Origin: Candidatus Zixiibacteriota bacterium
GTDB taxonomy: Bacteria > Electryoneota > B3-LCP
DNA: 64,000 nucleotides
Reading direction: 5' to 3'
NCBI GenBank assembly: GCA_003599535.1
Contig: QZKQ01000056.1
Location: 6,124 to 70,123, forward strand
The notes under the pieces were generated by a model. It was not told where the DNA came from and ran no database searches. It saw only the letters and a list, made by a program, of their open reading frames with translations. This document shows positions 1 through 64,000 of this stretch, piece after piece (the first letter of the stretch is position 1; each line of letters begins with the position of its first letter). A program made the translations under genes and the position numbers.

Positions 1-135
1 GGGGGCAAGCCGCATTTCCTGATCGAAGACCGGCTGGATGACCGGGAATGGCTGACAGGGCTTATTCGCCTCGCCTGGCAGGAGACGCCGATGCCGAAAC
101 CGAAGCCGGAGAAGAGCCGTAAAAGGGTAAAATAG
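1..135 (+). CDS. 3-prime end of a CDS truncated by the window edge; hypothetical protein
   Basis: Frame 1 is open from nt 1 to TAG at 133-135 (GGKPHFLIEDRLDDREWLTGLIRLAWQETPMPKPKPEKSRKRVK*). Codon usage matches the high-GC neighbours. Confidence 0.3.
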   Translation, partial: GGKPHFLIEDRLDDREWLTGLIRLAWQETPMPKPKPEKSRKRVK

Positions 136-196
136 TCCTTGCCGAACCGGTATCGAAGTGAATGTGTCGGATGGCATTTTTTTTTGGAGAGATGGT

Positions 197-877
197 ATGA
201 CAAGACCGACATCGCCGGCGGTGAAAACCTTCGGTTTCTGGTCCGCTGTGCTGGCCACCGTGTTCAGCCTCACGTACATCGTTGGTCAATTGGCAGAGTG
301 GTTGGGTTGGTTGGGATCCGCGGGAGGGCCGGAGAGCGCCAGCACGCCTTTGGGGCTTGTCGTGCTCCTGACCCCTTCGCTATTCCTGGGGCCGTCATTT
401 CTGGTGCTCGTGCTGAGCATCCACCAACTGTCGTCTCCTGATCGAAAGATCTGGAGCCATACAGCGGTGGCGTTTGCCACGGCTTACGCGGTCCTGATTT
501 GCCTCAACTATTACGTTCAGCTCACCTTGGTGGCGCCCCGGATCGCCGCGGGTCGGGTAGAAGGAATCGAGCCGTTCCTGTTCACTCCATTCGATTCATT
601 CCTTTACTCCGTGGATCTTCTTGGGTACAGCTTCATGAGCGTGGCTACACTGTTCGCCGCCGGGGTATTCACCGGCAGGGGCATCGAAAGAGTCGCGCGC
701 ATCTTCCTGATCGCCAATGGATTATTGCTCCCGTTTCTGGCGCTGCAGATCTACTTCCATTGGATGATCTGGATCGCGGCGCTGTGGGCCGTGACCTTCC
801 CCGGGTCAACATGGACCCTGGCTCTCATCTTCAAGCGCGCCACGGCGACAGGATCAGGTCGCGGCACGGCGGGATGA
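197..877 (+). CDS. polytopic membrane protein, function unknown
   Basis: ATG at 197 is preceded by GGAGAG; the ORF could extend to GTG at 158. It has multiple hydrophobic helices (AVLATVFSLTYIVGQ, LVVLLTPSLFLGPSFLVLVL, IWIAALWAVTF). Confidence 0.5.
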   Translation: MTRPTSPAVKTFGFWSAVLATVFSLTYIVGQLAEWLGWLGSAGGPESASTPLGLVVLLTPSLFLGPSFLVLVLSIHQLSSPDRKIWSHTAVAFATAYAVLICLNYYVQLTLVAPRIAAGRVEGIEPFLFTPFDSFLYSVDLLGYSFMSVATLFAAGVFTGRGIERVARIFLIANGLLLPFLALQIYFHWMIWIAALWAVTFPGSTWTLALIFKRATATGSGRGTAG

Positions 878-1092
878 CCGGACTGAGGACAAAACAGACC
901 ATTGTCGGAATTTCCATCCAAGCCCATGGAGCCATCCGGAGGCTTTTGGTTTGCCCTCTGCCGGGTTCCGCCGGTATATCGGCGGCCTTCCGGCTCACGG
1001 GAGGAATTGCGCTTCGTATCACATGCAGCCGCAGCTTCAGGAGAAATGCTGTCGGCTGCCGTAGCCAAATCCATTCTCGAAGGAGTCTGAAC

Positions 1093-1617
1093 ATGAAGAC
1101 ACCGTTGCTCTGGATTTCTCTTCTGGTCATCGCCGCCGGAATGATGGTCGTAAACGGGCAGGAAGGAACGCCGCCCGGAATGCCGCCCATGCAGACGCCG
1201 CAGATCCCGGGTATCACCACCGCGGACCAGTTCCCCCAGGCCTGCGTGGACTGCCACCTTAATTACACCGAGATGAACATGGACGTGCGCCTGAGCACGA
1301 TCATGAAGGGCATGTCCGAAAAGGTGGATCCGGAATTGCTGAAGAAATTGCAGCCGACCGCCCCGGAAGGCGTCACCTTGAAAGGCAAACACCCCGAACT
1401 CGGCCCAGAGGCTTTCAACAACATCCCCGCATCCTGCCGGACCTGCCACAGCCCGAACTCCAAGACGGCTCCACCCGCGAAGCAGATGACCCACGTCATC
1501 CACCTGACAGGGGAAGAGAATATTTTCCTGGGCATGTTCGGCGGGGAGTGCACCCACTGCCATAAGCTGGACAAGACCACCGGCCTGTGGTCCATCCCCA
1601 GCGCGGCGGAGAAGTAG
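1093..1617 (+). CDS. small secreted tri-heme c-type cytochrome
   Basis: Signal peptide MKTPLLWISLLVIAAGMMVVNG and three CxxCH heme-binding motifs (CVDCH, CRTCH, CTHCH). AGGAG lies upstream. The longer ORF from 499 overlaps the upstream gene and looks non-coding before 1093. Confidence 0.8.
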   Translation: MKTPLLWISLLVIAAGMMVVNGQEGTPPGMPPMQTPQIPGITTADQFPQACVDCHLNYTEMNMDVRLSTIMKGMSEKVDPELLKKLQPTAPEGVTLKGKHPELGPEAFNNIPASCRTCHSPNSKTAPPAKQMTHVIHLTGEENIFLGMFGGECTHCHKLDKTTGLWSIPSAAEK

Positions 1618-1648
1618 ACTGGCTATTGCGAAGATTACTGATATGAAA

Positions 1649-1676
1649 TCCCCCGGAATCCCCCGGGGGCTTTTCA
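1649..1676 (+). terminator. rho-independent terminator after the cytochrome c gene
   Basis: cccccgg-aatccc-ccggggg hairpin followed by cTTTTc. Confidence 0.6.
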
Positions 1677-1763
1677 TTTGCCAAATCCCCCCAAAACCGC
1701 TTGACTGGAGGCCATTCTCGGGATATATTGGTTGTCAGAAGTGGAAGATAACCGGAGCCCGAC

Positions 1764-2609
1764 ATGGAGCCTGAAATATATCGGAAGCGCGCGCTGCGCA
1801 CCACCAGGACATTCCTGACCAAGGGAACCTGTTCGCAGACGCTGCTGGCCGTCTTAAACCGTGCCTACGGGCACCCCCTGCCCGTCGAAGAGGCGGCTTC
1901 CGACCCGCTGGCGGGAGGCCTGGTCCAATACGGCTACCAGTGCGGCCAGGTCTGGGGGGCGGCGCTGGCGGCCGGAGCCCAGGCGCACCGCTTGTTCGGC
2001 GCCGGCCCGGAAGCTGAAACCCGGGCCCTCATCGCCGCGCAGGGGATCGCGGCCGCGTTCCAGGCGCAGACCGGGCACCTGAACTGCCTGGAAATCACGG
2101 ATATCAGCCGGTCGTCATCCGGGCTGCGGATGTTCGCCTACTTTTTCCTGAAGGGCGGGGTCGTCGGCTGCTTCCGCATGGCCTCGCGGTTCGCTCCGGC
2201 GGCCTATGGCGCGATCGAAGCCGCCTTCGCCGCCGATCCCGGAGAAACGCCGATCCTGCCGGTCAGTTGCGCCGCCCTGACGGCCCGCCGGTTGGGCGGC
2301 TCCGACCTGCATGCCGTCATGGCGGCGGGGTTGGCCGGAGGCATCGGCCTGAGCGGGGGCGCCTGCGGGGCCTTGGGGGGCGCCATGTGGATCGCAGGGA
2401 TGCGCCAGTTCCAGAAAGCCGGCAAGCTGGCCTACAAGGACCCCGCCGTGGTGCGGGTCATGGAAAGATTCCAGACCTGCTCCGGCTATGAATTTGAATG
2501 CGCCAAAATCGCCGGCCGGAAATTCGCCGGCCCCGCCGACCATGCCGCGTACCTATGCGAAGGGGGCTGCGCGAATATCATAAACGCGTTAAGCTCTGAA
2601 GGTAAATAA
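1764..2609 (+). CDS. C_GCAxxG_C_C-family putative redox-active protein
   Basis: Gly/Ala-rich protein with conserved Cys and a GGACGALGGAMW segment that resembles the C-GCAxxG-C-C signature. Family assignment is from memory and not verified. Confidence 0.5.
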   Translation: MEPEIYRKRALRTTRTFLTKGTCSQTLLAVLNRAYGHPLPVEEAASDPLAGGLVQYGYQCGQVWGAALAAGAQAHRLFGAGPEAETRALIAAQGIAAAFQAQTGHLNCLEITDISRSSSGLRMFAYFFLKGGVVGCFRMASRFAPAAYGAIEAAFAADPGETPILPVSCAALTARRLGGSDLHAVMAAGLAGGIGLSGGACGALGGAMWIAGMRQFQKAGKLAYKDPAVVRVMERFQTCSGYEFECAKIAGRKFAGPADHAAYLCEGGCANIINALSSEGK

Positions 2610-2611
2610 CC

Positions 2612-3001
2612 ATGCCCCTCCGCATCATCCGCCTCGGCACGCCGCGTATCAAAGATGAGGGCCTGCGCCTGGGCACGGTCCGCCGGCCGCCCCGGGGCGT
2701 GCCCAAAGCGCAGTTCGCGGCGCAGAACTGGTACGACGTCTGGTTCCCCACCCTGGCTCCCAGCGCCGAGACCGTGAAGCTCGGGCTGACGGCCCAAACC
2801 GAAGCCCAGTGGAGGGCCTACGCCCGCAAGTATAAGTCCGAGATGGCTCGGCCGGACGCCGCCCACGCCCTGGACCTGCTGGCCGCCCTGTCCCATACGG
2901 CCAACTTCTCCCTGGGCTGCTACTGCGAAGACGAGAGCCGTTGCCACCGCTCCATTCTGCGGGAACTGCTGATGGAACGGGGCGCCCGGATAGAGCGATA
3001 A
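2612..3001 (+). CDS. DUF488-family protein
   Basis: About 130 aa; IIRLGTPRIKDEGLRLGTVRRPPRGV...WFPTLAPS...F..GCYCEDESRCHRSIL matches the DUF488 pattern. Confidence 0.6.
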   Translation: MPLRIIRLGTPRIKDEGLRLGTVRRPPRGVPKAQFAAQNWYDVWFPTLAPSAETVKLGLTAQTEAQWRAYARKYKSEMARPDAAHALDLLAALSHTANFSLGCYCEDESRCHRSILRELLMERGARIER

Positions 3002-3022
3002 CGAGGTAAAGGCACGTGGGAA

Positions 3023-3592
3023 ATGGATATCGCCCTTAGTCTCATCGCCGGCATCTGCCTGGCGGCCGCGACCGGCTTCCGAGTGTTCGTTCCCCTGCTG
3101 GGGATGAGCATCGCGGTGCTGGCCGGCTGGATGACGCCCTCCCCCGGGTTCGAGTGGGTCGGTTCCGGACCGGCGCTGATCGCCTTCGCCACGGCCACTG
3201 CCGTCGAAATCGGGGCGTATTACATCCCCTGGCTGGATAATGCCCTGGACGCCGTGACCACGCCCCTGGCGGTCGCTGCCGGCGTGATGGCGGCCGCCGC
3301 GCTGATCGGCGATACTTCACCGCTGCTGAAATGGGTGTTGGCTATCATCGCGGGAGGCGGCGTATCCGGCATCGTCCAGGGCGGCACCGTGGCCTTGCGC
3401 GCCGCCTCCACCGGCGGCACGGGCGGGTTGACCAACCCGTTGATATCCACGCTGGAGCTGACCGGAGCCGTCATCATCACCATTCTCGCCATTGCATTAC
3501 CGGTCCTGGGTCTGGCCCTCGTCGTCTGGATCTGCTACAGGATGATCGCGTTCATGGGCAAAGCACCGCCGTTCAGGAAGCGGTCAACGTAA
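3023..3592 (+). CDS. DUF4126-family membrane protein
   Basis: Gly/Ala-rich TM segments (GFRVFVPLLGMSIAVLAGW, AGGGVSGIVQGG...) typical of DUF4126. Confidence 0.55.
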   Translation: MDIALSLIAGICLAAATGFRVFVPLLGMSIAVLAGWMTPSPGFEWVGSGPALIAFATATAVEIGAYYIPWLDNALDAVTTPLAVAAGVMAAAALIGDTSPLLKWVLAIIAGGGVSGIVQGGTVALRAASTGGTGGLTNPLISTLELTGAVIITILAIALPVLGLALVVWICYRMIAFMGKAPPFRKRST

Positions 3593-3655
3593 AAGCCAAA
3601 TCACGACCCATTCGCCGCCATGGAAGAGAAAGCGGGGTAACCGGGTCAGTTGTTT

Positions 3656-3690
3656 TAAAAGCTCCCTGAACTACTTTAGGGAGCTTTTTT
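3656..3690 (+). terminator. rho-independent terminator
   Basis: gctccctgaactactttagggagc hairpin followed by TTTTTT. Confidence 0.75.
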
Positions 3691-3728
3691 ATATTTATGA
3701 AAGTTATCGCATAATGAGTGAATATCAC

Positions 3729-3756
3729 TTGACAAACGCATGCGTCATTATGTAAT
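3729..3756 (+). promoter_or_regulatory. candidate sigma70-type promoter for the 3865 T9SS cargo gene
   Basis: TTGACA, a 16-nt spacer, then TGTAAT in an AT-rich intergenic stretch. Confidence 0.3.
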
Positions 3757-3864
3757 TTGATAATGCATGAGCGGGTCGCTGGGTAAGGGCGGCCCATCTC
3801 TGTTTGGGGGATTCACATTTCATCGAACGGCGCAAATAACGACTATACATACTTGGAGGTAGCG

Positions 3865-5700
3865 ATGAAAAATTGCTCCCCTTTATTAATCCTGGCCGCA
3901 TTGTGCCTGGACAGCCTTGCGGCCTTAGCCCAGCCGCCGGACACGCTTTGGACCCGATTCTACGGTCAACAGACTGAAAGCGAATTTTATTCCATAGCAA
4001 ATTGCGAACCGTATCGGACAGGTTATGTTTTGGGAGGCTACCTGCGTAGCGGCGCGTGGGATGGCTATATTTGGGTCGTCAAAATTGACTGCGACGGAGA
4101 TATCGAATGGGAGTTCGTCCGGACAATGCCCAGTTATTTTTCCGCATGCAGACAGGTGTTGCCCGTAGCGGATGGATATATTATTGTGGGCACAAGTGAC
4201 TATGGGGTCGGAAGTACCGATGGATACATAGGGAAGTTGAATCTAAGTGGTAATCTCCTTTGGGAGACGATATACACTACTACAATAGATAGTCTTGTTT
4301 TTAATTGCGTCACCGAAAGTCACACGGCAGGCTATACGGTTGGTGGTTATTATCGCGATTGGATAACTCCTGAATGGCACCTGGACGGTATCATGCATCA
4401 AGTCGCTGCCAATGGGGATAGCCTTTGGTCAACCATTTATGGTGCGCCCGGTTGGTATCACGAATTCCGGTCCATTCAAAAATCCACTGGCAACGGCTAT
4501 ATACTGGCAGGTGATATGGGATTTGGCGGACCGGCGAATATGCTGCTGGTGAAGATGGACATAAACGGCAATGTGTTATGGGATCAAGTTTACATCGTCA
4601 CCGACTACCAGTCGGCCAAGTCGGTCAAGCAAACGGCAGAAGGCGGGTACATTATGGCCGGTGATGCCAGGCCCGCTGGAAGTTCGTCGAATGCCTTCGT
4701 GGTGAAAACCGATTCTCTGGGTGAATTCGTATGGTGGCATGAATACAACAGCTACAGCGTGTGGAATGATATATGTGTGGAAATTACCCAGACGCCAGAG
4801 GGCGGCTATTTTCTGGCATGTAATGCCGATTCGGCGGACCTGGGCGGTTTCTATGCCGTGAAAATTGATGGCAATGGAGCGCAGCAATGGGACAGCCTGT
4901 ACACTTTTACTCCTTCGGATGTATGTAATGCCGGTATTCCCGCTAGTCCCTGGGGCAGCGGTTATATCATGGCCGGATCCGGTGAAAACAGCATTGGTTT
5001 AAAATCGGGTTACGTCGTGCGCCTGGGCAACGGATCCCAGATGGAGATGACCATCATCCCGGAGTACCCCCAGATCATCATCCCCCCCGGCGGCGGCAGC
5101 TTTAATTTCCAGATCTCCCTGACCAACCACGGCCAGACGGCCCAGTTGTTCGACGTCTGGACCGCCGGCATCAAGCCCAACGGGCAAACCACCGCGCCCA
5201 AGCTGGGCCCGATCTACAACTGCCAACTGGGGCCGGGCATGACCTGGACCAGCACCTTAAAGACGCAGAACGTTCCCGGGGCCGCCCCCCCGGGCACCTA
5301 TCAGTACGCCGGCTTTCTGGGGGATTACCCCGATACCGTGTACTCCAGCAACAGCTTCCCCGTGATCAAGATGGGCAGCGGATCGGATCAGTCTGGGGAT
5401 GATTGGGATCTTGCTGGGGCGGAGGCTGCGGTTCCCCCGGACAACTACAGCCTGGAAGTACACCCCAACCCCTTCAATGCTACAGCGCAGATCCGCTTCG
5501 CCCTGCCGCAGGAGGGCTGGACCCGGGTGGCGGTGTACGACGTCAACGGCCGGGAAGTGGCCCGCCTGTGGGACCGCTGGACGCCGCAGGGGTACTTCAC
5601 CGTCCCCTGGGAAGCATCAAATCTGCCCAGCGGCATCTACTTCGCCCGGCTGACCACCGGCGGACACAGCCAGTCGCTGAAACTGCTGCTGGTGAAGTAG
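3865..5700 (+). CDS. secreted beta-propeller-repeat protein with T9SS C-terminal sorting domain
   Basis: Signal peptide MKNCSPLLILAALCLDSLAALAQ with GGAGG RBS. Repeated GYILAGD/GYIMAGD-like blades. C-terminus VHPNPFNATAQIRFALPQEGWTRVAVYDVNGREVARLW...SGIYFARLTTGGHSQSLKLLLVK matches the Por_Secre_tail (T9SS CTD) pattern. The ORF-track start at 3853 is TTG; ATG at 3865 is preferred. Confidence 0.75.
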   Translation: MKNCSPLLILAALCLDSLAALAQPPDTLWTRFYGQQTESEFYSIANCEPYRTGYVLGGYLRSGAWDGYIWVVKIDCDGDIEWEFVRTMPSYFSACRQVLPVADGYIIVGTSDYGVGSTDGYIGKLNLSGNLLWETIYTTTIDSLVFNCVTESHTAGYTVGGYYRDWITPEWHLDGIMHQVAANGDSLWSTIYGAPGWYHEFRSIQKSTGNGYILAGDMGFGGPANMLLVKMDINGNVLWDQVYIVTDYQSAKSVKQTAEGGYIMAGDARPAGSSSNAFVVKTDSLGEFVWWHEYNSYSVWNDICVEITQTPEGGYFLACNADSADLGGFYAVKIDGNGAQQWDSLYTFTPSDVCNAGIPASPWGSGYIMAGSGENSIGLKSGYVVRLGNGSQMEMTIIPEYPQIIIPPGGGSFNFQISLTNHGQTAQLFDVWTAGIKPNGQTTAPKLGPIYNCQLGPGMTWTSTLKTQNVPGAAPPGTYQYAGFLGDYPDTVYSSNSFPVIKMGSGSDQSGDDWDLAGAEAAVPPDNYSLEVHPNPFNATAQIRFALPQEGWTRVAVYDVNGREVARLWDRWTPQGYFTVPWEASNLPSGIYFARLTTGGHSQSLKLLLVK

Positions 5701-5727
5701 CAGAGCAATCGCTCGGGTGTTTTCTTT

Positions 5728-5760
5728 GAAGCCCTCCTGGATGGAGGGCTTTTCTATTTG
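5728..5760 (+). terminator. rho-independent terminator
   Basis: gaagccctcc-tggat-ggagggcttt hairpin followed by TTTTC. Confidence 0.7.
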
Positions 5761-5779
5761 CAAAATGAAAGCAAATACC

Positions 5780-5808
5780 TTGACAATAATTGAACTTTTG
5801 AGTATATT
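5780..5808 (+). promoter_or_regulatory. sigma70-like promoter
   Basis: TTGACA (5780-5785), a 17-nt spacer, TATATT (5803-5808); it lies upstream of the strong RBS AAGGAGG of the 5877 ORF. Confidence 0.45.
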
Positions 5809-5876
5809 GACCAGCAGTGTGATCGGGGAAGCCGGATCCGTTCGGATCAATCCGTTCCGAAAGGAGGAGAAGAGCC

Positions 5877-6161
5877 ATGAGCCGTCCCTCCGTAGCGCAG
5901 GCGGCCTCGCGCCTCTGCTTTGGCCTGGCCGTCATCGGCCTGCTGTTCGCCCTGTGGGGGGGGTGCCAGTGGTACCAGGCCGGTACGCAGGCGGACGAGG
6001 CCCTCCCGGTTCTGGGGGCGCTGACAGAATATCACCGGGATATGCGGGTGGTGGGGGCGCAGATTACGTTGATAATCGGCGCCGGCGTCATGATCACGGC
6101 GGGGAGTGTGGCCTGGTTCGCCCGGGGAAAAGCAAAGAGAGCAGCGAATCATGAACCGTGA
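5877..6161 (+). CDS. small two-TM membrane protein, hypothetical
   Basis: Strong RBS (aaaggaggag) and two hydrophobic segments (LAVIGLLFALWGG; ITLIIGAGVMITAGSVAWF). It overlaps the next gene by 11 nt. Confidence 0.4.
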   Translation: MSRPSVAQAASRLCFGLAVIGLLFALWGGCQWYQAGTQADEALPVLGALTEYHRDMRVVGAQITLIIGAGVMITAGSVAWFARGKAKRAANHEP

Positions 6162-7098
6162 TGCGAGGTCCCGTAGCAACGGGAAACGTCCTGTTCGCGG
6201 CTCCACAACGAGGCGTCCCACCGCCCGGATAGTGGCCGCTGCCGCGCTGTCCGCGCTCCTGCTTATTGCTTTCTCTGCTGCGGCCGGGCCGCCGGCCGAA
6301 ACAACCGGCCCCGATTTCCTGCTCGAGCGGGGTCCCAAGGCGCAGATTCTGTACCTGGGAGTGTTTCATTTCGATTATCCCGGGCTGGACGTCCATCAAT
6401 CGGCCCACCAGGTGGACGTGATGGCTCCGCAGCGCCAGCGGGAGATCGCAGAGTTGGTGGAGCTGCTGGCTCGGTACCGGCCCACCCGGATCGCGGTGGA
6501 GGCCACCCCGGACCGCCAGCCGTTCCTCGATTCGCTCTACCGAGAATTCCACGCCGGCCGGTGGGATCCGGCGCGCAACGAAATTTACCAGCTCGGCTTC
6601 CGGCTGGCCCGGCGCCTGGGCCACGCCAAAGTGTACGCCGTGGATGCGGAACGGCATCCGTTCTTCGTGGACCTGGCCCGGGAGCAGCTGGAGCCGCGGG
6701 CGGAAGAACTGTTCGCTACGGACCGGGAATGGCGGGAGCGCTTCGACCGGTGGCGCAGCTACGAAGATTCGACCGCGGCCGAGCGCGGGGAAACCCTGCG
6801 CCGGATGTTCCTGCAGATGAATTCGCCCCTTCAGATCAACCGCGCCCATTTGAGTTACTCCGTGGGCTTCTTCAAATTCGATGGAGAAGAGGGCGGTTAC
6901 CTGGGCGCGGATTTCGTCTCAGGCTGGTACAACCGCAACCTGCGCATTTTTCGCAACCTGCAGCGCATCACGGAATCTCCCGGGGACCGGATTCTGTTCC
7001 TGGTGGGATCGGGGCATCTCCCTCTCCTGCACTTCATCACGCAGCATTCCCCCGAGTACGATCTGGTCGAAGTGGCCGATTACCTGGGGCAGGAGTGA
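6151..7098 (+). CDS. hypothetical secreted protein, possibly TraB/GumN-like fold
   Basis: N-terminal Arg-rich region followed by a hydrophobic signal/anchor (IVAAAALSALLLIAFSAAAG). ...ILFLVGSGHLPLL near the C-terminus resembles TraB/GumN-type proteins. The assignment is weak. Confidence 0.45.
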   Translation: MNRDARSRSNGKRPVRGSTTRRPTARIVAAAALSALLLIAFSAAAGPPAETTGPDFLLERGPKAQILYLGVFHFDYPGLDVHQSAHQVDVMAPQRQREIAELVELLARYRPTRIAVEATPDRQPFLDSLYREFHAGRWDPARNEIYQLGFRLARRLGHAKVYAVDAERHPFFVDLAREQLEPRAEELFATDREWRERFDRWRSYEDSTAAERGETLRRMFLQMNSPLQINRAHLSYSVGFFKFDGEEGGYLGADFVSGWYNRNLRIFRNLQRITESPGDRILFLVGSGHLPLLHFITQHSPEYDLVEVADYLGQE

Positions 7099-7246
7099 TT
7101 TTCGCACTCATCCCGGGACGATGGCCATGGACTTGGTGAGCGGATGGCCGCCCGTCCCGCCCGCCGCACTGGCGAACCCCGGTACAGGCCTCGAACGGCC
7201 GCTTGTTTCCATTGGAGCTGGAGTATTTTTATGGTGAGGAGGAATT

Positions 7247-8188
7247 ATGTTGACGCCCGAGCAAATGGTCAGCCTGCAGGCTGAAAGGCATTCCCTGGTA
7301 TTAGACGATCATATTCGCACGGAAGAAGAGTACGTGCTGCACCTGATTCATACCGCCGCCTATGCCCACGCCGCCCGCCTGGTCGAGGGGAAAAGGGTGC
7401 TGGACCTGGGGTGTAACACCGGCTACGGGTCGCAGATCCTGGCGCGGTCCGCCGCCCGGGTCACGGGAGTGGACGTGTCCGGCAAGGCTATCGCGCTGGC
7501 CCGGAAGCGTTACGCCGGACCCGGAATCGCTTTCCACGTGATTGACGGGATGCACTTGCCCTTCGAGGGCAGCGAGTTCGAGGTGGTGGTCAGCTTTCAG
7601 GTCATCGAGCACATCGCGGATCATGCCCGATACCTGGGCGAGCTGCGCCGGGTCCTGGCGCCCGAGGGCTTGGCAGTTTTTACCACGCCCAATGCCCGGC
7701 TGCGGCTGGCCCCCGGCATGAAGCCGTGGAACGAATTCCACGTCCGCGAATTCGATCATGCCGAGCTCGCGGAGCTGCTGGTCGGCTACTTCCCGCACGT
7801 GGAAGTCTACGGCTTGTTCGCTCCGGAGCCGGTCTACGCCCTGGAAGCCGGCCGCCTGCAACGGGCGCGGGAGACGGCCCAGAAGGCTCAGATGCGCGGC
7901 GCCGCCGGATCCCGTCTCCAGGCCTGGAAAGCCGGAATCAAACGCCTCCTGCCCGCCGCGGCCCTGGCCCAGATCCATCGGGCGCGACGGCGCTTCGTGG
8001 TCCGCTCCGCCGGCAGTCTGGAGGCTTTCCGCGCGGCCTACGGGGTGGAGGCGCTGTTCTACCGGGAGGACAGCCTGGAGGCGGCGCTGGACCTGATGGC
8101 CGTATGCGGCGACAGTGAAGCGGCGCTGCGTCAGGCCCGGGAACGGCTGGCGGTGGAAACGGAATTGGATGAACGATTGCAGGCATAA
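7247..8188 (+). CDS. class I SAM-dependent methyltransferase
   Basis: VLDLGCNTGYGSQILA (motif I) and downstream acidic motif; GGAGG RBS. Confidence 0.75.
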   Translation: MLTPEQMVSLQAERHSLVLDDHIRTEEEYVLHLIHTAAYAHAARLVEGKRVLDLGCNTGYGSQILARSAARVTGVDVSGKAIALARKRYAGPGIAFHVIDGMHLPFEGSEFEVVVSFQVIEHIADHARYLGELRRVLAPEGLAVFTTPNARLRLAPGMKPWNEFHVREFDHAELAELLVGYFPHVEVYGLFAPEPVYALEAGRLQRARETAQKAQMRGAAGSRLQAWKAGIKRLLPAAALAQIHRARRRFVVRSAGSLEAFRAAYGVEALFYREDSLEAALDLMAVCGDSEAALRQARERLAVETELDERLQA

Positions 8189-8203
8189 CCAGGAGAAAGA
8201 AAC

Positions 8204-8704
8204 ATGGCAGAGACATCCCCATCCCAGGTGCTGGCCACGGTGCTGGATAACACCCGCGCCTTGACCCTGTTTTACCTCCATCACGCGGAAGATGTGGATC
8301 GCGCCCGGAACTTCACCGTCGGCGGCTTTAAAACCAACAGCATCGAGTGGATTGTGGCTCACCTGGCCTGGGCCGAAGACTTTCTCATTCTCCGCGGCGT
8401 CGGCAACCAGGGGTTGGACGTTCCCTGGTTCGAACGTTTCGCGTTGGGAGCGGAGCAGGCCGACGCGTCCGCCTATCCGCCGTTCGCCGAGGCGGTCGAA
8501 ATTTTGCACCGGGTGCACCAGCGATCCCTCGAGCTGCTGAAGACCTTGCCCGAGGCCGTCCTGGACCATGCCAACCATGTCGGGCTGGAATTCGGCGCCG
8601 GCAACAGCAATCGCATTGTCATCCAGCACTGCATCCGGCATGAGGGCGCCCATGCCGGGCACCTGGGCTGGCTGCTGCGCATGCACGGGAAGAAGGTGAT
8701 CTGA
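8204..8704 (+). CDS. DinB-family (DinB_2) metal-dependent protein
   Basis: His triad pattern (HLAWAEDF...HRVHQR...HEGAHAGHLGWL) typical of the DinB/YfiT superfamily. Confidence 0.65.
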   Translation: MAETSPSQVLATVLDNTRALTLFYLHHAEDVDRARNFTVGGFKTNSIEWIVAHLAWAEDFLILRGVGNQGLDVPWFERFALGAEQADASAYPPFAEAVEILHRVHQRSLELLKTLPEAVLDHANHVGLEFGAGNSNRIVIQHCIRHEGAHAGHLGWLLRMHGKKVI

Positions 8705-8906
8705 AAATTGGGAAGATCGGACATTAGAGCCTATCCGAATAACTCTCACCCAGGTGTCATTCCCGCAAGCGAAATGCAGTGAAGCGCGTCGGGAATCGGA
8801 CGGGATGAGGCGATTGCGAACGCGGGTGAAAACCCTTGCCGGTATGACCGGTTATTCGGATAGGTTCTTAGCCATGAGAGCTATCCGTCAAAACCTGAGG
8901 AATGCC

Positions 8907-10412
8907 ATGATCAGACTGTCGTCGTTGCTGGCTGTCTTCGGTATTGGCCTGATGATCATCAGTCCGCTCTTGCTGCTTTGGCATCCTGACTGGATGTCGT
9001 TTCAATCCATCCTGGCCTCCGACGGTATGTTTGACGGCTTTATCCTATATGGCCTCAAAGGATTGCCGCTGGGATTACTCTTGGCCGGATCATTCCTGGT
9101 TCTGGCCAGTGTGGTAGTGTACATCATGGAGCGCAAAGCCGGGAAACTGCTGGAATACAGCACGAGGACATTTTTAACGGCGTTGATCATCATCAAGATG
9201 TGTCTGTGTCTGATAACCATCGGTGTCACTCCCTATAACATTGGCAAGTATGATGCCTACTCCAATTTCCATTACGCCAAGAACCTGGCGGAGGGTGAAC
9301 CGGTGGTGTCACCCGAAGGCCGGCCCACCGCCTGGTGGCCCATCGGATACCCGCTGCTGCTTAGCCTGTTTTTCCGTATCCTTGGGGTAAAAGTATGGGT
9401 GGCGCAGGTCATTAACGCCGGCATTCTGACGTTGACGATGGTGTTGACTTTCTACTGGGTTCGAGACTTGATGGGAATCCGAATCGCGCAAAAGGCCGCA
9501 CTGGTGTTGACCCTGCTTCCCTCCCAGACTTTCTATGCCGTCCCCTTAATGTCCGACATGTTCTTCGGATTGTTGCTGCTGGCTTTGCTCTGGGTAATCA
9601 CCAAAAAAGCCACCGGATACAATGCGTCACTGGCCGGGCTGCTTCTGGGCCTGGCGATGCTGACGCGTCCCACCCTATTATTTTTCCCCTTGGTACTACT
9701 CCTGTACCGCCTGGTAAGAGACAAGGATTGGAAGAGAGCCCTGGTCCATGCCGTCATCATCATCCTGGCCGCCGAAGCCGTGTTGTTGCCCTGGCAAATT
9801 CGGAATTACCGGCTGTTCCACCAGTTCGTACTCGTTTCAACCAATGGGGGGCATCATCTGTGGATGGGAAATAATCCGCAGGCCCGAGGCGGGTTCTTAC
9901 CCGTGGAATGGCACGCGACGAGACAACAGTTGAAATACATGAGCACGCTTTCGGAGGCTGAAGCGGATCGCTACGCTTTGCGACAAGGGTTGAATTATAT
10001 AGCGCAGCATCCCCTCCAAGCCATTCAGGTATGGCCCAAAAAATTGTTTTACCTGCTCTTCAAAGACAGCCGGTCTGTGGCGACGGCGATCGCGGATACT
10101 CACATTAAGATAGCCCCGGCCGTAATCATTGGAATGCTGGGGGCCACCGAAGGATTCTATACGGCGGTGCTGCTCTGTTTCTTCCTTTCCTGGGTGGCGC
10201 TGATACGCAGGGAGAGGGCCTCGCCGCGGAATGTCCTCCTTAGCGGCACCGTGCTTTACTTTCTGATGATCACGGTGGCCTTCATCGCCGAAGGGCGATA
10301 CCACCAGCCGTTGGTACCGATCTTCGTGCTGTTGGCGGTATGGAATCCATCCACCCCGAGCGAAGAGCAGGCCGCGGCCGCCGGCCTTGAATCCGTTCAC
10401 CCGGCAGCGTGA
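8907..10412 (+). CDS. GT39/ArnT-like membrane glycosyltransferase (PMT_2 family)
   Basis: About 500-aa polytopic membrane protein. GYPLLLSLFFRILG...LTLTMVLTFYWVRDLMG...FYAVPLMSDMFFGLLLLALLWV is consistent with phospholipid-carrier-dependent glycosyltransferases. Start at 8907 has RBS gaggaa; the ORF is open from 8754. Confidence 0.55.
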   Translation: MIRLSSLLAVFGIGLMIISPLLLLWHPDWMSFQSILASDGMFDGFILYGLKGLPLGLLLAGSFLVLASVVVYIMERKAGKLLEYSTRTFLTALIIIKMCLCLITIGVTPYNIGKYDAYSNFHYAKNLAEGEPVVSPEGRPTAWWPIGYPLLLSLFFRILGVKVWVAQVINAGILTLTMVLTFYWVRDLMGIRIAQKAALVLTLLPSQTFYAVPLMSDMFFGLLLLALLWVITKKATGYNASLAGLLLGLAMLTRPTLLFFPLVLLLYRLVRDKDWKRALVHAVIIILAAEAVLLPWQIRNYRLFHQFVLVSTNGGHHLWMGNNPQARGGFLPVEWHATRQQLKYMSTLSEAEADRYALRQGLNYIAQHPLQAIQVWPKKLFYLLFKDSRSVATAIADTHIKIAPAVIIGMLGATEGFYTAVLLCFFLSWVALIRRERASPRNVLLSGTVLYFLMITVAFIAEGRYHQPLVPIFVLLAVWNPSTPSEEQAAAAGLESVHPAA

Positions 10413-10572
10413 GCGCTGCCGCGCGTTCACCCGCGAAACCGTTGTTGAACCTAGCGTCATTCCCGGTCCGGCCTTGAACCCCCCGAATTCTCCCGGTGGA
10501 GGAGGAATCGGAAGACCGGCCGAGGGAGAATAATCCGCATCATTCCAACCCCTTCCTCAAAGGAGACCCGCA

Positions 10573-10881
10573 ATGTTTGAGCAGGATGAAGAATCCCGGT
10601 TGCCGTTCCCGACCCGGCAGATCGTCATGAACGGCGAGCTCGTCGAAGAGTACCTCATTCCGGATCACCACAAAGCCGCGGTGCTGCGCGATATTTACCT
10701 GGGCGAACCGGTGCCGAGGCTGGACGAGGAGCGCTTCGATCTGCATTCCGGCAAGAAATTCGTCGTCCGCGACTTCCGCGTCACCCGGGAAAACGGACGC
10801 AACTGGCTGGTCAGCCCCTACTACGAAGAGGGCGGGGGCACGGTCATTGACTGGATGCCGGCGGACTGGAGCAAGGCGTAG
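10573..10881 (+). CDS. hypothetical protein
   Basis: AGGAG RBS and clean codon usage; no recognisable motif. Confidence 0.45.
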   Translation: MFEQDEESRLPFPTRQIVMNGELVEEYLIPDHHKAAVLRDIYLGEPVPRLDEERFDLHSGKKFVVRDFRVTRENGRNWLVSPYYEEGGGTVIDWMPADWSKA

Positions 10882-10994
10882 ACCGCGCCTTCATATCTCT
10901 GGATATACCCTTCCCTGTCACGAGAACGTTCTAAACCAGGCGGCCGTCATCTTCGTGAAAAACCGGGTGGCGGCCGCCGGATATCCTGAGCCTC

Positions 10995-12062
10995 ATGAAC
11001 CTTTCAGATCTCGGCTTTGACGCGTGGTTCCGGGACAGGCTGTCTTCGGAAGTCCAAGCCGGCCATTCCCTGGCCCGCGTCACGGCCGTCAACCGCGACA
11101 ACTGCCTGATCCGGAACGAAACTTCCGAAGTTCCGGCCGAAATGACCGGCCGCCTGCTGTACTCGACCGAATCCACCCTGGACCTGCCCGTGGTGGGGGA
11201 CTGGGTCCTGGCGGACTACTTCGACGATGGAGGCGGTGCTGTCATTCACGCGGTGCTGCCGCGCAAATCCTTCCTGCGGCGCAAAACCGCCGGCAAGAAG
11301 GTGGATTACCAGATGATCGCCGCCAATCTCGACGCTGCCTTCATCACGCAGGCGTGCACCCAGGATTTCAACCTGCACCGGCTGGAGCGTTACCTGGTCA
11401 TGGTCCACGAAGGGCGGGTCGAACCGGTCGTGCTGCTGACCAAGGCCGATCTGGTCAGCCCCGAGGAGCTGGAGAGCCGCCTGGCCACGGTGTGCGCCCT
11501 GGATTCCTCCGGCCGCGTCCTGGCCGTCAGCAACGTCACGGGCTATGGCCTGGACCTGTTGCGGCAGATGCTCGAGCCGGGTAAAACCTACGGCCTGCTG
11601 GGCTCGTCCGGAGTGGGCAAGTCCACGCTCATCAACCGCCTGGCCGGCCGCGATCTCCTGGCCACCGGCGCCGTCCGGGATTTCGACGGGAAGGGCCGCC
11701 ACACCACTTCCCGCCGTGAACTGATCGTCCTGGACGGCGGCGCCATGCTGGTTGATACCCCCGGCATGAAGGTACTGGGCAACATGGACGCCGGGGAAGG
11801 CCTGGAGGCGACCTTCGCTGATCTCCACGCCCTGGCCGCGGACTGCCGCTTCGACGATTGCACCCACACCCGCGAGTCCGGCTGCGCGCTGCTGGCGGCG
11901 GTCCGGTCCGGGCAGGTGGACGAGGACCGCTACCAGGGCTACCTGAAGCTGCTGAAGGAAGGGGAATTCAACCAGTTGTCCTACGCCGGCAGGCGCAAGA
12001 AGGATCGCGACTTCGGCCGCTTCATCAAGATCGCCAAGAAAGATCTGAAGGCGAGGCGGTGA
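10995..12062 (+). CDS. rsgA: ribosome small-subunit-dependent GTPase A
   Basis: Circularly permuted GTPase motifs (GLLGSSGVGKSTLINRL; DTPGM) and C-terminal zinc finger CRFDDCTHTRESGCAL. Confidence 0.85.
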   Translation: MNLSDLGFDAWFRDRLSSEVQAGHSLARVTAVNRDNCLIRNETSEVPAEMTGRLLYSTESTLDLPVVGDWVLADYFDDGGGAVIHAVLPRKSFLRRKTAGKKVDYQMIAANLDAAFITQACTQDFNLHRLERYLVMVHEGRVEPVVLLTKADLVSPEELESRLATVCALDSSGRVLAVSNVTGYGLDLLRQMLEPGKTYGLLGSSGVGKSTLINRLAGRDLLATGAVRDFDGKGRHTTSRRELIVLDGGAMLVDTPGMKVLGNMDAGEGLEATFADLHALAADCRFDDCTHTRESGCALLAAVRSGQVDEDRYQGYLKLLKEGEFNQLSYAGRRKKDRDFGRFIKIAKKDLKARR

Positions 12063-12099
12063 GAGCCGCATAGGCAGAATGTCGGCCCAACGGAGGTGG

Positions 12100-12345
12100 C
12101 TGTGTCGGGGCGATGCATTTGCCGCGATGAGGCCTCGAATGCCGATGGGGCCGCCAATCCCTGCAGAGGCCGGCATCACAGGAATTGGAGGGCAAATGCT
12201 TCGCCCTGAAGGGAGGTGGCTCGGCTTGGATAAGGGCGAAGCATCTGCGCAACGGGTAAACGATGCAGCCATTGGCTGGAGATGATACTCTGGTAAGAGT
12301 CAGCGGCCTCTTCCGGGCAGATGCATCGCCCCTACGCGACGATCC
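12100..12345. repeat. interspersed structured repeat element, copy A (4 alternating ~17-bp units)
   Basis: Units ggggcgatgcatttgcc (12107), gggcaaatgcttcgccc (12190), gggcgaagcatctgcgca (12234) and ggcagatgcatcgcccc (12316). The same four-unit order recurs inverted at 42280-42520 and partly at 60427-60533. Confidence 0.7.
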
Positions 12346-12428
12346 CCCGGCCTCTTCCCAGGAATGCCACGCAGTGGTCCCTGCCACGCGGTGGCCACTT
12401 CGTGGCGGGAAATTCCTGGGCTACGATC

Positions 12429-13328
12429 ATGCTACCCACTGAAGTGGGTGCAATTAAAATATCCGCCATGCAAGGTAATTTCACCGCCGACCCCGGCCTG
12501 TACGAGGCCCTGTTTGACCTCCTGGACCTCGTCTTCCCCGGCCTCCGGCAGGGGGCGCAGGAGATCCGTCGCCTGGGAATCGCCTGGGAAGCCGTCTCCA
12601 CCCCCTTCGTGCATTTCGAGCACGGGAAAGTGGTGTCCCACGTGGGGGTCATTGAACTGCCCCTGGTGGCGATGGGCCGTCCCGTGACCGTCGGATCGGT
12701 GCACGCCGTGGCCACCCACCCGGATTACCGCCGCCGCGGCTATTACGACCGGCGGATGCGCGAACTGCTGGAGTACGCCTCCGGCCGCTGGGAGGCGCTG
12801 ATTCTCACCACCGAGCACCCCGAGTACTTCACCCCGTTCGGTTTCCGGCACGTCCCCGAGCAATGTTTTTTCCAGCCGGTCAACCTCGGCCGCAGCGACC
12901 GGTTGCGCCCCTTGAACCTCCGGGATTCCGCCGATGTTGTGCTCCTGCACCGCCTGCTGGACACCCGCGAACCGGTCTCCCAGGTGGTCGGGGTCGGCCC
13001 GGAGAAGGCGGTGTTCTGCTTCAACGAGGCCCGCCGCCCGCTGTACTATGCGGAAAGCCTGGATGCCCTTATCTGCCTGGAGCGGGAGGATTCGGCTTTG
13101 CACCTGTACGACATCGTAACCCCGCACCTGCCCGCCCTGCAGGACCTAGCGGCCGTGCTGCCGGGGGCAAACGAGCTCATCTTTCACTTCGCTCCGGACC
13201 GTTTCGCCCCTCAGGCCCGCGCCGTTCCCTACCTGCTGGATCACGACGGCCCCTCGTACCTGATGGTGCGCGGGCCGCTCGCGGCGGAAGGGGAGGCGTT
13301 CACGCTGCCGAGAGGGGCGAGGACGTGA
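12429..13328 (+). CDS. GNAT-family N-acetyltransferase (two-domain, Eis-like)
   Basis: HAVATHPDYRRRGYYDRRMRELLEYA resembles the acetyl-CoA-binding motif. The start is uncertain, since the ORF is open from 12321. Confidence 0.5.
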   Translation: MLPTEVGAIKISAMQGNFTADPGLYEALFDLLDLVFPGLRQGAQEIRRLGIAWEAVSTPFVHFEHGKVVSHVGVIELPLVAMGRPVTVGSVHAVATHPDYRRRGYYDRRMRELLEYASGRWEALILTTEHPEYFTPFGFRHVPEQCFFQPVNLGRSDRLRPLNLRDSADVVLLHRLLDTREPVSQVVGVGPEKAVFCFNEARRPLYYAESLDALICLEREDSALHLYDIVTPHLPALQDLAAVLPGANELIFHFAPDRFAPQARAVPYLLDHDGPSYLMVRGPLAAEGEAFTLPRGART

Positions 13329-13371
13329 GGAAGTGGGAAGGGGGTTTGGAAAGAAAAAGAAGAAATAACGC

Positions 13372-13400
13372 TTGATCTGCGTGAATATTTGCACTATTAT
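13372..13400 (+). promoter_or_regulatory. sigma70-like promoter of the TIR fusion gene
   Basis: TTGATC (13372-13377), a 17-nt spacer, TATTAT (13395-13400). RBS GGGAGGA lies just before the ATG at 13484. Confidence 0.45.
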
Positions 13401-13483
13401 AAAATTAAGTAGCCGGACTTATACTTACATCCGCTGGGATAAGTGGAGGCGCCGGCATCGCAATCAGCAGGGAGGATCCGATT

Positions 13484-16483
13484 ATGCATTTGCACTTGGA
13501 AAAATCCGTATGGATGGATGCGCGTGAGACACTATCTTTGGATGCGATTATGCATCAAGCCACCACTTCACTCATCATTTCTGGTCATACACTGTATAAA
13601 TTTGCTTCCGATTTATATGTTAAGAACGCTCTGGTTGATCTTTTGGCGCGCAATGTACGAGTTACTCTGGTTCTCTTGAATCCATATTCCAGCTACAGCT
13701 ATGCCCATAGACCCTTTCACGATCTGGAAAGCCAGGGCGTACCGTATAAGAGCCAGATGCATAAAACCATCGATTTTGTTCATGAAATCTCCACCAGTTT
13801 AGGTCATCCCCAGACTTTCAATGTGTACTTGACACAATACATGCCAAGATTCCGTACCATCCTCATTGATGACAGTATTTGCCATGTTCAATTGTACATG
13901 TACGGCAAGGACGTCAGCCTCACGCCGGAATTAGTCATCACCGAACAAAGTCAGACTCCCTGGTTTGGAGTTATTCGGGATTCTTTACAGGAAATGTTAA
14001 AATCCGTTGATGTCATTCCGTTAATAAAAGACGGAAGATACAATGAGAACTGGGATAACAGCCAAATTGCCGACGGGCTCAAAAAATGCCTGCATACCAA
14101 GTGTTGCCGGGATCAACGTAATTTTTGGAGCACCATTGAAACCATAATTCTTGGTTATCAGAATAATCCCCAGCGAAGAAATGAAAATGGTCTGTATGAT
14201 GAGGACTACACACCCGGGACATTCACCCTGGACTGTATCTCCCCCGCCACTCAATATATTAACCCTCGGATGAGCTTCGATAGGTGGCTCGACAGAGTCC
14301 TCGATGATGAGATAGCCCTGATAAAGGCACATCAAGCCGAACTGTTTTATAGATACTCTGAATCTGACCTGCGCGTGGACGTGCGACGGGTTCTGGATCT
14401 ATGCCGCATCGATGGCAATCCTTTAAAATGTAATATCTGGCTACAGGAGTACTCCGATATCATCAGGCGAATACTATTTACCTTGCTGGTAAACAATCCT
14501 GATCATGAACTGAATACCTGTCCGCAGTTGACGCATGAGCGACAAGAATTGATCATTGATGCCATTAATTGGTTGGAGAAAAATCGCCAGCCATCCATCA
14601 AACAATGGTTACACCTCTCCATTGCGGCAGGTTTGCTGGGGATCAATGAAAAATCCACCCATGCCGCTACCTCTTCCATCGAGCATCACGGAGCGATAGT
14701 CCTTGAACGACCTGGGGAATCACGGGCGGAGGCGATTTCCAGGGTGGGACAGGATCTGTGGGAAACGGCCAATAGTAATTGCCGAATCGACGCTTCCGAT
14801 TTTTTCTTGAACGTTTTAAGCTCAGCATACGGTAACTTTAAACTCGCGGTATTCTTGGATGATTTCCTGGAGTCGGTGGTCGCCTTGAAGTATTATCAGG
14901 AGCTGCTAAGAATGTATCCCAGCCTGGAAATTGATTGTATACCAAGATCCATTCGCTGTGGCAACGACGCGACATTTGATGACCTGCAGATACTACTGCC
15001 ACGGTTTCCCGACCTGGCAAGATCGAACCGCTTTCGCATCGTTGAAAAAGGCCCTAAAATCGGGGGCGTCAACCTGCTGAAGATCCACCCTGAGGTTACT
15101 CAGGTGATAGATCAGGCTTCGGCTTTGGACGTGCGGGGAGCCAGGAACTATGAAATGATGCAGGGAATTATGAAGGAAGCCTATTTTGGATTCATGGTGT
15201 GCCGTGAAATCAGCGAATCCGTTACCGGGCTTTTTGCGCCGGATCGTCCCCTGATCTATATCCATCATACACCCGGGGAACGATCTTTTGATGGGTTTAA
15301 ACTCCGGCATGAACGCAACCAAAACGGGCGTATGCTGGCCAAAACTACTGTGAACGATCAGAAGGAAAAATGGGGAGGAGGTTCGGGATGGCTATTGCAC
15401 CATCAATCGGATAACTACCGTAATCGATACCAGATTTTAAGCTCATTTTACAGCCAGCAAGCCCCGAATTTTCATGCCAAGTTCGGCGCACTGCTGGAAT
15501 CAGAGGTCGAAGGATTTCTGGATAAGCTAAATGGGCGGGTCCTGGTAATAGGTTGTGGTTCCGGCAAGGAGGTGGAATATCTGCGACAGAAAGGCCGTGA
15601 CGTTTGGGGATTCGATTTCAGTCCGGATGCCATCGCCTTGGCGCGGCAGAGAAATATTCATCTGAAGAATCGGTTCTTCGTCGAGGATTTGTACAATATT
15701 GACACAATTATGCAAGGAGAATTCGATGGGATCGTGGCCAACGCGGTATTATTGCATCTCCTGGACCGCGATCATTTGGTCATGATCCTGGAGAAGATAC
15801 GGGCGCGATTGAAACCCTCTGGCCTCTGTTTTGTGCGGAATCTAGACAAGGAGGGGGGTGTAAAAGAGGAATTTGATAGTCGTCTTTATTACCAAGACCG
15901 GTGGTTTGTTTACTACACTGAAGATGAGCTGACGCAAGCAGCGCGAAGGGCTGGATTCTCCATACTTGATCGCGTACGTCACCGCCACGCGGTGCATAAG
16001 GGGGTATACTGGCTATCATTATTGCTGAAAAACGGGACGATTACCCGGTTCAATTCTCTACCGATCGATACTGAAAATGAATGGGACATCTTTCTAGGTT
16101 ACGCCAGCGCTGATACCGCCGAGCTGGCCCAGGAAGTTTACATCCAATTAACGGAACAGACTTTTCACGTTTTCTTTGCCCCTTCGGCGGTCAAAACAGG
16201 AACAGAACTTCCAGTTAAGGTCTCGCAGGCCCTCAATCACTGCCGGTATTTCGTTGCCCTGATTTCTCCGGAATACGAAAGATCAGGCTGGTGTAAATTG
16301 GAACTGAACCAGAGGGTCACCCGAGATACAAATAGCGATACCCCCACAATTTTGCCATTTCTGATCGGGGGAGCGGAGATACCATCGGTGATATCGCACC
16401 TTGCTTATAAAGAATTCCCCAATAGTCAGACCAGCGCTTCGCGAATAGTCCAAGAAATTCTGGGAAAGATCAATAAAGAGTAA
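13484..16483 (+). CDS. 999-aa multidomain protein: unknown N-domain + DUF89/ARMT1-like + class I SAM methyltransferase + C-terminal TIR domain
   Basis: TIR hallmarks at the C-terminus (WDIFLGYASADTAEL...HCRYFVALISPEYERSGWCKLELN with conserved Glu). MTase motif I VLVIGCGSGKEVEYL. DUF89-like motifs LAVFLDDFLESVVALKYY and VRGARNYEMMQG. The coding region is markedly AT-rich compared with its neighbours. Confidence 0.85.
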   Translation: MHLHLEKSVWMDARETLSLDAIMHQATTSLIISGHTLYKFASDLYVKNALVDLLARNVRVTLVLLNPYSSYSYAHRPFHDLESQGVPYKSQMHKTIDFVHEISTSLGHPQTFNVYLTQYMPRFRTILIDDSICHVQLYMYGKDVSLTPELVITEQSQTPWFGVIRDSLQEMLKSVDVIPLIKDGRYNENWDNSQIADGLKKCLHTKCCRDQRNFWSTIETIILGYQNNPQRRNENGLYDEDYTPGTFTLDCISPATQYINPRMSFDRWLDRVLDDEIALIKAHQAELFYRYSESDLRVDVRRVLDLCRIDGNPLKCNIWLQEYSDIIRRILFTLLVNNPDHELNTCPQLTHERQELIIDAINWLEKNRQPSIKQWLHLSIAAGLLGINEKSTHAATSSIEHHGAIVLERPGESRAEAISRVGQDLWETANSNCRIDASDFFLNVLSSAYGNFKLAVFLDDFLESVVALKYYQELLRMYPSLEIDCIPRSIRCGNDATFDDLQILLPRFPDLARSNRFRIVEKGPKIGGVNLLKIHPEVTQVIDQASALDVRGARNYEMMQGIMKEAYFGFMVCREISESVTGLFAPDRPLIYIHHTPGERSFDGFKLRHERNQNGRMLAKTTVNDQKEKWGGGSGWLLHHQSDNYRNRYQILSSFYSQQAPNFHAKFGALLESEVEGFLDKLNGRVLVIGCGSGKEVEYLRQKGRDVWGFDFSPDAIALARQRNIHLKNRFFVEDLYNIDTIMQGEFDGIVANAVLLHLLDRDHLVMILEKIRARLKPSGLCFVRNLDKEGGVKEEFDSRLYYQDRWFVYYTEDELTQAARRAGFSILDRVRHRHAVHKGVYWLSLLLKNGTITRFNSLPIDTENEWDIFLGYASADTAELAQEVYIQLTEQTFHVFFAPSAVKTGTELPVKVSQALNHCRYFVALISPEYERSGWCKLELNQRVTRDTNSDTPTILPFLIGGAEIPSVISHLAYKEFPNSQTSASRIVQEILGKINKE

Positions 16484-16744
16484 TTTTATATACCTGAATG
16501 CGATAATGCTTGATTATTCGCCATATTCCGGTCGCTGGACCGCTGTATGTTTTGGTCAAAGTGAACGGATCCTGACTTGTTAATCACTGGCCACCCTATG
16601 GGATCATTACCTGATGAAACCCGCTATCCCCTGGATCGCCAACCAGCATCCGACACTTTCCCCCGGAGCCTCCCATGCCTTGCCTCCAGCTCCACACCCT
16701 CGCCGCCACCCGTCAACGCGTTGAATGAAACCACTGGAAATCCC

Positions 16745-17158
16745 ATGGATAATTCCGCTCTAAAAGCCCTTATCTGGCGCACCGTCCAGGCCCTGAACCG
16801 CACCTGGACCCGCGATCCCGAAGCCCGCGGTCTGGAACAGTACTTCCACCCCGGCATGGTAGCCATCACTCCCGCCGACCGCCTGCGCCTGGAGAGCGGC
16901 GAGGCCTGCCTGGCCGGATGGCGCAAGTTCGCCCGGGAATTTGAGGTGCTCCGCTGGGAGGAGAAAGACCCCGATGTGCGTTTCCACTGCGAGGGCCGCT
17001 GCGCCGTGGTGACCTACTACTACGGCTGCGAAATCCGCCTGCGCGGCGGCGGCCCCACCCTGGAAGTTCCCGGCCGGGATATGCTCGTTTTAGTCCTGGA
17101 GCAGGACCGCTGGCTGGTCGTGGCGGATCAGTTTTCGGGATTTCCCGGTCAGGGATAA
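16745..17158 (+). CDS. SnoaL-like / NTF2-fold (DUF4440-like) protein
   Basis: About 137 aa with the NTF2-like pattern (WTRDPEARGLEQYFHPGMVAITP...VTYYYGCEIRLRGGGPTLEVPGRDMLVLVLEQDRWLVV). The upstream in-frame region 16577-16744 looks non-coding. Confidence 0.5.
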   Translation: MDNSALKALIWRTVQALNRTWTRDPEARGLEQYFHPGMVAITPADRLRLESGEACLAGWRKFAREFEVLRWEEKDPDVRFHCEGRCAVVTYYYGCEIRLRGGGPTLEVPGRDMLVLVLEQDRWLVVADQFSGFPGQG

Positions 17159-17178
17159 CCTGCCCGTTCCAACCCGAG

Positions 17179-17625
17179 ATGATCATGTCGCTTTTCCACC
17201 GTTTGCTGCTGCTGGGCGGGATCTTCAGCCTGGCACTGGCGCTGTTTCAGGCGGTGATCTCGGTGTCGCCGGCCTGGAGCGTGTACTTCGGGGCGCCCGC
17301 CTCCATGGCCGCCCAGCCGCTCAAGCTGCTGGCCGCTGGCTGGATCGCCGCCCTGTTCTTCGCCCTGTTCGGCCTGTATGGCTTAAGCGCCGCGGGACGG
17401 TTCCGCCGCCTGCCGCTGCTGCGCTGGGGAATTCTGGCCATCGGGCTCCTCTACTTCCTGCGCGGAGTGATGGTGTTCCCGCAACTGGGCTCCGAAGGGA
17501 TGCCGGACCGGTTCATCGTCTATTCGGCGGTCTCCCTGGCCGCCGGGATCATCCACCTGGCCGGAGTGGCGGGCGCCTGGCGGACCATCCCCGGGAAGCA
17601 GAGCCGTGAGCCGCGCGCGGCGTAG
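17179..17625 (+). CDS. small polytopic membrane protein, hypothetical
   Basis: Four hydrophobic helices and a Gly/Ala/Leu-rich composition. Confidence 0.45.
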   Translation: MIMSLFHRLLLLGGIFSLALALFQAVISVSPAWSVYFGAPASMAAQPLKLLAAGWIAALFFALFGLYGLSAAGRFRRLPLLRWGILAIGLLYFLRGVMVFPQLGSEGMPDRFIVYSAVSLAAGIIHLAGVAGAWRTIPGKQSREPRAA

Positions 17626-17715
17626 CGCCGGGCCGAGTGCCTGGCCGAATCAATCCCCTCTGTGCCACTGCGTCCATCTGCGGTGAAAATGCCTCATTCT
17701 CCGGATTCGTCACCC

Positions 17716-18183
17716 ATGACCGACCCACTCGTCGAAACCTGGCTGATCAACCACCGCGTCAACCTGCGCCTGCTGGATAATTTGAGCGACGAAGCCCTGG
17801 CCGCCACCTTGTCCACCCGTGGCGGGCGCAGCGTGGGGATGCAACTGGCCCATGTGCACAATAACCGCCTCTACCACCTGGAAAACGCCGATAAGGAGCT
17901 CTACGGTACATTGGCCCTGATCCCCCGCGAGCAGGGGAACGACCGGGCCGCGCTGGCCGCCGGCCTGGTGGCTTCCGGCGAGGCCGTGGCCGAGCTGATC
18001 CGCCGCTGTCTGGCGGCGGGCGGGCAGATGAAGGGCTTCAAGCGCGGCCTCGTGGTTTTCACCGGCTACCTGATCGCCCACGAGGCCCACCACCGCGGCC
18101 ATGCCCTGCTGACGGTCAAGCAGTCCGGCCTGAAGATCCCCGAGGCGCTGAAATGGGGGTCATGGGAATGGAATAAAATTTGA
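17716..18183 (+). CDS. DinB-family (DinB_2) protein
   Basis: MQLAHVHNNRLYHL and HEAHHRGHALL His motifs. Alternative starts exist at 17662 and 17689. Confidence 0.6.
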   Translation: MTDPLVETWLINHRVNLRLLDNLSDEALAATLSTRGGRSVGMQLAHVHNNRLYHLENADKELYGTLALIPREQGNDRAALAAGLVASGEAVAELIRRCLAAGGQMKGFKRGLVVFTGYLIAHEAHHRGHALLTVKQSGLKIPEALKWGSWEWNKI

Positions 18184-18276
18184 TCCGGCAACATACCAGC
18201 GCCGGCACCCGCTGCCTCCCGGGTTGGTGCCTTCGCCTTCACCGGTAATTCAATCATGTTCTTAGGGGAGGTCCCC

Positions 18277-18594
18277 ATGGCACCACGTCCTTACGATTTC
18301 AGCGATGAAACCAAGAAGGCCGCCATCGAACGGCAAGGCGGCGTCTGTGCCTGGTGCGGCGAAGAGATTTCCACCGACTGGTCTGATGGCCCCTATGATG
18401 GCGTTGCTCATCATTTAAAGCCTGGAATTCACGGTGGTAGAAATGACTTGGATAATTGCGTCTATGTGTGTCGCGCCCATCATATGCATCCTTGTCACGG
18501 CATGGCCCCCTATGGCATCGATCCCCAAGGGGGCAGTTCCGACACGTGGGTGAGACTGTCCCGGAGCGATTTCCAGTACTGGAAGAAGTCCTGA
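18277..18594 (+). CDS. HNH endonuclease-domain protein
   Basis: CAWCG...HHLKPGIHGGRNDLDNCVYVCRAHH, a C-x2-C...H-H...N...C-x3-C HNH/His-Me finger pattern. RBS aggggagg. Confidence 0.6.
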   Translation: MAPRPYDFSDETKKAAIERQGGVCAWCGEEISTDWSDGPYDGVAHHLKPGIHGGRNDLDNCVYVCRAHHMHPCHGMAPYGIDPQGGSSDTWVRLSRSDFQYWKKS

Positions 18595-18670
18595 CCGGCC
18601 GAGAATCCCGCAAAGGCGCAGACAACGGCCGGCTTGCGGTCAGGAACCACTCCCTGGAGGCGGAGAAATC

Positions 18671-19675
18671 ATGACGTATCTCCCATTCATCCTGGCCCTG
18701 GGGTTGCTCCTCTGCGGCTGCGCCGAGACCTCCCACGAACCCGCCCCCGTGCCGCCGACGGATTACCCCGACTGCGCCAAGCTCCCCTCCGGCCGGGTGG
18801 ACGCCCACGCTCCAACCGTGCACGTGCCCGACTGGAGCGATCCGGTGCGGGTGGGATCGGGTATCAACACCTCCTGCCCGGAAGACGCCATCGAGATTTC
18901 CGCCGACGGGCAGACGCTGTACTTCTTCTTTTCCCAGGATCTGCTCGATTCCCTGAATCCGGCGCAGATGCTGGCCTTCCCCAACGGCACCTGGCGCGCC
19001 CGGCGCAATGGCGGCCCGGGGGATTTCGCTCTGCCCGAATGTTATGACCTGGGGCAGGGGACCGAGGCTTCGCTGGACGGCGAGCCCAGCTTTTCCCCCG
19101 ACGGCGGCCGGGTCTACTTCCATTCCCTGCGGGCGGAAAATACCGGTTACCAGCTCGACCCCCCGGAGGACGACATCCTGGACGTCTATGTGGCCGAGAT
19201 CGCCGGCGGAGTGCCGGGGCCGGGAGTCAACCTGGGGCCGCCGGTCAACAGCCCCTACAAGGACGGCGAGCAGGCCATTCATCCCGACGGCGTCAGCCTC
19301 TACTTCGCCTCCACCCGGCCCGGCGGGCTGGGCGGCGCGGACCTCTGGGTCTCCGTGCTCTCAGGGGAGGCCTGGAGCGAGCCGCTGAACCTGGGCGTGC
19401 CGGTCAATTCCCCCGCCGACGACCTCCAGCCCGCCTTCACCGCCGCCGGCGACACCGTGTACTTCGCTTCCAGCCGCGACCCCCAGGCGGGGGTTGCCAT
19501 CTACCGCTCGGCCCGCCTCGGCGCCTCCTGGAGCGACCCCGAGCTGGTGATCTCCGGCCTCGCGGGCGAACCTTCCCTCACCGCCGATGGGCAATACCTC
19601 TACTTCGTGCACGTGCTGTCCGACGCCGCGGGGCTGTTCGACGCGGATGTGTGGTATTGTGAGAGGGGGGAGTAA
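18671..19675 (+). CDS. lipoprotein with WD40-like (PD40/TolB-type) beta-propeller repeats
   Basis: Lipobox LLLCGCA and repeated PD40 blades (PSFSPDGGRVYFHS; HPDGVSLYFASTR; PAFTAAGDTVYFASSR; PSLTADGQYLYFV). Confidence 0.65.
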   Translation: MTYLPFILALGLLLCGCAETSHEPAPVPPTDYPDCAKLPSGRVDAHAPTVHVPDWSDPVRVGSGINTSCPEDAIEISADGQTLYFFFSQDLLDSLNPAQMLAFPNGTWRARRNGGPGDFALPECYDLGQGTEASLDGEPSFSPDGGRVYFHSLRAENTGYQLDPPEDDILDVYVAEIAGGVPGPGVNLGPPVNSPYKDGEQAIHPDGVSLYFASTRPGGLGGADLWVSVLSGEAWSEPLNLGVPVNSPADDLQPAFTAAGDTVYFASSRDPQAGVAIYRSARLGASWSDPELVISGLAGEPSLTADGQYLYFVHVLSDAAGLFDADVWYCERGE

Positions 19676-19742
19676 AGAGGGGGATACCCGGCCCGGCACA
19701 CGTACAAGCACACACATATTGCTACAATTGATGGAATTTTCT

Positions 19743-19758
19743 AAAAAAAAAAAAAAAA
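19743..19758. repeat. A16 homopolymer tract
   Basis: 16 consecutive A in a ~67% GC genome, in the intergenic region upstream of the 19928 T9SS cargo gene. Confidence 0.9.
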
Positions 19759-19927
19759 TCTCCCTTGTTTCCTGCCCCTTTTCTCCGTAACATTAATTGC
19801 GAGCTGCAACTCTGATGGTCTGCCTTAAGGGGAAGCCGCGGCTTCACCCGGGGATTGCACACGAGAACGGTATTCGGCTCGCCCGTAGCACCGTCCTGTA
19901 ACCAAATCCTAAGCAAGGAGGCCTCCC

Positions 19928-20647
19928 ATGAGAAAGATGTTCCTGGCGTACCTCGTCCTGATGTTGGTTGCAAGCACCGCATTGGCGCAGATTGACATCA
20001 ATTTGACGCCGGATGATCCCGTCACTCTGCCCCCCCAGGGCGGCATGGTGATGATCGGCGTGGAACTGACCAACACCTCGTCGGATCCGGTCACGTTCGA
20101 CGCCTGGGTGGAAGCCTTTACCCCGTTCGGCACACCCTACACCCTGGTATTCCCTGTACCCATCACCGTTCCGGGCAACTTTACCATTGAAGCAACGCTC
20201 CGCGTCCGGTTAGTGCCCCCCGCTCCCGCGGGCGAATACCAGGTGATCGCCAACGTCGGCGATTATCCGGGCACCATCATGGATGCGGATACCGTTACCG
20301 TCATCAAACAGGGGACAGATGGTCAGGCCGGTGAAGGCCAGCTGGTGTTCGGCGAGCTGGTGGGCAATTTCAGCCAGTCGCCTGCTGTCCACGCCATGGC
20401 CAAGGCGTACCCCAATCCCTTCAACCCCTCCACCGTCATCAGTTACACTCTGCCTGAGGCGGCTCAGGTGAATCTGGCGGTCTTCGATCTCGCCGGCCGC
20501 TTGGTGGCGACACTGGATGAAGGGCAGCGGGAAGCTGGTAGCTACCAGGCCGTGTTCGATGCGGCCAACCTGCCTTCCGGCACCTATCTGTACCGTCTGC
20601 AGGCGGGAAGCACCACCGTCAGCGGCAAGATGCTGCTGCTGAAGTAA
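19928..20647 (+). CDS. secreted protein with T9SS C-terminal sorting domain
   Basis: Signal peptide MRKMFLAYLVLMLVASTALAQ and AGGAGG RBS. N-domain is paralogous to the pre-CTD domains of the 3865, 46236 and 60637 proteins. C-terminus AYPNPFNPSTVISYTLPEAAQVNLAVFDLAGRLVATL...SGTYLYRLQAGSTTVSGKMLLLK. Confidence 0.75.
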   Translation: MRKMFLAYLVLMLVASTALAQIDINLTPDDPVTLPPQGGMVMIGVELTNTSSDPVTFDAWVEAFTPFGTPYTLVFPVPITVPGNFTIEATLRVRLVPPAPAGEYQVIANVGDYPGTIMDADTVTVIKQGTDGQAGEGQLVFGELVGNFSQSPAVHAMAKAYPNPFNPSTVISYTLPEAAQVNLAVFDLAGRLVATLDEGQREAGSYQAVFDAANLPSGTYLYRLQAGSTTVSGKMLLLK

Positions 20648-20671
20648 GTACTGCGACAGTATTGTAGTTTG

Positions 20672-20710
20672 CGGAGGCGGCCAGACAGCCGCCTCTTCTA
20701 TTTTTTTTGG
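20672..20710 (+). terminator. rho-independent terminator
   Basis: gaggcggc-cagaca-gccgcctc hairpin followed by TTCTATTTTTTTT. Confidence 0.8.
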
Positions 20711-20930
20711 AATAAATGCGCGTCCGGTAATCCCCCGAGCGGCTACTTCGTGGCGCACCAATCGGCTTTTATGACATCGCGCTTCTTCAGCCCACCGGAA
20801 TTACCTTCCATATACCCCTCCCAATGCCCTCCACCCCTTCCCGTATCAACTGATGTGAAATTGTTCGCGGGGCGGCCCCCTGCGCCCGCCCGCGCCTTTA
20901 CCCTGATATTGTTGCGAAAGGAAGGGATTC

Positions 20931-21734
20931 ATGGATACGGTTCTCCCGATTGAAGTCCGTACGGTACATCGCGATACCGAAGCGATCATCAACTATTTCC
21001 CCATTCCCGGATCCGGCGTGCTGCCAATGAACGCGTTTTTGATCCGCGCCCGGCAGCCGGTGCTGGTGGATACCATCTGGGCGGGCGTGCGGGACGGCTT
21101 TCTGGACCGCCTGCGCGATCTGATAGACCCCGCCGACCTGCGCTGGATCTGGCTGACCCACGCCGATCCCGACCACATCGGCAATCTGCAGCCCCTCCTG
21201 GATGAGGCTCCCGGGGCGCGGCTGGTCACCACTTTCGTGGGCATGGGCAAGATGGGCCTGATGCAGCGCCCCGTGGACCGCGTCTACCTGCTGAATCCCG
21301 GCCAGAGCCTGGACGTGGGCGACCGCCGCCTGCTGGCCCTGAAGCCTCCCACCTACGACGCCCCCGAAACCACCGGCCTGTTCGATACCCGGACCCAGAT
21401 CCTGTTCAGCGCGGACAGCTTCGGCGCCCTGCTGCCGGAACCCGCTGCCATGGCTTCCGAGATTCCCCCCGACACCCTGCGCGACGGGCTGGTGACCTGG
21501 ACCACGGTGGATTCCCCCTGGCTGAACCTGGTGGAACGGGAAAAGTTCGATCGCTCCCTGCAAGTGGTCCGCGACTTGAGTCCCCGCGCCATCCTGAGCA
21601 GCCATCTGCCGCCCGCGGTGGACATGATGGACCGCCTGCTGGAGTACCTGGGCGCCGCGCACTCCGCTCCCCCCTTCGTGGGACCCGACCAGGAGGCCCT
21701 GGAGGAGATGATGGCGGCCACGGATCAGGCCTGA
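20931..21734 (+). CDS. MBL-fold metallo-hydrolase
   Basis: WLTHADPDHIGNL, a variant of the HxHxDH metal-binding motif. About 267 aa. Confidence 0.6.
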   Translation: MDTVLPIEVRTVHRDTEAIINYFPIPGSGVLPMNAFLIRARQPVLVDTIWAGVRDGFLDRLRDLIDPADLRWIWLTHADPDHIGNLQPLLDEAPGARLVTTFVGMGKMGLMQRPVDRVYLLNPGQSLDVGDRRLLALKPPTYDAPETTGLFDTRTQILFSADSFGALLPEPAAMASEIPPDTLRDGLVTWTTVDSPWLNLVEREKFDRSLQVVRDLSPRAILSSHLPPAVDMMDRLLEYLGAAHSAPPFVGPDQEALEEMMAATDQA

Positions 21735-21879
21735 ACCGGCAGCCACCCGTTGTCATAATCGCTCAAATAGCTCTTGACTTTTTCGCCCAAGGGATTATAT
21801 TGTCTTGCCTGAATAGCTCCGCTCATCCCGTCTTGCATCCGCTACGAACTACCAATGATTCTACTTACAAGGAGGCGCA

Positions 21880-22440
21880 ATGCCATACCTGCACAGGAAT
21901 ACTCCGGTCCGGCTGGTTTCAATCCTGTTCGCGGTCCTGTTGCTGGCCGGTTCCGCCACGGCGCAGGAACCGGAGAGCCCCGACCTGAGCGGCATTCCGC
22001 AGCCGGTCATGGAAGGCCTGAAAGCCCGCTTCCCCCAGGCCGAAATCCGGCAATGGAGCCAGGAGGAGGAAGGCGGCATCGTCGTCTATGATTTCGAATT
22101 CATCCAGGACGGGCAGAAGCTCGAAGCCGACGTCAAGGAAGACGGCTCCATCTTCAATTGGGAGAAAGCCATCGCCGCAGAAGATCTCCCGGGGAAGGTG
22201 AAGGAAACGGTCACGTTGAAGTACCCCGAAGCGTCCCTGGTGGAGATCATGGAAATCACCGCGGTGAACGAAGGGAAGGAAGCCCTCGAAGGATATGAAA
22301 TCGTGCTGAAAACCGCCGCGGACAAGGAGGTCGAGGTCATGGTGGCGCCGGACGGGAAAATCCTGGAGGAAGATGCCGTCAACCCTGAAGCAGAGACCAA
22401 ACCTCAGCGCCTTGACCGGCGCACGGAGGGGAAGAACTGA
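21880..22440 (+). CDS. secreted PepSY-like (DUF2874-like) tandem-domain protein
   Basis: Signal peptide followed by two about 60-aa repeats rich in E/K (IVVYDFEFIQDGQKLEADVKEDGSI / EGYEIVLKTAADKEVEVMVAPDGKI). Confidence 0.5.
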   Translation: MPYLHRNTPVRLVSILFAVLLLAGSATAQEPESPDLSGIPQPVMEGLKARFPQAEIRQWSQEEEGGIVVYDFEFIQDGQKLEADVKEDGSIFNWEKAIAAEDLPGKVKETVTLKYPEASLVEIMEITAVNEGKEALEGYEIVLKTAADKEVEVMVAPDGKILEEDAVNPEAETKPQRLDRRTEGKN

Positions 22441-22625
22441 GTCTGTCCGACAGCCTCGAGAATCCATCCGCCAGACCCTGCCGGAATTGCGTGATAAGTT
22501 GCCTCCGGAATTGCAGGAAAGCACGGGTGATGATACGCTGGCATGAAGGCCCGCTTCAGCACCGCCCCGTCCGGCCGGTTATGCTGTACCGGCCGGGAGA
22601 CCGTTTTTCAGGGTCAGGGCCGCAG

Positions 22626-22654
22626 TTGACATAAAGCGAAAGTCTTTGTATATA
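22626..22654 (+). promoter_or_regulatory. strong sigma70-like promoter upstream of ridA
   Basis: TTGACA (22626-22631), a 17-nt spacer, TATATA (22649-22654). Confidence 0.5.
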
Positions 22655-22672
22655 TAAGCTCTGAGACCTCCC

Positions 22673-23080
22673 ATGGCGCCCACGCAATTTCTGAATCCCG
22701 ATACCCTCCACCGCAACCCCGCCTTCTCCCAGGTGGCTGTGGTCAGCGGCACGGTGCGGACCATCTACGTCGGCGGGCAGAACGCGGTGGACACTCAGGG
22801 GCAGATCGTCGGCCGGGGGGATATCACCGCCCAGACCGAGCAGGTGTTCCGCAACCTGGAAGCCGCCCTGGCCGCCGCCGGCGCCTCCCTGGAGCACGTG
22901 GTCAAATGGAACGTGTACGCCGTATCCGGGCAGCCCCTGCAGCCCGCCTTCGCCGTTTTCCAGCGGATTTGGGGACAGCGCGCCAATCCCCCGCTGATTT
23001 CCGTGCTGTTCGTCGCCGGGCTGGCGCATCCGGATTTCCTGGTGGAGATGGACGCCATGGCGGTGGCGCCGGAAGACTGA
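22673..23080 (+). CDS. ridA: RidA/YjgF-family reactive-intermediate deaminase
   Basis: 135 aa with a typical RidA pattern (PAFSQVAVVSG..IYVGGQ...GDI.AQTEQVFRNLEAAL...VVKWNVYA). Confidence 0.75.
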   Translation: MAPTQFLNPDTLHRNPAFSQVAVVSGTVRTIYVGGQNAVDTQGQIVGRGDITAQTEQVFRNLEAALAAAGASLEHVVKWNVYAVSGQPLQPAFAVFQRIWGQRANPPLISVLFVAGLAHPDFLVEMDAMAVAPED

Positions 23081-23090
23081 TGGATACCTC

Positions 23091-23990
23091 GTGGACGTGA
23101 TGACGGACACTCGCGAACGCCGCAGCCTGCTGGCCGTCAACCTGGGGCTGGCCGCCAACCTCGGACTGGCGGGCCTGAAGACGGTGGTGGGGGTGCTGGG
23201 CCACAGCCCGGCGCTTCTGGCCGACGGGATCAACTCCGTCTCCGACGTGGCCTACTACGTCGTGGTGAGCATCTTTGTGCGGCTGGCCCGCAAGCCGGCG
23301 GACGTGGAGCATCCCTACGGCCACCGGCAACTGGAGACCATCGCCGCCCTGGTGGTGGGCGCCTTCGTGGTGACTACCGCCATCGCCATCTTCTGGGACG
23401 CCGCCAACCGGGTGTACGACCTGCTGACCGGCCAGGGCGATTTCACCGGGGCGGCGGCGGTGGCGCTGCTGGTGGCCCTGTTCACGGTGGCGGTGAAGAT
23501 CGTTCTGACCGCGCTCACCCGGCGCCTCGGCCGGCAGACCGGCAATCCCGCCGTGTACGCCCTGGCGCACGACCACCGCAATGACATTTTCGCCGCCTCC
23601 GCCGCCGGCTTGGGCATTTTCCTGGGACGCATGGGCTATCCCTGGGTGGACCCCCTGGCCGGCGCCCTGGTGGCCCTGGTCATCCTGCGCACCGGCATCT
23701 ACATCCTGCGCGAATCTTCAGAAGACCTGATGGACACCGTGCCCGGGCAGGAGCTGGAACGGCGCATCCGCGAGATCCTGCGGGCCATCCCCGGCATCTG
23801 GGAAATCGAGGAACTCCAGGCCCACCGCTTCGGTCCCTACCTGGTGGTCAACATCACTATCGGGGTGGACGGCGCCATCAGCGTGGAGGAAGGGGACTGC
23901 ATCGCCACCGAAGTGGAACGAATGCTGCTGAAGGGCATAGACATGGTGCAGCGGGTCCACGTGCACTATCACCCGGCCCGGCGGCGGTAG
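23091..23990 (+). CDS. cation diffusion facilitator (CDF) family metal efflux transporter
   Basis: LLADGINSVSDVAYYVVVSIF...HPYGHRQLETIAALVVGAF and a C-terminal cytoplasmic domain. GTG start at 23091 or ATG at 23100. Confidence 0.85.
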   Translation: MDVMTDTRERRSLLAVNLGLAANLGLAGLKTVVGVLGHSPALLADGINSVSDVAYYVVVSIFVRLARKPADVEHPYGHRQLETIAALVVGAFVVTTAIAIFWDAANRVYDLLTGQGDFTGAAAVALLVALFTVAVKIVLTALTRRLGRQTGNPAVYALAHDHRNDIFAASAAGLGIFLGRMGYPWVDPLAGALVALVILRTGIYILRESSEDLMDTVPGQELERRIREILRAIPGIWEIEELQAHRFGPYLVVNITIGVDGAISVEEGDCIATEVERMLLKGIDMVQRVHVHYHPARRR

Positions 23991-24169
23991 CCGCTCTTTG
24001 CCGGCGGAAGTACCAGCCCGGACGCGCCGCCCCGGCGGCCGATCCGGGTTTTTCATGACCTTGATTCTACAATATTTAAAAGTCAACGTATTACTCAAAG
24101 TGGCCCATGATTTAACATCGGGTGACCCGACAGAAAGTCAGCGCCGCGAACAAGCCAAGGATGAATACC

Positions 24170-24463
24170 ATGTCCCGATACCTTATTGAAGTGCCGCACG
24201 AGGAAGATACGGTGGCCTGCGCCCGCGTGGTTCGGATATTTCTGACTTCCGGCTCCCATTTCCTGTCCAACGCCGACTGGGGCTGCGAAGACGGCGAACA
24301 TTACGCCTGGATCATCATGGAGGCGGACAGCCGGGAGGAAGCCCGGACCATTTTGCCGCCGGCCTTCCGCCAGCAGGCGCGCATCATCAACCTGAACAAA
24401 TTCACCGTTGAGGAGATAGATGATATCCTCCGCTACCATCGGCAGCCGGTAGCAGCGACTTGA
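24170..24463 (+). CDS. small hypothetical protein
   Basis: 97-aa ORF with good codon usage; no motif. Confidence 0.35.
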   Translation: MSRYLIEVPHEEDTVACARVVRIFLTSGSHFLSNADWGCEDGEHYAWIIMEADSREEARTILPPAFRQQARIINLNKFTVEEIDDILRYHRQPVAAT

Positions 24464-24740
24464 TGGCTTTCCTTCGTCCGGGAGGGGCTGTCCCAAGGGA
24501 ATGTCAATTTCATGGTGATCCGTCAGACGGCGGATCACCATGACACTACTGACCTGACCTTTTGGGACAGCCCCTTTCCTTTTAATAACGACAATCAAGG
24601 ATTTTTTACTTGCATATTTGCAAGAATTACGGTAAATTTCCTGTTGGGAAGCGTGGTAAAGCCTAAGTCAATATTTCCCGTAACAATCTGCCGCATGATA
24701 GCACCCCTGCGCGGTTTGCCGCCGGCGAAAGGAGGTCGTC

Positions 24741-25739
24741 ATGAGGATCTTCGTCACCGGAGCAACGGGATTTATCGGATCGCACCTGGTTCGGCGCCTG
24801 CAGGGATCACCCCACCAACTGCGCTGCCTGGTGCGTTCCACCAGCAACACCCGTCCCCTTCAAGAAGCCGGTCTGGAGTTGTTCGACGGCGATATAGCTG
24901 ATCGGGCATCCCTGGTGGAAGGGATGAAGGATTGCGATGCTGTCATTAACCTGGCTAACCTGTTTGAATTCTGGATTCCGGACAGACACCGGTTCACGTG
25001 CGTAAACGTGGAGGGTACCCGCGGCCTAATGGAGACCGCTTTGGACGCCGGAGTGCGCAAAGTTGTCCACGTCAGTACCGTGGCCATTTTCGGGAATGCG
25101 GAGTGGCCGGTCACCGAAGCCAGCCTTCCGGGCCAACGGTGCGCCAGCGAGTACGCCCGCACCAAGCGGGCCGGAGACGACCTCGCCTGGGACCTGTACC
25201 GTACCCGCCGGTTACCCTTGGTGGTGGTCTATCCCGCCTGCGTCCTGGGCTCCGGCAACACCAAGGCCGGAGGCCGCTACCTGTGTAACCTGGTGCGCGG
25301 CGCCTTGCCGGCGCAGGTATTCACTGGTCATCCCTTCCCTTTCGTGCACGTGCGGGACGTGGCTGAAGCCCTGGTCCGAGTCCTGGAAAAGGATAATAAC
25401 CTGGGAGAAAAGTACCTGGTTTCGGCGGAGAACCTGACGTTCGGAGAGATCAACCGGATGGTCTCAGAGATTGCCGGTGTACGGCTGCCCCGTTTCGTCA
25501 TGCCGGATGCCGCGGCTCTGGCCAATGCTTACATCTTGACCGGTCTTTCACGAATCACCCGCAAGCCCCCGCTGTGGGATCTCTCCCTGGATCAGGCCCT
25601 GATCATGAAGCAGGGCATGCAGGTGGACGGCGGCAAAGCCGCCCGCGAATTGGGCTTGGCCTACACCCCCATCCGCCAGGCCGTGGAAGAGGAGGTGGCT
25701 CTGGCAGTGGCGGCACAAGCCCGCCCCTCAGCCGCCTGA
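24741..25739 (+). CDS. NAD-dependent epimerase/dehydratase (extended SDR)
   Basis: MRIFVTGATGFIGSHLVRRL Rossmann motif and Y-x3-K region. RBS AAGGAGG. Confidence 0.8.
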   Translation: MRIFVTGATGFIGSHLVRRLQGSPHQLRCLVRSTSNTRPLQEAGLELFDGDIADRASLVEGMKDCDAVINLANLFEFWIPDRHRFTCVNVEGTRGLMETALDAGVRKVVHVSTVAIFGNAEWPVTEASLPGQRCASEYARTKRAGDDLAWDLYRTRRLPLVVVYPACVLGSGNTKAGGRYLCNLVRGALPAQVFTGHPFPFVHVRDVAEALVRVLEKDNNLGEKYLVSAENLTFGEINRMVSEIAGVRLPRFVMPDAAALANAYILTGLSRITRKPPLWDLSLDQALIMKQGMQVDGGKAARELGLAYTPIRQAVEEEVALAVAAQARPSAA

Positions 25740-25847
25740 TGATCGTGGCACTATCCGGCATCTTTAACATGCCCTCTCCCGCAGAGGGCATTTTTGCGTA
25801 TATCTGTCATAAGAGCGATACCGCAGTCATTTGGGAAGGGATTACCC

Positions 25848-26147
25848 ATGGCCTATCTTCGCACCACCGTCGCCCGGTGGGATATGGATCTTTTTTCCCC
25901 GGAAGCGGAAGAGATCTTCCGCCGCATCGGGACGGAGGGCGTGCAGGTCTTCCGCCGGCAGCCGGGATTCGTCCGTTACCGCCTGATGCGAGCCGACGCC
26001 TCCACCACCGTGGCGGTGGCGGAATGGGAATCCGAAGCGCTGGGCCTGGCCGGGGCGCAGAACTTCCGGGCCTGGCTGGGCGAGAGCGGGATCATGGATC
26101 ACCTGACCCTGGAAACCCGGGCCGGCGACCTCGTCGCCGCCTCCTGA
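25848..26147 (+). CDS. ABM-like (antibiotic biosynthesis monooxygenase fold) small protein
   Basis: About 100 aa with a ferredoxin-like pattern (VAVAEWESEALGLAGAQNFRAWL). Weak. Confidence 0.35.
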   Translation: MAYLRTTVARWDMDLFSPEAEEIFRRIGTEGVQVFRRQPGFVRYRLMRADASTTVAVAEWESEALGLAGAQNFRAWLGESGIMDHLTLETRAGDLVAAS

Positions 26148-26155
26148 GATTACCC

Positions 26156-26689
26156 ATGCGCCACATCATTCTCTATATTGCCTCCAGCCTGGACGGGTAC
26201 CTCGCCCGCCCCGACGGCGGCCTGGACTGGCTGCCCCAGCCGACGGAAGCGGAGGACTACGGATACCGGGATTTCTACGCCTCCATAGATACCATTATCA
26301 TGGGGCGCAAGACCTACGACCTGATCCTGACCCTGGGGCCGTACCCCTACGCCGGAAAAACCGTCTATGTCCTGTCCCGCACCCGCGCCGGGGAGCGGGA
26401 CGAGCGCGTGCAGTTCATCGGCGGCGATATTGCTCGCTGGGCTGCGGACCTGAAAGCCGCCCCCGGAAAGGACCTCTGGCTGGAAGGGGGTGGGGAGGTG
26501 GTGCGCGAATTCCTGGCCGCCCGGTTGATTGACCGCCTCATCCTGACCGTTGTCCCCGTGCTGATCGGCCGGGGCCTCCCGCTGTTTCCACCCGGAGAAT
26601 ACGGCGACCTCACACTGCGCCTGATACGGACCATTCCCTACCCCGATGGGCTGGTGCAGGTGACCTACGATGTGATTCGTCCGGTATAG
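26156..26689 (+). CDS. dihydrofolate reductase-family protein (RibD C-terminal domain)
   Basis: MRHIILYIASSLDGYLARPDGGLDWL...IIMGRKTY...LWLEGGGEVV. The long upstream ORF extension from 25574 is non-coding. Confidence 0.7.
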   Translation: MRHIILYIASSLDGYLARPDGGLDWLPQPTEAEDYGYRDFYASIDTIIMGRKTYDLILTLGPYPYAGKTVYVLSRTRAGERDERVQFIGGDIARWAADLKAAPGKDLWLEGGGEVVREFLAARLIDRLILTVVPVLIGRGLPLFPPGEYGDLTLRLIRTIPYPDGLVQVTYDVIRPV

Positions 26690-26804
26690 CCCACCCCAAC
26701 TTCCTGCCTCTTCCCTAAAAATCCCACGAAACGCTTGCAAAACAGGCCTTTCGTGCGTATTTTAGGGCGAACTCTATTTCGCTATTCAACTTGGGAGAAA
26801 TTCA

Positions 26805-27839
26805 ATGGATCTGCTGCAGCGGCTCACCTCCGCGACGGGCATTTCGGGCTGGGAGGACGAAGTCCGTTCCCTGATTCTGGCCGAAATGGAACCGCTGGTG
26901 GACGAGGTTTCCACCGACGTCATGGGCAACGTCATCGGCCGGCGCGCGGGCAAGGGCGGCCCCCGGCTGGTCATCGCCGCGCACATGGACGAGATCGGCT
27001 TCATGGTCAACCATATTGACGACAAGGGCTTCCTCCGCATCATCCCCATCGGCGGTTTCGATCCCCGGACCCTGATGGCGCAGAAGGTCATGGTCCACGG
27101 CCGCCGGGATCTGCCCGGCGTTATCGGGTCCAAGCCCATCCACGTTCTTTCCGAAGAGGAGAAGAAGAAGACGCTGAAGGTGGAAGATTACTTCGTGGAC
27201 GTGGGTCTGCCCGGCAACATGGTCAAGGAACTGGTCAGCCCGGGCGATCCCGTCACCTGGCTGCGCGACTACACCGAGTTTGGCGAGTGCGCCGCCAGCA
27301 AGGCCTTCGACGACCGCGTGGGCGTCTACGTCATGATCGAGGCGCTGCGCAAGGTCAAGGGCAAGCCGTTGAACGTGGAACTCTATGCCGTGGCTACAGT
27401 TCAGGAAGAAGTGGGGGTGCGCGGCGCCACCACTTCGGCCATTGGGATTGACCCGGACATCGGCATCGCCATTGACATCACCCTGGCCAACGACGTCCCC
27501 GGCGCGGCCGATCATGAGCGCATCACCACCCTGGGTGGCGGAGCGGCCATCAAGATCATGGACAGCTACTCCATCTCCAATCCCAAGCTGGTGGACCACC
27601 TGAAGAAGGTGGCCGAGAAGAAGAAGATCAAGTACCAGATGGAGATCCTGCCCCGCGGCGGCACCGACGCCGGCGCCATCCAGCGGGCGGGGAAGAAGGC
27701 CGCCGTGGTCACCATCTCCATCCCCACCCGCTACGCCCATTCCACGGTGGAGGTGATCCACCGCAAGGACGTGCAGGCCTGCATTGACCTGCTGGCCGCC
27801 TACCTGCAGGACACCGCGCCGCGGGATTACGTGCTGTAA
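26805..27839 (+). CDS. M42-family glutamyl aminopeptidase/cellulase-like metallopeptidase
   Basis: GISGWEDEVR...AAHMDEIGFMV...AFDDRVGV...VQEEVGVRGA, which are the M42 metal-ligand motifs. Confidence 0.8.
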   Translation: MDLLQRLTSATGISGWEDEVRSLILAEMEPLVDEVSTDVMGNVIGRRAGKGGPRLVIAAHMDEIGFMVNHIDDKGFLRIIPIGGFDPRTLMAQKVMVHGRRDLPGVIGSKPIHVLSEEEKKKTLKVEDYFVDVGLPGNMVKELVSPGDPVTWLRDYTEFGECAASKAFDDRVGVYVMIEALRKVKGKPLNVELYAVATVQEEVGVRGATTSAIGIDPDIGIAIDITLANDVPGAADHERITTLGGGAAIKIMDSYSISNPKLVDHLKKVAEKKKIKYQMEILPRGGTDAGAIQRAGKKAAVVTISIPTRYAHSTVEVIHRKDVQACIDLLAAYLQDTAPRDYVL

Positions 27840-27905
27840 CCGCTTCCAATTCGGCTGAAACCGCGCCGGGGCCGTCCTCGGTCCCGGCGCTTCCACAACC
27901 ATATC

Positions 27906-29267
27906 ATGCCCCCAAAAATCACCGCGCACCGGGCTCCCGGAACACGCGATTTCCTGCCCGACGAGATGGCCCTGAGGCGCAAGGTGCGCCGGGTCATCGA
28001 AGAGGCCTTCGAACGCTACGGGTTTCAGCCCCTGGAAACTCCGGCCGTGGAACGCCTGGACGTGCTGACCGGCAAGTACGGCGAAGAGGCCGACCGGCTG
28101 ATCTTCCGCATTCTGAAGCGCGGCGACGAGCTGGAGGCGGGCAAGGCCAGCGGCGAACTGGCCGACCTGGCCCTGCGCTACGATCTGACCGTCCCCCTGG
28201 CCCGGGTGGTGGCCATGCACCGGGGCGAGCTGACCTACCCCTTCAAGCGCTACCAGATCCAGCCGGTGTGGCGGGCCGAACGCCCTCAGAAAGGCCGCTA
28301 CCGCGAGTTCGTGCAGTGCGACGCCGACATCGTGGGGACGGCCTCGGTCACCGCCGACGCCGAAATCATCGCCTTGACTCACGACATCCTGCAACGCCTG
28401 GGTATTCCCGGGTTCCGCATCTTCATCAATCACCGCAAGCTGCTGCAGGCGGTGGCCCAGGCCGCCTACGTGGGCGACGACCGCTTCCTGGAGATGTGCC
28501 TCATCATTGACAAGGCGGACAAGATCGGGCTGGCCGGCGTGTGGCAGGAACTGGAAGCGAAAGGCTTCAGCGGCCGGCAGATTGACCTGCTGAAGGGGAT
28601 GCTTTCCGCCCGGGAAGAGCCGTCGGCGGCGTTAAAGCACATCGCGCCCTACATTGACGAAACCGACCCCGGCCGGGTGGCCTTGGAAGAGATGACCCGG
28701 CTGTTCAGCGACCTTGAGGCCCTGGGCGTGCCCGCCGAGCGGATTGCCTTGCGCCTCTACCTGGCCCGGGGGCTGGACTACTACACCGGCCCCATCTTCG
28801 AGACGCTGGTGGAAGAGCCGCGCATCGGCAGCGTTACCGGCGGTGGCCGTTACGATACCCTGATCGGCATGTTTTCCGGCGAATCCATCCCCGCCACCGG
28901 CACCACCATCGGCATCGAACGCCTGTTCGACGTGATGCGCGAGTTGCAGCTCTTCGGCGAATCCGCCGAAGCCTCCGCTCGGGTCCTGGTGACGGTCTTC
29001 TCGGAAGAGAGCCGCGGCGCATCGCTGCAGATCGCCACCGAGCTGCGCCGCGCGGGGATTTCCGCGGAAGTCTACCTCGAAGCGCCCAAAAAGCTGGGCA
29101 AGCAGTTCGCCTACGCCGACAAGAAGCGCATCCCCTTCGTGGTGGTGGCCGGCCCCGACGAGATCGCCCGGGGCGAAGTGACCCTGAAGACCCTGGCCAC
29201 CGGGTCCCAGGCCGCCGTCCCCCGCGACCGGCTGATTGATGAGGTCCGGCTGCTGGGGGGGAGGTGA
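27906..29267 (+). CDS. hisS: histidine--tRNA ligase
   Basis: Class II aaRS motifs (RGTRDFLP; FKRYQIQPVWRAERPQKGRYREFVQCD; GGGRYD) and an anticodon-binding domain. Confidence 0.9.
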   Translation: MPPKITAHRAPGTRDFLPDEMALRRKVRRVIEEAFERYGFQPLETPAVERLDVLTGKYGEEADRLIFRILKRGDELEAGKASGELADLALRYDLTVPLARVVAMHRGELTYPFKRYQIQPVWRAERPQKGRYREFVQCDADIVGTASVTADAEIIALTHDILQRLGIPGFRIFINHRKLLQAVAQAAYVGDDRFLEMCLIIDKADKIGLAGVWQELEAKGFSGRQIDLLKGMLSAREEPSAALKHIAPYIDETDPGRVALEEMTRLFSDLEALGVPAERIALRLYLARGLDYYTGPIFETLVEEPRIGSVTGGGRYDTLIGMFSGESIPATGTTIGIERLFDVMRELQLFGESAEASARVLVTVFSEESRGASLQIATELRRAGISAEVYLEAPKKLGKQFAYADKKRIPFVVVAGPDEIARGEVTLKTLATGSQAAVPRDRLIDEVRLLGGR

Positions 29268-29700
29268 AAATAGAATCCAGGAGCCAGAATTCAGAATCCA
29301 GAAGAGTAGGAGCCAAGATCCAGGAGTTGGAAGAACACCCTGGAAGGGTGGTCTATTAGTAGCCGGGGGATTTATCCCCCGGAGAGGGACGATCCCCTCC
29401 TCATGTACCACCCCGCCGGGGTCGAACCATCATCTGCGTAATCTGTTAAATCGGCGGAAATCTGCGATTCTGACAATAAACACGGCGGACTGCGCGGCTG
29501 ATCAGGCCCGGAGGCTTGATAAAACCATACTGCCCCGCCGCTTAGTCCGCCCTACACCGGCCTGCACTCCGGGCGGGGTCCCCAAAGGGGCAAGCTAAGC
29601 CACGCCCCTACGCGGCCAATAACCAGCAGCCAATAGCCAACGACCAACGACCTTATGACTCGCATCTCGCCTCACGTATCTCGCATCTGAAGAGGATCCC

Positions 29701-31923
29701 ATGGCGGTACAGGAAGAACTCCGCACCCCGGAAGAACGGGAAAAACACTGGCTGGAACACATCTACCAGGCGGATGCGCCCCAGCTCACCGCCCGCGCCG
29801 TTCTGACCGGCGCCCTGCTGGGCGGCATCATGTCCCTGTCCAACCTCTACGTCGGGCTGAAGTCCGGCTGGGGGCTGGGTGTGGACATCGCTGCCATCAT
29901 CCTGGCCTTCGCCATCTGGAAAGCCTTTGCCGGCATCTTGCCCATGATGGTGAAGCGCGAATTCAACATCCAGGAAAACACCATCATGATGACCACGGCG
30001 GTGGCGGCGTCCTGGATCTCATCGGCGGGGCTGGTATCCGCCGTGCCCGCTCTGACCATGGTCAGCGGCCGCACCTTCATCTGGTGGCAACTGGTCATCT
30101 GGATCGGCTCCATCCTGATTCTGGGCCTGTTCATGGCCATCCCCTTGAAGCGGCAGATGATCACCGTGGAAAAGCTGCGCTTCCCCTACAACATCTCGGT
30201 GGTAGAAACGCTGAAGGCCATGCACTCCAAGGGCGGCGAAGCCATGCGCAAGGCCAAAGCCCTGGGGATGGCCGGCGGCGTCGGCGTCATCATCGCCTCC
30301 GTCCGCGACGGCTTCGGTTTCATCCCCGGCCTGATGAACGCGCCCCTGTCCATTGGCCGCATCAGCCTATCCAACCTGACGCTCTCCTTCGAACCCGGCT
30401 TCATCATGATGGGCATCGGCGCCCTGTTCGGCATCAAGGTGGGCATCAGCATGCTGGTGGGCGCCCTGTTGAATTACGGCATACTGGCCCCCTACTTTAT
30501 CAACCAGGACGTCATCAAGCACCCCGCCCCCACCATTCGCGGCGTCGAAGCCCCCGCTTTTCCCCTGACCATCGAGGCGGGCCATTCGCTCACCGCTGTT
30601 CTGGAACGCGCCTCCACCACCCACGAATATTCCGGCGGGACGGCCACCGAAACTCTGACTTATACCTGGAGCCAGCCGGTCACCTACGCCGGCTTCCCCG
30701 CACTGCTGGCCGACCTGAACGCCCCCGCCCAGGCGGATGGCTCGGTCAACCCTTTCCACGGCCACGTCGCCTTCCGGGACACCGCCCGGGCGGAAGTCGG
30801 CCAGGTGCTGCTGGCGCGCGCCTTTTCCGACACGCTTCGGGAAGCCTCCCTGACCTTGCCTGAAGAGGCCAATCCCGCCTTGGCCGCGCTGGGCTTTTCC
30901 CCCGGCGCTACCCGGCATGAAGGCATCGGCGGCTTCCGCAACGTCGCCAACTGGTCCATGTGGCCGGGAGCGGGCATCCTGGTTTCGGCGGGGCTGATGG
31001 CGCTGTTCCTGCAGTGGAAGACTCTGGCGCGCACCTTCGGCAGCTTCGGAGCCAGCTTCCGCCGCAAGAAACCCGGCACCGCCAACCTGCTCGACAGCAT
31101 CGAAATCCCCGGCACCTGGTTCCTGCTGGGCTTCCTGGGAGCCGGGCTGATCTGCGTGATCATCCAGATCTGGCTCTTCAGCATCCACTGGTGGATGGGC
31201 ATTCTGGCCGTGCTGCTGACCTTCTTCCTGGCGGCGGTGGCGGCCCGGGCCGGCGCAGAAGTCGGCATCAATCCCATCGGCGCCATGGGCAAGGTGACGC
31301 AGCTTCTCTACGGCGTCATCTCCCCCGGCAACATGGCCACCAACCTGATGACCGCCAACGTCACCGCCGGAGCCGCTTCCAGTTGCAGCGACACGGTGGG
31401 CAACCTGTACGTGGGGCACCAGGTGGGCGCCAATCCCCGCAAGCAGTTCATCGCGCAGATGTTCGGGGTCGTGGCCGGAGCCTTCTTCGCGGTGCCCGCC
31501 TACTTCATCCTGGTGCCGGACGCATCCACTCTGGGTGGAGCCAAGTTCCCGGCGCCGGCGGCCATCATCTGGGCCGGCGTGGCCCGCATCCTGTCGCAGG
31601 GATTGCAGACTCTGCCGCCCAGCGCCATCGCCGCCCTGGTCATCGCGGTCGTGGCCGGCATTGCCACGGTCATCCTGGAACGGCTCTTCCCCAAGATCCG
31701 GCCCTATACCCTGTCGCCCACGGCCCTGGGGATCGCCATGACCATCCCCGCCTACAACAGCATCTCCATGTTCATGGGGTCGCTGATCGTCTGGGTGCTG
31801 GAGAAGCGGGCTCCCGCCACCAACGAGATGTACACCATCCCCGTGGCTTCGGGCTTGATCGCCGGGGAGAGCCTGACCGGGGTGGCCATCGCCGCGCTGA
31901 TGGCGTTCGGGTTTTTAAGCTGA
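29701..31923 (+). CDS. OPT-family oligopeptide transporter
   Basis: 740-aa polytopic protein with an N-terminus typical of OPT (REKHWLEHIYQADAPQLTARAVLTGALLGGIMSLSNLYVGLKSGW). Confidence 0.85.
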   Translation: MAVQEELRTPEEREKHWLEHIYQADAPQLTARAVLTGALLGGIMSLSNLYVGLKSGWGLGVDIAAIILAFAIWKAFAGILPMMVKREFNIQENTIMMTTAVAASWISSAGLVSAVPALTMVSGRTFIWWQLVIWIGSILILGLFMAIPLKRQMITVEKLRFPYNISVVETLKAMHSKGGEAMRKAKALGMAGGVGVIIASVRDGFGFIPGLMNAPLSIGRISLSNLTLSFEPGFIMMGIGALFGIKVGISMLVGALLNYGILAPYFINQDVIKHPAPTIRGVEAPAFPLTIEAGHSLTAVLERASTTHEYSGGTATETLTYTWSQPVTYAGFPALLADLNAPAQADGSVNPFHGHVAFRDTARAEVGQVLLARAFSDTLREASLTLPEEANPALAALGFSPGATRHEGIGGFRNVANWSMWPGAGILVSAGLMALFLQWKTLARTFGSFGASFRRKKPGTANLLDSIEIPGTWFLLGFLGAGLICVIIQIWLFSIHWWMGILAVLLTFFLAAVAARAGAEVGINPIGAMGKVTQLLYGVISPGNMATNLMTANVTAGAASSCSDTVGNLYVGHQVGANPRKQFIAQMFGVVAGAFFAVPAYFILVPDASTLGGAKFPAPAAIIWAGVARILSQGLQTLPPSAIAALVIAVVAGIATVILERLFPKIRPYTLSPTALGIAMTIPAYNSISMFMGSLIVWVLEKRAPATNEMYTIPVASGLIAGESLTGVAIAALMAFGFLS

Positions 31924-31949
31924 CGGCGGGCAGCGTACAGCAGACAGCA

Positions 31950-31978
31950 GGGGCGCGGCATGCCGCGCCCTTTTGCTT
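31950..31978 (+). terminator. rho-independent terminator
   Basis: gggcgcggc-at-gccgcgccc hairpin followed by TTTTG. Confidence 0.8.
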
Positions 31979-32160
31979 GATGGTAGGGCGGTGGGTGGCC
32001 CGGCTTGACCCGCCTGGCAGTAGATTCGAATTGTCCGCCATACCCAGGGTGGGGCAAACCGGGTTTATATTAAAGGCTGGGGACGGCAGGTAGTATAAAC
32101 CCGGCTTGATCTGCGTCGAGGGTTCTGCCGCAAGAATGTGAACAGGTGCAGATCAAGCCG

Positions 32161-32232
32161 GGCCACCCCGCCTTCGTCAGGCTCGCGGTGGGGGAGGGGA
32201 CGGCGGTGCAGAAAGTGGTGCTGCTGAAGTAA
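32161..32232 (+). pseudogene. orphan remnant of a T9SS C-terminal sorting domain (last ~20 codons only)
   Basis: Translates to GHPAFVRLAVGEGTAVQKVVLLK*, which matches the C-terminus of the 46236 SBBP protein (AYFVRLEAGDFTQVQKVVLLK*). No intact upstream ORF. Preceded by a 15-bp inverted-repeat hairpin (32096-32163) and followed by heptamer repeats and a terminator. Confidence 0.4.
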
Positions 32233-32257
32233 CTAATAACGAAGAACTAATAACTAA

Positions 32258-32282
32258 GGGCGGCCACTGGCCGCCCTTTTGA
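32258..32282 (+). terminator. rho-independent terminator
   Basis: gggcggcc-actg-gccgccc hairpin followed by TTTTG. Confidence 0.7.
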
Positions 32283-32579
32283 CTCGCATCTCGCAGCTTT
32301 TCTATCCGTAGCCCCGTCGTTGATGGTGGGGCGGAGCTTGAGATTGCTTCGTCTGGCGATCCCACCGCAAGCGGTGGGGCACCTGTCCGCTCCTCTTTCG
32401 CATTTCGGATCGGGTCTCCTCCCCCCTCCGGATCTTTTCCCCTGGCACCTCGTATCCTTACAGTAGTCCGCTTTCTCTCGCCTCTCGCATCTTGCCTCAC
32501 GCCTCTTTTTTTACATTTCTGTGACAATCAAGAGTAATCCTTTACGTATATTATGCGTCAACCTTCACATGCGAGCGTC

Positions 32580-33479
32580 ATGAACAGAATGATCATCGCC
32601 ACGCGGGGCAGCGAACTGGCCCGCATCCAGGCCCAAACCGTGGCCGCCGCCCTGCGGGAAAAGCTGGGCGTGGACGTGGACCTGGCCATCATCCACACCC
32701 AGGGCGACCGCGTCACCGACCGGCCCCTGCGCGAGCTGGAAGGCCGGGGCTACTTCACCAGGGAAATCGAGGAGGCGCTTTTAGACCGCCGCGCCGACGT
32801 GGCCGTGCACTCCTTCAAGGATATGCCATCGAAGGCCCCCGACGGGCTGGCCCTGGCCGCCGTGTCGGTCCGCGAAGACGCCGCCGACCTGCTGATCCTC
32901 CGTCCCGAAGCGCACGATCCCGGCATGGGTTTCATCCCCGTGCGCGCCGGAGCCGTGGTGGGCACCAGCGCCGTGCGCCGCGAAAGCCAGTTGAAGGGCC
33001 TGCGCCCCGACCTGAAGTCCAAAGACCTGCGGGGCAATGTCCCCACCCGCCTGGGCAAGCTGGCCAACGGGCAGTACGACGCCATCTTCCTGGCCGCCGC
33101 CGGAGTCAACCGGCTGGGGCTGAACCTGTCCGGCTTCGTCGCCGTGCGCCTGGACCCGGCGCGTTTCGTCCCCTCACCGGGACAGGGCGCCCTGGCCATC
33201 CAGATGCGCGCCGGAGATCCCGCGTTCGAGGCCGTCCGGGCCGCCCTGCACGATCCCGACACCGCTGCCGCTACTGCCCTCGAACGGGCGGTGCAGGCGC
33301 GTTTCGGCGGAGGCTGCGGGCTGCCCCTGGGCGCCCATGCCTTCCGTGACGGCGGCGAATGGCAGGGATACGGCCACTGGGGCGGGGAAGGATTCTTCAC
33401 CTGGTCGCAGGCGCGCCACACCGACCCCGAGACCGTGATCCGCCATCTGCACCGGGCTCTGGCCGAGGAGACAGCATGA
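32580..33479 (+). CDS. hemC: hydroxymethylbilane synthase (porphobilinogen deaminase)
   Basis: MNRMIIATRGSELARIQAQ N-terminus and a conserved dipyrromethane-cofactor region. In-frame ATG codons also occur at 32553 and 32589. Confidence 0.9.
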   Translation: MNRMIIATRGSELARIQAQTVAAALREKLGVDVDLAIIHTQGDRVTDRPLRELEGRGYFTREIEEALLDRRADVAVHSFKDMPSKAPDGLALAAVSVREDAADLLILRPEAHDPGMGFIPVRAGAVVGTSAVRRESQLKGLRPDLKSKDLRGNVPTRLGKLANGQYDAIFLAAAGVNRLGLNLSGFVAVRLDPARFVPSPGQGALAIQMRAGDPAFEAVRAALHDPDTAAATALERAVQARFGGGCGLPLGAHAFRDGGEWQGYGHWGGEGFFTWSQARHTDPETVIRHLHRALAEETA

Positions 33480-34231
33480 CCCGGGTGCTCCTGACCCGCG
33501 ACCGGGAGCGGTCTGCGGATCTGGCCCAAGCCCTGGAAAAAATCGGCCTGTCCGTGGCTATCGAACCGGTCACGCGCACCGTATATGAGGTTCAGGGCCT
33601 CCCCTGGCCCGGCCTGGCAGGATGGCGCTGGCTGGCCTTCACCAGCGTGCCGGCGGTCGTGGCTTTTTCCCAGGCGTTGCGGGAAACCGGGGCAACGCTG
33701 CCGCCCCGGCTGAAGATCGCCGCGGTGGGCCCGGCCACCGCCGCTGAGATTTCCCGCCGCCTGCGCACACCGGATTACGCCGCCCTCCAGGCGCACGGCG
33801 CGAGCCTGGCCCAGGAGCTGCTGGCCGCCGATCCCCGCCTGCCGGGATCGGCCCTGCTCTGGCCCTGCGCCGCCCAGCCCCGCGACGAATTTCCCCAGGC
33901 GCTGACCCGCGCCGGAGTCCGGGTCGTGCCCTGGCCCTGCTACCGCACCGAGGCGGTCCCTTCCCGCGAACTGGCCGACCGGCTGAAGGTCCACGCCCCC
34001 TGGCAGGCGGCGGTGTTCGCCGCGCCCAGCGCGGTGGAGGCCTTCGTCCAGGCCTGGCCGCCCCCCTGGGATTTCGCCGCCGCGGCCCTGGGCGCCACCA
34101 CCGCCGAAGCGCTGCGCGAAGCCGGCGCCGGCCGGGTGATCGTCAGCCCCGGCACCGGCACGGAAGACCTGGTCCGGGCCGTGGTGCAGGCCCTGAACGT
34201 TTCCTCGCCAGAAAGGACTCCACGCCCATGA
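33476..34231 (+). CDS. hemD: uroporphyrinogen-III synthase
   Basis: About 250 aa of the HemD family. Position between hemC and hemE with ATGA overlaps at both ends. Confidence 0.75.
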   Translation: MTRVLLTRDRERSADLAQALEKIGLSVAIEPVTRTVYEVQGLPWPGLAGWRWLAFTSVPAVVAFSQALRETGATLPPRLKIAAVGPATAAEISRRLRTPDYAALQAHGASLAQELLAADPRLPGSALLWPCAAQPRDEFPQALTRAGVRVVPWPCYRTEAVPSRELADRLKVHAPWQAAVFAAPSAVEAFVQAWPPPWDFAAAALGATTAEALREAGAGRVIVSPGTGTEDLVRAVVQALNVSSPERTPRP

Positions 34232-35268
34232 ACACCGATCCGGTCCAGTCGAAATATCTGCGCGCCGCCCGCGGCGAGCGCCTGACCGTTCCTCCCGTGT
34301 GGCTGATGCGCCAGGCGGGGCGCTACCTGCCGGAATACCTGGCGGTGCGCGAACGCTACAGCTTTCTGGACGCCTGCCGCACCCCGGAAGTGGCCTGCGA
34401 ACTGACCCTGCAGCCCATCCGCCGGTTCGGCTTCGACGCCGCCATCCTGTTCAGCGATATCCTGATCCCGCTGGCGCCCATGGGCGCGGAGATCGCCTTC
34501 GGCGAAGGGCAGGGCCCCGTCATCGCCGACCCGGTGCGATCCGCCGGGCAGATCGAGGCACTGCGCCCGGTCCAGCCGCGGGAGAGCCTGGCCTTCGTGC
34601 TGGAAGCCATCCGGCAAATTCGGGCCGAGCTGCCCGCCCACGTCGCCCTGATCGGTTTCACCGGCGCCCCCTTTACCCTGGCCGCGTATCTGGTCGAAGG
34701 CGGCAAACCCGACCCCTTCGCCCGCCTGAAAGGGCTGATGTACGGCGATCGCCCTGCTTTCCGCCGGCTGCTGGACAAACTGGGCGGCATGGCCGCCGAT
34801 TACCTGGAAGCCATGATCGAAGCCGGGGCCGATGCGGTGCAACTGTTCGACACCTGGGCGGGGATTCTCCCGGCCCGGGAATTTCGCGCCGTCAACCTGC
34901 CCGTGCTGCAGAAGATCTTCGCCCGCGTCAAGGCCTTGAATGTCCCCGCCACCTACTACGCCCTGGCCGGCATGCACCTGCTGGAGGAGATCCGCGAGAC
35001 CGGCTGCAGCGTGGCCGGGCTGGACTGGCGCATCCCCCTGTCCCGGGCGCGCACCGTCCTGGGGGACCGAACCGCCCTGCAGGGCAACCTGGACCCCACC
35101 GTGCTGCTGGGGCCCGAGGCGGTCATCCGCGCCGAGGCGAGGCGCATTGTGGACGAAGGCCGCGGCCCCGGAGGGCACATCTTCAATTTGGGGCACGGCA
35201 TCCTGCCGGTGACGCCGGTATCCGCCGTGGACCTCATGCTGGACGAAATCCGCCGGGAAGAGCCATGA
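34228..35268 (+). CDS. hemE: uroporphyrinogen decarboxylase
   Basis: PVWLMRQAGRYLPEY signature. Confidence 0.9.
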   Translation: MNTDPVQSKYLRAARGERLTVPPVWLMRQAGRYLPEYLAVRERYSFLDACRTPEVACELTLQPIRRFGFDAAILFSDILIPLAPMGAEIAFGEGQGPVIADPVRSAGQIEALRPVQPRESLAFVLEAIRQIRAELPAHVALIGFTGAPFTLAAYLVEGGKPDPFARLKGLMYGDRPAFRRLLDKLGGMAADYLEAMIEAGADAVQLFDTWAGILPAREFRAVNLPVLQKIFARVKALNVPATYYALAGMHLLEEIRETGCSVAGLDWRIPLSRARTVLGDRTALQGNLDPTVLLGPEAVIRAEARRIVDEGRGPGGHIFNLGHGILPVTPVSAVDLMLDEIRREEP

Positions 35269-36659
35269 GCTTTATCCCCTTGCGCGACCTGCCCGAAGAG
35301 CGCATCTTCGCCCTGGCCGAGCGCCTCGACGTGCGCGGCCCGCGCTACACCTCCTATCCCACCGTGCCGGTATGGCGCGACGGCTTCCCTCCGGAAGTGT
35401 TCGAACGCGCCGTGGAAGACCTGGGCCGCGAGGGGCAACCGTTCGCGGTCTACGTGCACCTGCCCTTTTGCCGCCAGCGCTGCCTCTACTGCGGCTGCAA
35501 CAGCTACATCACGCACCAGCAAGACCGCATGGCCGGCTACATGGAGGCCCTGAACCTGGAGCTGGAGCGGGTGGCGCAGAAGCTTCCCGCCGGCGCCCGC
35601 CACGCCCAGTTGCACCTGGGCGGCGGCACTCCCACCTACATCCCGGCGCCGCTACTGGCCGCCTTCCTGGACCGGTTGATCGCGCTCATTCCCGGGGCGC
35701 CGGCCGCCGAACGGTCCATTGAAGTGGATCCCCGCGTCACCACGGACGAGGTCCTGCACCTGCTGGCGCAGCGCGGCTTCCGGCGCATTTCGGCCGGCCT
35801 GCAGGATCTGAACCCGGAAGTGCAGAAGGCCGTCAACCGCGTCTTCACCTTCGAGCAGATGGAGAACTTTACCGCCCAAGCGCGGCGGGCGGGCTTCACC
35901 GGGGTCAATATAGATTTAATTTACGGACTTCCGAAGCAGACCCGCGCCACCTGGGCCGCTACCCTGGAAGCGGTAGCCCGCCTGCACCCCGACCGCCTGG
36001 CCTGCTTCGGATACGCTCACCTGCCCGCGAAAATTCGCCACCAGCAGGCTCTCCGCGAGGAGGATCTGCCCGCGCCCCGCGAGCGCCTGGGCATGCTCCT
36101 GGACGCCCACACCTTCTTCACCGGCGCCGGCTGGGAAGCGGTGGGCTTCGATCACTTCGCCCGGCCGGAGGACGACCTGGCCCGGGCCCGCCGCGAAGGC
36201 CGGCTGTGGCGCAACTTCATGGGTTACACCACCGGCCGCGGCCTGGACCTGCTGGGGTTGGGCTGCTCGGCCATCAGCGAGTTCGAGACTTCGTTCGTGC
36301 AGAATATCACCCCGCCGGAAGAGTACGCCCAAGCTCTCCGGGCGGGACGCTGGGCGGCGCACCGCGGCCATCTGATGGACGCCGAAGACCGCCTGCGCAA
36401 GCGGATCATCACCCAGCTCATGTGCAACCTGGAGATCGCCCTGCCGGACGAGGCCTCCGCGGTCCATTGCGGCCTGGCCGGGTCCCTGAAGCAGGCCATG
36501 GAATCTCTGCGCCCCTTCGAGGCCGACGGCCTGATCGTGGCCCGCAACGGCGGCTACGAGGTCACTCCGCTGGGCCAGCTCTTCCTGCGCAATCTGGCCA
36601 TGCCCTTCGACGGCTACCTGCCCCGGCAGGGGGGATCCACCTTTTCCAGGACGGTGTAG
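35265..36659 (+). CDS. hemN: oxygen-independent coproporphyrinogen III oxidase (radical SAM)
   Basis: VHLPFCRQRCLYCGCN radical-SAM cluster and HemN-length (464 aa) with a C-terminal HemN domain. Confidence 0.85.
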   Translation: MSFIPLRDLPEERIFALAERLDVRGPRYTSYPTVPVWRDGFPPEVFERAVEDLGREGQPFAVYVHLPFCRQRCLYCGCNSYITHQQDRMAGYMEALNLELERVAQKLPAGARHAQLHLGGGTPTYIPAPLLAAFLDRLIALIPGAPAAERSIEVDPRVTTDEVLHLLAQRGFRRISAGLQDLNPEVQKAVNRVFTFEQMENFTAQARRAGFTGVNIDLIYGLPKQTRATWAATLEAVARLHPDRLACFGYAHLPAKIRHQQALREEDLPAPRERLGMLLDAHTFFTGAGWEAVGFDHFARPEDDLARARREGRLWRNFMGYTTGRGLDLLGLGCSAISEFETSFVQNITPPEEYAQALRAGRWAAHRGHLMDAEDRLRKRIITQLMCNLEIALPDEASAVHCGLAGSLKQAMESLRPFEADGLIVARNGGYEVTPLGQLFLRNLAMPFDGYLPRQGGSTFSRTV

Positions 36660-36661
36660 CC

Positions 36662-37609
36662 ATGGACCGGGCGGTGCTGCTGGTCAATATGGGCGGGCCT
36701 TCGGCGGCCGGGGAGGTGAAGCCCTATCTGCGCGCCATCTTCCGCGACCCGGCCATCATCGGCGCGCCCACCTTCGTGCGCCATCCCCTGGCGGCGTGGA
36801 TCTCCTCCCGCCGGGCGCCCGTGGTGGCTCAGCGCTACGAGCAGATCGGCGGGGCTTCGCCCCTGCCGCACTGGACCGCCCGGCTGGCCGAAGAGGTGAC
36901 CCGGGCGCTGGCCGAAGCCGGGCAGGAGATGACCGCCGCCTACGCCTTCCGTTACTGCGAGCCGACCATCGAACAGGCCATGACCGGGCTGCGCGATGCC
37001 GGAGCCAAGGAAGTCCATCTGCTGCCCCTGTTCCCCCACTTCACCCGGGCCATGACCGGTTCCATCATCCAGGAGGCGCGGCGCGTGGCCCGCAAGCTGT
37101 TCCTGCCCGGCAACCTCACCCGCCTGTGGTGGAACCACCCCGCCATCCTGGAACTGGGACGGCAGTACCTGGTGGAGGCCCTGGAACAGGCCGGCCCCGG
37201 GACCCGCGTGCTGTTCGTGGCCCACGGCATTCCCCAGCGCAGCGTGAAGAAGGGGGAAGACTACCCCGACCAGGTGTTCAACCATGCCTGGAACCTGGGG
37301 GAATCGCTGCGCCGGCCGGTGACCTGGTCGCTGGCTTACCAGAGCCGCCTGGGTCCGGTGCAGTGGATCCGGCCCTACCTGGAGGAGGAGCTGGAGTACA
37401 TCGCCGGGAGCGCCCGGTCGCTGGTTCTGTACCCTTTGAGTTTCGTCGCGGATTGCCTGGAAACGCTCTACGACCTCGACCGGATCGCCTCCGAACAGGC
37501 CCGCGATCTGGGCTTTCGCACCGTGGTGCGCGCGCGGGTCTTCAATGACGACCCCCGTTTCGCCCGCGCCCTGGTGCGGATCGTGTTGGAGCACAAGCAT
37601 GCCAAATAG
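36662..37609 (+). CDS. hemH: ferrochelatase
   Basis: VLLVNMGGP start and conserved ferrochelatase core; 316 aa. Confidence 0.85.
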   Translation: MDRAVLLVNMGGPSAAGEVKPYLRAIFRDPAIIGAPTFVRHPLAAWISSRRAPVVAQRYEQIGGASPLPHWTARLAEEVTRALAEAGQEMTAAYAFRYCEPTIEQAMTGLRDAGAKEVHLLPLFPHFTRAMTGSIIQEARRVARKLFLPGNLTRLWWNHPAILELGRQYLVEALEQAGPGTRVLFVAHGIPQRSVKKGEDYPDQVFNHAWNLGESLRRPVTWSLAYQSRLGPVQWIRPYLEEELEYIAGSARSLVLYPLSFVADCLETLYDLDRIASEQARDLGFRTVVRARVFNDDPRFARALVRIVLEHKHAK

Positions 37610-39008
37610 CATTCCCAAAATCGCCGTGGTGGGCGGCGGCGTGGCCGGCCTGGCCACCGCCTGGCTGATGGCCGAGCTGGGCCGCGAAGCCGGCCGCCGC
37701 GCCGAAATCACCGTGTTCGAGGCGCTGCCCGAACCCGGCGGCGCCACCCGCACCGACATTATGGAGGGCTTCACCTGCGAATGGGGCCCCAACGGCTTCC
37801 TGGACAACGAGCCCGCCACCCTGGATCTGGTCGCCCGCCTGGGATTGACCGACCGCCTGGTGAAGGCCGATGAGAGCGCCGGGCGCCGCTTCATTTACTG
37901 GGGCGGCAAGATGCGCGAACTGCCCACCAAGCCGCCGGCCTTTCTGGTCTCCGACATCCTCCCCTGGCCCGCCAAGCTGCGGGTGGCGGGGGAGATCCTG
38001 GTGCCGGCCAAGCGCAACGGCGCCGAAGAGACGGTCTACTCCTTCGGGCGGCGGCGCCTGGGCCGGGGCTTCGCCGACCTGCTGCTCGACCCCATGGTTT
38101 CCGGCATCTTCGCGGGCGACACCCGCGAACTGTCGCTGGAGGCGGTCTTTCCCAAGATGGTGGCCATGGAGCGGGAGTACGGCGGGCTGTTCCGGGCCTT
38201 GATCGCCAAGTCGCGGGAAGCCAAACGCACCGGCCGGAAGATGGGCGGGCCTTCCGGGGCCAACGCCGTCCTGCACACCTTTCGCGAGGGTATGGGCGAG
38301 CTGACCGCGGCGCTGGCTTCCCGGCTGGCCGGCGCGCTGCGCCTCGCCTCCCCGGTGCAGGCCCTGGAAGTCCGCGACGGCGGCTTCCTCCTGCGCCTGG
38401 AAAACGAAACCGTGCCCGCCGACGCGGTGGTTCTGGCCTGCCCCTCGTGGGCCGCGGCGGAGATCATTGCCGGGCTGGACCCGGACGCGGCGCAGGCAGC
38501 GGGAAGGATCTGGCACGCCCCGGTGGACGTGGTCTGCCACGGCCATCCCGCGCCGAACCTGGGGCACGACCTGCACGGCTTCGGAGTGCTGGTGCCCCGC
38601 TCGGAGGGTCTCCGCGCCCTGGGCAGCCTGTGGAGCGATTCCATCTTCCCGGGGCAGGCGCCCGCGGGAATGAAGCTGCTGCGCACCATCCTGGGCGGCG
38701 CCCACGACCCCGCCATCGCCGAACTGTCGGACGCCGAGCTGGAACGCACCGCGCACCGCAACCACGAGCAGATGTTCGGGGTGCGCGCGGAACCGGCCTT
38801 CCGGCGGGTGTTCCGCCACCCCCGGGGCATCGCCCAATACACCCTGGGTCACCTGGGCCGGGTGGCCCAAACCGAGCGCCTGGAGCGCGAGCTTCCGGGC
38901 CTGTACTTCACCGGCGCCTCCTACCGCGGGGTGTCGGTCAACGGCTGCGCCAAGGACGCCTTCCGCGTGGCGCGCGCCTTCTGGGATCAATGGGGAGCCC
39001 GTTCATGA
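37599..39008 (+). CDS. hemY: FAD-dependent protoporphyrinogen oxidase (HemY/PgoX family)
   Basis: N-terminal dinucleotide fold KIAVVGGGVAGLATAW; about 470 aa amine-oxidase-like protein. It overlaps the hemH stop. Confidence 0.8.
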   Translation: MPNSIPKIAVVGGGVAGLATAWLMAELGREAGRRAEITVFEALPEPGGATRTDIMEGFTCEWGPNGFLDNEPATLDLVARLGLTDRLVKADESAGRRFIYWGGKMRELPTKPPAFLVSDILPWPAKLRVAGEILVPAKRNGAEETVYSFGRRRLGRGFADLLLDPMVSGIFAGDTRELSLEAVFPKMVAMEREYGGLFRALIAKSREAKRTGRKMGGPSGANAVLHTFREGMGELTAALASRLAGALRLASPVQALEVRDGGFLLRLENETVPADAVVLACPSWAAAEIIAGLDPDAAQAAGRIWHAPVDVVCHGHPAPNLGHDLHGFGVLVPRSEGLRALGSLWSDSIFPGQAPAGMKLLRTILGGAHDPAIAELSDAELERTAHRNHEQMFGVRAEPAFRRVFRHPRGIAQYTLGHLGRVAQTERLERELPGLYFTGASYRGVSVNGCAKDAFRVARAFWDQWGARS

Positions 39009-39829
39009 CCCTGATCGCCTTTTCCCTCCTGCCGGCCCTCCTGCTGCTGATTTACGGAGGGTTGCTGACCACCTGGATCCACCTGGCGCATCGCCCTGAC
39101 GGGCGCGTCGAGGCCCTGGCCGGCCGCGCCGGCTGGGTCGCCTTCGCGCTGTACCACGTCTGGATCCTGGCCCTGGCCGCCGCCCAGCAGCAGCCGCCCA
39201 TCGCCACCCTGGGCCAACTGGCGGCCTTCCTGGGCTTCCTGGTCATGGCCAGCCAGATCCTGGTGGAATCGAGGATGAAGCAGCGCCTGCTGGTCATCCT
39301 GCCCCTGGGCACCGTGACCCTGCTGCTGCTCCTGGCCGTGGCCGCCGGAGTGCGCCCGCAAGAGACGCCTGAAGCGGTCCGGGGGGCCGGCGCCACCCTG
39401 CACATCGCGCTGTCCCTGGGCGGCATCGCCATGCTCCTGGGCAGCGGAGTCTTCGGCGCGGGAGAACTGATCCTGCAGCGGGAGATCGCCCAGCGCACCT
39501 TCGGCCCGTTCTTCGCTTCGCTGCCCTCCCTGGAGGACCTGCGCAAGCTGCGCGTTCTGACCCTGGGCCTGGGTTGGCTGCTGATCACCGTCAGCCTGGG
39601 GTCAGCCATGATCTGGATGCGGCTGTTCCGGACTGATTCCGAGCTGGTGGCCTCCCACCTGCACCCCATGGTGACCCTGTGGGTGGTGGTCACCGCGCTG
39701 GCGGCGGCGGGACGCTTCGGCTGGCTGCGGCGTTCGCGGCTGGCGGCGCTGTCAGTGGGGCTGGCCGCGCTGGTCATGGCGCTGGCGGTCGTTTCCGTGG
39801 TGGAATTCTTCGTGGGGGAATGGCTATGA
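39005..39829 (+). CDS. CcsA-like membrane protein (HemX-type, cytochrome c assembly family)
   Basis: 274-aa, about 8-TM protein embedded in the hem operon as in hemAXCDBL-type operons. No WWD motif, so a HemX-like regulatory role is inferred from context only. Confidence 0.45.
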   Translation: MTLIAFSLLPALLLLIYGGLLTTWIHLAHRPDGRVEALAGRAGWVAFALYHVWILALAAAQQQPPIATLGQLAAFLGFLVMASQILVESRMKQRLLVILPLGTVTLLLLLAVAAGVRPQETPEAVRGAGATLHIALSLGGIAMLLGSGVFGAGELILQREIAQRTFGPFFASLPSLEDLRKLRVLTLGLGWLLITVSLGSAMIWMRLFRTDSELVASHLHPMVTLWVVVTALAAAGRFGWLRRSRLAALSVGLAALVMALAVVSVVEFFVGEWL

Positions 39830-41124
39830 TGCTGGAAATGGTGGGCCTGAACCACACCACCTCGGTTCTGGCTACGCGGGACAAGGCAGCCATCAGCCGG
39901 GACCGGATTCGCGAAGTGTCCGAATTCCTGCTGCAGGTGAAGCACGTGGAAGGGGTGGTCATCCTCTCCACCTGCAACCGCGTGGAGCTATACCTTTCGC
40001 CCAGTTATCACCTGACCGAACCGGTGCTGCGGGAACTTTTCGCCCGGGTTTGCCATCTAACCGCTGAAGAGGCCCGCGCCGCCTACGTATACCACGACGC
40101 CGCCGCGGTTTCCCATCTGTTCCGTGTGGCCGCCGGCCTGGACAGCCAACTGCTGGGCGAAGTGCAGATTCTGGCCCAGGTGAAGGACGCCTACCAGGCC
40201 GCCCTGGAGAACGCCACCACCAATGCCTTCCTGAACCGCGTCTTCCTGCGGGCCATCGAAACCGGCAAGCTGGTGCGGCACCGCACCGGCATCTCGCAGG
40301 GGGCCGTGTCGGTGGCCTACGCCGCCGTGGACCTGGCCCTGCGCGTCCTGGGCACCCTATCCGGCCGCAAGGTGCTGCTGGTCGGCGCCGGACAGACCGT
40401 GCGCCTGGCGTCCAAATACATGGCCGACTTCGGAGCCGCCTCCTGGCGCGTCAGCAATCGTACCGCGGAGAGAGCCGAGGCCCTGGCTGCCGGCTTGGGC
40501 GGCGAGGTCGCCGCCTTCCCGCCGCGGCCGGAGGACCTGGCTTGGGCCGACGTGGTGGTATCGGCCACCAGCGCCCCGGACCTGCTGATCCGCGCCGACA
40601 CGGCCCGCCCGGCGCTGGAAGGCCGCCGCCATCCGCTGGTCCTCCTCGACTTGGCCGTCCCCCGCGACGTGGATCCCGCCCTGGCTGGAACCGAAGACCT
40701 GTACCTCTATACCGTGGATGACTTCCAGGAACTGGTCCAGGCCAACCTGCGGGCCCGGCAGCGGGAAGCCGCCCGCGCCGAGAAGCTGGTGGATAAGATG
40801 GTGGAGGAGTTCCAGGCCTGGTACCAGGAGAACCGCATCTCGCCCACCATCCAGCAGTTGCAGGAAGTGCTGGAAGGCATCCGGCTTTCCGAAGTGGAAA
40901 ACAACGCCCGCCGCTTCTGCCCGGAAGACCGGGAGCAGATTGACAGGTTTTCCCGGGCGTTGATCAAGAAGGTCACCAGCCTGATCATCGCCAACATGAA
41001 GCGGGCCTGCGCCGACCGCAACGACCTGTCCCTGGCCCGGGCCGTATCTCTGGCCTTCGCCCCCGCCGATGAAGCCGTTGTCAAGGAAGTACTGGAGAAG
41101 CTGAACCGTGAGCTATCCCACTGA
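39826..41124 (+). CDS. hemA: glutamyl-tRNA reductase
   Basis: [10 protein letters not shown]...[11 protein letters not shown] catalytic Cys region and an NADPH-binding domain. Confidence 0.9.
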
Positions 41125-42085
41125 CCGTCCCCGCCGCCTGCGCCGCGGCGAAACCCTGCGCCGCCTGGTGCGCGAAACCGTCCTGACCGCCGACGACCTG
41201 GTCCAGCCGCTGTTCGTGGTCCCCGGCCGCGGCGTGCGCCGGGAAATTTCCAGCCTGCCGGGCCAGTACCACCTGTCGGTGGACGAAGCCGCCGCCGAAG
41301 CCGCCCGGCTGGCCGGGCTGGGCGTGCCGGGCCTGATTCTCTTCGGCATCCCCGCGCGCAAGGACGAGACCGGGTCTTCCGCCTGGGACGACGACGGTGA
41401 AGTCCAGCGGGCCGTCCGGGCCATCCGGGAAGCCGCGCCGGGGCTGGTGGTCATGACCGACGTCTGTCTGTGCGAATACACCAGCCACGGCCACTGCGGC
41501 GTTATTTCCGGCGGGGAGGTGGACAACGACCCCACCCTGGAACTGCTGGCCCGGACCGCCGTCAGCCACGCCCGCGCCGGCGCCGATGTGGTCGCCCCGT
41601 CCGACATGATGGACGGCCGGGTGCATGCCATCCGCCAGGAGCTGGACCGGGAAGGCTTCGGCCAGACCGCCATCCTCTCCTATGCGGTAAAGTACGCCTC
41701 GGCCTACTACGGCCCCTTCCGCGAAGCCGCCGGGTCGGCCCCTCAGTTCGGCGACCGCCGCGGCTACCAGATGGACCCGGCCAACGCCCGCGAAGCGCTG
41801 CGCGAGGCGGAACTGGACCTGGCCGAGGGAGCCGACATGATCATGGTCAAGCCGGGCTTGGCCTACCTGGACGTGCTGGCCCTGGTCAAGCGCACCTTCA
41901 ACCGGGTGACCGCCGCCTACCAGGTGTCGGGCGAGTACGCCATGATCGAAGCCGCCGCGCAGCAGGGCTGGATTGACCGCCGGCGCTTGATCCTGGAGAC
42001 CCTGACCAGCTTCAAGCGCGCCGGCGCGGACTTCATCCTGACCTACTACGCCGGCGAAGTGGCAGGGTGGCTGAAGGAAGGGTAG
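41108..42085 (+). CDS. hemB: porphobilinogen synthase (ALA dehydratase)
   Basis: RPRRLR...[15 protein letters not shown] metal-binding Cys triad. GTG start overlaps the hemA end. Confidence 0.9.
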
Positions 42086-42279
42086 AGCTCTCACCTCCAC
42101 CCGCTTGCCCCGCCCTGTTTTGATCCCCCCCTGCCCCCCCTTGTTAAGGGGGGATAAAGGGGGGATAGAAAAGGAGGGGATGATCACCTTGGATTAGCGC
42201 TTTTAATTGTCTAAGACCATTAGCGGGATAGCATGATAGTAGCCCAGGAATTCATTCCTGGGACGAAGGCCGGACGGGG

Positions 42280-42520
42280 CAGATCGTAGGGGCGATGCAT
42301 CTGCCCGGAAGAGGCCTCTGACCATGACCGCACCACGATTCTTTCCGAGGGCAACATGGTTCAACTCATTGTGCAGAGGCTTCGCCCTGGAACGATATGG
42401 CAGCCCATCCCCACGCAGGGCGAAGCATTTGCGCACCTTGTCCCGTGATGCAGGTCTTCCCAGAAATCGGTGACCCGGTCCAGCCATAAAGGGCGCATCC
42501 CGGCAAATGCATCGCCCCCA
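42280..42520. repeat. interspersed structured repeat element, copy B (inverted relative to copy A)
   Basis: gtaggggcgatgcatctgcccggaagaggcc (42286-42316) is the exact reverse complement of 12308-12338. Units cagaggcttcgccctg, gggcgaagcatttgcgca and ggcaaatgcatcgcccc follow in the same order as in A. Confidence 0.7.
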
Positions 42521-42731
42521 CACCACCGTTCATTCGTAATTCTAACAGCGAGGGAATCGCCGCCAGGAATCGCTACTCTAACGGGGTGATCTGTAGCAAT
42601 CAGGCTGAGACACTGCCTTTTCCAAACCGACCGGGCCTCATGGCCCCGCTTCAATCCTGGCGGCAACGCCGTAATCCCTTCAATCCATGATTCTGACAAT
42701 ACGCCTCGGCGAATAAATCACCACGACGACC

Positions 42732-44009
42732 ATGTCCCAATCCCAACAGCTCTTCGACCGCGCCCGGCGGCTGCTGCCCGGCGGAGTCAATTCTCCGGTG
42801 CGGGCCTTCAAGGCCGTGGGCGGCACGCCCCCCTTCATCGCCTCGGCTTCCGGCTGCACCCTGACCGATGTGGACGGCCGGGAATACCTGGACTATATCG
42901 GCTCCTGGGGACCCATGATCGCGGGGCACGCCCACCCGGAGGTCACTTCCGCCATTGAGGCGGCGGCGCGGCGCGGCACCAGCTTCGGCGCGCCCGGCCC
43001 GCTGGAGGTCGAGCTGGCCGAGGAGATCGTCCACCGTGTGCCGTCGGTAGACATGGTACGCATGGTCAATTCCGGCACCGAAGCCACCATGAGCGCCGTA
43101 CGCCTGGCCCGGGCCGCCACCCGGCGTGAGGTCGTCATCAAATTTGCCGGCTGTTACCACGGCCACGCCGACAGCTTCCTGATCCAGGCCGGATCCGGCG
43201 TCGCCACGCTGGGGCTGCCCGACAGCCCCGGAGTCACCGCCGGAGCCGCCCGCGATACCCGCGTGGCCCGCTACAACGACCTGGATTCCGTGGCCGCCAT
43301 TTTTGACCGGGAGGGTTCCCAGGTGGCCGCGGTGATCGTCGAGCCGGTGGCGGGCAACATGGGCGTGGTCCCGCCCCGGACCGGTTTCCTGGAAGGCCTG
43401 CGGGCCCTGTGCGACCGCCACGGCGCCCTGCTGATCTTCGACGAGGTGATGACCGGGTTCCGGGTGCACCCCGCCGGCGCTCAAGGGTTGTACAGCCTCC
43501 GCCCGGACCTGTCCACCTTCGGCAAGGTCATCGGCGGGGGCCTGCCCGTGGGAGCCTACGGCGGCCGCACCGACCTGATGACCCTGATCGCTCCCTCCGG
43601 GCCGGTCTACCAGGCAGGGACGCTGTCCGGCAATCCCCTGGCCATGGCCGCGGGCCTGGCCACCCTGAAGCTCCTGGACGAGGCCGCCTACGCCCGACTG
43701 GAGACCGTGTCCGCCGCGCTGGAAGCCGGGCTGCTGGACGCCTGCCGCCAAGCCGGCGTTCCCGCCGTGGTACAGCGGGTCGGGTCCATGCTGACGCTCT
43801 TCTTCCACGCCGGCCCGGTGCACAATATGGACGACGCCTCCCAGGCCGATCATCCCCGCTTTGCCCGCTTCTTCGCCGCCCTGCTGGAACAGGGCGTGCA
43901 CCTGCCGCCCAGCGGTTACGAGGCCTGGTTCGTCTCCCTGGCCCACGACGAGACCGTCGTCGAACATACCCTGGCCGCCGCCCGGAAGGCGTTGGAAGCC
44001 GGCCGGTGA
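42732..44009 (+). CDS. hemL: glutamate-1-semialdehyde 2,1-aminomutase
   Basis: [13 protein letters not shown]... PLP-dependent class III aminotransferase with the HemL signature. Confidence 0.9.
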
Positions 44010-44024
44010 TAACGGGCTCCCAAT

Positions 44025-45131
44025 ATGCCTACCAATCGCCCCTCCCGCCGCCATTTCCTGCTTTTCCTGCTGTTGACGCTGTTCGCCTTCGCCCAGCTCG
44101 GCTGGTGGATCATCTTCCAGATGGAAGAGGGAGCCCGGGTGTCGCGTCTCCAGGAGGACCTGTGGGCCGGCCAGATCGCCACCGCCCGCCAATGGCTGGA
44201 AGTCCACGAAGCCACCTATGCGGAGACCTGGTCCTGGCTGGCGCAGACCTTCCCCGACCTGGAACTGCAGCCGGGCGGCGACTTCGCCGTCAGCGAGGAG
44301 GCGCGGCAGCGGCTGGATCACCTGGCCCGGGGCCGGGTGCGTATGTTCGTGTGGGAAGGTGGATTCTTTACCCTGGTGCTGCTGGCGGGAGTCGGATTCA
44401 TGCTCCGCACCCTGCGCCGCGAGATCCTGACCGAGCGCCGCCAGTCCGTGTTCCTGTCGGCCACTTCGCACGAACTGAAGACCCCCATCACCTCCCTGCG
44501 GCTCTACCTGGACACCCTGATGGAGCGCGACCTCCCCCCTGAGCAGAAGCGCGAGTTGATGACGGTCATGCAGCAGGACCTGCAGCGGCTGACCGACCTG
44601 ATTGACCGCCTGCTGCAAGCTCAGAACCTGTCCGCGGGGCGGCGGTCCGCGTCCCTGCAACTTACCAACCTGACCGAAGAGACCCGCGCCGCCCTGGATC
44701 AGTACGCCGGCGTCTTCGGCCTGAAGGGCTGCCGGCTGGATTCCCGCCTGGAGGAAAACCTCTTCGCCCTGGCCGATCCCGACCGCTGGCAGGTGGTAGT
44801 CAAGAACCTGCTGGACAACGCCTGCAAGTATTCCCCTTCCGGCAGCCCCCTGGAACTGCGCCTGGTTCGCGCCGGGAAGCAGGCCCGCCTGGAAGTCACC
44901 GACCACGGCGCCGGCCTGGAAAAGGGCGACACCGAGCGCATTTTCGAACGCTTCTACCGCGCCGATAACGATGCCACCCGCCGCGCCCGGGGCACCGGCC
45001 TGGGGCTTTACCTGGCCCGCGTCATGGTCGAATCCTTCGGAGGGAAGATTTCCGCGCGCAGCCCGGGACCGGGGCAGGGGAGCACCTTTATCGTAGAACT
45101 GCCGCTGGCGCGGGGAGGGAGCGATGCCTGA
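44025..45131 (+). CDS. two-component sensor histidine kinase
   Basis: N-terminal TM segment, HisKA motif SATSHELKTPITSL and an HATPase_c domain (GTGLGLYLAR). Confidence 0.8.
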   Translation: MPTNRPSRRHFLLFLLLTLFAFAQLGWWIIFQMEEGARVSRLQEDLWAGQIATARQWLEVHEATYAETWSWLAQTFPDLELQPGGDFAVSEEARQRLDHLARGRVRMFVWEGGFFTLVLLAGVGFMLRTLRREILTERRQSVFLSATSHELKTPITSLRLYLDTLMERDLPPEQKRELMTVMQQDLQRLTDLIDRLLQAQNLSAGRRSASLQLTNLTEETRAALDQYAGVFGLKGCRLDSRLEENLFALADPDRWQVVVKNLLDNACKYSPSGSPLELRLVRAGKQARLEVTDHGAGLEKGDTERIFERFYRADNDATRRARGTGLGLYLARVMVESFGGKISARSPGPGQGSTFIVELPLARGGSDA

Positions 45132-45831
45132 ACGCATCCTGATCGTGGAAGACGAGGAGCACATCGCCCGAGGGGTGAAACTCAACCTGGAAGCGGAAGG
45201 ATACCGGGTGGAGGTGGTGGACGACGGGCGGGAGGCCATCGCGCATATCCGCCGCGCCGAACCCGACCTGGTCATCCTGGACGTCAACCTGCCCGGCGTG
45301 GACGGTTTTACCGTATGCGAGACGGTGCGGGGGGAAGGGCGGCGCGTCCCCATCTTGTTCCTGACCGTGCGGGACAGCGAGGACGACCGGGTGCGCGGCC
45401 TGGAACTGGGCGGGGACGACTACCTGGCCAAGCCCTTCAGCATCCGCGAACTGTTGCAGCGGGTCAAGGCCATCCTGCGGCGGGAAGAGTGGTACCGGCA
45501 GGATCCGGCGACCGGCAGCGTCCTGCAGTTCGGCCCCAACCGGGTGGACTTCTCCGCCTACCGGGCCTGGACGCCGCAGGGGGAAATCGCCCTGACCCAG
45601 AAGGAGTGCATGCTGCTGAAGCTGCTGGCGGAAAACGAGGGCCGGGTAGTGGACCGCAATACCATCCTGGACCAGGTGTGGGGCTACGACCGCTACCCGT
45701 CCACCCGCACCATTGACAACCTCATCCTGCGCCTGCGCAAGACCTTCGAAGCCGACCCCAAACGCCCCCGGCATATTCACTCGCTCTACGGGGCGGGGTA
45801 CAAGTTCACCCGGGAGGAGACGGAAGGATGA
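45124..45831 (+). CDS. OmpR/PhoB-family response regulator
   Basis: Receiver domain (ILIVEDEE...VILDVNLPG) with a winged-helix C-terminus (HIHSLYGAGYKF). It overlaps the kinase gene. Confidence 0.85.
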   Translation: MPERILIVEDEEHIARGVKLNLEAEGYRVEVVDDGREAIAHIRRAEPDLVILDVNLPGVDGFTVCETVRGEGRRVPILFLTVRDSEDDRVRGLELGGDDYLAKPFSIRELLQRVKAILRREEWYRQDPATGSVLQFGPNRVDFSAYRAWTPQGEIALTQKECMLLKLLAENEGRVVDRNTILDQVWGYDRYPSTRTIDNLILRLRKTFEADPKRPRHIHSLYGAGYKFTREETEG

Positions 45832-46039
45832 AGGTGAAAAAAGAAAGTCTAAAGGATAAAGTATAAAGTATAAAGAAAACAGGAGGGTAGGACAGACATT
45901 CTTGTCTGCCGGTGGGACGGGCGCCTGTCACATGGTGCTTGGTGCTTGATACTTGGAGGGGCACGCTTTGTCGTGGCCATTTTTTGTTCATTGCGAGGCT
46001 CCACAAAAGCCGAAGCCATCTCAAACCCAGAACCGTGTC

Positions 46040-46082
46040 ATTGCTTCGTCATCCCGACCGCTGGTCGGGATGACGAAGCAAT
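46040..46082. repeat. perfect 20-bp inverted repeat (attgcttcgtcatcccgacc-gct-ggtcgggatgacgaagcaat)
   Basis: Exact reverse-complement arms with a 3-nt loop in the 400-bp intergenic region. Confidence 0.9.
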
Positions 46083-46129
46083 CTCAACTCTCCGTCCGCC
46101 TCCGCCCACCCCTCAAGGAGTGGGCTACG

Positions 46130-46162
46130 GCTAAAATGAGAAAGCCCCGTAAACGGGGCTCC
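46130..46162 (-). terminator. minus-strand rho-independent terminator (second of a tandem pair) for the SBBP gene
   Basis: agccccgtaaacggggct hairpin with a T-rich tract on the minus strand (TTCTCATTTT). Confidence 0.5.
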
Positions 46163-46196
46163 TGTAGCTGCGAGCTGCGAGATGCGAGCTACGAGA

Positions 46197-46231
46197 AAGG
46201 GGCGGTCCCACCGGGCCGCCCCTACTTTTTA
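46197..46231. terminator. possible bidirectional hairpin terminator
   Basis: ggggcggtccc-acc-gggccgcccc hairpin with TACTTTTTACTTTTT on the plus side, placed 10 nt below the stop of the minus-strand SBBP gene. Confidence 0.55.
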
Positions 46232-46235
46232 CTTT

Positions 46236-48212
46236 TTACTTGAGTAAAACCACCTTCTGCACCTGCGTAAAGTCGCCCGCCTCCAGCCTCACGAAATACG
46301 CCCCCGCCGCCAGCCCCGAGGCGTCAAACGTCAGCTCGTGATTTCCCGCCTCCCGCCAGCCGTCCACCAGCGTTCTGACTTCGCGGCCGGCGGTGTCGTA
46401 GACTTTCAGTCGGATGTGGCCGGCAGCCGGGAGCGTGAAGCCCAGAGCCGTCAGCGGATTAAAAGGGTTGGGCGAGGGCGGCAGCAGGCGGCACTCCTGC
46501 GGCAGCGGCGCGCCGAAGGCCGTGGCGGTGGGGGATTGCCAGTTGAGGAGGGTGCCTGAGGAATACTTGATGGTAACGTAGTCTTCATTTGTCCCCATCC
46601 CGTTACTGCTTCCTGTCACATAAATATTACCGGCTATATCGACATGAAGTCCACCCAATCCGTGATCGACAGCGTTGGCAGGTCCATTGTAACCCGCCAC
46701 CCACATCTGGACTCCGTTAAGGTTGTACTTGATTGTGGTAATATCGCCGTAACTGGATCCCATGACTATTACGTTGCCGCCATCGTCCAAAGCGAGCTTA
46801 TAGCCATAGTCATCAATTGCTCCTGGCCCACTGTAGTATGCCACCCACTGCTCCACGCCATAAGGATCGTACTTAATGGTGGCACAATCGTCGTTATAAA
46901 CAAAAATCTGAGTAAACCCGGTAATATATACATTACCAGCCCCGTCCACAGCCAAATCAAAAGCTTGATCAACCGCATCACCAAGACCATTAAATATCGC
47001 AATCCACTGTTGAATGCCGGCAGAGTCATATTTAATCGTAACATAATCCCAACTTGTCAAGCTTCCATAGCTGGTTCCAGTCACATAAATATTGTCCTCA
47101 GCATCCAATACTAAACTGCGAGCGCAATCTTCATAATTCCCTGATCCGTTATGCCGTGCCACCCATATCTGGTCACCTGACGAATTGTATTTAATGGTAG
47201 CGCAATCATCCGATGTTCCGACTCCATTGCTTTCCCCTGTGACATAAATATCGCCGTCACTGCCTGAGGCTAAACTGTAGGCACGATCGTTGTTAGATGC
47301 AGGGCCATCGTATCTTGCGGCCCATTGCTGGTTTCCCGTAGAATCATACTTGACAGTAGTATAATCTTCGTCACCGCCGATTCCACAACTATACCCAGTC
47401 ACGTATACATTGCCGTCATCATCAATGATAATAGCCACGGCAATATCATGTGAATTTCCAGGCCCATTGTAACGCGCAAGCCACTGACGGACCCCAGAAG
47501 AGTCGTATTTTATTGTGGCATAATCATAGTTTGATCCATTCCCGTAACTTCCACCTGTCACATAGACATTCCCCTGTTCGTCACATGCTAAATCATAGGC
47601 TTCGTCGTCATCATTGCCTGGCCCATTATATTGCGCAATCCACTGCTGGATTCCTGAAGAACTATATTTGATGGTCATATAATCATAGGATGATCCGTTT
47701 CCAGTACAGTAGCCTGTCACGAAGAGATTATCTGAATCATCCGCAACAATATTAGTGGACCAATCTTCGTAGTTTCCCATTCCGTTAAACCGCGCCGTCC
47801 ATTCCTGAATGACTCCTCCCGTCAGCATCTGCTTCTGGAACTGCAGCGTGTCCCCCGCCCAGACGGCGCCGGGGTGCAGCCCCACGTAGGCGCGCAGGGT
47901 GTAGTAGCCCACCGGCGACCCCTGCGTCAGCGGCACACTGCGTTCCCAAGTCATGGTTTCCCCCGCCTGGAAGGTCTGCGTCACCGGCCCAGGCGAGGGC
48001 CCGGCGCTGCCGCTGGGCCGGGAGCTCGTGCCCCAGATATCGGCGCTGATGGTCGGCCCCAGGTTGGTGACGGACAGGCGGTAGGAAAACGTGCCGCCGC
48101 TGTCGGGCAGGACTAGCGGCGTGAGTGGGGTCAGCTCGACGGTGAAGGGTTGGTTCCAACCCGCTGACGGCAGGAGCAGGAGAACCAGGGCGATAAGGGC
48201 GAGGCTTCGCAT
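46236..48212 (-). CDS. secreted SBBP beta-propeller-repeat protein with T9SS C-terminal sorting domain
   Basis: Signal peptide and more than 8 SBBP-like repeats (YNGPGN..D.A.....D..GNVYVTG.S.G.G...DY.TIKYDS.G...W). C-terminus ...AGAYFVRLEAGDFTQVQKVVLLK. Confidence 0.8.
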   Translation of the reverse strand: MRSLALIALVLLLLPSAGWNQPFTVELTPLTPLVLPDSGGTFSYRLSVTNLGPTISADIWGTSSRPSGSAGPSPGPVTQTFQAGETMTWERSVPLTQGSPVGYYTLRAYVGLHPGAVWAGDTLQFQKQMLTGGVIQEWTARFNGMGNYEDWSTNIVADDSDNLFVTGYCTGNGSSYDYMTIKYSSSGIQQWIAQYNGPGNDDDEAYDLACDEQGNVYVTGGSYGNGSNYDYATIKYDSSGVRQWLARYNGPGNSHDIAVAIIIDDDGNVYVTGYSCGIGGDEDYTTVKYDSTGNQQWAARYDGPASNNDRAYSLASGSDGDIYVTGESNGVGTSDDCATIKYNSSGDQIWVARHNGSGNYEDCARSLVLDAEDNIYVTGTSYGSLTSWDYVTIKYDSAGIQQWIAIFNGLGDAVDQAFDLAVDGAGNVYITGFTQIFVYNDDCATIKYDPYGVEQWVAYYSGPGAIDDYGYKLALDDGGNVIVMGSSYGDITTIKYNLNGVQMWVAGYNGPANAVDHGLGGLHVDIAGNIYVTGSSNGMGTNEDYVTIKYSSGTLLNWQSPTATAFGAPLPQECRLLPPSPNPFNPLTALGFTLPAAGHIRLKVYDTAGREVRTLVDGWREAGNHELTFDASGLAAGAYFVRLEAGDFTQVQKVVLLK

Positions 48213-48231
48213 GGCAAGCTCCGGGGGAAGG

Positions 48232-48296
48232 GAACTAAGAACTAAGAACTAAGAACTAAGAACGAAGAACGAACTAAGAACTAAGAATTGTAGTTG
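48232..48296. repeat. tandem heptanucleotide repeat (GAACTAA)n, about 9 units
   Basis: gaactaa x4, gaacgaa x2, ctaa, gaactaa, gaattg immediately upstream (5-prime UTR/promoter side) of the minus-strand SBBP/T9SS gene start at 48212. Confidence 0.9.
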
Positions 48297-48517
48297 CGTG
48301 ACGGAATGCGTACAGCCTAAGAACAGCGTGAACAGTCATAATATACTAATAGTTTCCGGCCAAGTCATGTGCAATTTTTTGCGTTTTTCGCCACCTTCGC
48401 CCCGCTAAAAGAACGCATCTTCAAATAAGGTTGGTTGCCGTCCGGATTGGAATCCGTCGGCAGACGGATGGTTCCGGACGGCATGCCTGCCGGGAATCGC
48501 TTCGCTTTAATCCCGGC

Positions 48518-48572
48518 AGGAACAACAAAGCCCCATATACGGGGCTCCCTCCAGCCCGCCGCCGGCGGGCTG
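48518..48572 (-). terminator. minus-strand terminator(s) at the end of the radical-SAM operon
   Basis: Minus-strand reading gives hairpin gcccgccggcggcgggc, then hairpin agccccgtatatggggct followed by TTGTTGTT. Confidence 0.5.
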
Positions 48573-48602
48573 CATTTTGATATTTAATATTTGATATTTG
48601 AT

Positions 48603-49157
48603 CTACCCGAGTACCACCCTCAGGTCTTCCTCCGTATTCAGGTTGAACAGCCCCTCCCCGCCTTTCCTCGCCCCCACCGCCTCCCACGCCACTCCCTCCC
48701 AGACCGGGGCGAAGGAATAGTGGATTCCCGCCAGGCGCTCTTCCCACAGGGGCAGGGTGTCGCGGCGGTAGAGCGCCGCCAGCGGTTCGGGGCGGCCGTC
48801 GCGGGTCAGGCAGGCGAGAGGCCGGTGCGATCCGGCGGCCCGCAGCAGCGCCTCCAGGTCGCGCCCGGAGAGTCGCGGCAGGTCCACCGCCAGCACCAGC
48901 GCCCAGTCCGTGGGGCAGACGCGCAGCGCCGCCACCAGCCCGCCCAAGGGGCCGCAGCCGAGGCGCGCGTCGGGCAGCCCACCGGGCAGGTCGTCCCCCA
49001 CCAGCGCCGGGGCCCGGCCCAGCGCCGCTTCGATTCTCCTGGCTGTGGCAGCCAGCAGGGTCCGCCCGTCCAGCCGCAGGAAACGCTTGTCCCGGCCCAG
49101 GCGGGTGGACCGGCCGCCGGCCAGCACGTACCCGGTGACGTGGTGCCGGGGGTTCAC
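48603..49157 (-). CDS. mobA: MobA-like nucleotidyltransferase (molybdenum cofactor guanylyltransferase)
   Basis: GYVLAGGRSTRLGRDKRFLRLDGRTLL, the MobA LAGG.S.RMG.DK motif. GTG start overlaps the upstream stop (GTGA). The longer ORF 5-prime extension overlaps the neighbouring gene. Confidence 0.6.
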   Translation of the reverse strand: MNPRHHVTGYVLAGGRSTRLGRDKRFLRLDGRTLLAATARRIEAALGRAPALVGDDLPGGLPDARLGCGPLGGLVAALRVCPTDWALVLAVDLPRLSGRDLEALLRAAGSHRPLACLTRDGRPEPLAALYRRDTLPLWEERLAGIHYSFAPVWEGVAWEAVGARKGGEGLFNLNTEEDLRVVLG

Positions 49158-49984
49158 GGCTGCTCCCGGGGCGGATCCAGGTGGGCGAAATCCAGCGCCC
49201 GGACGTGGTGGACGGCCTTGCGGGCGAAGTTGGCCGCCGACACCGCGGTGTAGCCCAGCAGCAGTATCAGCCGCAGGGGGAGGTCGTGGCCGGTCATGGT
49301 GAGGCGGGGCAGCAGAATTTCGGCGGCGAAGAACAGGGTCAGCAGGTTCATGGCCGGGTGCACCAGCAGGGTCAGGACGAAGTCCGCCCGGCCGCGCTGT
49401 TGGGTGGTGACGAAGGCCGCGCCCAGGGCGGTGCGGAATTCCGGCCGGCGCAGCACGCCGGGGGCTTTGTCCAGCCGTTCCAGCAGGGTTTCCACCAGGC
49501 AGAAGCGGGGGTAAATGGTCCAGGCCGCCAGGAAGGCGCCGCACAGCAGCGGCACGGCGCTGCCGGTCAGGCGGAAGGCGCCCCAGCCCCAGAAGAAGTA
49601 CATGGCCGTCTTGGGCAGGTGGTCGAAGAGCTTGTCCAGGTATTCCCCGGCCAGGTTGCCGCCCTGGCCGCGGCGGCGGGCCACGTCGCCGTCGGCGGCG
49701 TCCAGGATGAAGTGGACCTGCAGCAGCAGCATGCCCAGCAGCCCCACCCGGGGGTCGGTCGAGACCAGCAGCAGCGCCCCGGGCAACCCCACAAGCAGCT
49801 TCAGCAGGGAGACGCCGTTGCCGGAAAAGCCCAGCGCGGCCAGCAGCGGCGCGACTTTCCGGGCCAGCGGCCGGGCCACCTTGCGGCGGTAAAGCGAGGT
49901 GTCGCAGTAGGGCGGAGCCGGATCCCAGGGCAGATCGGAAGGGCGGGGACGCTCTTCAGCCGCGTTTGCGGATGACGGTGACAC
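49154..49984 (-). CDS. CDP-alcohol phosphatidyltransferase family protein
   Basis: DAADGDVARRRGQGGNLAGEYLDKLFD, the D-G-x2-A-R-x8-G-x3-D-x3-D signature, and multiple TM segments. Confidence 0.75.
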   Translation of the reverse strand: MSPSSANAAEERPRPSDLPWDPAPPYCDTSLYRRKVARPLARKVAPLLAALGFSGNGVSLLKLLVGLPGALLLVSTDPRVGLLGMLLLQVHFILDAADGDVARRRGQGGNLAGEYLDKLFDHLPKTAMYFFWGWGAFRLTGSAVPLLCGAFLAAWTIYPRFCLVETLLERLDKAPGVLRRPEFRTALGAAFVTTQQRGRADFVLTLLVHPAMNLLTLFFAAEILLPRLTMTGHDLPLRLILLLGYTAVSAANFARKAVHHVRALDFAHLDPPREQP

Positions 49985-50786
49985 GGAATTGTCCGGGGAT
50001 GAAGTTCAGCGCGTTCAGCGCGCAGGAGGCCAGGTAATAGACGGTCAGGAATACTTTTCGGGCGCGGCTTTCGGGGGCGAAGTAATAGTGCAGGTATTCG
50101 AACTGGCCGGCGAAGCCGCGGGAATATTCGCGCACCGCACCGTCCCGGCGCAGTTGCGGGGGCAGGCAGTCTCGCAGCGAAGCCACGCCGTCCTTGGGGC
50201 CGAAAGGCCAGCGTCCGGCGCGCTGGGCGCGGCGCATGGCCAAGGGATGAATGCCGGAGCGGGTGTCGTTGTTGACGCTGATCACGCGGCCGGATTCCCG
50301 GGTCACCCGCAGCATTTCGGCCAGGGCGCGGGCGCGCATTTCCGGGCCGAAGTGATCCAGCACCCCCACGTTGAAGGCGGCGTCGAAGATTCCCGGCTTG
50401 AAGGGCAGGTGCAGGATGGAGGCCTGCACCGCGGCCGCAGGCAGCCCCAGGTCCCGGGCCCGCCGCTGGTCGAATTCCAGGGCGGCGCGGGAGACATCCA
50501 GCAGGACGACGCGGTTGCCGGCGCGAGCCAGCCGCAGGGAATGTTCCGCCGTGCCGCAGCCCGCCTCCAGGAGGCGTTGTCCCCGGGGGTCGCCGGTTTC
50601 GCGCCGCACCAGGCGCCAGGCCAGTTCCACGCCGCCGCCGCGCCGCAGGAAGCGCTTCAGCCGCGCTTTCAGGCTGAACAGGTCCGGTGCGGGTCCGGCG
50701 GCGACACGTTCCCAGTGCCGCGACCAGTTGGTCCGGGCTTGCCGGATGCGGGCGTCTTCATCCGCTGGGGGAGTGGGGTGATTCAC
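49956..50786 (-). CDS. class I SAM-dependent methyltransferase
   Basis: LLEAGCGTAEHSLRLARAGNRVVLLDVS...FDAAFNVGVLDHF. GTG start; 29-nt overlap with the upstream gene. Confidence 0.7.
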   Translation of the reverse strand: MNHPTPPADEDARIRQARTNWSRHWERVAAGPAPDLFSLKARLKRFLRRGGGVELAWRLVRRETGDPRGQRLLEAGCGTAEHSLRLARAGNRVVLLDVSRAALEFDQRRARDLGLPAAAVQASILHLPFKPGIFDAAFNVGVLDHFGPEMRARALAEMLRVTRESGRVISVNNDTRSGIHPLAMRRAQRAGRWPFGPKDGVASLRDCLPPQLRRDGAVREYSRGFAGQFEYLHYYFAPESRARKVFLTVYYLASCALNALNFIPGQFRVTVIRKRG

Positions 50787-51483
50787 CGGGGATTCCGAAC
50801 ATTTTCCGGGCCCGCCGCAGATCCGCGGGCGTGTCTATTTCCATCCAGGGGTAGCCGGTGACGTCCAGGGCGGTGACCGGGCAGTCCCCCCGGCGGATGA
50901 CCTCCACCACCGCCTCTTCGAAGTAGCGGCTGGGGCGCCCGGAAGCCAGGATGCCGGCGGCCGCCCCTCGCAGGGCGGCCAGCCCCGCGGGAGAAAACTT
51001 CATCAGGGGGAGGGATTCCCCCGCTGCCTCGGACACGGGCAGGGTTTTGCTCAGGTCCGTGACCCGGCCGCCCGCCTGGGCCATCTTCATCGCTTCGGCG
51101 TCCAGGGAAGAGCAGTCCAGGGGGAGGATGACGTCGCCGGAGGCTTCCATCAGGCGGTCGAACAGACCCTCGCTCACGACCAGGTCGGCGTGGGCCAGGA
51201 TCAAGGGGCCGGCCAGGAGCCCGGCGCCGGCGTGGAAGGATACCAGGTTGTCGGAAGCGGCGTAGCCAGGGTTGAACACCGGGTGCGCCCCCAGGGCCTG
51301 TGCCGCCGGAGCCACCCGGTCGCGTTGGTGCCCCGTGACCACCACGATCTCCCCGGCGCCGCGCCGGCGGAGTTGTTCCACCAGGCGAGCCAGCAGGGTC
51401 CGCCCGCCGACCTCCAGCAGCGGTTTGGGAGTATTCCCGCCCAGGCGTAATCCTTGACCGGCAGCCAGGATCAGGGCCTGCAT
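50758..51483 (-). CDS. sugar/alcohol-phosphate nucleotidyltransferase (NTP_transferase domain)
   Basis: MQALILAAGQGLRLGGNTPKPLLEVGGRTLL Gly-rich NTP-binding loop. ATG overlaps the upstream stop (ATGA). Confidence 0.65.
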   Translation of the reverse strand: MQALILAAGQGLRLGGNTPKPLLEVGGRTLLARLVEQLRRRGAGEIVVVTGHQRDRVAPAAQALGAHPVFNPGYAASDNLVSFHAGAGLLAGPLILAHADLVVSEGLFDRLMEASGDVILPLDCSSLDAEAMKMAQAGGRVTDLSKTLPVSEAAGESLPLMKFSPAGLAALRGAAAGILASGRPSRYFEEAVVEVIRRGDCPVTALDVTGYPWMEIDTPADLRRARKMFGIPGESPHSPSG

Positions 51484-52226
51484 CACACCTTCCGGCAGAT
51501 AAACAGGGACATGGTGGTGGTGGGCAGATCGTCGCCCCAGATGCCCTTCAGCCGGCGCAGCTCGGCGCGGGCGGCCATATGAGGCAGGCTCGCGAACAGC
51601 GCCAGGTCCAGCGGCCGCCAGGGGTGCTCGATGCTCTCCACGTGCAGCCCCGCGGCGGTGAACATGACGGTCCACTCCGGCTCGGAGGGATGGTATTCCC
51701 ACCCTTCCGCGACCGAATGCCGCTTCGCTTGCAGGGAATACGCCAGCCGGGCGCGTTCGTCGTCGGGGATGGTGGCCCAGTCTTCCACGCTGATCAGCCG
51801 ACCGCCGGGTTTGATGATGCGGGATATTTCCGCCACTGTGCGGGGGATAAGCTGCCGGGGCAGGTGATGGATGGTATCCATCTCCAGCACCCCGTCGAAG
51901 CTGGCGGTCTTAAGCGGCAGCCATTCGGCCGCCGCCTGGATCAGGGGCAGATCCCGTCCCAGGCGCGCCCGGGACAGGTGCAGGAAATTACGGGCCAGAT
52001 CCAGGCCGTAGTAGCGCATCGCCGGCCACCGGCGTTTGGCTGCGGCTCCCACGATGCCGGGCCCAATGCCCACTTCCAGCCAGCGTTCATGCTGGTGCTG
52101 CCCCAACAATTCCACCACGCGCGCATCCGCCGCGCTCCAGCCCCGCTTGGTATAATAACTATCCGCCTGGGCTTCCCAATGTTCGCGCATCCAGGCTGTG
52201 GCCTCACGTTCAGTCACCCGTCTCAT
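51483..52226 (-). CDS. class I SAM-dependent methyltransferase (Methyltransf_11-like)
   Basis: WLEVGIGPGIVGAA...YYGLDLARNF...FDGVLEMDTIHHL...IKPGGRLI. Start at 52226 (17-nt overlap) or 52190. Confidence 0.6.
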   Translation of the reverse strand: MRRVTEREATAWMREHWEAQADSYYTKRGWSAADARVVELLGQHQHERWLEVGIGPGIVGAAAKRRWPAMRYYGLDLARNFLHLSRARLGRDLPLIQAAAEWLPLKTASFDGVLEMDTIHHLPRQLIPRTVAEISRIIKPGGRLISVEDWATIPDDERARLAYSLQAKRHSVAEGWEYHPSEPEWTVMFTAAGLHVESIEHPWRPLDLALFASLPHMAARAELRRLKGIWGDDLPTTTMSLFICRKV

Positions 52227-53442
52227 GTCCCACCGAAAAATACGTTCTGGAACCTCGCATGAGCAGGCTTCCGCAATATAATTGTAGGTGCTCGGGATCC
52301 GTAGCGTTTTCGCCCAGAGAATCCCATAGTTCCCAGATAATATATTCGAGCAGCCGCGTTGAGAAATAGCAGTTGCGCCGGTCGAAGGCCCCGACTCCAT
52401 AGATAGACTGTCCGTCGAAAATGCACCCGCCGCCGCAGATGCCAATGGCGGCGCAATCTCGGCATTCCACGTTCAGGAGGGGGATATAGCGGCTCCAATC
52501 CCCTCCTCCGGCCTTCAGTCCGGCTTCGTTGACGCAGGTTGTACGTATGTTTCCGGGAAATACAACAATTTTTTCTCCTTGCGCGGCGCAGTCCCGCAGG
52601 CGGAATTTCCGGTGGACCAGGGGCGCCAGCCGGCGGTTGATCTGGTCCACGAACAGTCCGTGCTCCCGGGCAAAGGGGAAGATGCGGATCAGTGCTTCGG
52701 TGTACTCGGGGAGACGATCCCAGACCTGGCCGTGGTGGTGGTGCGGCAGGTTCAGGCCCAGGCTGGCGGGGCGGAATTCCCGCACGATGGCTTCGACCAG
52801 TTCGGGCAGGGTGGCGATGTTGTGATCACCCACCACGGCGGAGATGCCGTAGTCCAGGCCCAGGTCGCACGCCTCCTTCAGGGCCCGGGCGACCTTGGTG
52901 TAGGATCCCCCCGCCCCGATCCGCGCGGTGTTGTGGGCGAACAGGTCGCCATCCAGGGAAAACAGCACCCCCACCCCGTGATCCCGATAAAAGCGCAGTC
53001 GCGACCGTTCCGTGCGCGTCCCGTTGGTGAAGATGATGATCTTGCCGCGGACCGTCTCCACCAGGTGGTCCACCGCCTCGCGGTAGAGCTCCGGCTCGCC
53101 GCCGGTGATCAGCAGCAGGCCGCCCGGGCCGAGGTCCCGGTTGAATTCCCGGGCCAGCGCGGCGATCTCCTCCCGGCTCATGGCCGGACGGGTCAGCGGC
53201 GGGGCGTTGGCGTCGAAGGAGCAGTAGCTGCAGCGCAGGTTGCACTGCGAGGTGATGACCGCCTGCATGGTGCGGACCCGGGGCGGCGTCAGGGGGATCT
53301 CGATGACGCGCTCCGGTTCCGGCGGGATGGCGCTTCCCGCGGGGAAGTATTCCCGGGTCAGGCCGTAGGCACCCCAGCGGCAGACGTCCTGGCCGCGGCG
53401 GAACAGGTGGTATTTTTCCGGCAGGCGGAGGATTTCGTTCAC
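52210..53442 (-). CDS. radical SAM enzyme with SPASM/twitch auxiliary cluster domain
   Basis: CNLRCSYCSF (CxxxCxxC) and C-terminal CRDCAAIGICGGGC. Confidence 0.8.
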   Translation of the reverse strand: MNEILRLPEKYHLFRRGQDVCRWGAYGLTREYFPAGSAIPPEPERVIEIPLTPPRVRTMQAVITSQCNLRCSYCSFDANAPPLTRPAMSREEIAALAREFNRDLGPGGLLLITGGEPELYREAVDHLVETVRGKIIIFTNGTRTERSRLRFYRDHGVGVLFSLDGDLFAHNTARIGAGGSYTKVARALKEACDLGLDYGISAVVGDHNIATLPELVEAIVREFRPASLGLNLPHHHHGQVWDRLPEYTEALIRIFPFAREHGLFVDQINRRLAPLVHRKFRLRDCAAQGEKIVVFPGNIRTTCVNEAGLKAGGGDWSRYIPLLNVECRDCAAIGICGGGCIFDGQSIYGVGAFDRRNCYFSTRLLEYIIWELWDSLGENATDPEHLQLYCGSLLMRGSRTYFSVGHETGD

Positions 53443-54920
53443 GGCAGTTTTCCTTGCCAGTAGCTGCCCGCGGTAAAGGGCTGGTTGCGGGACGACAGCG
53501 ACACGTTGTCAATCAGGGCCTGGCGGTCGCCCTCGCCGGGGGCAAACCAGGGGCGGGATTCCCCGTCCCGCTGGTCGAACAGGCGCCAGATCATCCAGTT
53601 CAGAAACTCGCGTTCAAAGCGGCAGCGGTCGGGGTCTACCCCGTCCAGGCGCCCGGAGGCCTTGTAGGCGTCGTAGCGGCAGGCGCCCCCGCACACGGTC
53701 ATCGCGGGGCACAAACGGCAGTGGGGCATCTCCGGGGAGGAGAGCCCGGCCCACAGGCGGTGGTCGGGATGGTCCGGCGCCGGGAACGCCTCCCGCGGGT
53801 AAAACCAGCGCCGATCCGGGTAGCAGGAATCGCAGAATCCCATGACTCCGCCGGGAGCCAGCACCAGCCGCTCGCCGGGCGAAGAGCAGTCCTTCAGCAG
53901 GGGATTGCGGAACACGAAGGGACGCAACCGGCGGAAGGGCTGCTCGGCGTAGACGCCGTAGCGGCGGGTCACCTCCCAGCCTTCGATCAGGGCGGGGAAA
54001 GCCTGTTCGGTGGAGAGCTGGTAGGGATTGGGCTGGTCTCCGCGGCGGTGCAGGAAGGCGTTCAGACCGATGTCGTGGGGGTGGAAGCGGTCCACCAGGC
54101 ATTCCACCTGGCGGGCGAAGTCGTCCACGTTGTGCCGCCCCATGGTCACCGACAGCCCCACGCGGCAGCCGCGGGCGGTCAGCAGGTTCCAGGCCCGCTC
54201 GGAGGCGGCGAAAGCCCCTTCGCCCGGCGCGCGGCGCACCGCGTCGTTGACCGGGGGCAGGCCGTCCAGGGAGAGGATGACGAAGACGTCGTGGCGGGCC
54301 AGAACCTCCGCCTGGTACTCCGTCATCCCCAGCCCGGAGGTGGTGAAGCAGAACCGCACCTCGTCCTGGCGGAAGAAGGTCCGGGGGCGGGCCCGGCGCA
54401 GGACCTCCTCCACCAGGGGGAAGGCCAGCAGCGGCTCGCCGCCGTAGACCAGGAGGTCCAGCGGCTTGGTGGTATCGGTGCAGAGCCGGGCGCAGGTTTC
54501 CAGCCCCGCGACGATCTCCTCCCGGGTCATGGTGCGCGCTTCGCCCCGCCCGGTGCGCTGATGGCAGTAGCGGCAACTCAAGGCGCAGTCGGTGGTGGGC
54601 AGCAGGCAAATGAAGCGGAAGGTCCCCCGGCGGGCGGCGGCGGCCAGGGCCTGGTGGTCGGCCTGGTCGGTCCCGGCGCCCCGTGGCAGCAGGATTTTCT
54701 CTTCCCGCAGTCGGGCTGCCAGGTCCGGCGGCAGGCTTTCCCGCACGCCGCCCCGGCGCAGGTAGACCGCGGCCAGGTTCAGGGGGCGGTACAGGGCGAT
54801 CCAGTCGCCGCGCCGGGAAGCCCACAGGTCGCCGGACCACTCCCATTCCGGCGGCGCCGGGGGCAGGAGAGGGGATTCCGGCTGATCCGGGCCGGTTACG
54901 CGGAAAAAATCATCGTGCAT
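53439..54920 (-). CDS. radical SAM enzyme with SPASM domain and about 100-aa N-terminal extension
   Basis: CALSCRYCHQ and C-terminal CDSCYPD...HCRLCPAMTVCGGAC. The N-terminal extension precedes the rSAM core. 25-nt overlap with the upstream gene. Confidence 0.8.
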   Translation of the reverse strand: MHDDFFRVTGPDQPESPLLPPAPPEWEWSGDLWASRRGDWIALYRPLNLAAVYLRRGGVRESLPPDLAARLREEKILLPRGAGTDQADHQALAAAARRGTFRFICLLPTTDCALSCRYCHQRTGRGEARTMTREEIVAGLETCARLCTDTTKPLDLLVYGGEPLLAFPLVEEVLRRARPRTFFRQDEVRFCFTTSGLGMTEYQAEVLARHDVFVILSLDGLPPVNDAVRRAPGEGAFAASERAWNLLTARGCRVGLSVTMGRHNVDDFARQVECLVDRFHPHDIGLNAFLHRRGDQPNPYQLSTEQAFPALIEGWEVTRRYGVYAEQPFRRLRPFVFRNPLLKDCSSPGERLVLAPGGVMGFCDSCYPDRRWFYPREAFPAPDHPDHRLWAGLSSPEMPHCRLCPAMTVCGGACRYDAYKASGRLDGVDPDRCRFEREFLNWMIWRLFDQRDGESRPWFAPGEGDRQALIDNVSLSSRNQPFTAGSYWQGKLP

Positions 54921-55921
54921 AGGTAATTCTCATGCACCAGCCCCTTGCTTTCCTTCCAGCGGGCGGGAATGACCGGGTGGTCGCCGCGGACTTTGAAGCA
55001 GTATTCGTCCGGTTCGGCCGGATGGCCCAGCAGCCGCCGCGAGGCGCAGCCGCCGGCGCACACTTCAAGGGCGGAACAATCCCGGCAGACCGCGGGAACG
55101 GGCAATTCCATACTCTGCACCATTTTCCGGCGCTGGGTTTCGAAGCTGGAGAGCAGGTCGTCCAGCGTGGTGGTGCTGTGGTTCAGGTAAACGCAGGGTA
55201 CCACCTTGCCGTCGGCGTGCACCCGGAAGCTGTGCCTGCCGCAGGGGTTGCCGTGGTTGGCGCGCGGGTTGCCGATAGCGGCGTTGACCACCGGTTCGCT
55301 GCACGCGCTGAAGGCCGCCGCGCCAGCCATATCCGCGATGGCCTGCCAGAACTGCTCGTAGGTCGGCCGGTGATCGCGGCTGTGCACCGGCTTGTACACG
55401 TTGACCCGAAGGTTCAGGTCCAGTTTGCACGCCAATTCGGCCAGCTTCCCCATGGTGGCGGCGTTCTCCCGCATCAGGCAGCCCACCAGGCTGGCCTCGA
55501 CTCCCAGGTCGCGGCAGCGGGCCACCCCTTCCATGACGTAGTCGAACGACCCCTGCCCCCGCCACCGATCGTTGGTCTCGGCGTCGGGGTAGTCCAGGGA
55601 GAAGTCAATGTCGTGGAAGCGGCGCAGGTCCGCGTCGGGCAACTGGTGGACCGTCAATCCGTTGGTGGTCACCGCCAGGTCAATGCTCCGGTCCGACAGC
55701 TCTCGCACCAGCTCGGTGAACCGGGGATAGAGGATGCTTTCGCCGGTGCCGAAATTGATGCTTTCGACCGGCAGGCGGTTGACCAGGGACAGGACCTGCG
55801 CGTAATCCAGGTCATGGTACCCGTTGTGGGATCGGGAATAGCAGTGCGGGCAGGCGGCATTGCAGCGGTCGGTCAGCCCAATGCCGAAGGTGAAGCCGGG
55901 GGAGGTCCGATTTTCCCTCAT
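54896..55921 (-). CDS. radical SAM enzyme with SPASM/twitch domain
   Basis: CNAACPHCYS and C-terminal CRDCSALEVCAGGC. Confidence 0.8.
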   Translation of the reverse strand: MRENRTSPGFTFGIGLTDRCNAACPHCYSRSHNGYHDLDYAQVLSLVNRLPVESINFGTGESILYPRFTELVRELSDRSIDLAVTTNGLTVHQLPDADLRRFHDIDFSLDYPDAETNDRWRGQGSFDYVMEGVARCRDLGVEASLVGCLMRENAATMGKLAELACKLDLNLRVNVYKPVHSRDHRPTYEQFWQAIADMAGAAAFSACSEPVVNAAIGNPRANHGNPCGRHSFRVHADGKVVPCVYLNHSTTTLDDLLSSFETQRRKMVQSMELPVPAVCRDCSALEVCAGGCASRRLLGHPAEPDEYCFKVRGDHPVIPARWKESKGLVHENYLCTMIFSA

Positions 55922-56712
55922 CGTTCGATTCGTCCTATCAGAGCTTCTCGGGCAATGCGGGCGTAATATTCGGGTTGGTCCTCAATGTCGAACAGATCCA
56001 GGGTGAAGAAACCGGAATAGTGGATGGCCTGGAAGGCGGCGAGCAGCGCGGCGAAGTCCAGGTCCCCTTCGCCGGGAATCCGGTGGCGGTGTTCCCGGCC
56101 GCGGATGTCCTCGATATGGGTGTGAACGATCCGTTCGCCCCAGCGGACGATGTCCCGGCCGAGGTCGGGTTCGGTGATATGGGCGTGCCCTACGTCGAGG
56201 TTGACTTTCAGCCGGGGTGATCCCACCACCTGGATCAGCATTTCCATTTCCCGGGTGCCGGCGATCACCGTGCCCGGCTCCGGTTCCACGGCGAAGTCCA
56301 CCCCGAATTCCTCGGCGTAGCGGCACATCCGGGTGGTGAAGCGGCACATAGCCGCGAAGGCCTCTTCCCCCTCGCCTGCCAGCGATCCGGAGATGAAGGT
56401 TCGCACGCCCAGGTCGCGGGCCAGCTCCAGGCCGGCCAGGCCCTTGCGCTGCTTCTCCTGCCAGCCGGCGCGCTTGCCGTGGAAACTGACCGCGGCGGCC
56501 TGCAGGCCGCTCTCCTCCAGGATCCGGCGCAGGGTGGGAAAATCGCAGCGTCCGGGTGCATCGGGATCCAGGTCGCTGTGCTCCAGGCACAGTTCGACCC
56601 CGTCGTAGCCCAGCTCCCGCAGAGTCTGGAGCGCTTCGGGCAGACTCCGCCGCCGGAAACCGGACAGACGAAAACCGATTTTTCCCGCCAGAAACCAGTA
56701 GAGATCCTGCAT
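55918..56712 (-). CDS. xylose isomerase-like TIM-barrel sugar phosphate isomerase/epimerase
   Basis: About 264 aa with the AP-endo2/xylose isomerase-like pattern (GYDGVEL...HGK...VEPEPGT...DVGHAHI...HIEDIRG). Confidence 0.7.
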   Translation of the reverse strand: MQDLYWFLAGKIGFRLSGFRRRSLPEALQTLRELGYDGVELCLEHSDLDPDAPGRCDFPTLRRILEESGLQAAAVSFHGKRAGWQEKQRKGLAGLELARDLGVRTFISGSLAGEGEEAFAAMCRFTTRMCRYAEEFGVDFAVEPEPGTVIAGTREMEMLIQVVGSPRLKVNLDVGHAHITEPDLGRDIVRWGERIVHTHIEDIRGREHRHRIPGEGDLDFAALLAAFQAIHYSGFFTLDLFDIEDQPEYYARIAREALIGRIER

Positions 56713-56735
56713 GCCGTCCGCCGGTTACATCAGGT

Positions 56736-58934
56736 TCATTCCGGGGCCGCCGCCTCGAGGTTGCACACGAAGCAGCGGAAGGGGTAGCCGAACCCTCCCG
56801 GCCCCTGCAATCCCGAGGGCAGCAGCTCGTTGACGTTGCTGCGCCGCACCCCGAAGAGTTCCGGCGCGGCGGCCTCGCGTTCCGGGAACCACCAGCCGCT
56901 GTCGCAGTGCACGATCCCCGGCGCGAACCGGTCGCTGACGCGAGCCCGCATCAGGCAACTGCCGAAGGGGCTGTACACCCGCACGGGGTCCCCGTCGCCC
57001 ACGCCGGCTTGCGCGGCCGTGTCGGGGTGGAGATCGGCCAGGGGTTCCGGCTGCCGGCGGCGCAGCGCGGGGAGGTTGCGGTGCTCCGAGCCGAAGTAGT
57101 AGGGCCGCCGCGAACCGCTAGTCAATATATATGGGTAATTTTGGACGCCGTATTGGTGACGGTAATCACCCATGTAATCATGGTAATGCGGGGTGGAAGC
57201 CAGCCCCATGGCCCGCAGCGCCGGCGAGTCCAGCTCGACCTTGGCCGACGGGGTGGCGAACCCCGGAGCGCCGTCGCCGCGCAGCCGGCCGCTCTCGTGT
57301 TTTCCGTATTCCAGCGGCGGCACCTGCGATCCCCGCTCGCGCAGTTCGGCGAAGGTGAGCCCCGAAGGCTTCAGCCGCTCTTCGATCCACTCCCCGGCAT
57401 CTTTCCAGGGGAAGCGGTGCGGCGCGACCCGGCGGCCCACGGCCAGGACGATCTCGGCGTCGCTGCGGCACTCCCCCGGCGGGTCCACCGCCCGGTTGAT
57501 GGTCCCCAACTGGGCGAAGTGAACGTACAGACTGTCCTTTTCCGGGTACATGGCCGCGGGCAGGATCACGTCCGCCAGGGCCACCGCTGCGGGGTTCAGG
57601 AACACGTCCACCATGACCATGAAATCCAGCGTGCCGAACAGTCGCAGCACCCGCCCGGGGTCGGCGAAGGAGGAGGGCACGATCCCCGTCCCCTGCAGCC
57701 AGGCCGCCTTGATAGGGTAGGGCTGCCCCGTCTCCATCTGGTCCAGCAGCACGTCGGGCTGGGCGTAGGGGTTGCCGGTCTCCAGCAGGGGGTAGCGTCC
57801 CGCCCCGAGCCGCGGGGATTGGACCTCGGGGAAGGCGGCCGCCTCGTCCCCGCGGCGCAGCACCCCGAAGGGCGATCCCTGCAGCACGTTGCCGCCGGGC
57901 GTTTCCAGGCTGCCGGTCAGGGCGACCAGGGCCAGCAGCCCGTGGATGGTCCCCAGGCAGCCCGGGTTCATGTCCACGGACACTCCCCACACCAGGGGGA
58001 AAGGCCGCGCCCACCCCAGGAAGCGCGCCGCTTCGGTCAGGGCGGCGGCGTCCACCCCGGTCAGTTCGGCGGTGCGCTCCGGGGTGTAGGGTTCGGCCGC
58101 CGTCCGCAGCGCTTCCAGGCCCAGGATCCAGTCGCGGCAGAAGGCCTCGTCCACCAGCCCGGCGTGGAACAGCTCGCGGATCATTCCCAAAGCCAGGGCG
58201 CCGTCGGAACCGGGACGCAACCGCAGCCAGTGCCGCGCCCGGGCCGCCGCGCCGGTCTTCTGCGGATCCACCACCACCAGCTCGGCGCCGTCCCGCAGGC
58301 GGTCGGTCACCCAGCCTCCGAACAGGCCGTCGGGGTTGGATACCACCGGGTTGGAACCCCACACCAGGAGGGTGCGCGGCGTCCGGTACACGCCTGGCGG
58401 GGTGGCGAATTCGCCCAGGTCGGGCAGCGGCAGGCCGCCCAGAACGGCCGTGGACAGGGCCACCCGGGGGCGATAGCAGGCGTTGCCGTTGCCGGGCCCC
58501 AGGCCGAAATAGTTGGGGCTGCCGAAACTCCAGGCCAGGCGGGGCAGCCAGGCGCCCACGTCGCGGGCCGTGCCCTTGCAGAAGATGACGGATTCCGGCC
58601 CAAAGCGCTGCCGGATCTCCAGGAGGCGCCGGGCCACCAGGTCCGCGGCTTCGTCGAAGCCGGCCCGCCGCCAGCGATTCTCACCCCGCGCCCCCACCCG
58701 GATCAGCGGATGGGTCAGCCGCTGGGGGTGGTACATGGCCTGGGCGACGTTGCGCCCCCGGGGGCACATCCGCCCGTCATTGTGACGGTTGTCCCGGTCG
58801 CCCTCCACGTCCACCAGCCGGCCTCCCCGGACCCGCAGCAGGACGCCGCAGCCGCCGTGGCATCCCGGCGGCGACCAGCAGACCGAGCGGATGATCTCGG
58901 CGTCGCCTTCCCGGCGGCGGTACCCGGAGCTCAT
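56736..58934 (-). CDS. molybdopterin (bis-MGD) oxidoreductase of the DMSO-reductase superfamily, cytoplasmic
   Basis: N-terminal 4Fe-4S motif CWSPPGCHGGCGV...C and a molybdopterin dinucleotide-binding C-terminal domain. The real start MSSGYRRREG at 58934 overlaps the upstream stop (ATGA). The 1029-aa ORF-track version has a non-coding extension. Confidence 0.75.
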   Translation of the reverse strand: MSSGYRRREGDAEIIRSVCWSPPGCHGGCGVLLRVRGGRLVDVEGDRDNRHNDGRMCPRGRNVAQAMYHPQRLTHPLIRVGARGENRWRRAGFDEAADLVARRLLEIRQRFGPESVIFCKGTARDVGAWLPRLAWSFGSPNYFGLGPGNGNACYRPRVALSTAVLGGLPLPDLGEFATPPGVYRTPRTLLVWGSNPVVSNPDGLFGGWVTDRLRDGAELVVVDPQKTGAAARARHWLRLRPGSDGALALGMIRELFHAGLVDEAFCRDWILGLEALRTAAEPYTPERTAELTGVDAAALTEAARFLGWARPFPLVWGVSVDMNPGCLGTIHGLLALVALTGSLETPGGNVLQGSPFGVLRRGDEAAAFPEVQSPRLGAGRYPLLETGNPYAQPDVLLDQMETGQPYPIKAAWLQGTGIVPSSFADPGRVLRLFGTLDFMVMVDVFLNPAAVALADVILPAAMYPEKDSLYVHFAQLGTINRAVDPPGECRSDAEIVLAVGRRVAPHRFPWKDAGEWIEERLKPSGLTFAELRERGSQVPPLEYGKHESGRLRGDGAPGFATPSAKVELDSPALRAMGLASTPHYHDYMGDYRHQYGVQNYPYILTSGSRRPYYFGSEHRNLPALRRRQPEPLADLHPDTAAQAGVGDGDPVRVYSPFGSCLMRARVSDRFAPGIVHCDSGWWFPEREAAAPELFGVRRSNVNELLPSGLQGPGGFGYPFRCFVCNLEAAAPE

Positions 58935-60268
58935 GGTTCGCTCCCGGCCAGCACGTTTTTCCGGCCGAAGCGGAGGCCGTAGTGAAAGTGCAGCGCCAGG
59001 ACCGTGTTCAGCAGGGGCGAACGGCTCCGGCGGCAGAACAGGTCCTTCAGCCCGGCGGCCGAGCGGGGCAGCAGCGCCTCGTCGCTGACGGCCTCGCCGA
59101 AACGCAGCCGGGCCAGTGGCGTGCCCGGCTCCGGGCGGATGTAGCTGAACTTGTAGCGGATCAGGCGCCGGCCCAGGCGCCTGCGAGCCCGCAGCAGGAA
59201 CCGCGCCGCGGCCAGGAAGTCCTTCCAGCCCGATCCCGGCACCGCGGCGAAGAAGTTGTAGGAGACCCGCGCCTGCCCGTCCTGCGCCAGCAGGCCCAGG
59301 GAACGGTGCAGCGATTCCACCGTGGTCGCCTTGCCCAGGGTTTTCAGGGCCGAGGCCGTGGCAGCGTCGGGGGACAGGTAGAACTCGTCGCAGCCGGACT
59401 GCCGGGCCAGGGCGATGTATTCGGCGGTCAGGTAGCGATCCTGCTGGTAGGCCCCCCAGCGCACCTTCACGCCGCGATCCAGCAGGGCGCGGCAGACGGC
59501 TTGGGCGTGCCCGGCGGGGTGGTTGAACACCGGGTCGCAGAAGAACACCCGCTGCACACCGTAACGTTGCGCCAGGGTTTCCACTTCCGCCGCCACCCGT
59601 GCGGGGTCCTTCAGGCGCAGTCCGGACCCGCTGAGCTGGGGATAGGTGCAGTAGGCGCAGGCCAGGGCGCAGCCGCGCTTGGTTTCCACCCCCACGGCGG
59701 CGCGGTCGGCGTAGCGGGCGTAGGGCGCCAGGTCCACCAGCTCCCAGGCGGGGGGCGGAATGCGGTCGAAGTCCAGCCTCTCTCCGGGGCCGGAAAAGGT
59801 CACCGTCCCCCGGTCGCGGTACCACAGGCCCGGAATCGCGGCGGGGCCGCCGCCCCGGCAGAGGAATTCCGGGAAGGAGACGTCCGCCTCCAGGAAGAAC
59901 CCGGCGGCCAGTTCCGGAACCCGCTCCAGCACCAGCCGGGGAAAGAGCGAGAAGCCGCTGCCGCCCACGACCAGGACGGCGCGCGGCGCCAGCTTGCGCA
60001 GTTCCTGGACGAAGCGCTGAAAGTGTTCGAAGTAAAAGAAGGGATCGCTGTACTTGGTGGTGTCAATATTGCGCAGGGACAGGCCGATGAGGTCCGGCTG
60101 AAAGTCCTGAATGACGGAGCGAGTATCCTCCAGCGGGCGGCGTGCCACGTTGGGGTCGAACAGGCGGAGGGTGTGGTCGGAAAGGTGCGCCGCCAGGCTG
60201 GCCAGCCCCAGGGGCGCCACCGGAGGTTCCCGGCGGCCCAGGTACGACTGCAAGAGCAGGAGGCGCAT
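58931..60268 (-). CDS. B12-binding-domain radical SAM enzyme (class B rSAM)
   Basis: N-terminal cobalamin-binding Rossmann-like domain and CALACAYCTY radical-SAM cluster. First gene of the operon. Confidence 0.8.
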   Translation of the reverse strand: MRLLLLQSYLGRREPPVAPLGLASLAAHLSDHTLRLFDPNVARRPLEDTRSVIQDFQPDLIGLSLRNIDTTKYSDPFFYFEHFQRFVQELRKLAPRAVLVVGGSGFSLFPRLVLERVPELAAGFFLEADVSFPEFLCRGGGPAAIPGLWYRDRGTVTFSGPGERLDFDRIPPPAWELVDLAPYARYADRAAVGVETKRGCALACAYCTYPQLSGSGLRLKDPARVAAEVETLAQRYGVQRVFFCDPVFNHPAGHAQAVCRALLDRGVKVRWGAYQQDRYLTAEYIALARQSGCDEFYLSPDAATASALKTLGKATTVESLHRSLGLLAQDGQARVSYNFFAAVPGSGWKDFLAAARFLLRARRRLGRRLIRYKFSYIRPEPGTPLARLRFGEAVSDEALLPRSAAGLKDLFCRRSRSPLLNTVLALHFHYGLRFGRKNVLAGSEP

Positions 60269-60426
60269 AATGGCGTTTTTCCGGGATGACTGCGGCCGAA
60301 GATCTCAGCGGTGCTAATAGTAATATAGCATGGATGAAACGGAAAGTCAAGTAAATAGTTGAGCAATGGGAAGGTTTTTTAACCCCGAAAGGATCGAATG
60401 AAAAGCCGTCCGCGAAATCCGGAATG

Positions 60427-60533
60427 GTAGGGGCGATGCCTTTGCCCTCCCGGGGCCACTTCCGTCAGGAGGCGGATCTGCATCCCCGAAAGGCGGCATT
60501 CCCCGGCATGTGGGACAGATGCTTCGCCCCTGC
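60427..60533. repeat. interspersed structured repeat element, short copy C (2 inverted units)
   Basis: aggggcgatgcctttgccc (60429) and gggacagatgcttcgcccct (60512), related to the units of copies A and B. It lies in the promoter region of the rSAM operon. Confidence 0.6.
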
Positions 60534-60542
60534 ACCTCCCTT

Positions 60543-60597
60543 AAAAAGAAGCCGGGCGCCGGGTCCCGCCGCTACGGAGATAGCGGCGGGACCAGGG
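60543..60597 (-). terminator. minus-strand terminator of the PQQ-repeat/T9SS gene
   Basis: ggtcccgccgct-acggagat-agcggcgggacc hairpin. A T-rich tract (CTTCTTTTTAA) follows on the minus strand after a short GC spacer. Confidence 0.4.
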
Positions 60598-60636
60598 GCC
60601 CGGATTAGAGCGCTCTATGGGTTAAAGCGCGATCCG

Positions 60637-62430
60637 TTATTTAAGCAGCATCCCCCGCTGCACCAGTACACGCCCCCCGGCTTCCAGGCGGAAGAAGTAG
60701 ATCCCGGAGGCCACCCCGGACGCATCCCAGACCGCCTCGTGGACCCCCGCCGGGCGGACGCCGTCCAGCAGGGTGGCCGTCCGGCGGCCCAAGGCGTCGT
60801 ACACCGCCAGGCGCACCAGCCCGGATTGCGGCAGCGAGAATGGCACCGTGGTCGCGGGATTGAAGGGGTTGGGGTGGGGTGGGGCCAGGGCGAATTCCGC
60901 AGGTTGCTGGGGAACGCCCGCCGGAGCCGGTTCTCCTGCATTCTCGCCCCAGGACAGGTCCCAGGCGGCCGCCTCGTCGCCACCCGGGTCTTGGCCGGTG
61001 ATGGTAAAGGCGAAGCTGGCGGCATCCCAGATCTCGCCCGGATTGGGGCCCGCGTTGACCGCGAGGAGGTACCCTCCAGGCGGTGCGGCTGCGGGAATGC
61101 CCAGGCGGACGGGCAGGGTGAGCTGCTGTCCGGGAGCCAGCGACAGCGGCGCGGGCGCGCCGAAGTTGATTTGCTGCCCCGTGGGCCGGGTGATCCGGAT
61201 CCAGGCCTGGAAGCCCTGCGCCTGGCCTGCCGTTTCGTCAAATCCCGCGCTGAATTCCAGCGTCCCGCCCGGAGGCACAGTGGTTGAGCCCGGAGTCAGC
61301 GTGACGGAGACCGGGGAGTTCAGGTCGAAGGCGCGCAGCCGGCCGTCGGCCGAGCCGACCACCAGCCGGCCGCCGGCCACCGCGGGGGAACTTTCCACGA
61401 AGCCTCCGGCCGGAGCCCAGTCCAGCACCGCCCCGGTGAAGGCGTCCAGGACGTATACCTTGCCTTCGTTGCTGCCCAGGTAGAGCGCTCCGTTGGCCAG
61501 GGCCGGGCTGGAAAGCAGCGCCCAATCGCCGAGAGAGCGGGTCCACAGGGGGGCGCCGTCGTCCAGGTCGTAGGCTGATACCGAGCCCTGGAAGCCGGCC
61601 GTGTACACCGCGCCGTAACCCACCGCCGGGGCCGCGTAGCGGAAGTCCATGGGGCCGAAATCCCGCTGCCAGACGACTGCACCCGTAGTAGAGGAAACCG
61701 CGGTCAGGCGGTTGAAGGACAGTCCGCCGCCGTTGGCGATGGAGCCGAACACCACCTTGCCCTCGGCGGCCACCGGCGCGCTGTACACCGCGCCCGGTGC
61801 GGTCACGGTCCACAGTGGGGCGCCCGCGGGGGTGAGGGCGTGGATCATCTCGTCATCGCCGGAGAAAAAGACGTTCTGCCCGTCGGTGGAGGGGGCGGTG
61901 CGCACGTCGCCGTCGGTGACCAGGGAGAAGACGGGGTTGCCGGTGGCGGCCTGGTAGGCGCGGAAGCGGTGATCCATGCCTCCGACGTATACCTGATCCT
62001 GGAACACCAGCGGGGAGGACTCCACCCAGGACCCGGTGACGGCCTGCCACAGCGGCGCACCGGTCACGGCGTCGAAGCAGTACACCTTGTGGTCGCTGGC
62101 GCCCAGGTAGATCCGCCCGCCGGCCACGGCCGGGGCGCCTTCCGACCAACTGCCCAGCATTTGCTGCCAGAGTGTTGCTCCGGTGGCGGCGTCCAGGCAG
62201 ACCAGCCTGGCATCCGCGGTGCCGACGTAAACGCGCCCGGCGGCCATAACCGGGGAGGCGTACACTGGTGATTCCAGGTCCGCCTCCCACAGGTGTACCA
62301 GGCCGGCAGTGGTTATTTCCGGGTTATGGCCGGTGCGCGCCGGGTTGCCGTGAAGCAGTGGCCAGTCGGCGCGCGCCGCCGGGAGCGGTAATCCGAGCAG
62401 CAGGGAGAGGAGTATCAAGCGTTTCATCAC
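60637..62430 (-). CDS. secreted PQQ-like (BamB-type) beta-propeller repeat protein with T9SS C-terminal sorting domain
   Basis: Signal peptide and repeated ...GRVYVGTADARLVCLDAATGATLWQ... blades. Pre-CTD domain is paralogous to the other three cargo proteins. C-terminus HPNPFNPATTVPFSLPQSGLVRLAVYDALGRR...GIYFFRLEAGGRVLVQRGMLLK. Confidence 0.8.
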   Translation of the reverse strand: MMKRLILLSLLLGLPLPAARADWPLLHGNPARTGHNPEITTAGLVHLWEADLESPVYASPVMAAGRVYVGTADARLVCLDAATGATLWQQMLGSWSEGAPAVAGGRIYLGASDHKVYCFDAVTGAPLWQAVTGSWVESSPLVFQDQVYVGGMDHRFRAYQAATGNPVFSLVTDGDVRTAPSTDGQNVFFSGDDEMIHALTPAGAPLWTVTAPGAVYSAPVAAEGKVVFGSIANGGGLSFNRLTAVSSTTGAVVWQRDFGPMDFRYAAPAVGYGAVYTAGFQGSVSAYDLDDGAPLWTRSLGDWALLSSPALANGALYLGSNEGKVYVLDAFTGAVLDWAPAGGFVESSPAVAGGRLVVGSADGRLRAFDLNSPVSVTLTPGSTTVPPGGTLEFSAGFDETAGQAQGFQAWIRITRPTGQQINFGAPAPLSLAPGQQLTLPVRLGIPAAAPPGGYLLAVNAGPNPGEIWDAASFAFTITGQDPGGDEAAAWDLSWGENAGEPAPAGVPQQPAEFALAPPHPNPFNPATTVPFSLPQSGLVRLAVYDALGRRTATLLDGVRPAGVHEAVWDASGVASGIYFFRLEAGGRVLVQRGMLLK

Positions 62431-62574
62431 AGACCTGTCAGGTGAAGTGGATGAATCGCCTCAGGCCGGCGCAGAGATCGCACCCGCCTGTTCCCAACGT
62501 ATCCGGAAAATGAAAGTCCGAATGAATGAGTCAGCCTACCAGCATACGGATTGGGCTCGACGCTTTCCGGCGGA

Positions 62575-62865
62575 TTAAAACCGGCGGCCTCCGCCCGACC
62601 GTCCGCCGCCGCGGCGGTCGTCGGTGCGGGGACGGGCCTCGTTCACCGTCAGCTTCTGGCCCTTCAGGTCGTGGCCGTTCAGGCCGTCAATGGCCGCCTG
62701 GGCTTCCGCCTTGCTGGGCATCTCCACGAAGCCGAAGCCGCGCGGTTCGCCGCTGAAGCGATCCTTGATGATGTTGACGGATTGCACGAATCCATGGGTT
62801 GCGAAGGCATCCCGCAGATCGTCCTCGGTAACGTCACGTGAGAGATTACCGACGTAGATGTTCAT
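62575..62865 (-). CDS. RRM-type RNA-binding protein with Gly/Arg-rich tail
   Basis: RNP1/RNP2 motifs (NIYVGNL; RGFGFVEM) and a C-terminal RRGGGRSGGGRRF. Confidence 0.8.
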   Translation of the reverse strand: MNIYVGNLSRDVTEDDLRDAFATHGFVQSVNIIKDRFSGEPRGFGFVEMPSKAEAQAAIDGLNGHDLKGQKLTVNEARPRTDDRRGGGRSGGGRRF

Positions 62866-62923
62866 GACTGTTTCCTTTCGATGGTGGTCTTTCTGTTTGG
62901 CAATATGCAGGTAATGGGTTATT

Positions 62924-63877
62924 TTAATGGTTTTCGAACCAGTTCAACGCCCGGCTCATGATGGTCATGGAGTACAGCGCGATGGTGACATGGTCGGCCA
63001 GGTACCAGTGGATCTCCTTGGGCGGGCCGGCGGCGTCGAAGAGTTGCTGGCCGGTGGGGACGATGTTGTCCAGCGTCCCGTTGTGCATCTGCAGCGCCAC
63101 CTCCGGGGAAGCGAAGGGGATCAGGTTGACGGGGTCCACCATGTCCATCAGGCGGGGGATCGTCTCGTAGTGGCCGTTCAATGCCTCGCGCATGGGGATG
63201 GCGGGAGGCAACTGGGAGATGGAAATCAGGTCCGTCCAGTTGCCGCCGGCCACGATCAGCGAGGCCGCGTCCAGCCGAGGTTCCACGCTCATGGTCAGCG
63301 CCCCCAGGATGCCCCCCATGCTGATGCCGATCAGGTGCAGCTCGTTGTCCATCACGTCGGGACGGGTCTGCAGGTAATCCAGCCCGCGGCGTGCATCCAT
63401 GACCGTGGTGGCCAGCGCCGCCCGGTCCTGAATGAAATTCAGGGAGAAAACGTCGCGCCCCGGTTCCGCCCGCTGCCCGTGGTACTGCGCGTCAATGGCC
63501 AGAATGACGTACGGCTCGCCGTAAATCGCTTCCACCAAGTAGATGACGTCGGCCAGGAAGCCGTCAATGGTGGAGGACATGCCGTACCCGTGCAGGTAGA
63601 GGATGGCGGGGTAGGGTCCGGGGCCGGCCCAGAAGGTCTTGGGCTTGATCAGGCTGCCGGTCACGGTTTCCCCGTGAACGCTCTGGTAGGTGACGGAGTA
63701 GCGGTAATGGAAGAAGGTGGTCTCTTCCAACTGTTCCGTGGCATTCAGCGGCTGACCGGCGTCGTAGGCGTAGTAGGGGAACAGATCGCCGGGATTGTAT
63801 TCCGTGGCGACGGACGGGAGAGCGAGGAGGCAGGCGGCCAGGAGTACCAGTCCGAAATATGCGTACGTACAGGTCAT
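62924..63877 (-). CDS. secreted alpha/beta hydrolase
   Basis: Signal peptide MTCTYAYFGLVLLAACLLALPSVA and nucleophile elbow GISMGG. An alternative start lies 24 codons upstream. Confidence 0.7.
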   Translation of the reverse strand: MTCTYAYFGLVLLAACLLALPSVATEYNPGDLFPYYAYDAGQPLNATEQLEETTFFHYRYSVTYQSVHGETVTGSLIKPKTFWAGPGPYPAILYLHGYGMSSTIDGFLADVIYLVEAIYGEPYVILAIDAQYHGQRAEPGRDVFSLNFIQDRAALATTVMDARRGLDYLQTRPDVMDNELHLIGISMGGILGALTMSVEPRLDAASLIVAGGNWTDLISISQLPPAIPMREALNGHYETIPRLMDMVDPVNLIPFASPEVALQMHNGTLDNIVPTGQQLFDAAGPPKEIHWYLADHVTIALYSMTIMSRALNWFENH

Positions 63878-64000
63878 GGGGGCATTCCCCAAGGGAAAAG
63901 GTCGAAATGGAAAGTGAGCGCGTTCAATATAACGAATATTATACGGCAAATCAAGAACGATTTAAGCTTTAGCTTTTGCGAAAATTCGTCCCGGCGGTGG

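Follow-up and report, generated by a model that had tools for sequence, protein, structure and literature searches.

Genes of the operon

The window is the whole stretch of DNA that was analysed, 64,000 nucleotides of a Candidatus Zixiibacteriota genome. It carries on its minus strand an operon of radical SAM (rSAM), methyltransferase and transferase genes, which includes a predicted molybdenum or tungsten enzyme of the bis-MGD type (the Mo enzyme) and ends with mobA (Table 1). Around the operon, the window has genes of heme biosynthesis, of a two-component system and of T9SS-tail proteins.

Table 1. Features of the operon and of its Mo enzyme, in window positions
Feature	Position	Strand	Basis
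Sigma-70-like promoter, TTGACT-17 nt-TATATT, extended -10 TG	60322..60350	-	consensus match only
B12-binding radical SAM enzyme (B12-rSAM), 445 aa, first gene	58931..60268	-	Pfam B12-binding and Radical_SAM
Mo/W bis-MGD enzyme (predicted), 732 aa	56736..58934 (ATG at 58934, stop at 56736)	-	Pfam, phmmer, NJ tree, Foldseek, motifs
Fe-S domain of the Mo enzyme, residues 17-69	58728..58886	-	Pfam Molybdop_Fe4S4, alignments
Fe-S domain residues C19, C25, His26, C29, C57	C19 58878-58880, C25 58860-58862, C29 58848-58850, C57 58764-58766	-	
Cys153, predicted Mo/W ligand, motif A-C-Y-R-P-R	58476..58478	-	alignment
Xylose-isomerase-like TIM barrel, 264 aa	55918..56712	-	Pfam AP_endonuc_2
Radical SAM/SPASM enzyme 1 (rSAM1), 341 aa	54896..55921	-	Pfam Radical_SAM and SPASM
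Radical SAM enzyme 2 (rSAM2), 493 aa, ~100-aa N-terminal extension	53439..54920	-	Pfam
Radical SAM enzyme 3 (rSAM3), 410 aa	52210..53442	-	Pfam; weak PDB matches BlsE, anSME
SAM-dependent methyltransferase 1, 235 aa	51483..52190	-	Pfam Methyltransf_11/25; gene call, JGI contig copy
Cytidylyltransferase, LicC/IPCT/PntC type, 241 aa	50758..51483	-	Pfam NTP_transf_3
SAM-dependent methyltransferase 2, 276 aa	49956..50786	-	Pfam
CDP-alcohol phosphotransferase, 276 aa, hydrophobic, presumably membrane	49154..49984	-	Pfam CDP-OH_P_transf
MobA-type molybdenum cofactor guanylyltransferase, 184 aa	48603..49157	-	NCBIfam, named homologs
Two G+C-rich hairpins just past the mobA stop	48527..48572	-	pattern match only

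The candidate promoter precedes the first gene by about 55 nt and has 10 of 12 consensus matches, with four sites found against 0.9 expected. At the other end, the two hairpins are likely to mark the end of the operon, their count not being above the shuffle expectation.

The nearest NCBIfam models of the B12-rSAM enzyme are BzaD (257 bits) and "lipid biosynthesis B12/rSAM" (179 bits), both below cut-off, and its PDB matches are TsrM, AprD4 and TokK; the gene is conserved in syntenic loci. It was rejected as a BzaD of benzimidazole lower-ligand synthesis, for which the cut-off is 450 bits, and no other bza genes are present; the BzaD score hints at most that an sp2 carbon is methylated. The TIM barrel belongs to a family of sugar or cyclitol epimerases, isomerases or dehydratases, with weak NCBIfam matches to fructoselysine epimerase, IolE and IolO and PDB matches to MJ1311 and psicose epimerases. 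Among the other radical SAM enzymes, rSAM1 matches best, and weakly, the cytosylglucuronate decarboxylase BlsE in the PDB, while rSAM2 matches CteB (5wgg, 60 bits), its NCBIfam peptide-maturase matches being far below cut-off. Matches to the NCBIfam families DVU_1551 and DVU_1556 are weak and uninformative.

The cytidylyltransferase matches the NCBIfam IPCT domain with 68 bits, and in the PDB 6pd1, IPCT (2xme and 4mnd) and LicC (1jyk). The CDP-alcohol phosphotransferase matches the archaetidylinositol-phosphate synthase model with 46 bits, and its translation has the motif D-x2-D-G-x2-A-R...G-x3-D-x3-D and hydrophobic stretches. The best family matches of this pair are thus IPCT/DIPPS, of di-myo-inositol-phosphate synthesis, and the LicC/PntC type of head-group activation. 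The scores are, however, all far below the family cut-offs, the two activities are encoded by separate genes with a methyltransferase gene between them, and the operon encodes no inositol-phosphate synthase.

Domains, Fe-S motif and metal ligand of the Mo enzyme

By its domain architecture, the Mo enzyme is a member of the DMSO-reductase (MopB, bis-MGD) superfamily. Its three Pfam domains, Molybdop_Fe4S4 (46.9 bits), Molybdopterin (residues 72-500, 96 bits) and the MGD-binding Molydop_binding (residues 603-707, 68.9 bits), all score above their gathering cut-offs, and its AlphaFold model (pLDDT 88.9) matches MopB structures at TM 0.72-0.87. The open reading frame and these domains show that the gene is real and located, as the original prediction stated, between the B12-rSAM and TIM-barrel genes, the protein having 732 residues instead of the 733 given there. 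Its start codon overlaps, in ATGA, the stop codon of the B12-rSAM gene that precedes it.

The N-terminus, MSSGYRRREGDAEIIRSVCW / MSSGYRRREGDAEII, has RRR followed by acidic residues and leads straight into the Fe-S domain from about residue 12. Neither the sequence nor the AlphaFold model has a Tat signal in this region, and no hydrophobic stretch follows RRR, which agrees with the cytoplasmic location proposed earlier. Four N-terminal cysteines are present, as expected from that prediction, but they are spaced C19-x5-C25-x3-C29-x27-C57 in place of the CxxCxxxC then reported, a description that is wrong in detail because the alignments place a 4-residue insert relative to this canonical spacing. 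In the rSAM-associated clade, Cys19 occurs in all five metagenome loci, of which four have rSAM genes and the fifth is L018; it occurs in none of 59 other loci and is a clean sequence marker of this subclade.

Cys153 aligns with a Cys of acetylene hydratase and of PsrA, which we take to be the metal ligand in both structures, and it is invariant in 20 relatives and in alignments A1 and A2. It is predicted to be the metal ligand of the Mo enzyme, which answers by alignment which residue would coordinate the metal. Pfam finds neither an Fe-S nor a heme partner gene in the operon, and there is no small-ferredoxin homolog in the window or in L001-L008, so that the claim that no electron-transfer partner is encoded holds. 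A soluble, cytoplasmic, stand-alone protein predicted to bind one N-terminal Fe-S cluster is the best explanation of these features.

Relationship to catechol dehydroxylases and acetylene hydratase

In phmmer searches, the Mo enzyme scores 483 bits against Cldh and 469 against Dodh, followed by acetylene hydratase (220), Dadh (194) and a Psr-like outgroup (60). Identity to Cldh and Dodh is 34% over about 750 residues, with E about 1e-148 to Cldh, and the homologs of the yatakemycin and CC-1065 clusters are 36% and 32% identical (389 and 320 bits). The limits that Maini Rekdal et al. 2020 set for the catechol dehydroxylase class are an identity above 30% with E<1e-34 to Cldh or Dadh, and a closer relationship to these enzymes and acetylene hydratase than to all remaining characterised bis-MGD enzymes. 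The Mo enzyme falls within these limits, the other PDB and NCBIfam families reaching at most 213 bits. The placement in the MopB superfamily suggested with the original prediction was made by a neighbour-joining tree of 36 sequences, not by maximum likelihood on a full reference set. This tree separates a soluble Cldh/Dodh-type family, which includes the Mo enzyme, from acetylene hydratase and Dadh with a support of 90/100, and the rSAM-associated clade within it has 99/100. The Mo enzyme is thus most closely related, by sequence, to the small Tat-less Cldh/Dodh subtype of the catechol dehydroxylase class, of which it would form part of a distinct rSAM-associated subclade.

The motifs agree with this placement. 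The Mo enzyme has a Cys-His at the second Fe-S cysteine, Cys153-x-x-Pro-Arg and GWWFPE near the C-terminus; Cys-His, C-x-x-P-R and GWW(F/Y)PE are common to all compared sequences of the class except Dadh, which lacks Cys-His. The motifs come from the present comparison of 8 reference sequences, not from a published definition. Cldh (also (-)-Eddh, the catechol lignan dehydroxylase) and Dodh (DOPAC dehydroxylase) of Gordonibacter pamelaeae are, like the Mo enzyme, soluble and without a Tat signal (PMC7028382, PMC11887054), and activity has been demonstrated with purified Cldh (PMC11887054). They share with it, besides C-x-x-P-R and GWWFPE, the insert motif W-S/T-x-P-G-C-H-x-G-C, and form one clade with it against acetylene hydratase and Dadh. 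They are also comparable in length (799 residues in Cldh and 788 in Dodh, against 732). Both have lost the first Fe-S cysteine, which the Mo enzyme keeps as Cys19. They also have a small 4Fe-4S partner gene next to them; this adjacent shuttle gene, a trait of the soluble Gordonibacter subtype, is missing at the window locus. Finally, Cldh and Dodh are encoded beside a transporter, in a catabolic locus, whereas the Mo enzyme belongs to a biosynthetic rSAM operon.

That a Mo enzyme encoded with its cofactor-tailoring step within a biosynthetic operon is unusual, as first supposed, has to be qualified, as to the Mo enzyme, by the CC-1065 and yatakemycin clusters, which offer a precedent (PMC7028382; the clusters themselves, Wu 2017 and Huang 2012, as cited there). 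The putative dehydroxylases of these Streptomyces clusters belong to the same class and also have C-H-G-G-C-G and C-x-x-P-R, and the CC-1065 cluster is the genetic precedent for a biosynthetic dehydroxylation by this class (PMC7028382). They differ from the Mo enzyme in their canonical C-x2-C-H spacing, which has no insert, and their clusters are actinobacterial, direct the synthesis of benzodipyrrole antitumour compounds and have no genes in common with the rSAM operon.

The best solved-structure match in Foldseek is acetylene hydratase (2e7z, TM 0.87/0.88, rmsd 3.0, 26% identity). Like the Mo enzyme, this enzyme from Pelobacter acetylenicus is stand-alone and cytoplasmic, has a single Fe-S cluster and a Cys as ligand, and works without a partner subunit. 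It differs in its ligand motif, C-I-G-N against C-x-x-P-R, and its Fe-S motif lacks the insert. The residue after its second Fe-S cysteine is an Asp, presumably the catalytic Asp13; the Mo enzyme has at this place His26, invariant in its family, and an identification as acetylene hydratase fails in the alignment at this catalytic residue. Pyrogallol transhydroxylase was rejected as a close relative, with no PDB sequence match at E<1e-5 and rank 43 by fold (TM 0.74); a Pfam scan detects no gene for the beta subunit of pyrogallol-phloroglucinol transhydroxylase, whose large subunit is AthL. Of the two analogues originally named, acetylene hydratase is therefore the nearest solved structure, and pyrogallol transhydroxylase is distant.

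Conservation of the operon and origin of mobA

The operon contains a set of ten genes, which encode the B12-rSAM enzyme, the Mo enzyme, the TIM barrel, three rSAM/SPASM enzymes, two methyltransferases, the cytidylyltransferase and the CDP-alcohol transferase. The cluster recurs in about ten independent metagenomic loci in three arrangements. All ten genes are present in the same order in L001, L002, L006 and L008, and truncated copies are found in L005 and L017. The Calditrichaeota locus L007 lacks only the TIM barrel, an absence that counts against the pathway proposed below. L019 and L020 have the same ten genes in a rearranged order, with only 30-43% identity, and in a third version (L014 and L009) the cytidylyltransferase/CDP-alcohol transferase pair is not seen. 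This synteny shows the Mo enzyme to be a fixed component of the rSAM operon. The lineages are uncultured and environmental, among them Zixibacteria, LCP-89, Calditrichaeota and Ca. Tariuqbacter.

None of 74 more distant Mo-enzyme loci has genes of the rSAM operon, and 62 of them have a small ferredoxin gene. The family is thus split genomically between an rSAM operon and a small-ferredoxin neighbour, with L014 and L018 as rSAM-cluster copies that keep the ferredoxin. A locus of Enterocloster (L011), with an rSAM and a B12-rSAM gene upstream of a ferredoxin-Mo enzyme pair, was considered as a link to glycan synthesis and discarded; this adjacency is probably due to chance, because the genes are not orthologous to those of the window (20% identity).

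The last gene of the operon had been described as MobA-like, and this description is borne out by its matches and by the genomic contexts of its homologs. In NCBIfam, 8 of 10 matches, the top eight included, are MobA models, the TIGR02665 match being full-length, although the equivalog cut-offs are not reached (73.8 against 164 and 67.7 against 152 bits). Every homolog that carries a name is annotated as MobA, and homologs at 43-49% identity lie beside mobB (L015) or in a moaC-MOT1-MOSC-moeA-mobA operon (L016). The translation has the motifs LAGGxxxRxGxDK, GPLGG and D-x-P, which we take to correspond to those of Escherichia coli MobA. The gene begins with GTG and overlaps the end of the CDP-alcohol transferase gene by 4 nt, and no other cofactor gene (moa, moe, mog, mod) is found among about 30 further window ORFs scanned. 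The idea that the Mo enzyme has its own mobA is correct as to the type of gene, but the gene is joined to the cluster only in this genome and is absent from every other copy examined, so it is a lineage-specific addition. Given this absence and the cofactor operons of its homologs, mobA looks like a housekeeping-type gene that would be co-transcribed here by chance or by recruitment, and not like a defining part of the system.

Reaction of the Mo enzyme

Hydroxylation, dehydroxylation and hydratase activity had all been offered for the Mo enzyme, and dehydroxylation is the best supported of the three because the nearest characterised relatives are catechol dehydroxylases. We give about even chances to the reading that it is a soluble, Cys-ligated bis-MGD enzyme (Mo or W) that performs a tailoring step, a reductive dehydroxylation, in the biosynthetic pathway proposed below for the rSAM operon. 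An identity of 34% leaves the chemistry unfixed, in a class of which most members have yet to be characterised. No gene for making an aromatic ring and no identifiable substrate are found in the operon, and with the small ferredoxin missing, the reductive reaction has no obvious electron donor.

A redox-neutral reaction, that is hydration, dehydration or hydroxyl transfer as in acetylene hydratase or pyrogallol transhydroxylase, would need no electron-transfer partner, because the Fe-S cluster would serve solely to adjust the metal site. The absence of the ferredoxin from the loci of the clade other than L014 and L018 fits such a reaction, as do the structural closeness of acetylene hydratase (TM 0.87, rmsd 3.0) and the alignment of the invariant His26 with its Asp beside the second Fe-S cysteine. 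We nevertheless regard it as unlikely: the enzyme is more than twice as close in sequence to the dehydroxylases as to acetylene hydratase, the change from Asp to His is that of the compared dehydroxylase-class sequences except Dadh, and C-x-x-P-R is shared with the dehydroxylases and not with acetylene hydratase. The distance of pyrogallol transhydroxylase and the ferredoxin kept in two rSAM-cluster copies also speak against it. An oxidative role, as a water-dependent hydroxylase or dehydrogenase that adds a hydroxyl or carbonyl under anoxic conditions, is improbable. Many MopB enzymes hydroxylate with water, and the remaining chemistry of the operon is of anaerobic type (rSAM), with no oxygenase; no characterised member of the nearest clade acts in this way, however, and an electron acceptor subunit is not encoded in the operon.

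It is very improbable that the operon matures a RiPP, with the Mo enzyme editing one of the modified aromatic side chains of that peptide. rSAM2 and rSAM3 do score best against peptide-maturase models and CteB, and the extension of rSAM2 lies where maturases have a peptide-recognition domain, but all the maturase matches are far below cut-off. Comparison of seven loci by tblastx and small-ORF comparison reveals no conserved small ORF within 900 bp on each side, and the cytidylyltransferase and CDP-alcohol transferase pair, which two of the three arrangements conserve (L009/L014 do not show it), is untypical of RiPP operons. That the enzyme is a formate dehydrogenase, an assimilatory nitrate reductase or a polysulfide/thiosulfate reductase of the usual kind, which just happens to lie beside the rSAM genes, is close to inconceivable, and this identity is effectively refuted. 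The top NCBIfam scores are indeed those of the formate dehydrogenase alpha subunit (213 bits) and PhsA (199 bits), but the cut-offs are 666 and 694 bits, and NasC reaches 137 of 1100 bits. Formate dehydrogenases have a Sec/Cys-His pair at the ligand position, and in the Mo enzyme Tyr154, not His, follows Cys153. It also lacks a Tat signal and a partner subunit, and in about ten independent loci it has the same rSAM neighbours and in none a respiratory context. Grouping with formate dehydrogenase or assimilatory nitrate reductase, or respiratory contexts, would have spoken against the original prediction; they were looked for in the NCBIfam cut-offs, the NJ tree and the synteny, and were not found.

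Proposed pathway

The reductive dehydroxylation can be placed in a wider pathway; domain architecture, clade, ligand and motif conservation, synteny, lack of a partner gene and identity of mobA are observed, while the pathway is proposed. The LicC/IPCT-type cytidylyltransferase would add a CMP handle to a phosphorylated alcohol, an idea suggested by its PntC, IPCT and LicC matches and by the BlsE-like rSAM matches. The CMP-handled alcohol would then be tailored by the three rSAM/SPASM enzymes, the B12-rSAM enzyme (probably a C-methylase), the TIM-barrel epimerase or dehydratase and the two methyltransferases. In a catechol-like or polyhydroxylated cyclic intermediate, the Mo enzyme would take away or shift a ring hydroxyl, most probably through reductive cleavage of the C-O bond. 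Last, the membrane CDP-alcohol phosphotransferase may transfer the tailored phospho-group to an acceptor, possibly a lipid or polyol, and in this genome the co-transcribed mobA would supply the guanylylated cofactor. What we infer in this scheme is the chemistry of the reaction, the sequence in which the enzymes act, the kind of substrate and product, and where the electrons come from.

In its full form the proposal is tentative and rather doubtful: the ten genes would constitute an undescribed anaerobic pathway of uncultured FCB-group and other bacteria, which builds a methylated cyclic or aromatic head group on a CMP/CDP handle by rSAM chemistry, uses a biosynthetic Mo-dependent dehydroxylation, and has the CDP-alcohol transferase attach the product to a membrane lipid or a polyol. 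Retention of Cys19 and loss of the ferredoxin in most copies would reflect a changed electron delivery, in which the donor might be an rSAM/SPASM partner, in direct contact, or some general ferredoxin. No description of a pathway with this combination of enzymes was found in the literature or family libraries, and a full-text literature search returned no paper on this cluster.

To our knowledge, almost all that is known of catechol dehydroxylases concerns gut Actinobacteria, where the enzymes are catabolic. The rSAM-associated subclade suggests a conserved biosynthetic setting for the class in environmental, uncultured phyla, and the operon points to Mo chemistry that builds a molecule instead of breaking one down. 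A new lipid head group or a new solute is a possible product of this compact operon of about 11.7 kb.

Gene and operon of the molybdenum enzyme

The molybdopterin oxidoreductase gene proposed in the original prediction is present as a minus-strand ORF with the Pfam domains Molybdop_Fe4S4, Molybdopterin and Molydop_binding, each above threshold, and it lies, as described, between the B12-binding radical SAM gene (B12-rSAM) and the TIM-barrel gene. Translation gives 732 aa rather than 733, and the start codon shares bases with the stop codon of the preceding gene (ATGA). A protein identical to this molybdenum (Mo) enzyme is recorded from a Candidatus Zixiibacteriota MAG. A strong match to a sigma-70-like promoter is predicted upstream of the first gene of the operon, and G+C-rich hairpins are found 3' of the last one. 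Among the three radical SAM (rSAM) genes, rSAM1 meets the SPASM gathering score, and rSAM2 and rSAM3 match SPASM-type maturase models.

Coordinates of the operon and of other features, in the window unless a comparison locus (L) is named
Feature	Position	Strand	Content
Operon	60268 to 48603	-	eleven closely packed genes
Gene 1		-	B12-binding rSAM enzyme
Gene 2	58934-56736	-	Mo enzyme (ATG at 58934, stop at 56736; Pfam)
Cys19 codon	58878-58880	-	in gene 2
Gene 3		-	AP_endonuc_2 TIM barrel
Genes 4-6		-	rSAM1, rSAM2, rSAM3
Gene 7		-	methyltransferase
Gene 8		-	NTP_transf_3 nucleotidyltransferase
Gene 9		-	second methyltransferase
Gene 10		-	CDP-alcohol phosphotransferase
Gene 11	48603-49157	-	MobA-like gene
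Redox protein	1764-2609	+	C_GCAxxG_C_C putative redox protein
Repeat protein	3853-5700	+	large, secreted
Gene pair	7247-10412		methyltransferase, PMT_2
Long ORF	13484-16483	+	999 aa; SAM-methyltransferase domain, then C-terminal TIR domain
Repeat protein	19928-20647	+	large, secreted
Tetrapyrrole/heme biosynthesis run	32553-44009	+	porphobilinogen deaminase, uroporphyrinogen decarboxylase, ferrochelatase, protoporphyrinogen-oxidase-like amine oxidase, glutamyl-tRNA reductase, ALA dehydratase, class-III aminotransferase
Regulatory pair	44025-45831		histidine kinase, response regulator
Repeat protein	46236-48212	-	large, secreted
Repeat protein	60637-62430	-	large, secreted
L007 gap	3870-4010		140 bp between Mo enzyme and rSAM1, where the TIM barrel would be
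L011	3797-10244		rSAM/SPASM, B12-rSAM, rSAM/SPASM, then ferredoxin and Cldh-like Mo pair
L013	1-20244		Moorella sulfitireducens locus
L015	13593-20600		PMT_2 glycosyltransferases, methyltransferase, GT2 genes, B12-rSAM, YdjC

Class of the Mo enzyme

The Mo enzyme belongs to the dehydroxylase class, as a cytoplasmic member without a partner subunit. Its N-terminus, MSSGYRRREGDAEIIRSVCW, leads at once into the Fe-S domain and contains no hydrophobic region of the Tat type, and the operon encodes neither a ferredoxin nor a heme subunit, which agrees with the predicted stand-alone, cytoplasmic enzyme lacking an electron-transfer partner. The decisive comparison for the class is a phmmer search of this protein against reference sequences that Maini Rekdal et al. 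2020 (PMC7028382) give as source data, transcribed by hand from the supplementary alignments. The soluble Gordonibacter catechol dehydroxylases Cldh (483 bits, 34% identity over 754 columns) and Dodh (469 bits, 34%) match best, followed by the homologs of the yatakemycin cluster (389 bits, 36%), Desulfomonile tiedjei (369 bits, 31%) and the CC-1065 cluster (320 bits, 32%), and then by an acetylene-hydratase-like protein of D. oleovorans (249 bits, 28%), acetylene hydratase (220 bits, 28%), the E. lenta catechol dehydroxylase Dadh (194 bits) and a Psr-like outgroup (60 bits, 24%). Phylogenetic placement, proposed originally as a check, was made by neighbour-joining with a small hand-assembled reference set (36 sequences, 734 columns, 100 bootstraps), and the soluble Cldh/Dodh-type family, to which the enzyme belongs, is split from acetylene hydratase and Dadh with 90% support. 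Inside this family, the window protein, its relatives of 50-71% identity and a group of 46-48% identity form a clade at 99%. The Gordonibacter dehydroxylases are smaller, have no Tat signal and are paired with a small 4Fe-4S protein (PMC7028382), and purified Cldh dehydroxylates dihydroxyenterodiol (PMC11887054).

The solved structure closest in sequence is that of acetylene hydratase (220 bits), before PsrA (193) and FdhF (191), and it is also the best fold match (TM 0.87/0.88, rmsd 3.0) of the AlphaFold model (pLDDT 88.9, pTM 0.90), with PsrA at TM 0.79 and formate dehydrogenases at about 0.75. The enzyme is not near the cut-off of any NCBIfam model, with scores of 213 for Fdh-alpha (cut-off 666), 199 for PhsA (694) and 137 for NasC (1100).

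Fe-S cysteines and active site

The Fe-S cysteines are spaced C19-x5-C25-x3-C29-x27-C57, with an insert of four residues (S-P-P-G) between the first two, and not as the CxxCxxxC motif read originally. Cys19 occurs in 5/5 loci of the rSAM-associated clade and in 0/59 other loci, where residue 19 is always Ala, Thr, Val or Ser, as it is in Cldh and Dodh; its presence matches exactly the split between rSAM-operon and ferredoxin-neighbour loci. Relatives outside the clade, including Cldh and Dodh, have three N-terminal cysteines only, which makes a 3Fe-4S cluster or a non-Cys ligand candidate states of their cluster.

Cys153, invariant in the family, aligns with the Cys that serves as metal ligand in acetylene hydratase and PsrA, and on this alignment it is the predicted ligand of the metal (Mo or W); the coordinating residue was another point that the original prediction had proposed to check. 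The C-x-x-P-R motif that holds Cys153 is common to Cldh, Dodh, Dadh and the Streptomyces and Desulfomonile homologs, whereas acetylene hydratase has C-I-G-N at this position and the outgroup also lacks C-x-x-P-R. GWW(F/Y)PE, close to the C-terminus, is a further motif common to the Mo enzyme and its dehydroxylase-class relatives. The family has an invariant His directly after the second Fe-S cysteine, where acetylene hydratase has an Asp, presumably the catalytic Asp13. Formate dehydrogenase and assimilatory nitrate reductase, the clades that would have spoken against the original prediction, are rejected on their NCBIfam scores, far under cut-offs, and on the Tyr that follows Cys153, a position occupied by His in formate dehydrogenases.

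Conservation of the gene cluster

The Mo enzyme is co-inherited with nine other genes. The ten genes have the same order in four comparison loci (L001, on the same contig as L004, L002, L006 and L008), and L007, from Calditrichaeota, keeps this order without the TIM barrel, so its genome either does without that step or encodes it at another place. Sources of the fuller copies are a Lake Pavin sediment bacterium, candidate division LCP-89, a Black Sea bacterium and another uncultured bacterium; the copies of L005 (Ca. Tariuqbacter) and L017 are interrupted by contig ends. In a second arrangement (L019, L020/L021), all ten genes are present at 30-43% identity and the B12-rSAM follows the first methyltransferase. 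A third (L014, with L009 as a partial form) has the Mo enzyme, B12-rSAM, three rSAMs, TIM barrel, nucleotidyltransferase and a methyltransferase, plus a 114-aa ferredoxin.

Not one of the other genes of the operon occurs in the 74 metagenome loci with a Mo enzyme that is at most 41% identical, and in 62 of these loci a small ferredoxin of about 110 aa, always of one orthologous family, adjoins the Mo enzyme. Where annotated, the neighbourhoods of more distant relatives look catabolic. A Thermodesulfobacteriota locus has amidohydrolase_2 genes and transporters, and that of Moorella sulfitireducens has a Cldh-like Mo enzyme and small ferredoxin beside an AthL-like transhydroxylase with its beta subunit, together with BKACE, 3-hydroxyacyl-CoA dehydrogenase, SDR, cyclase and thiolase genes. 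These genes resemble the published anaerobic phloroglucinol pathway, and the locus looks like a polyphenol-degradation island holding two different Mo enzymes.

On the Enterocloster clostridioformis chromosome (L011), a ferredoxin and Cldh-like Mo pair lies directly downstream of rSAM genes in a glycan-type locus (GLF, GT2, YdjC, PglD-like, DegT). The window's rSAM genes have no orthologs among them, so the likeness may be coincidental.

Mo-dependent catechol dehydroxylases are an established class. Their homologs in the CC-1065 and yatakemycin clusters were already pointed out (PMC7028382), and thus the enzyme type is known, and its biosynthetic use is not a new idea either. What appears to be new is the deep, well-supported subclade with its Cys19 marker and with the ferredoxin lost in most copies, the conserved set of ten genes that unites it with B12-rSAM, SPASM rSAMs and a pair of cytidylyltransferase and CDP-alcohol transferase, and its occurrence in uncultured environmental phyla. 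Literature searches for the ten-gene cluster found no description of it.

MobA-like gene

The last gene of the operon is accepted, on sequence evidence, as a real mobA. Eight of the ten NCBIfam matches of its 184-aa product, including the top eight, are MobA, with TIGR02665 spanning the full product and all scores under equivalog cut-offs, and every named homolog is called MobA. One homolog (49% identity) is directly upstream of mobB and another (43%) is inside a moaC-MOT1-MOSC-moeA-mobA operon; the translation contains LAGG...R.G..DK, GPLGG and D-x-P, motifs of E. coli MobA. The identity of the gene thus stands, but not its tie to the system as the enzyme's "own mobA", since no other copy of the cluster, among the earlier loci and 79 metagenome loci, has it attached; it is a lineage-specific addition and not a defining component. 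A search of the 64-kb window for other Moco genes found none.

Proposed pathway and chemistry

The nucleotidyltransferase best matches the cytidylyltransferases PntC, IPCT and LicC, and the CDP-alcohol phosphotransferase, the last conserved gene, encodes a hydrophobic, presumably membrane-bound protein with an intact catalytic motif. BlsE, an enzyme acting on a cytosine-bearing sugar, is a weak match of two of the rSAM enzymes, and the closest NCBIfam families of the B12-rSAM are the BzaD-type and 'lipid' B12-rSAMs. These matches suggest a pathway in which a phospho-alcohol would be cytidylylated, tailored on the cytidylyl handle by rSAM chemistry, C- and O-methylation, epimerisation or dehydration, and in the end transferred to an acceptor; Mo-dependent C-O cleavage would be one tailoring step on the handle-bound intermediate. 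Maturation of a RiPP by the operon is a weak reading, because no conserved precursor ORF was found on either side of the cluster in seven loci.

Of the hydroxylation, dehydroxylation or hydratase step suggested originally, reductive dehydroxylation is most likely by analogy, since all characterised close relatives perform it. The missing ferredoxin deprives a reduction of an obvious electron donor and makes a redox-neutral, acetylene-hydratase-like reaction the main rival.

Other features of the window

The long methyltransferase-TIR ORF lies in a patch whose G+C content (0.48) is markedly below that of the sequence directly on either side (about 0.6) and of the operon region (0.62-0.70), and the ORF may be a horizontally acquired defence-type gene. 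The heme run is followed by the histidine kinase and response regulator. The methyltransferase/PMT_2 sets of the window and of L015, where the set lies downstream of mobA-mobB, may represent a module for glycan or lipid modification that recurs in these bacteria. The secreted repeat proteins, of SBBP or PQQ beta-propeller types, occur on both sides of the operon and at scattered places elsewhere in the window; three have type-IX-secretion C-terminal sorting domains, which fits an organism of the FCB group.
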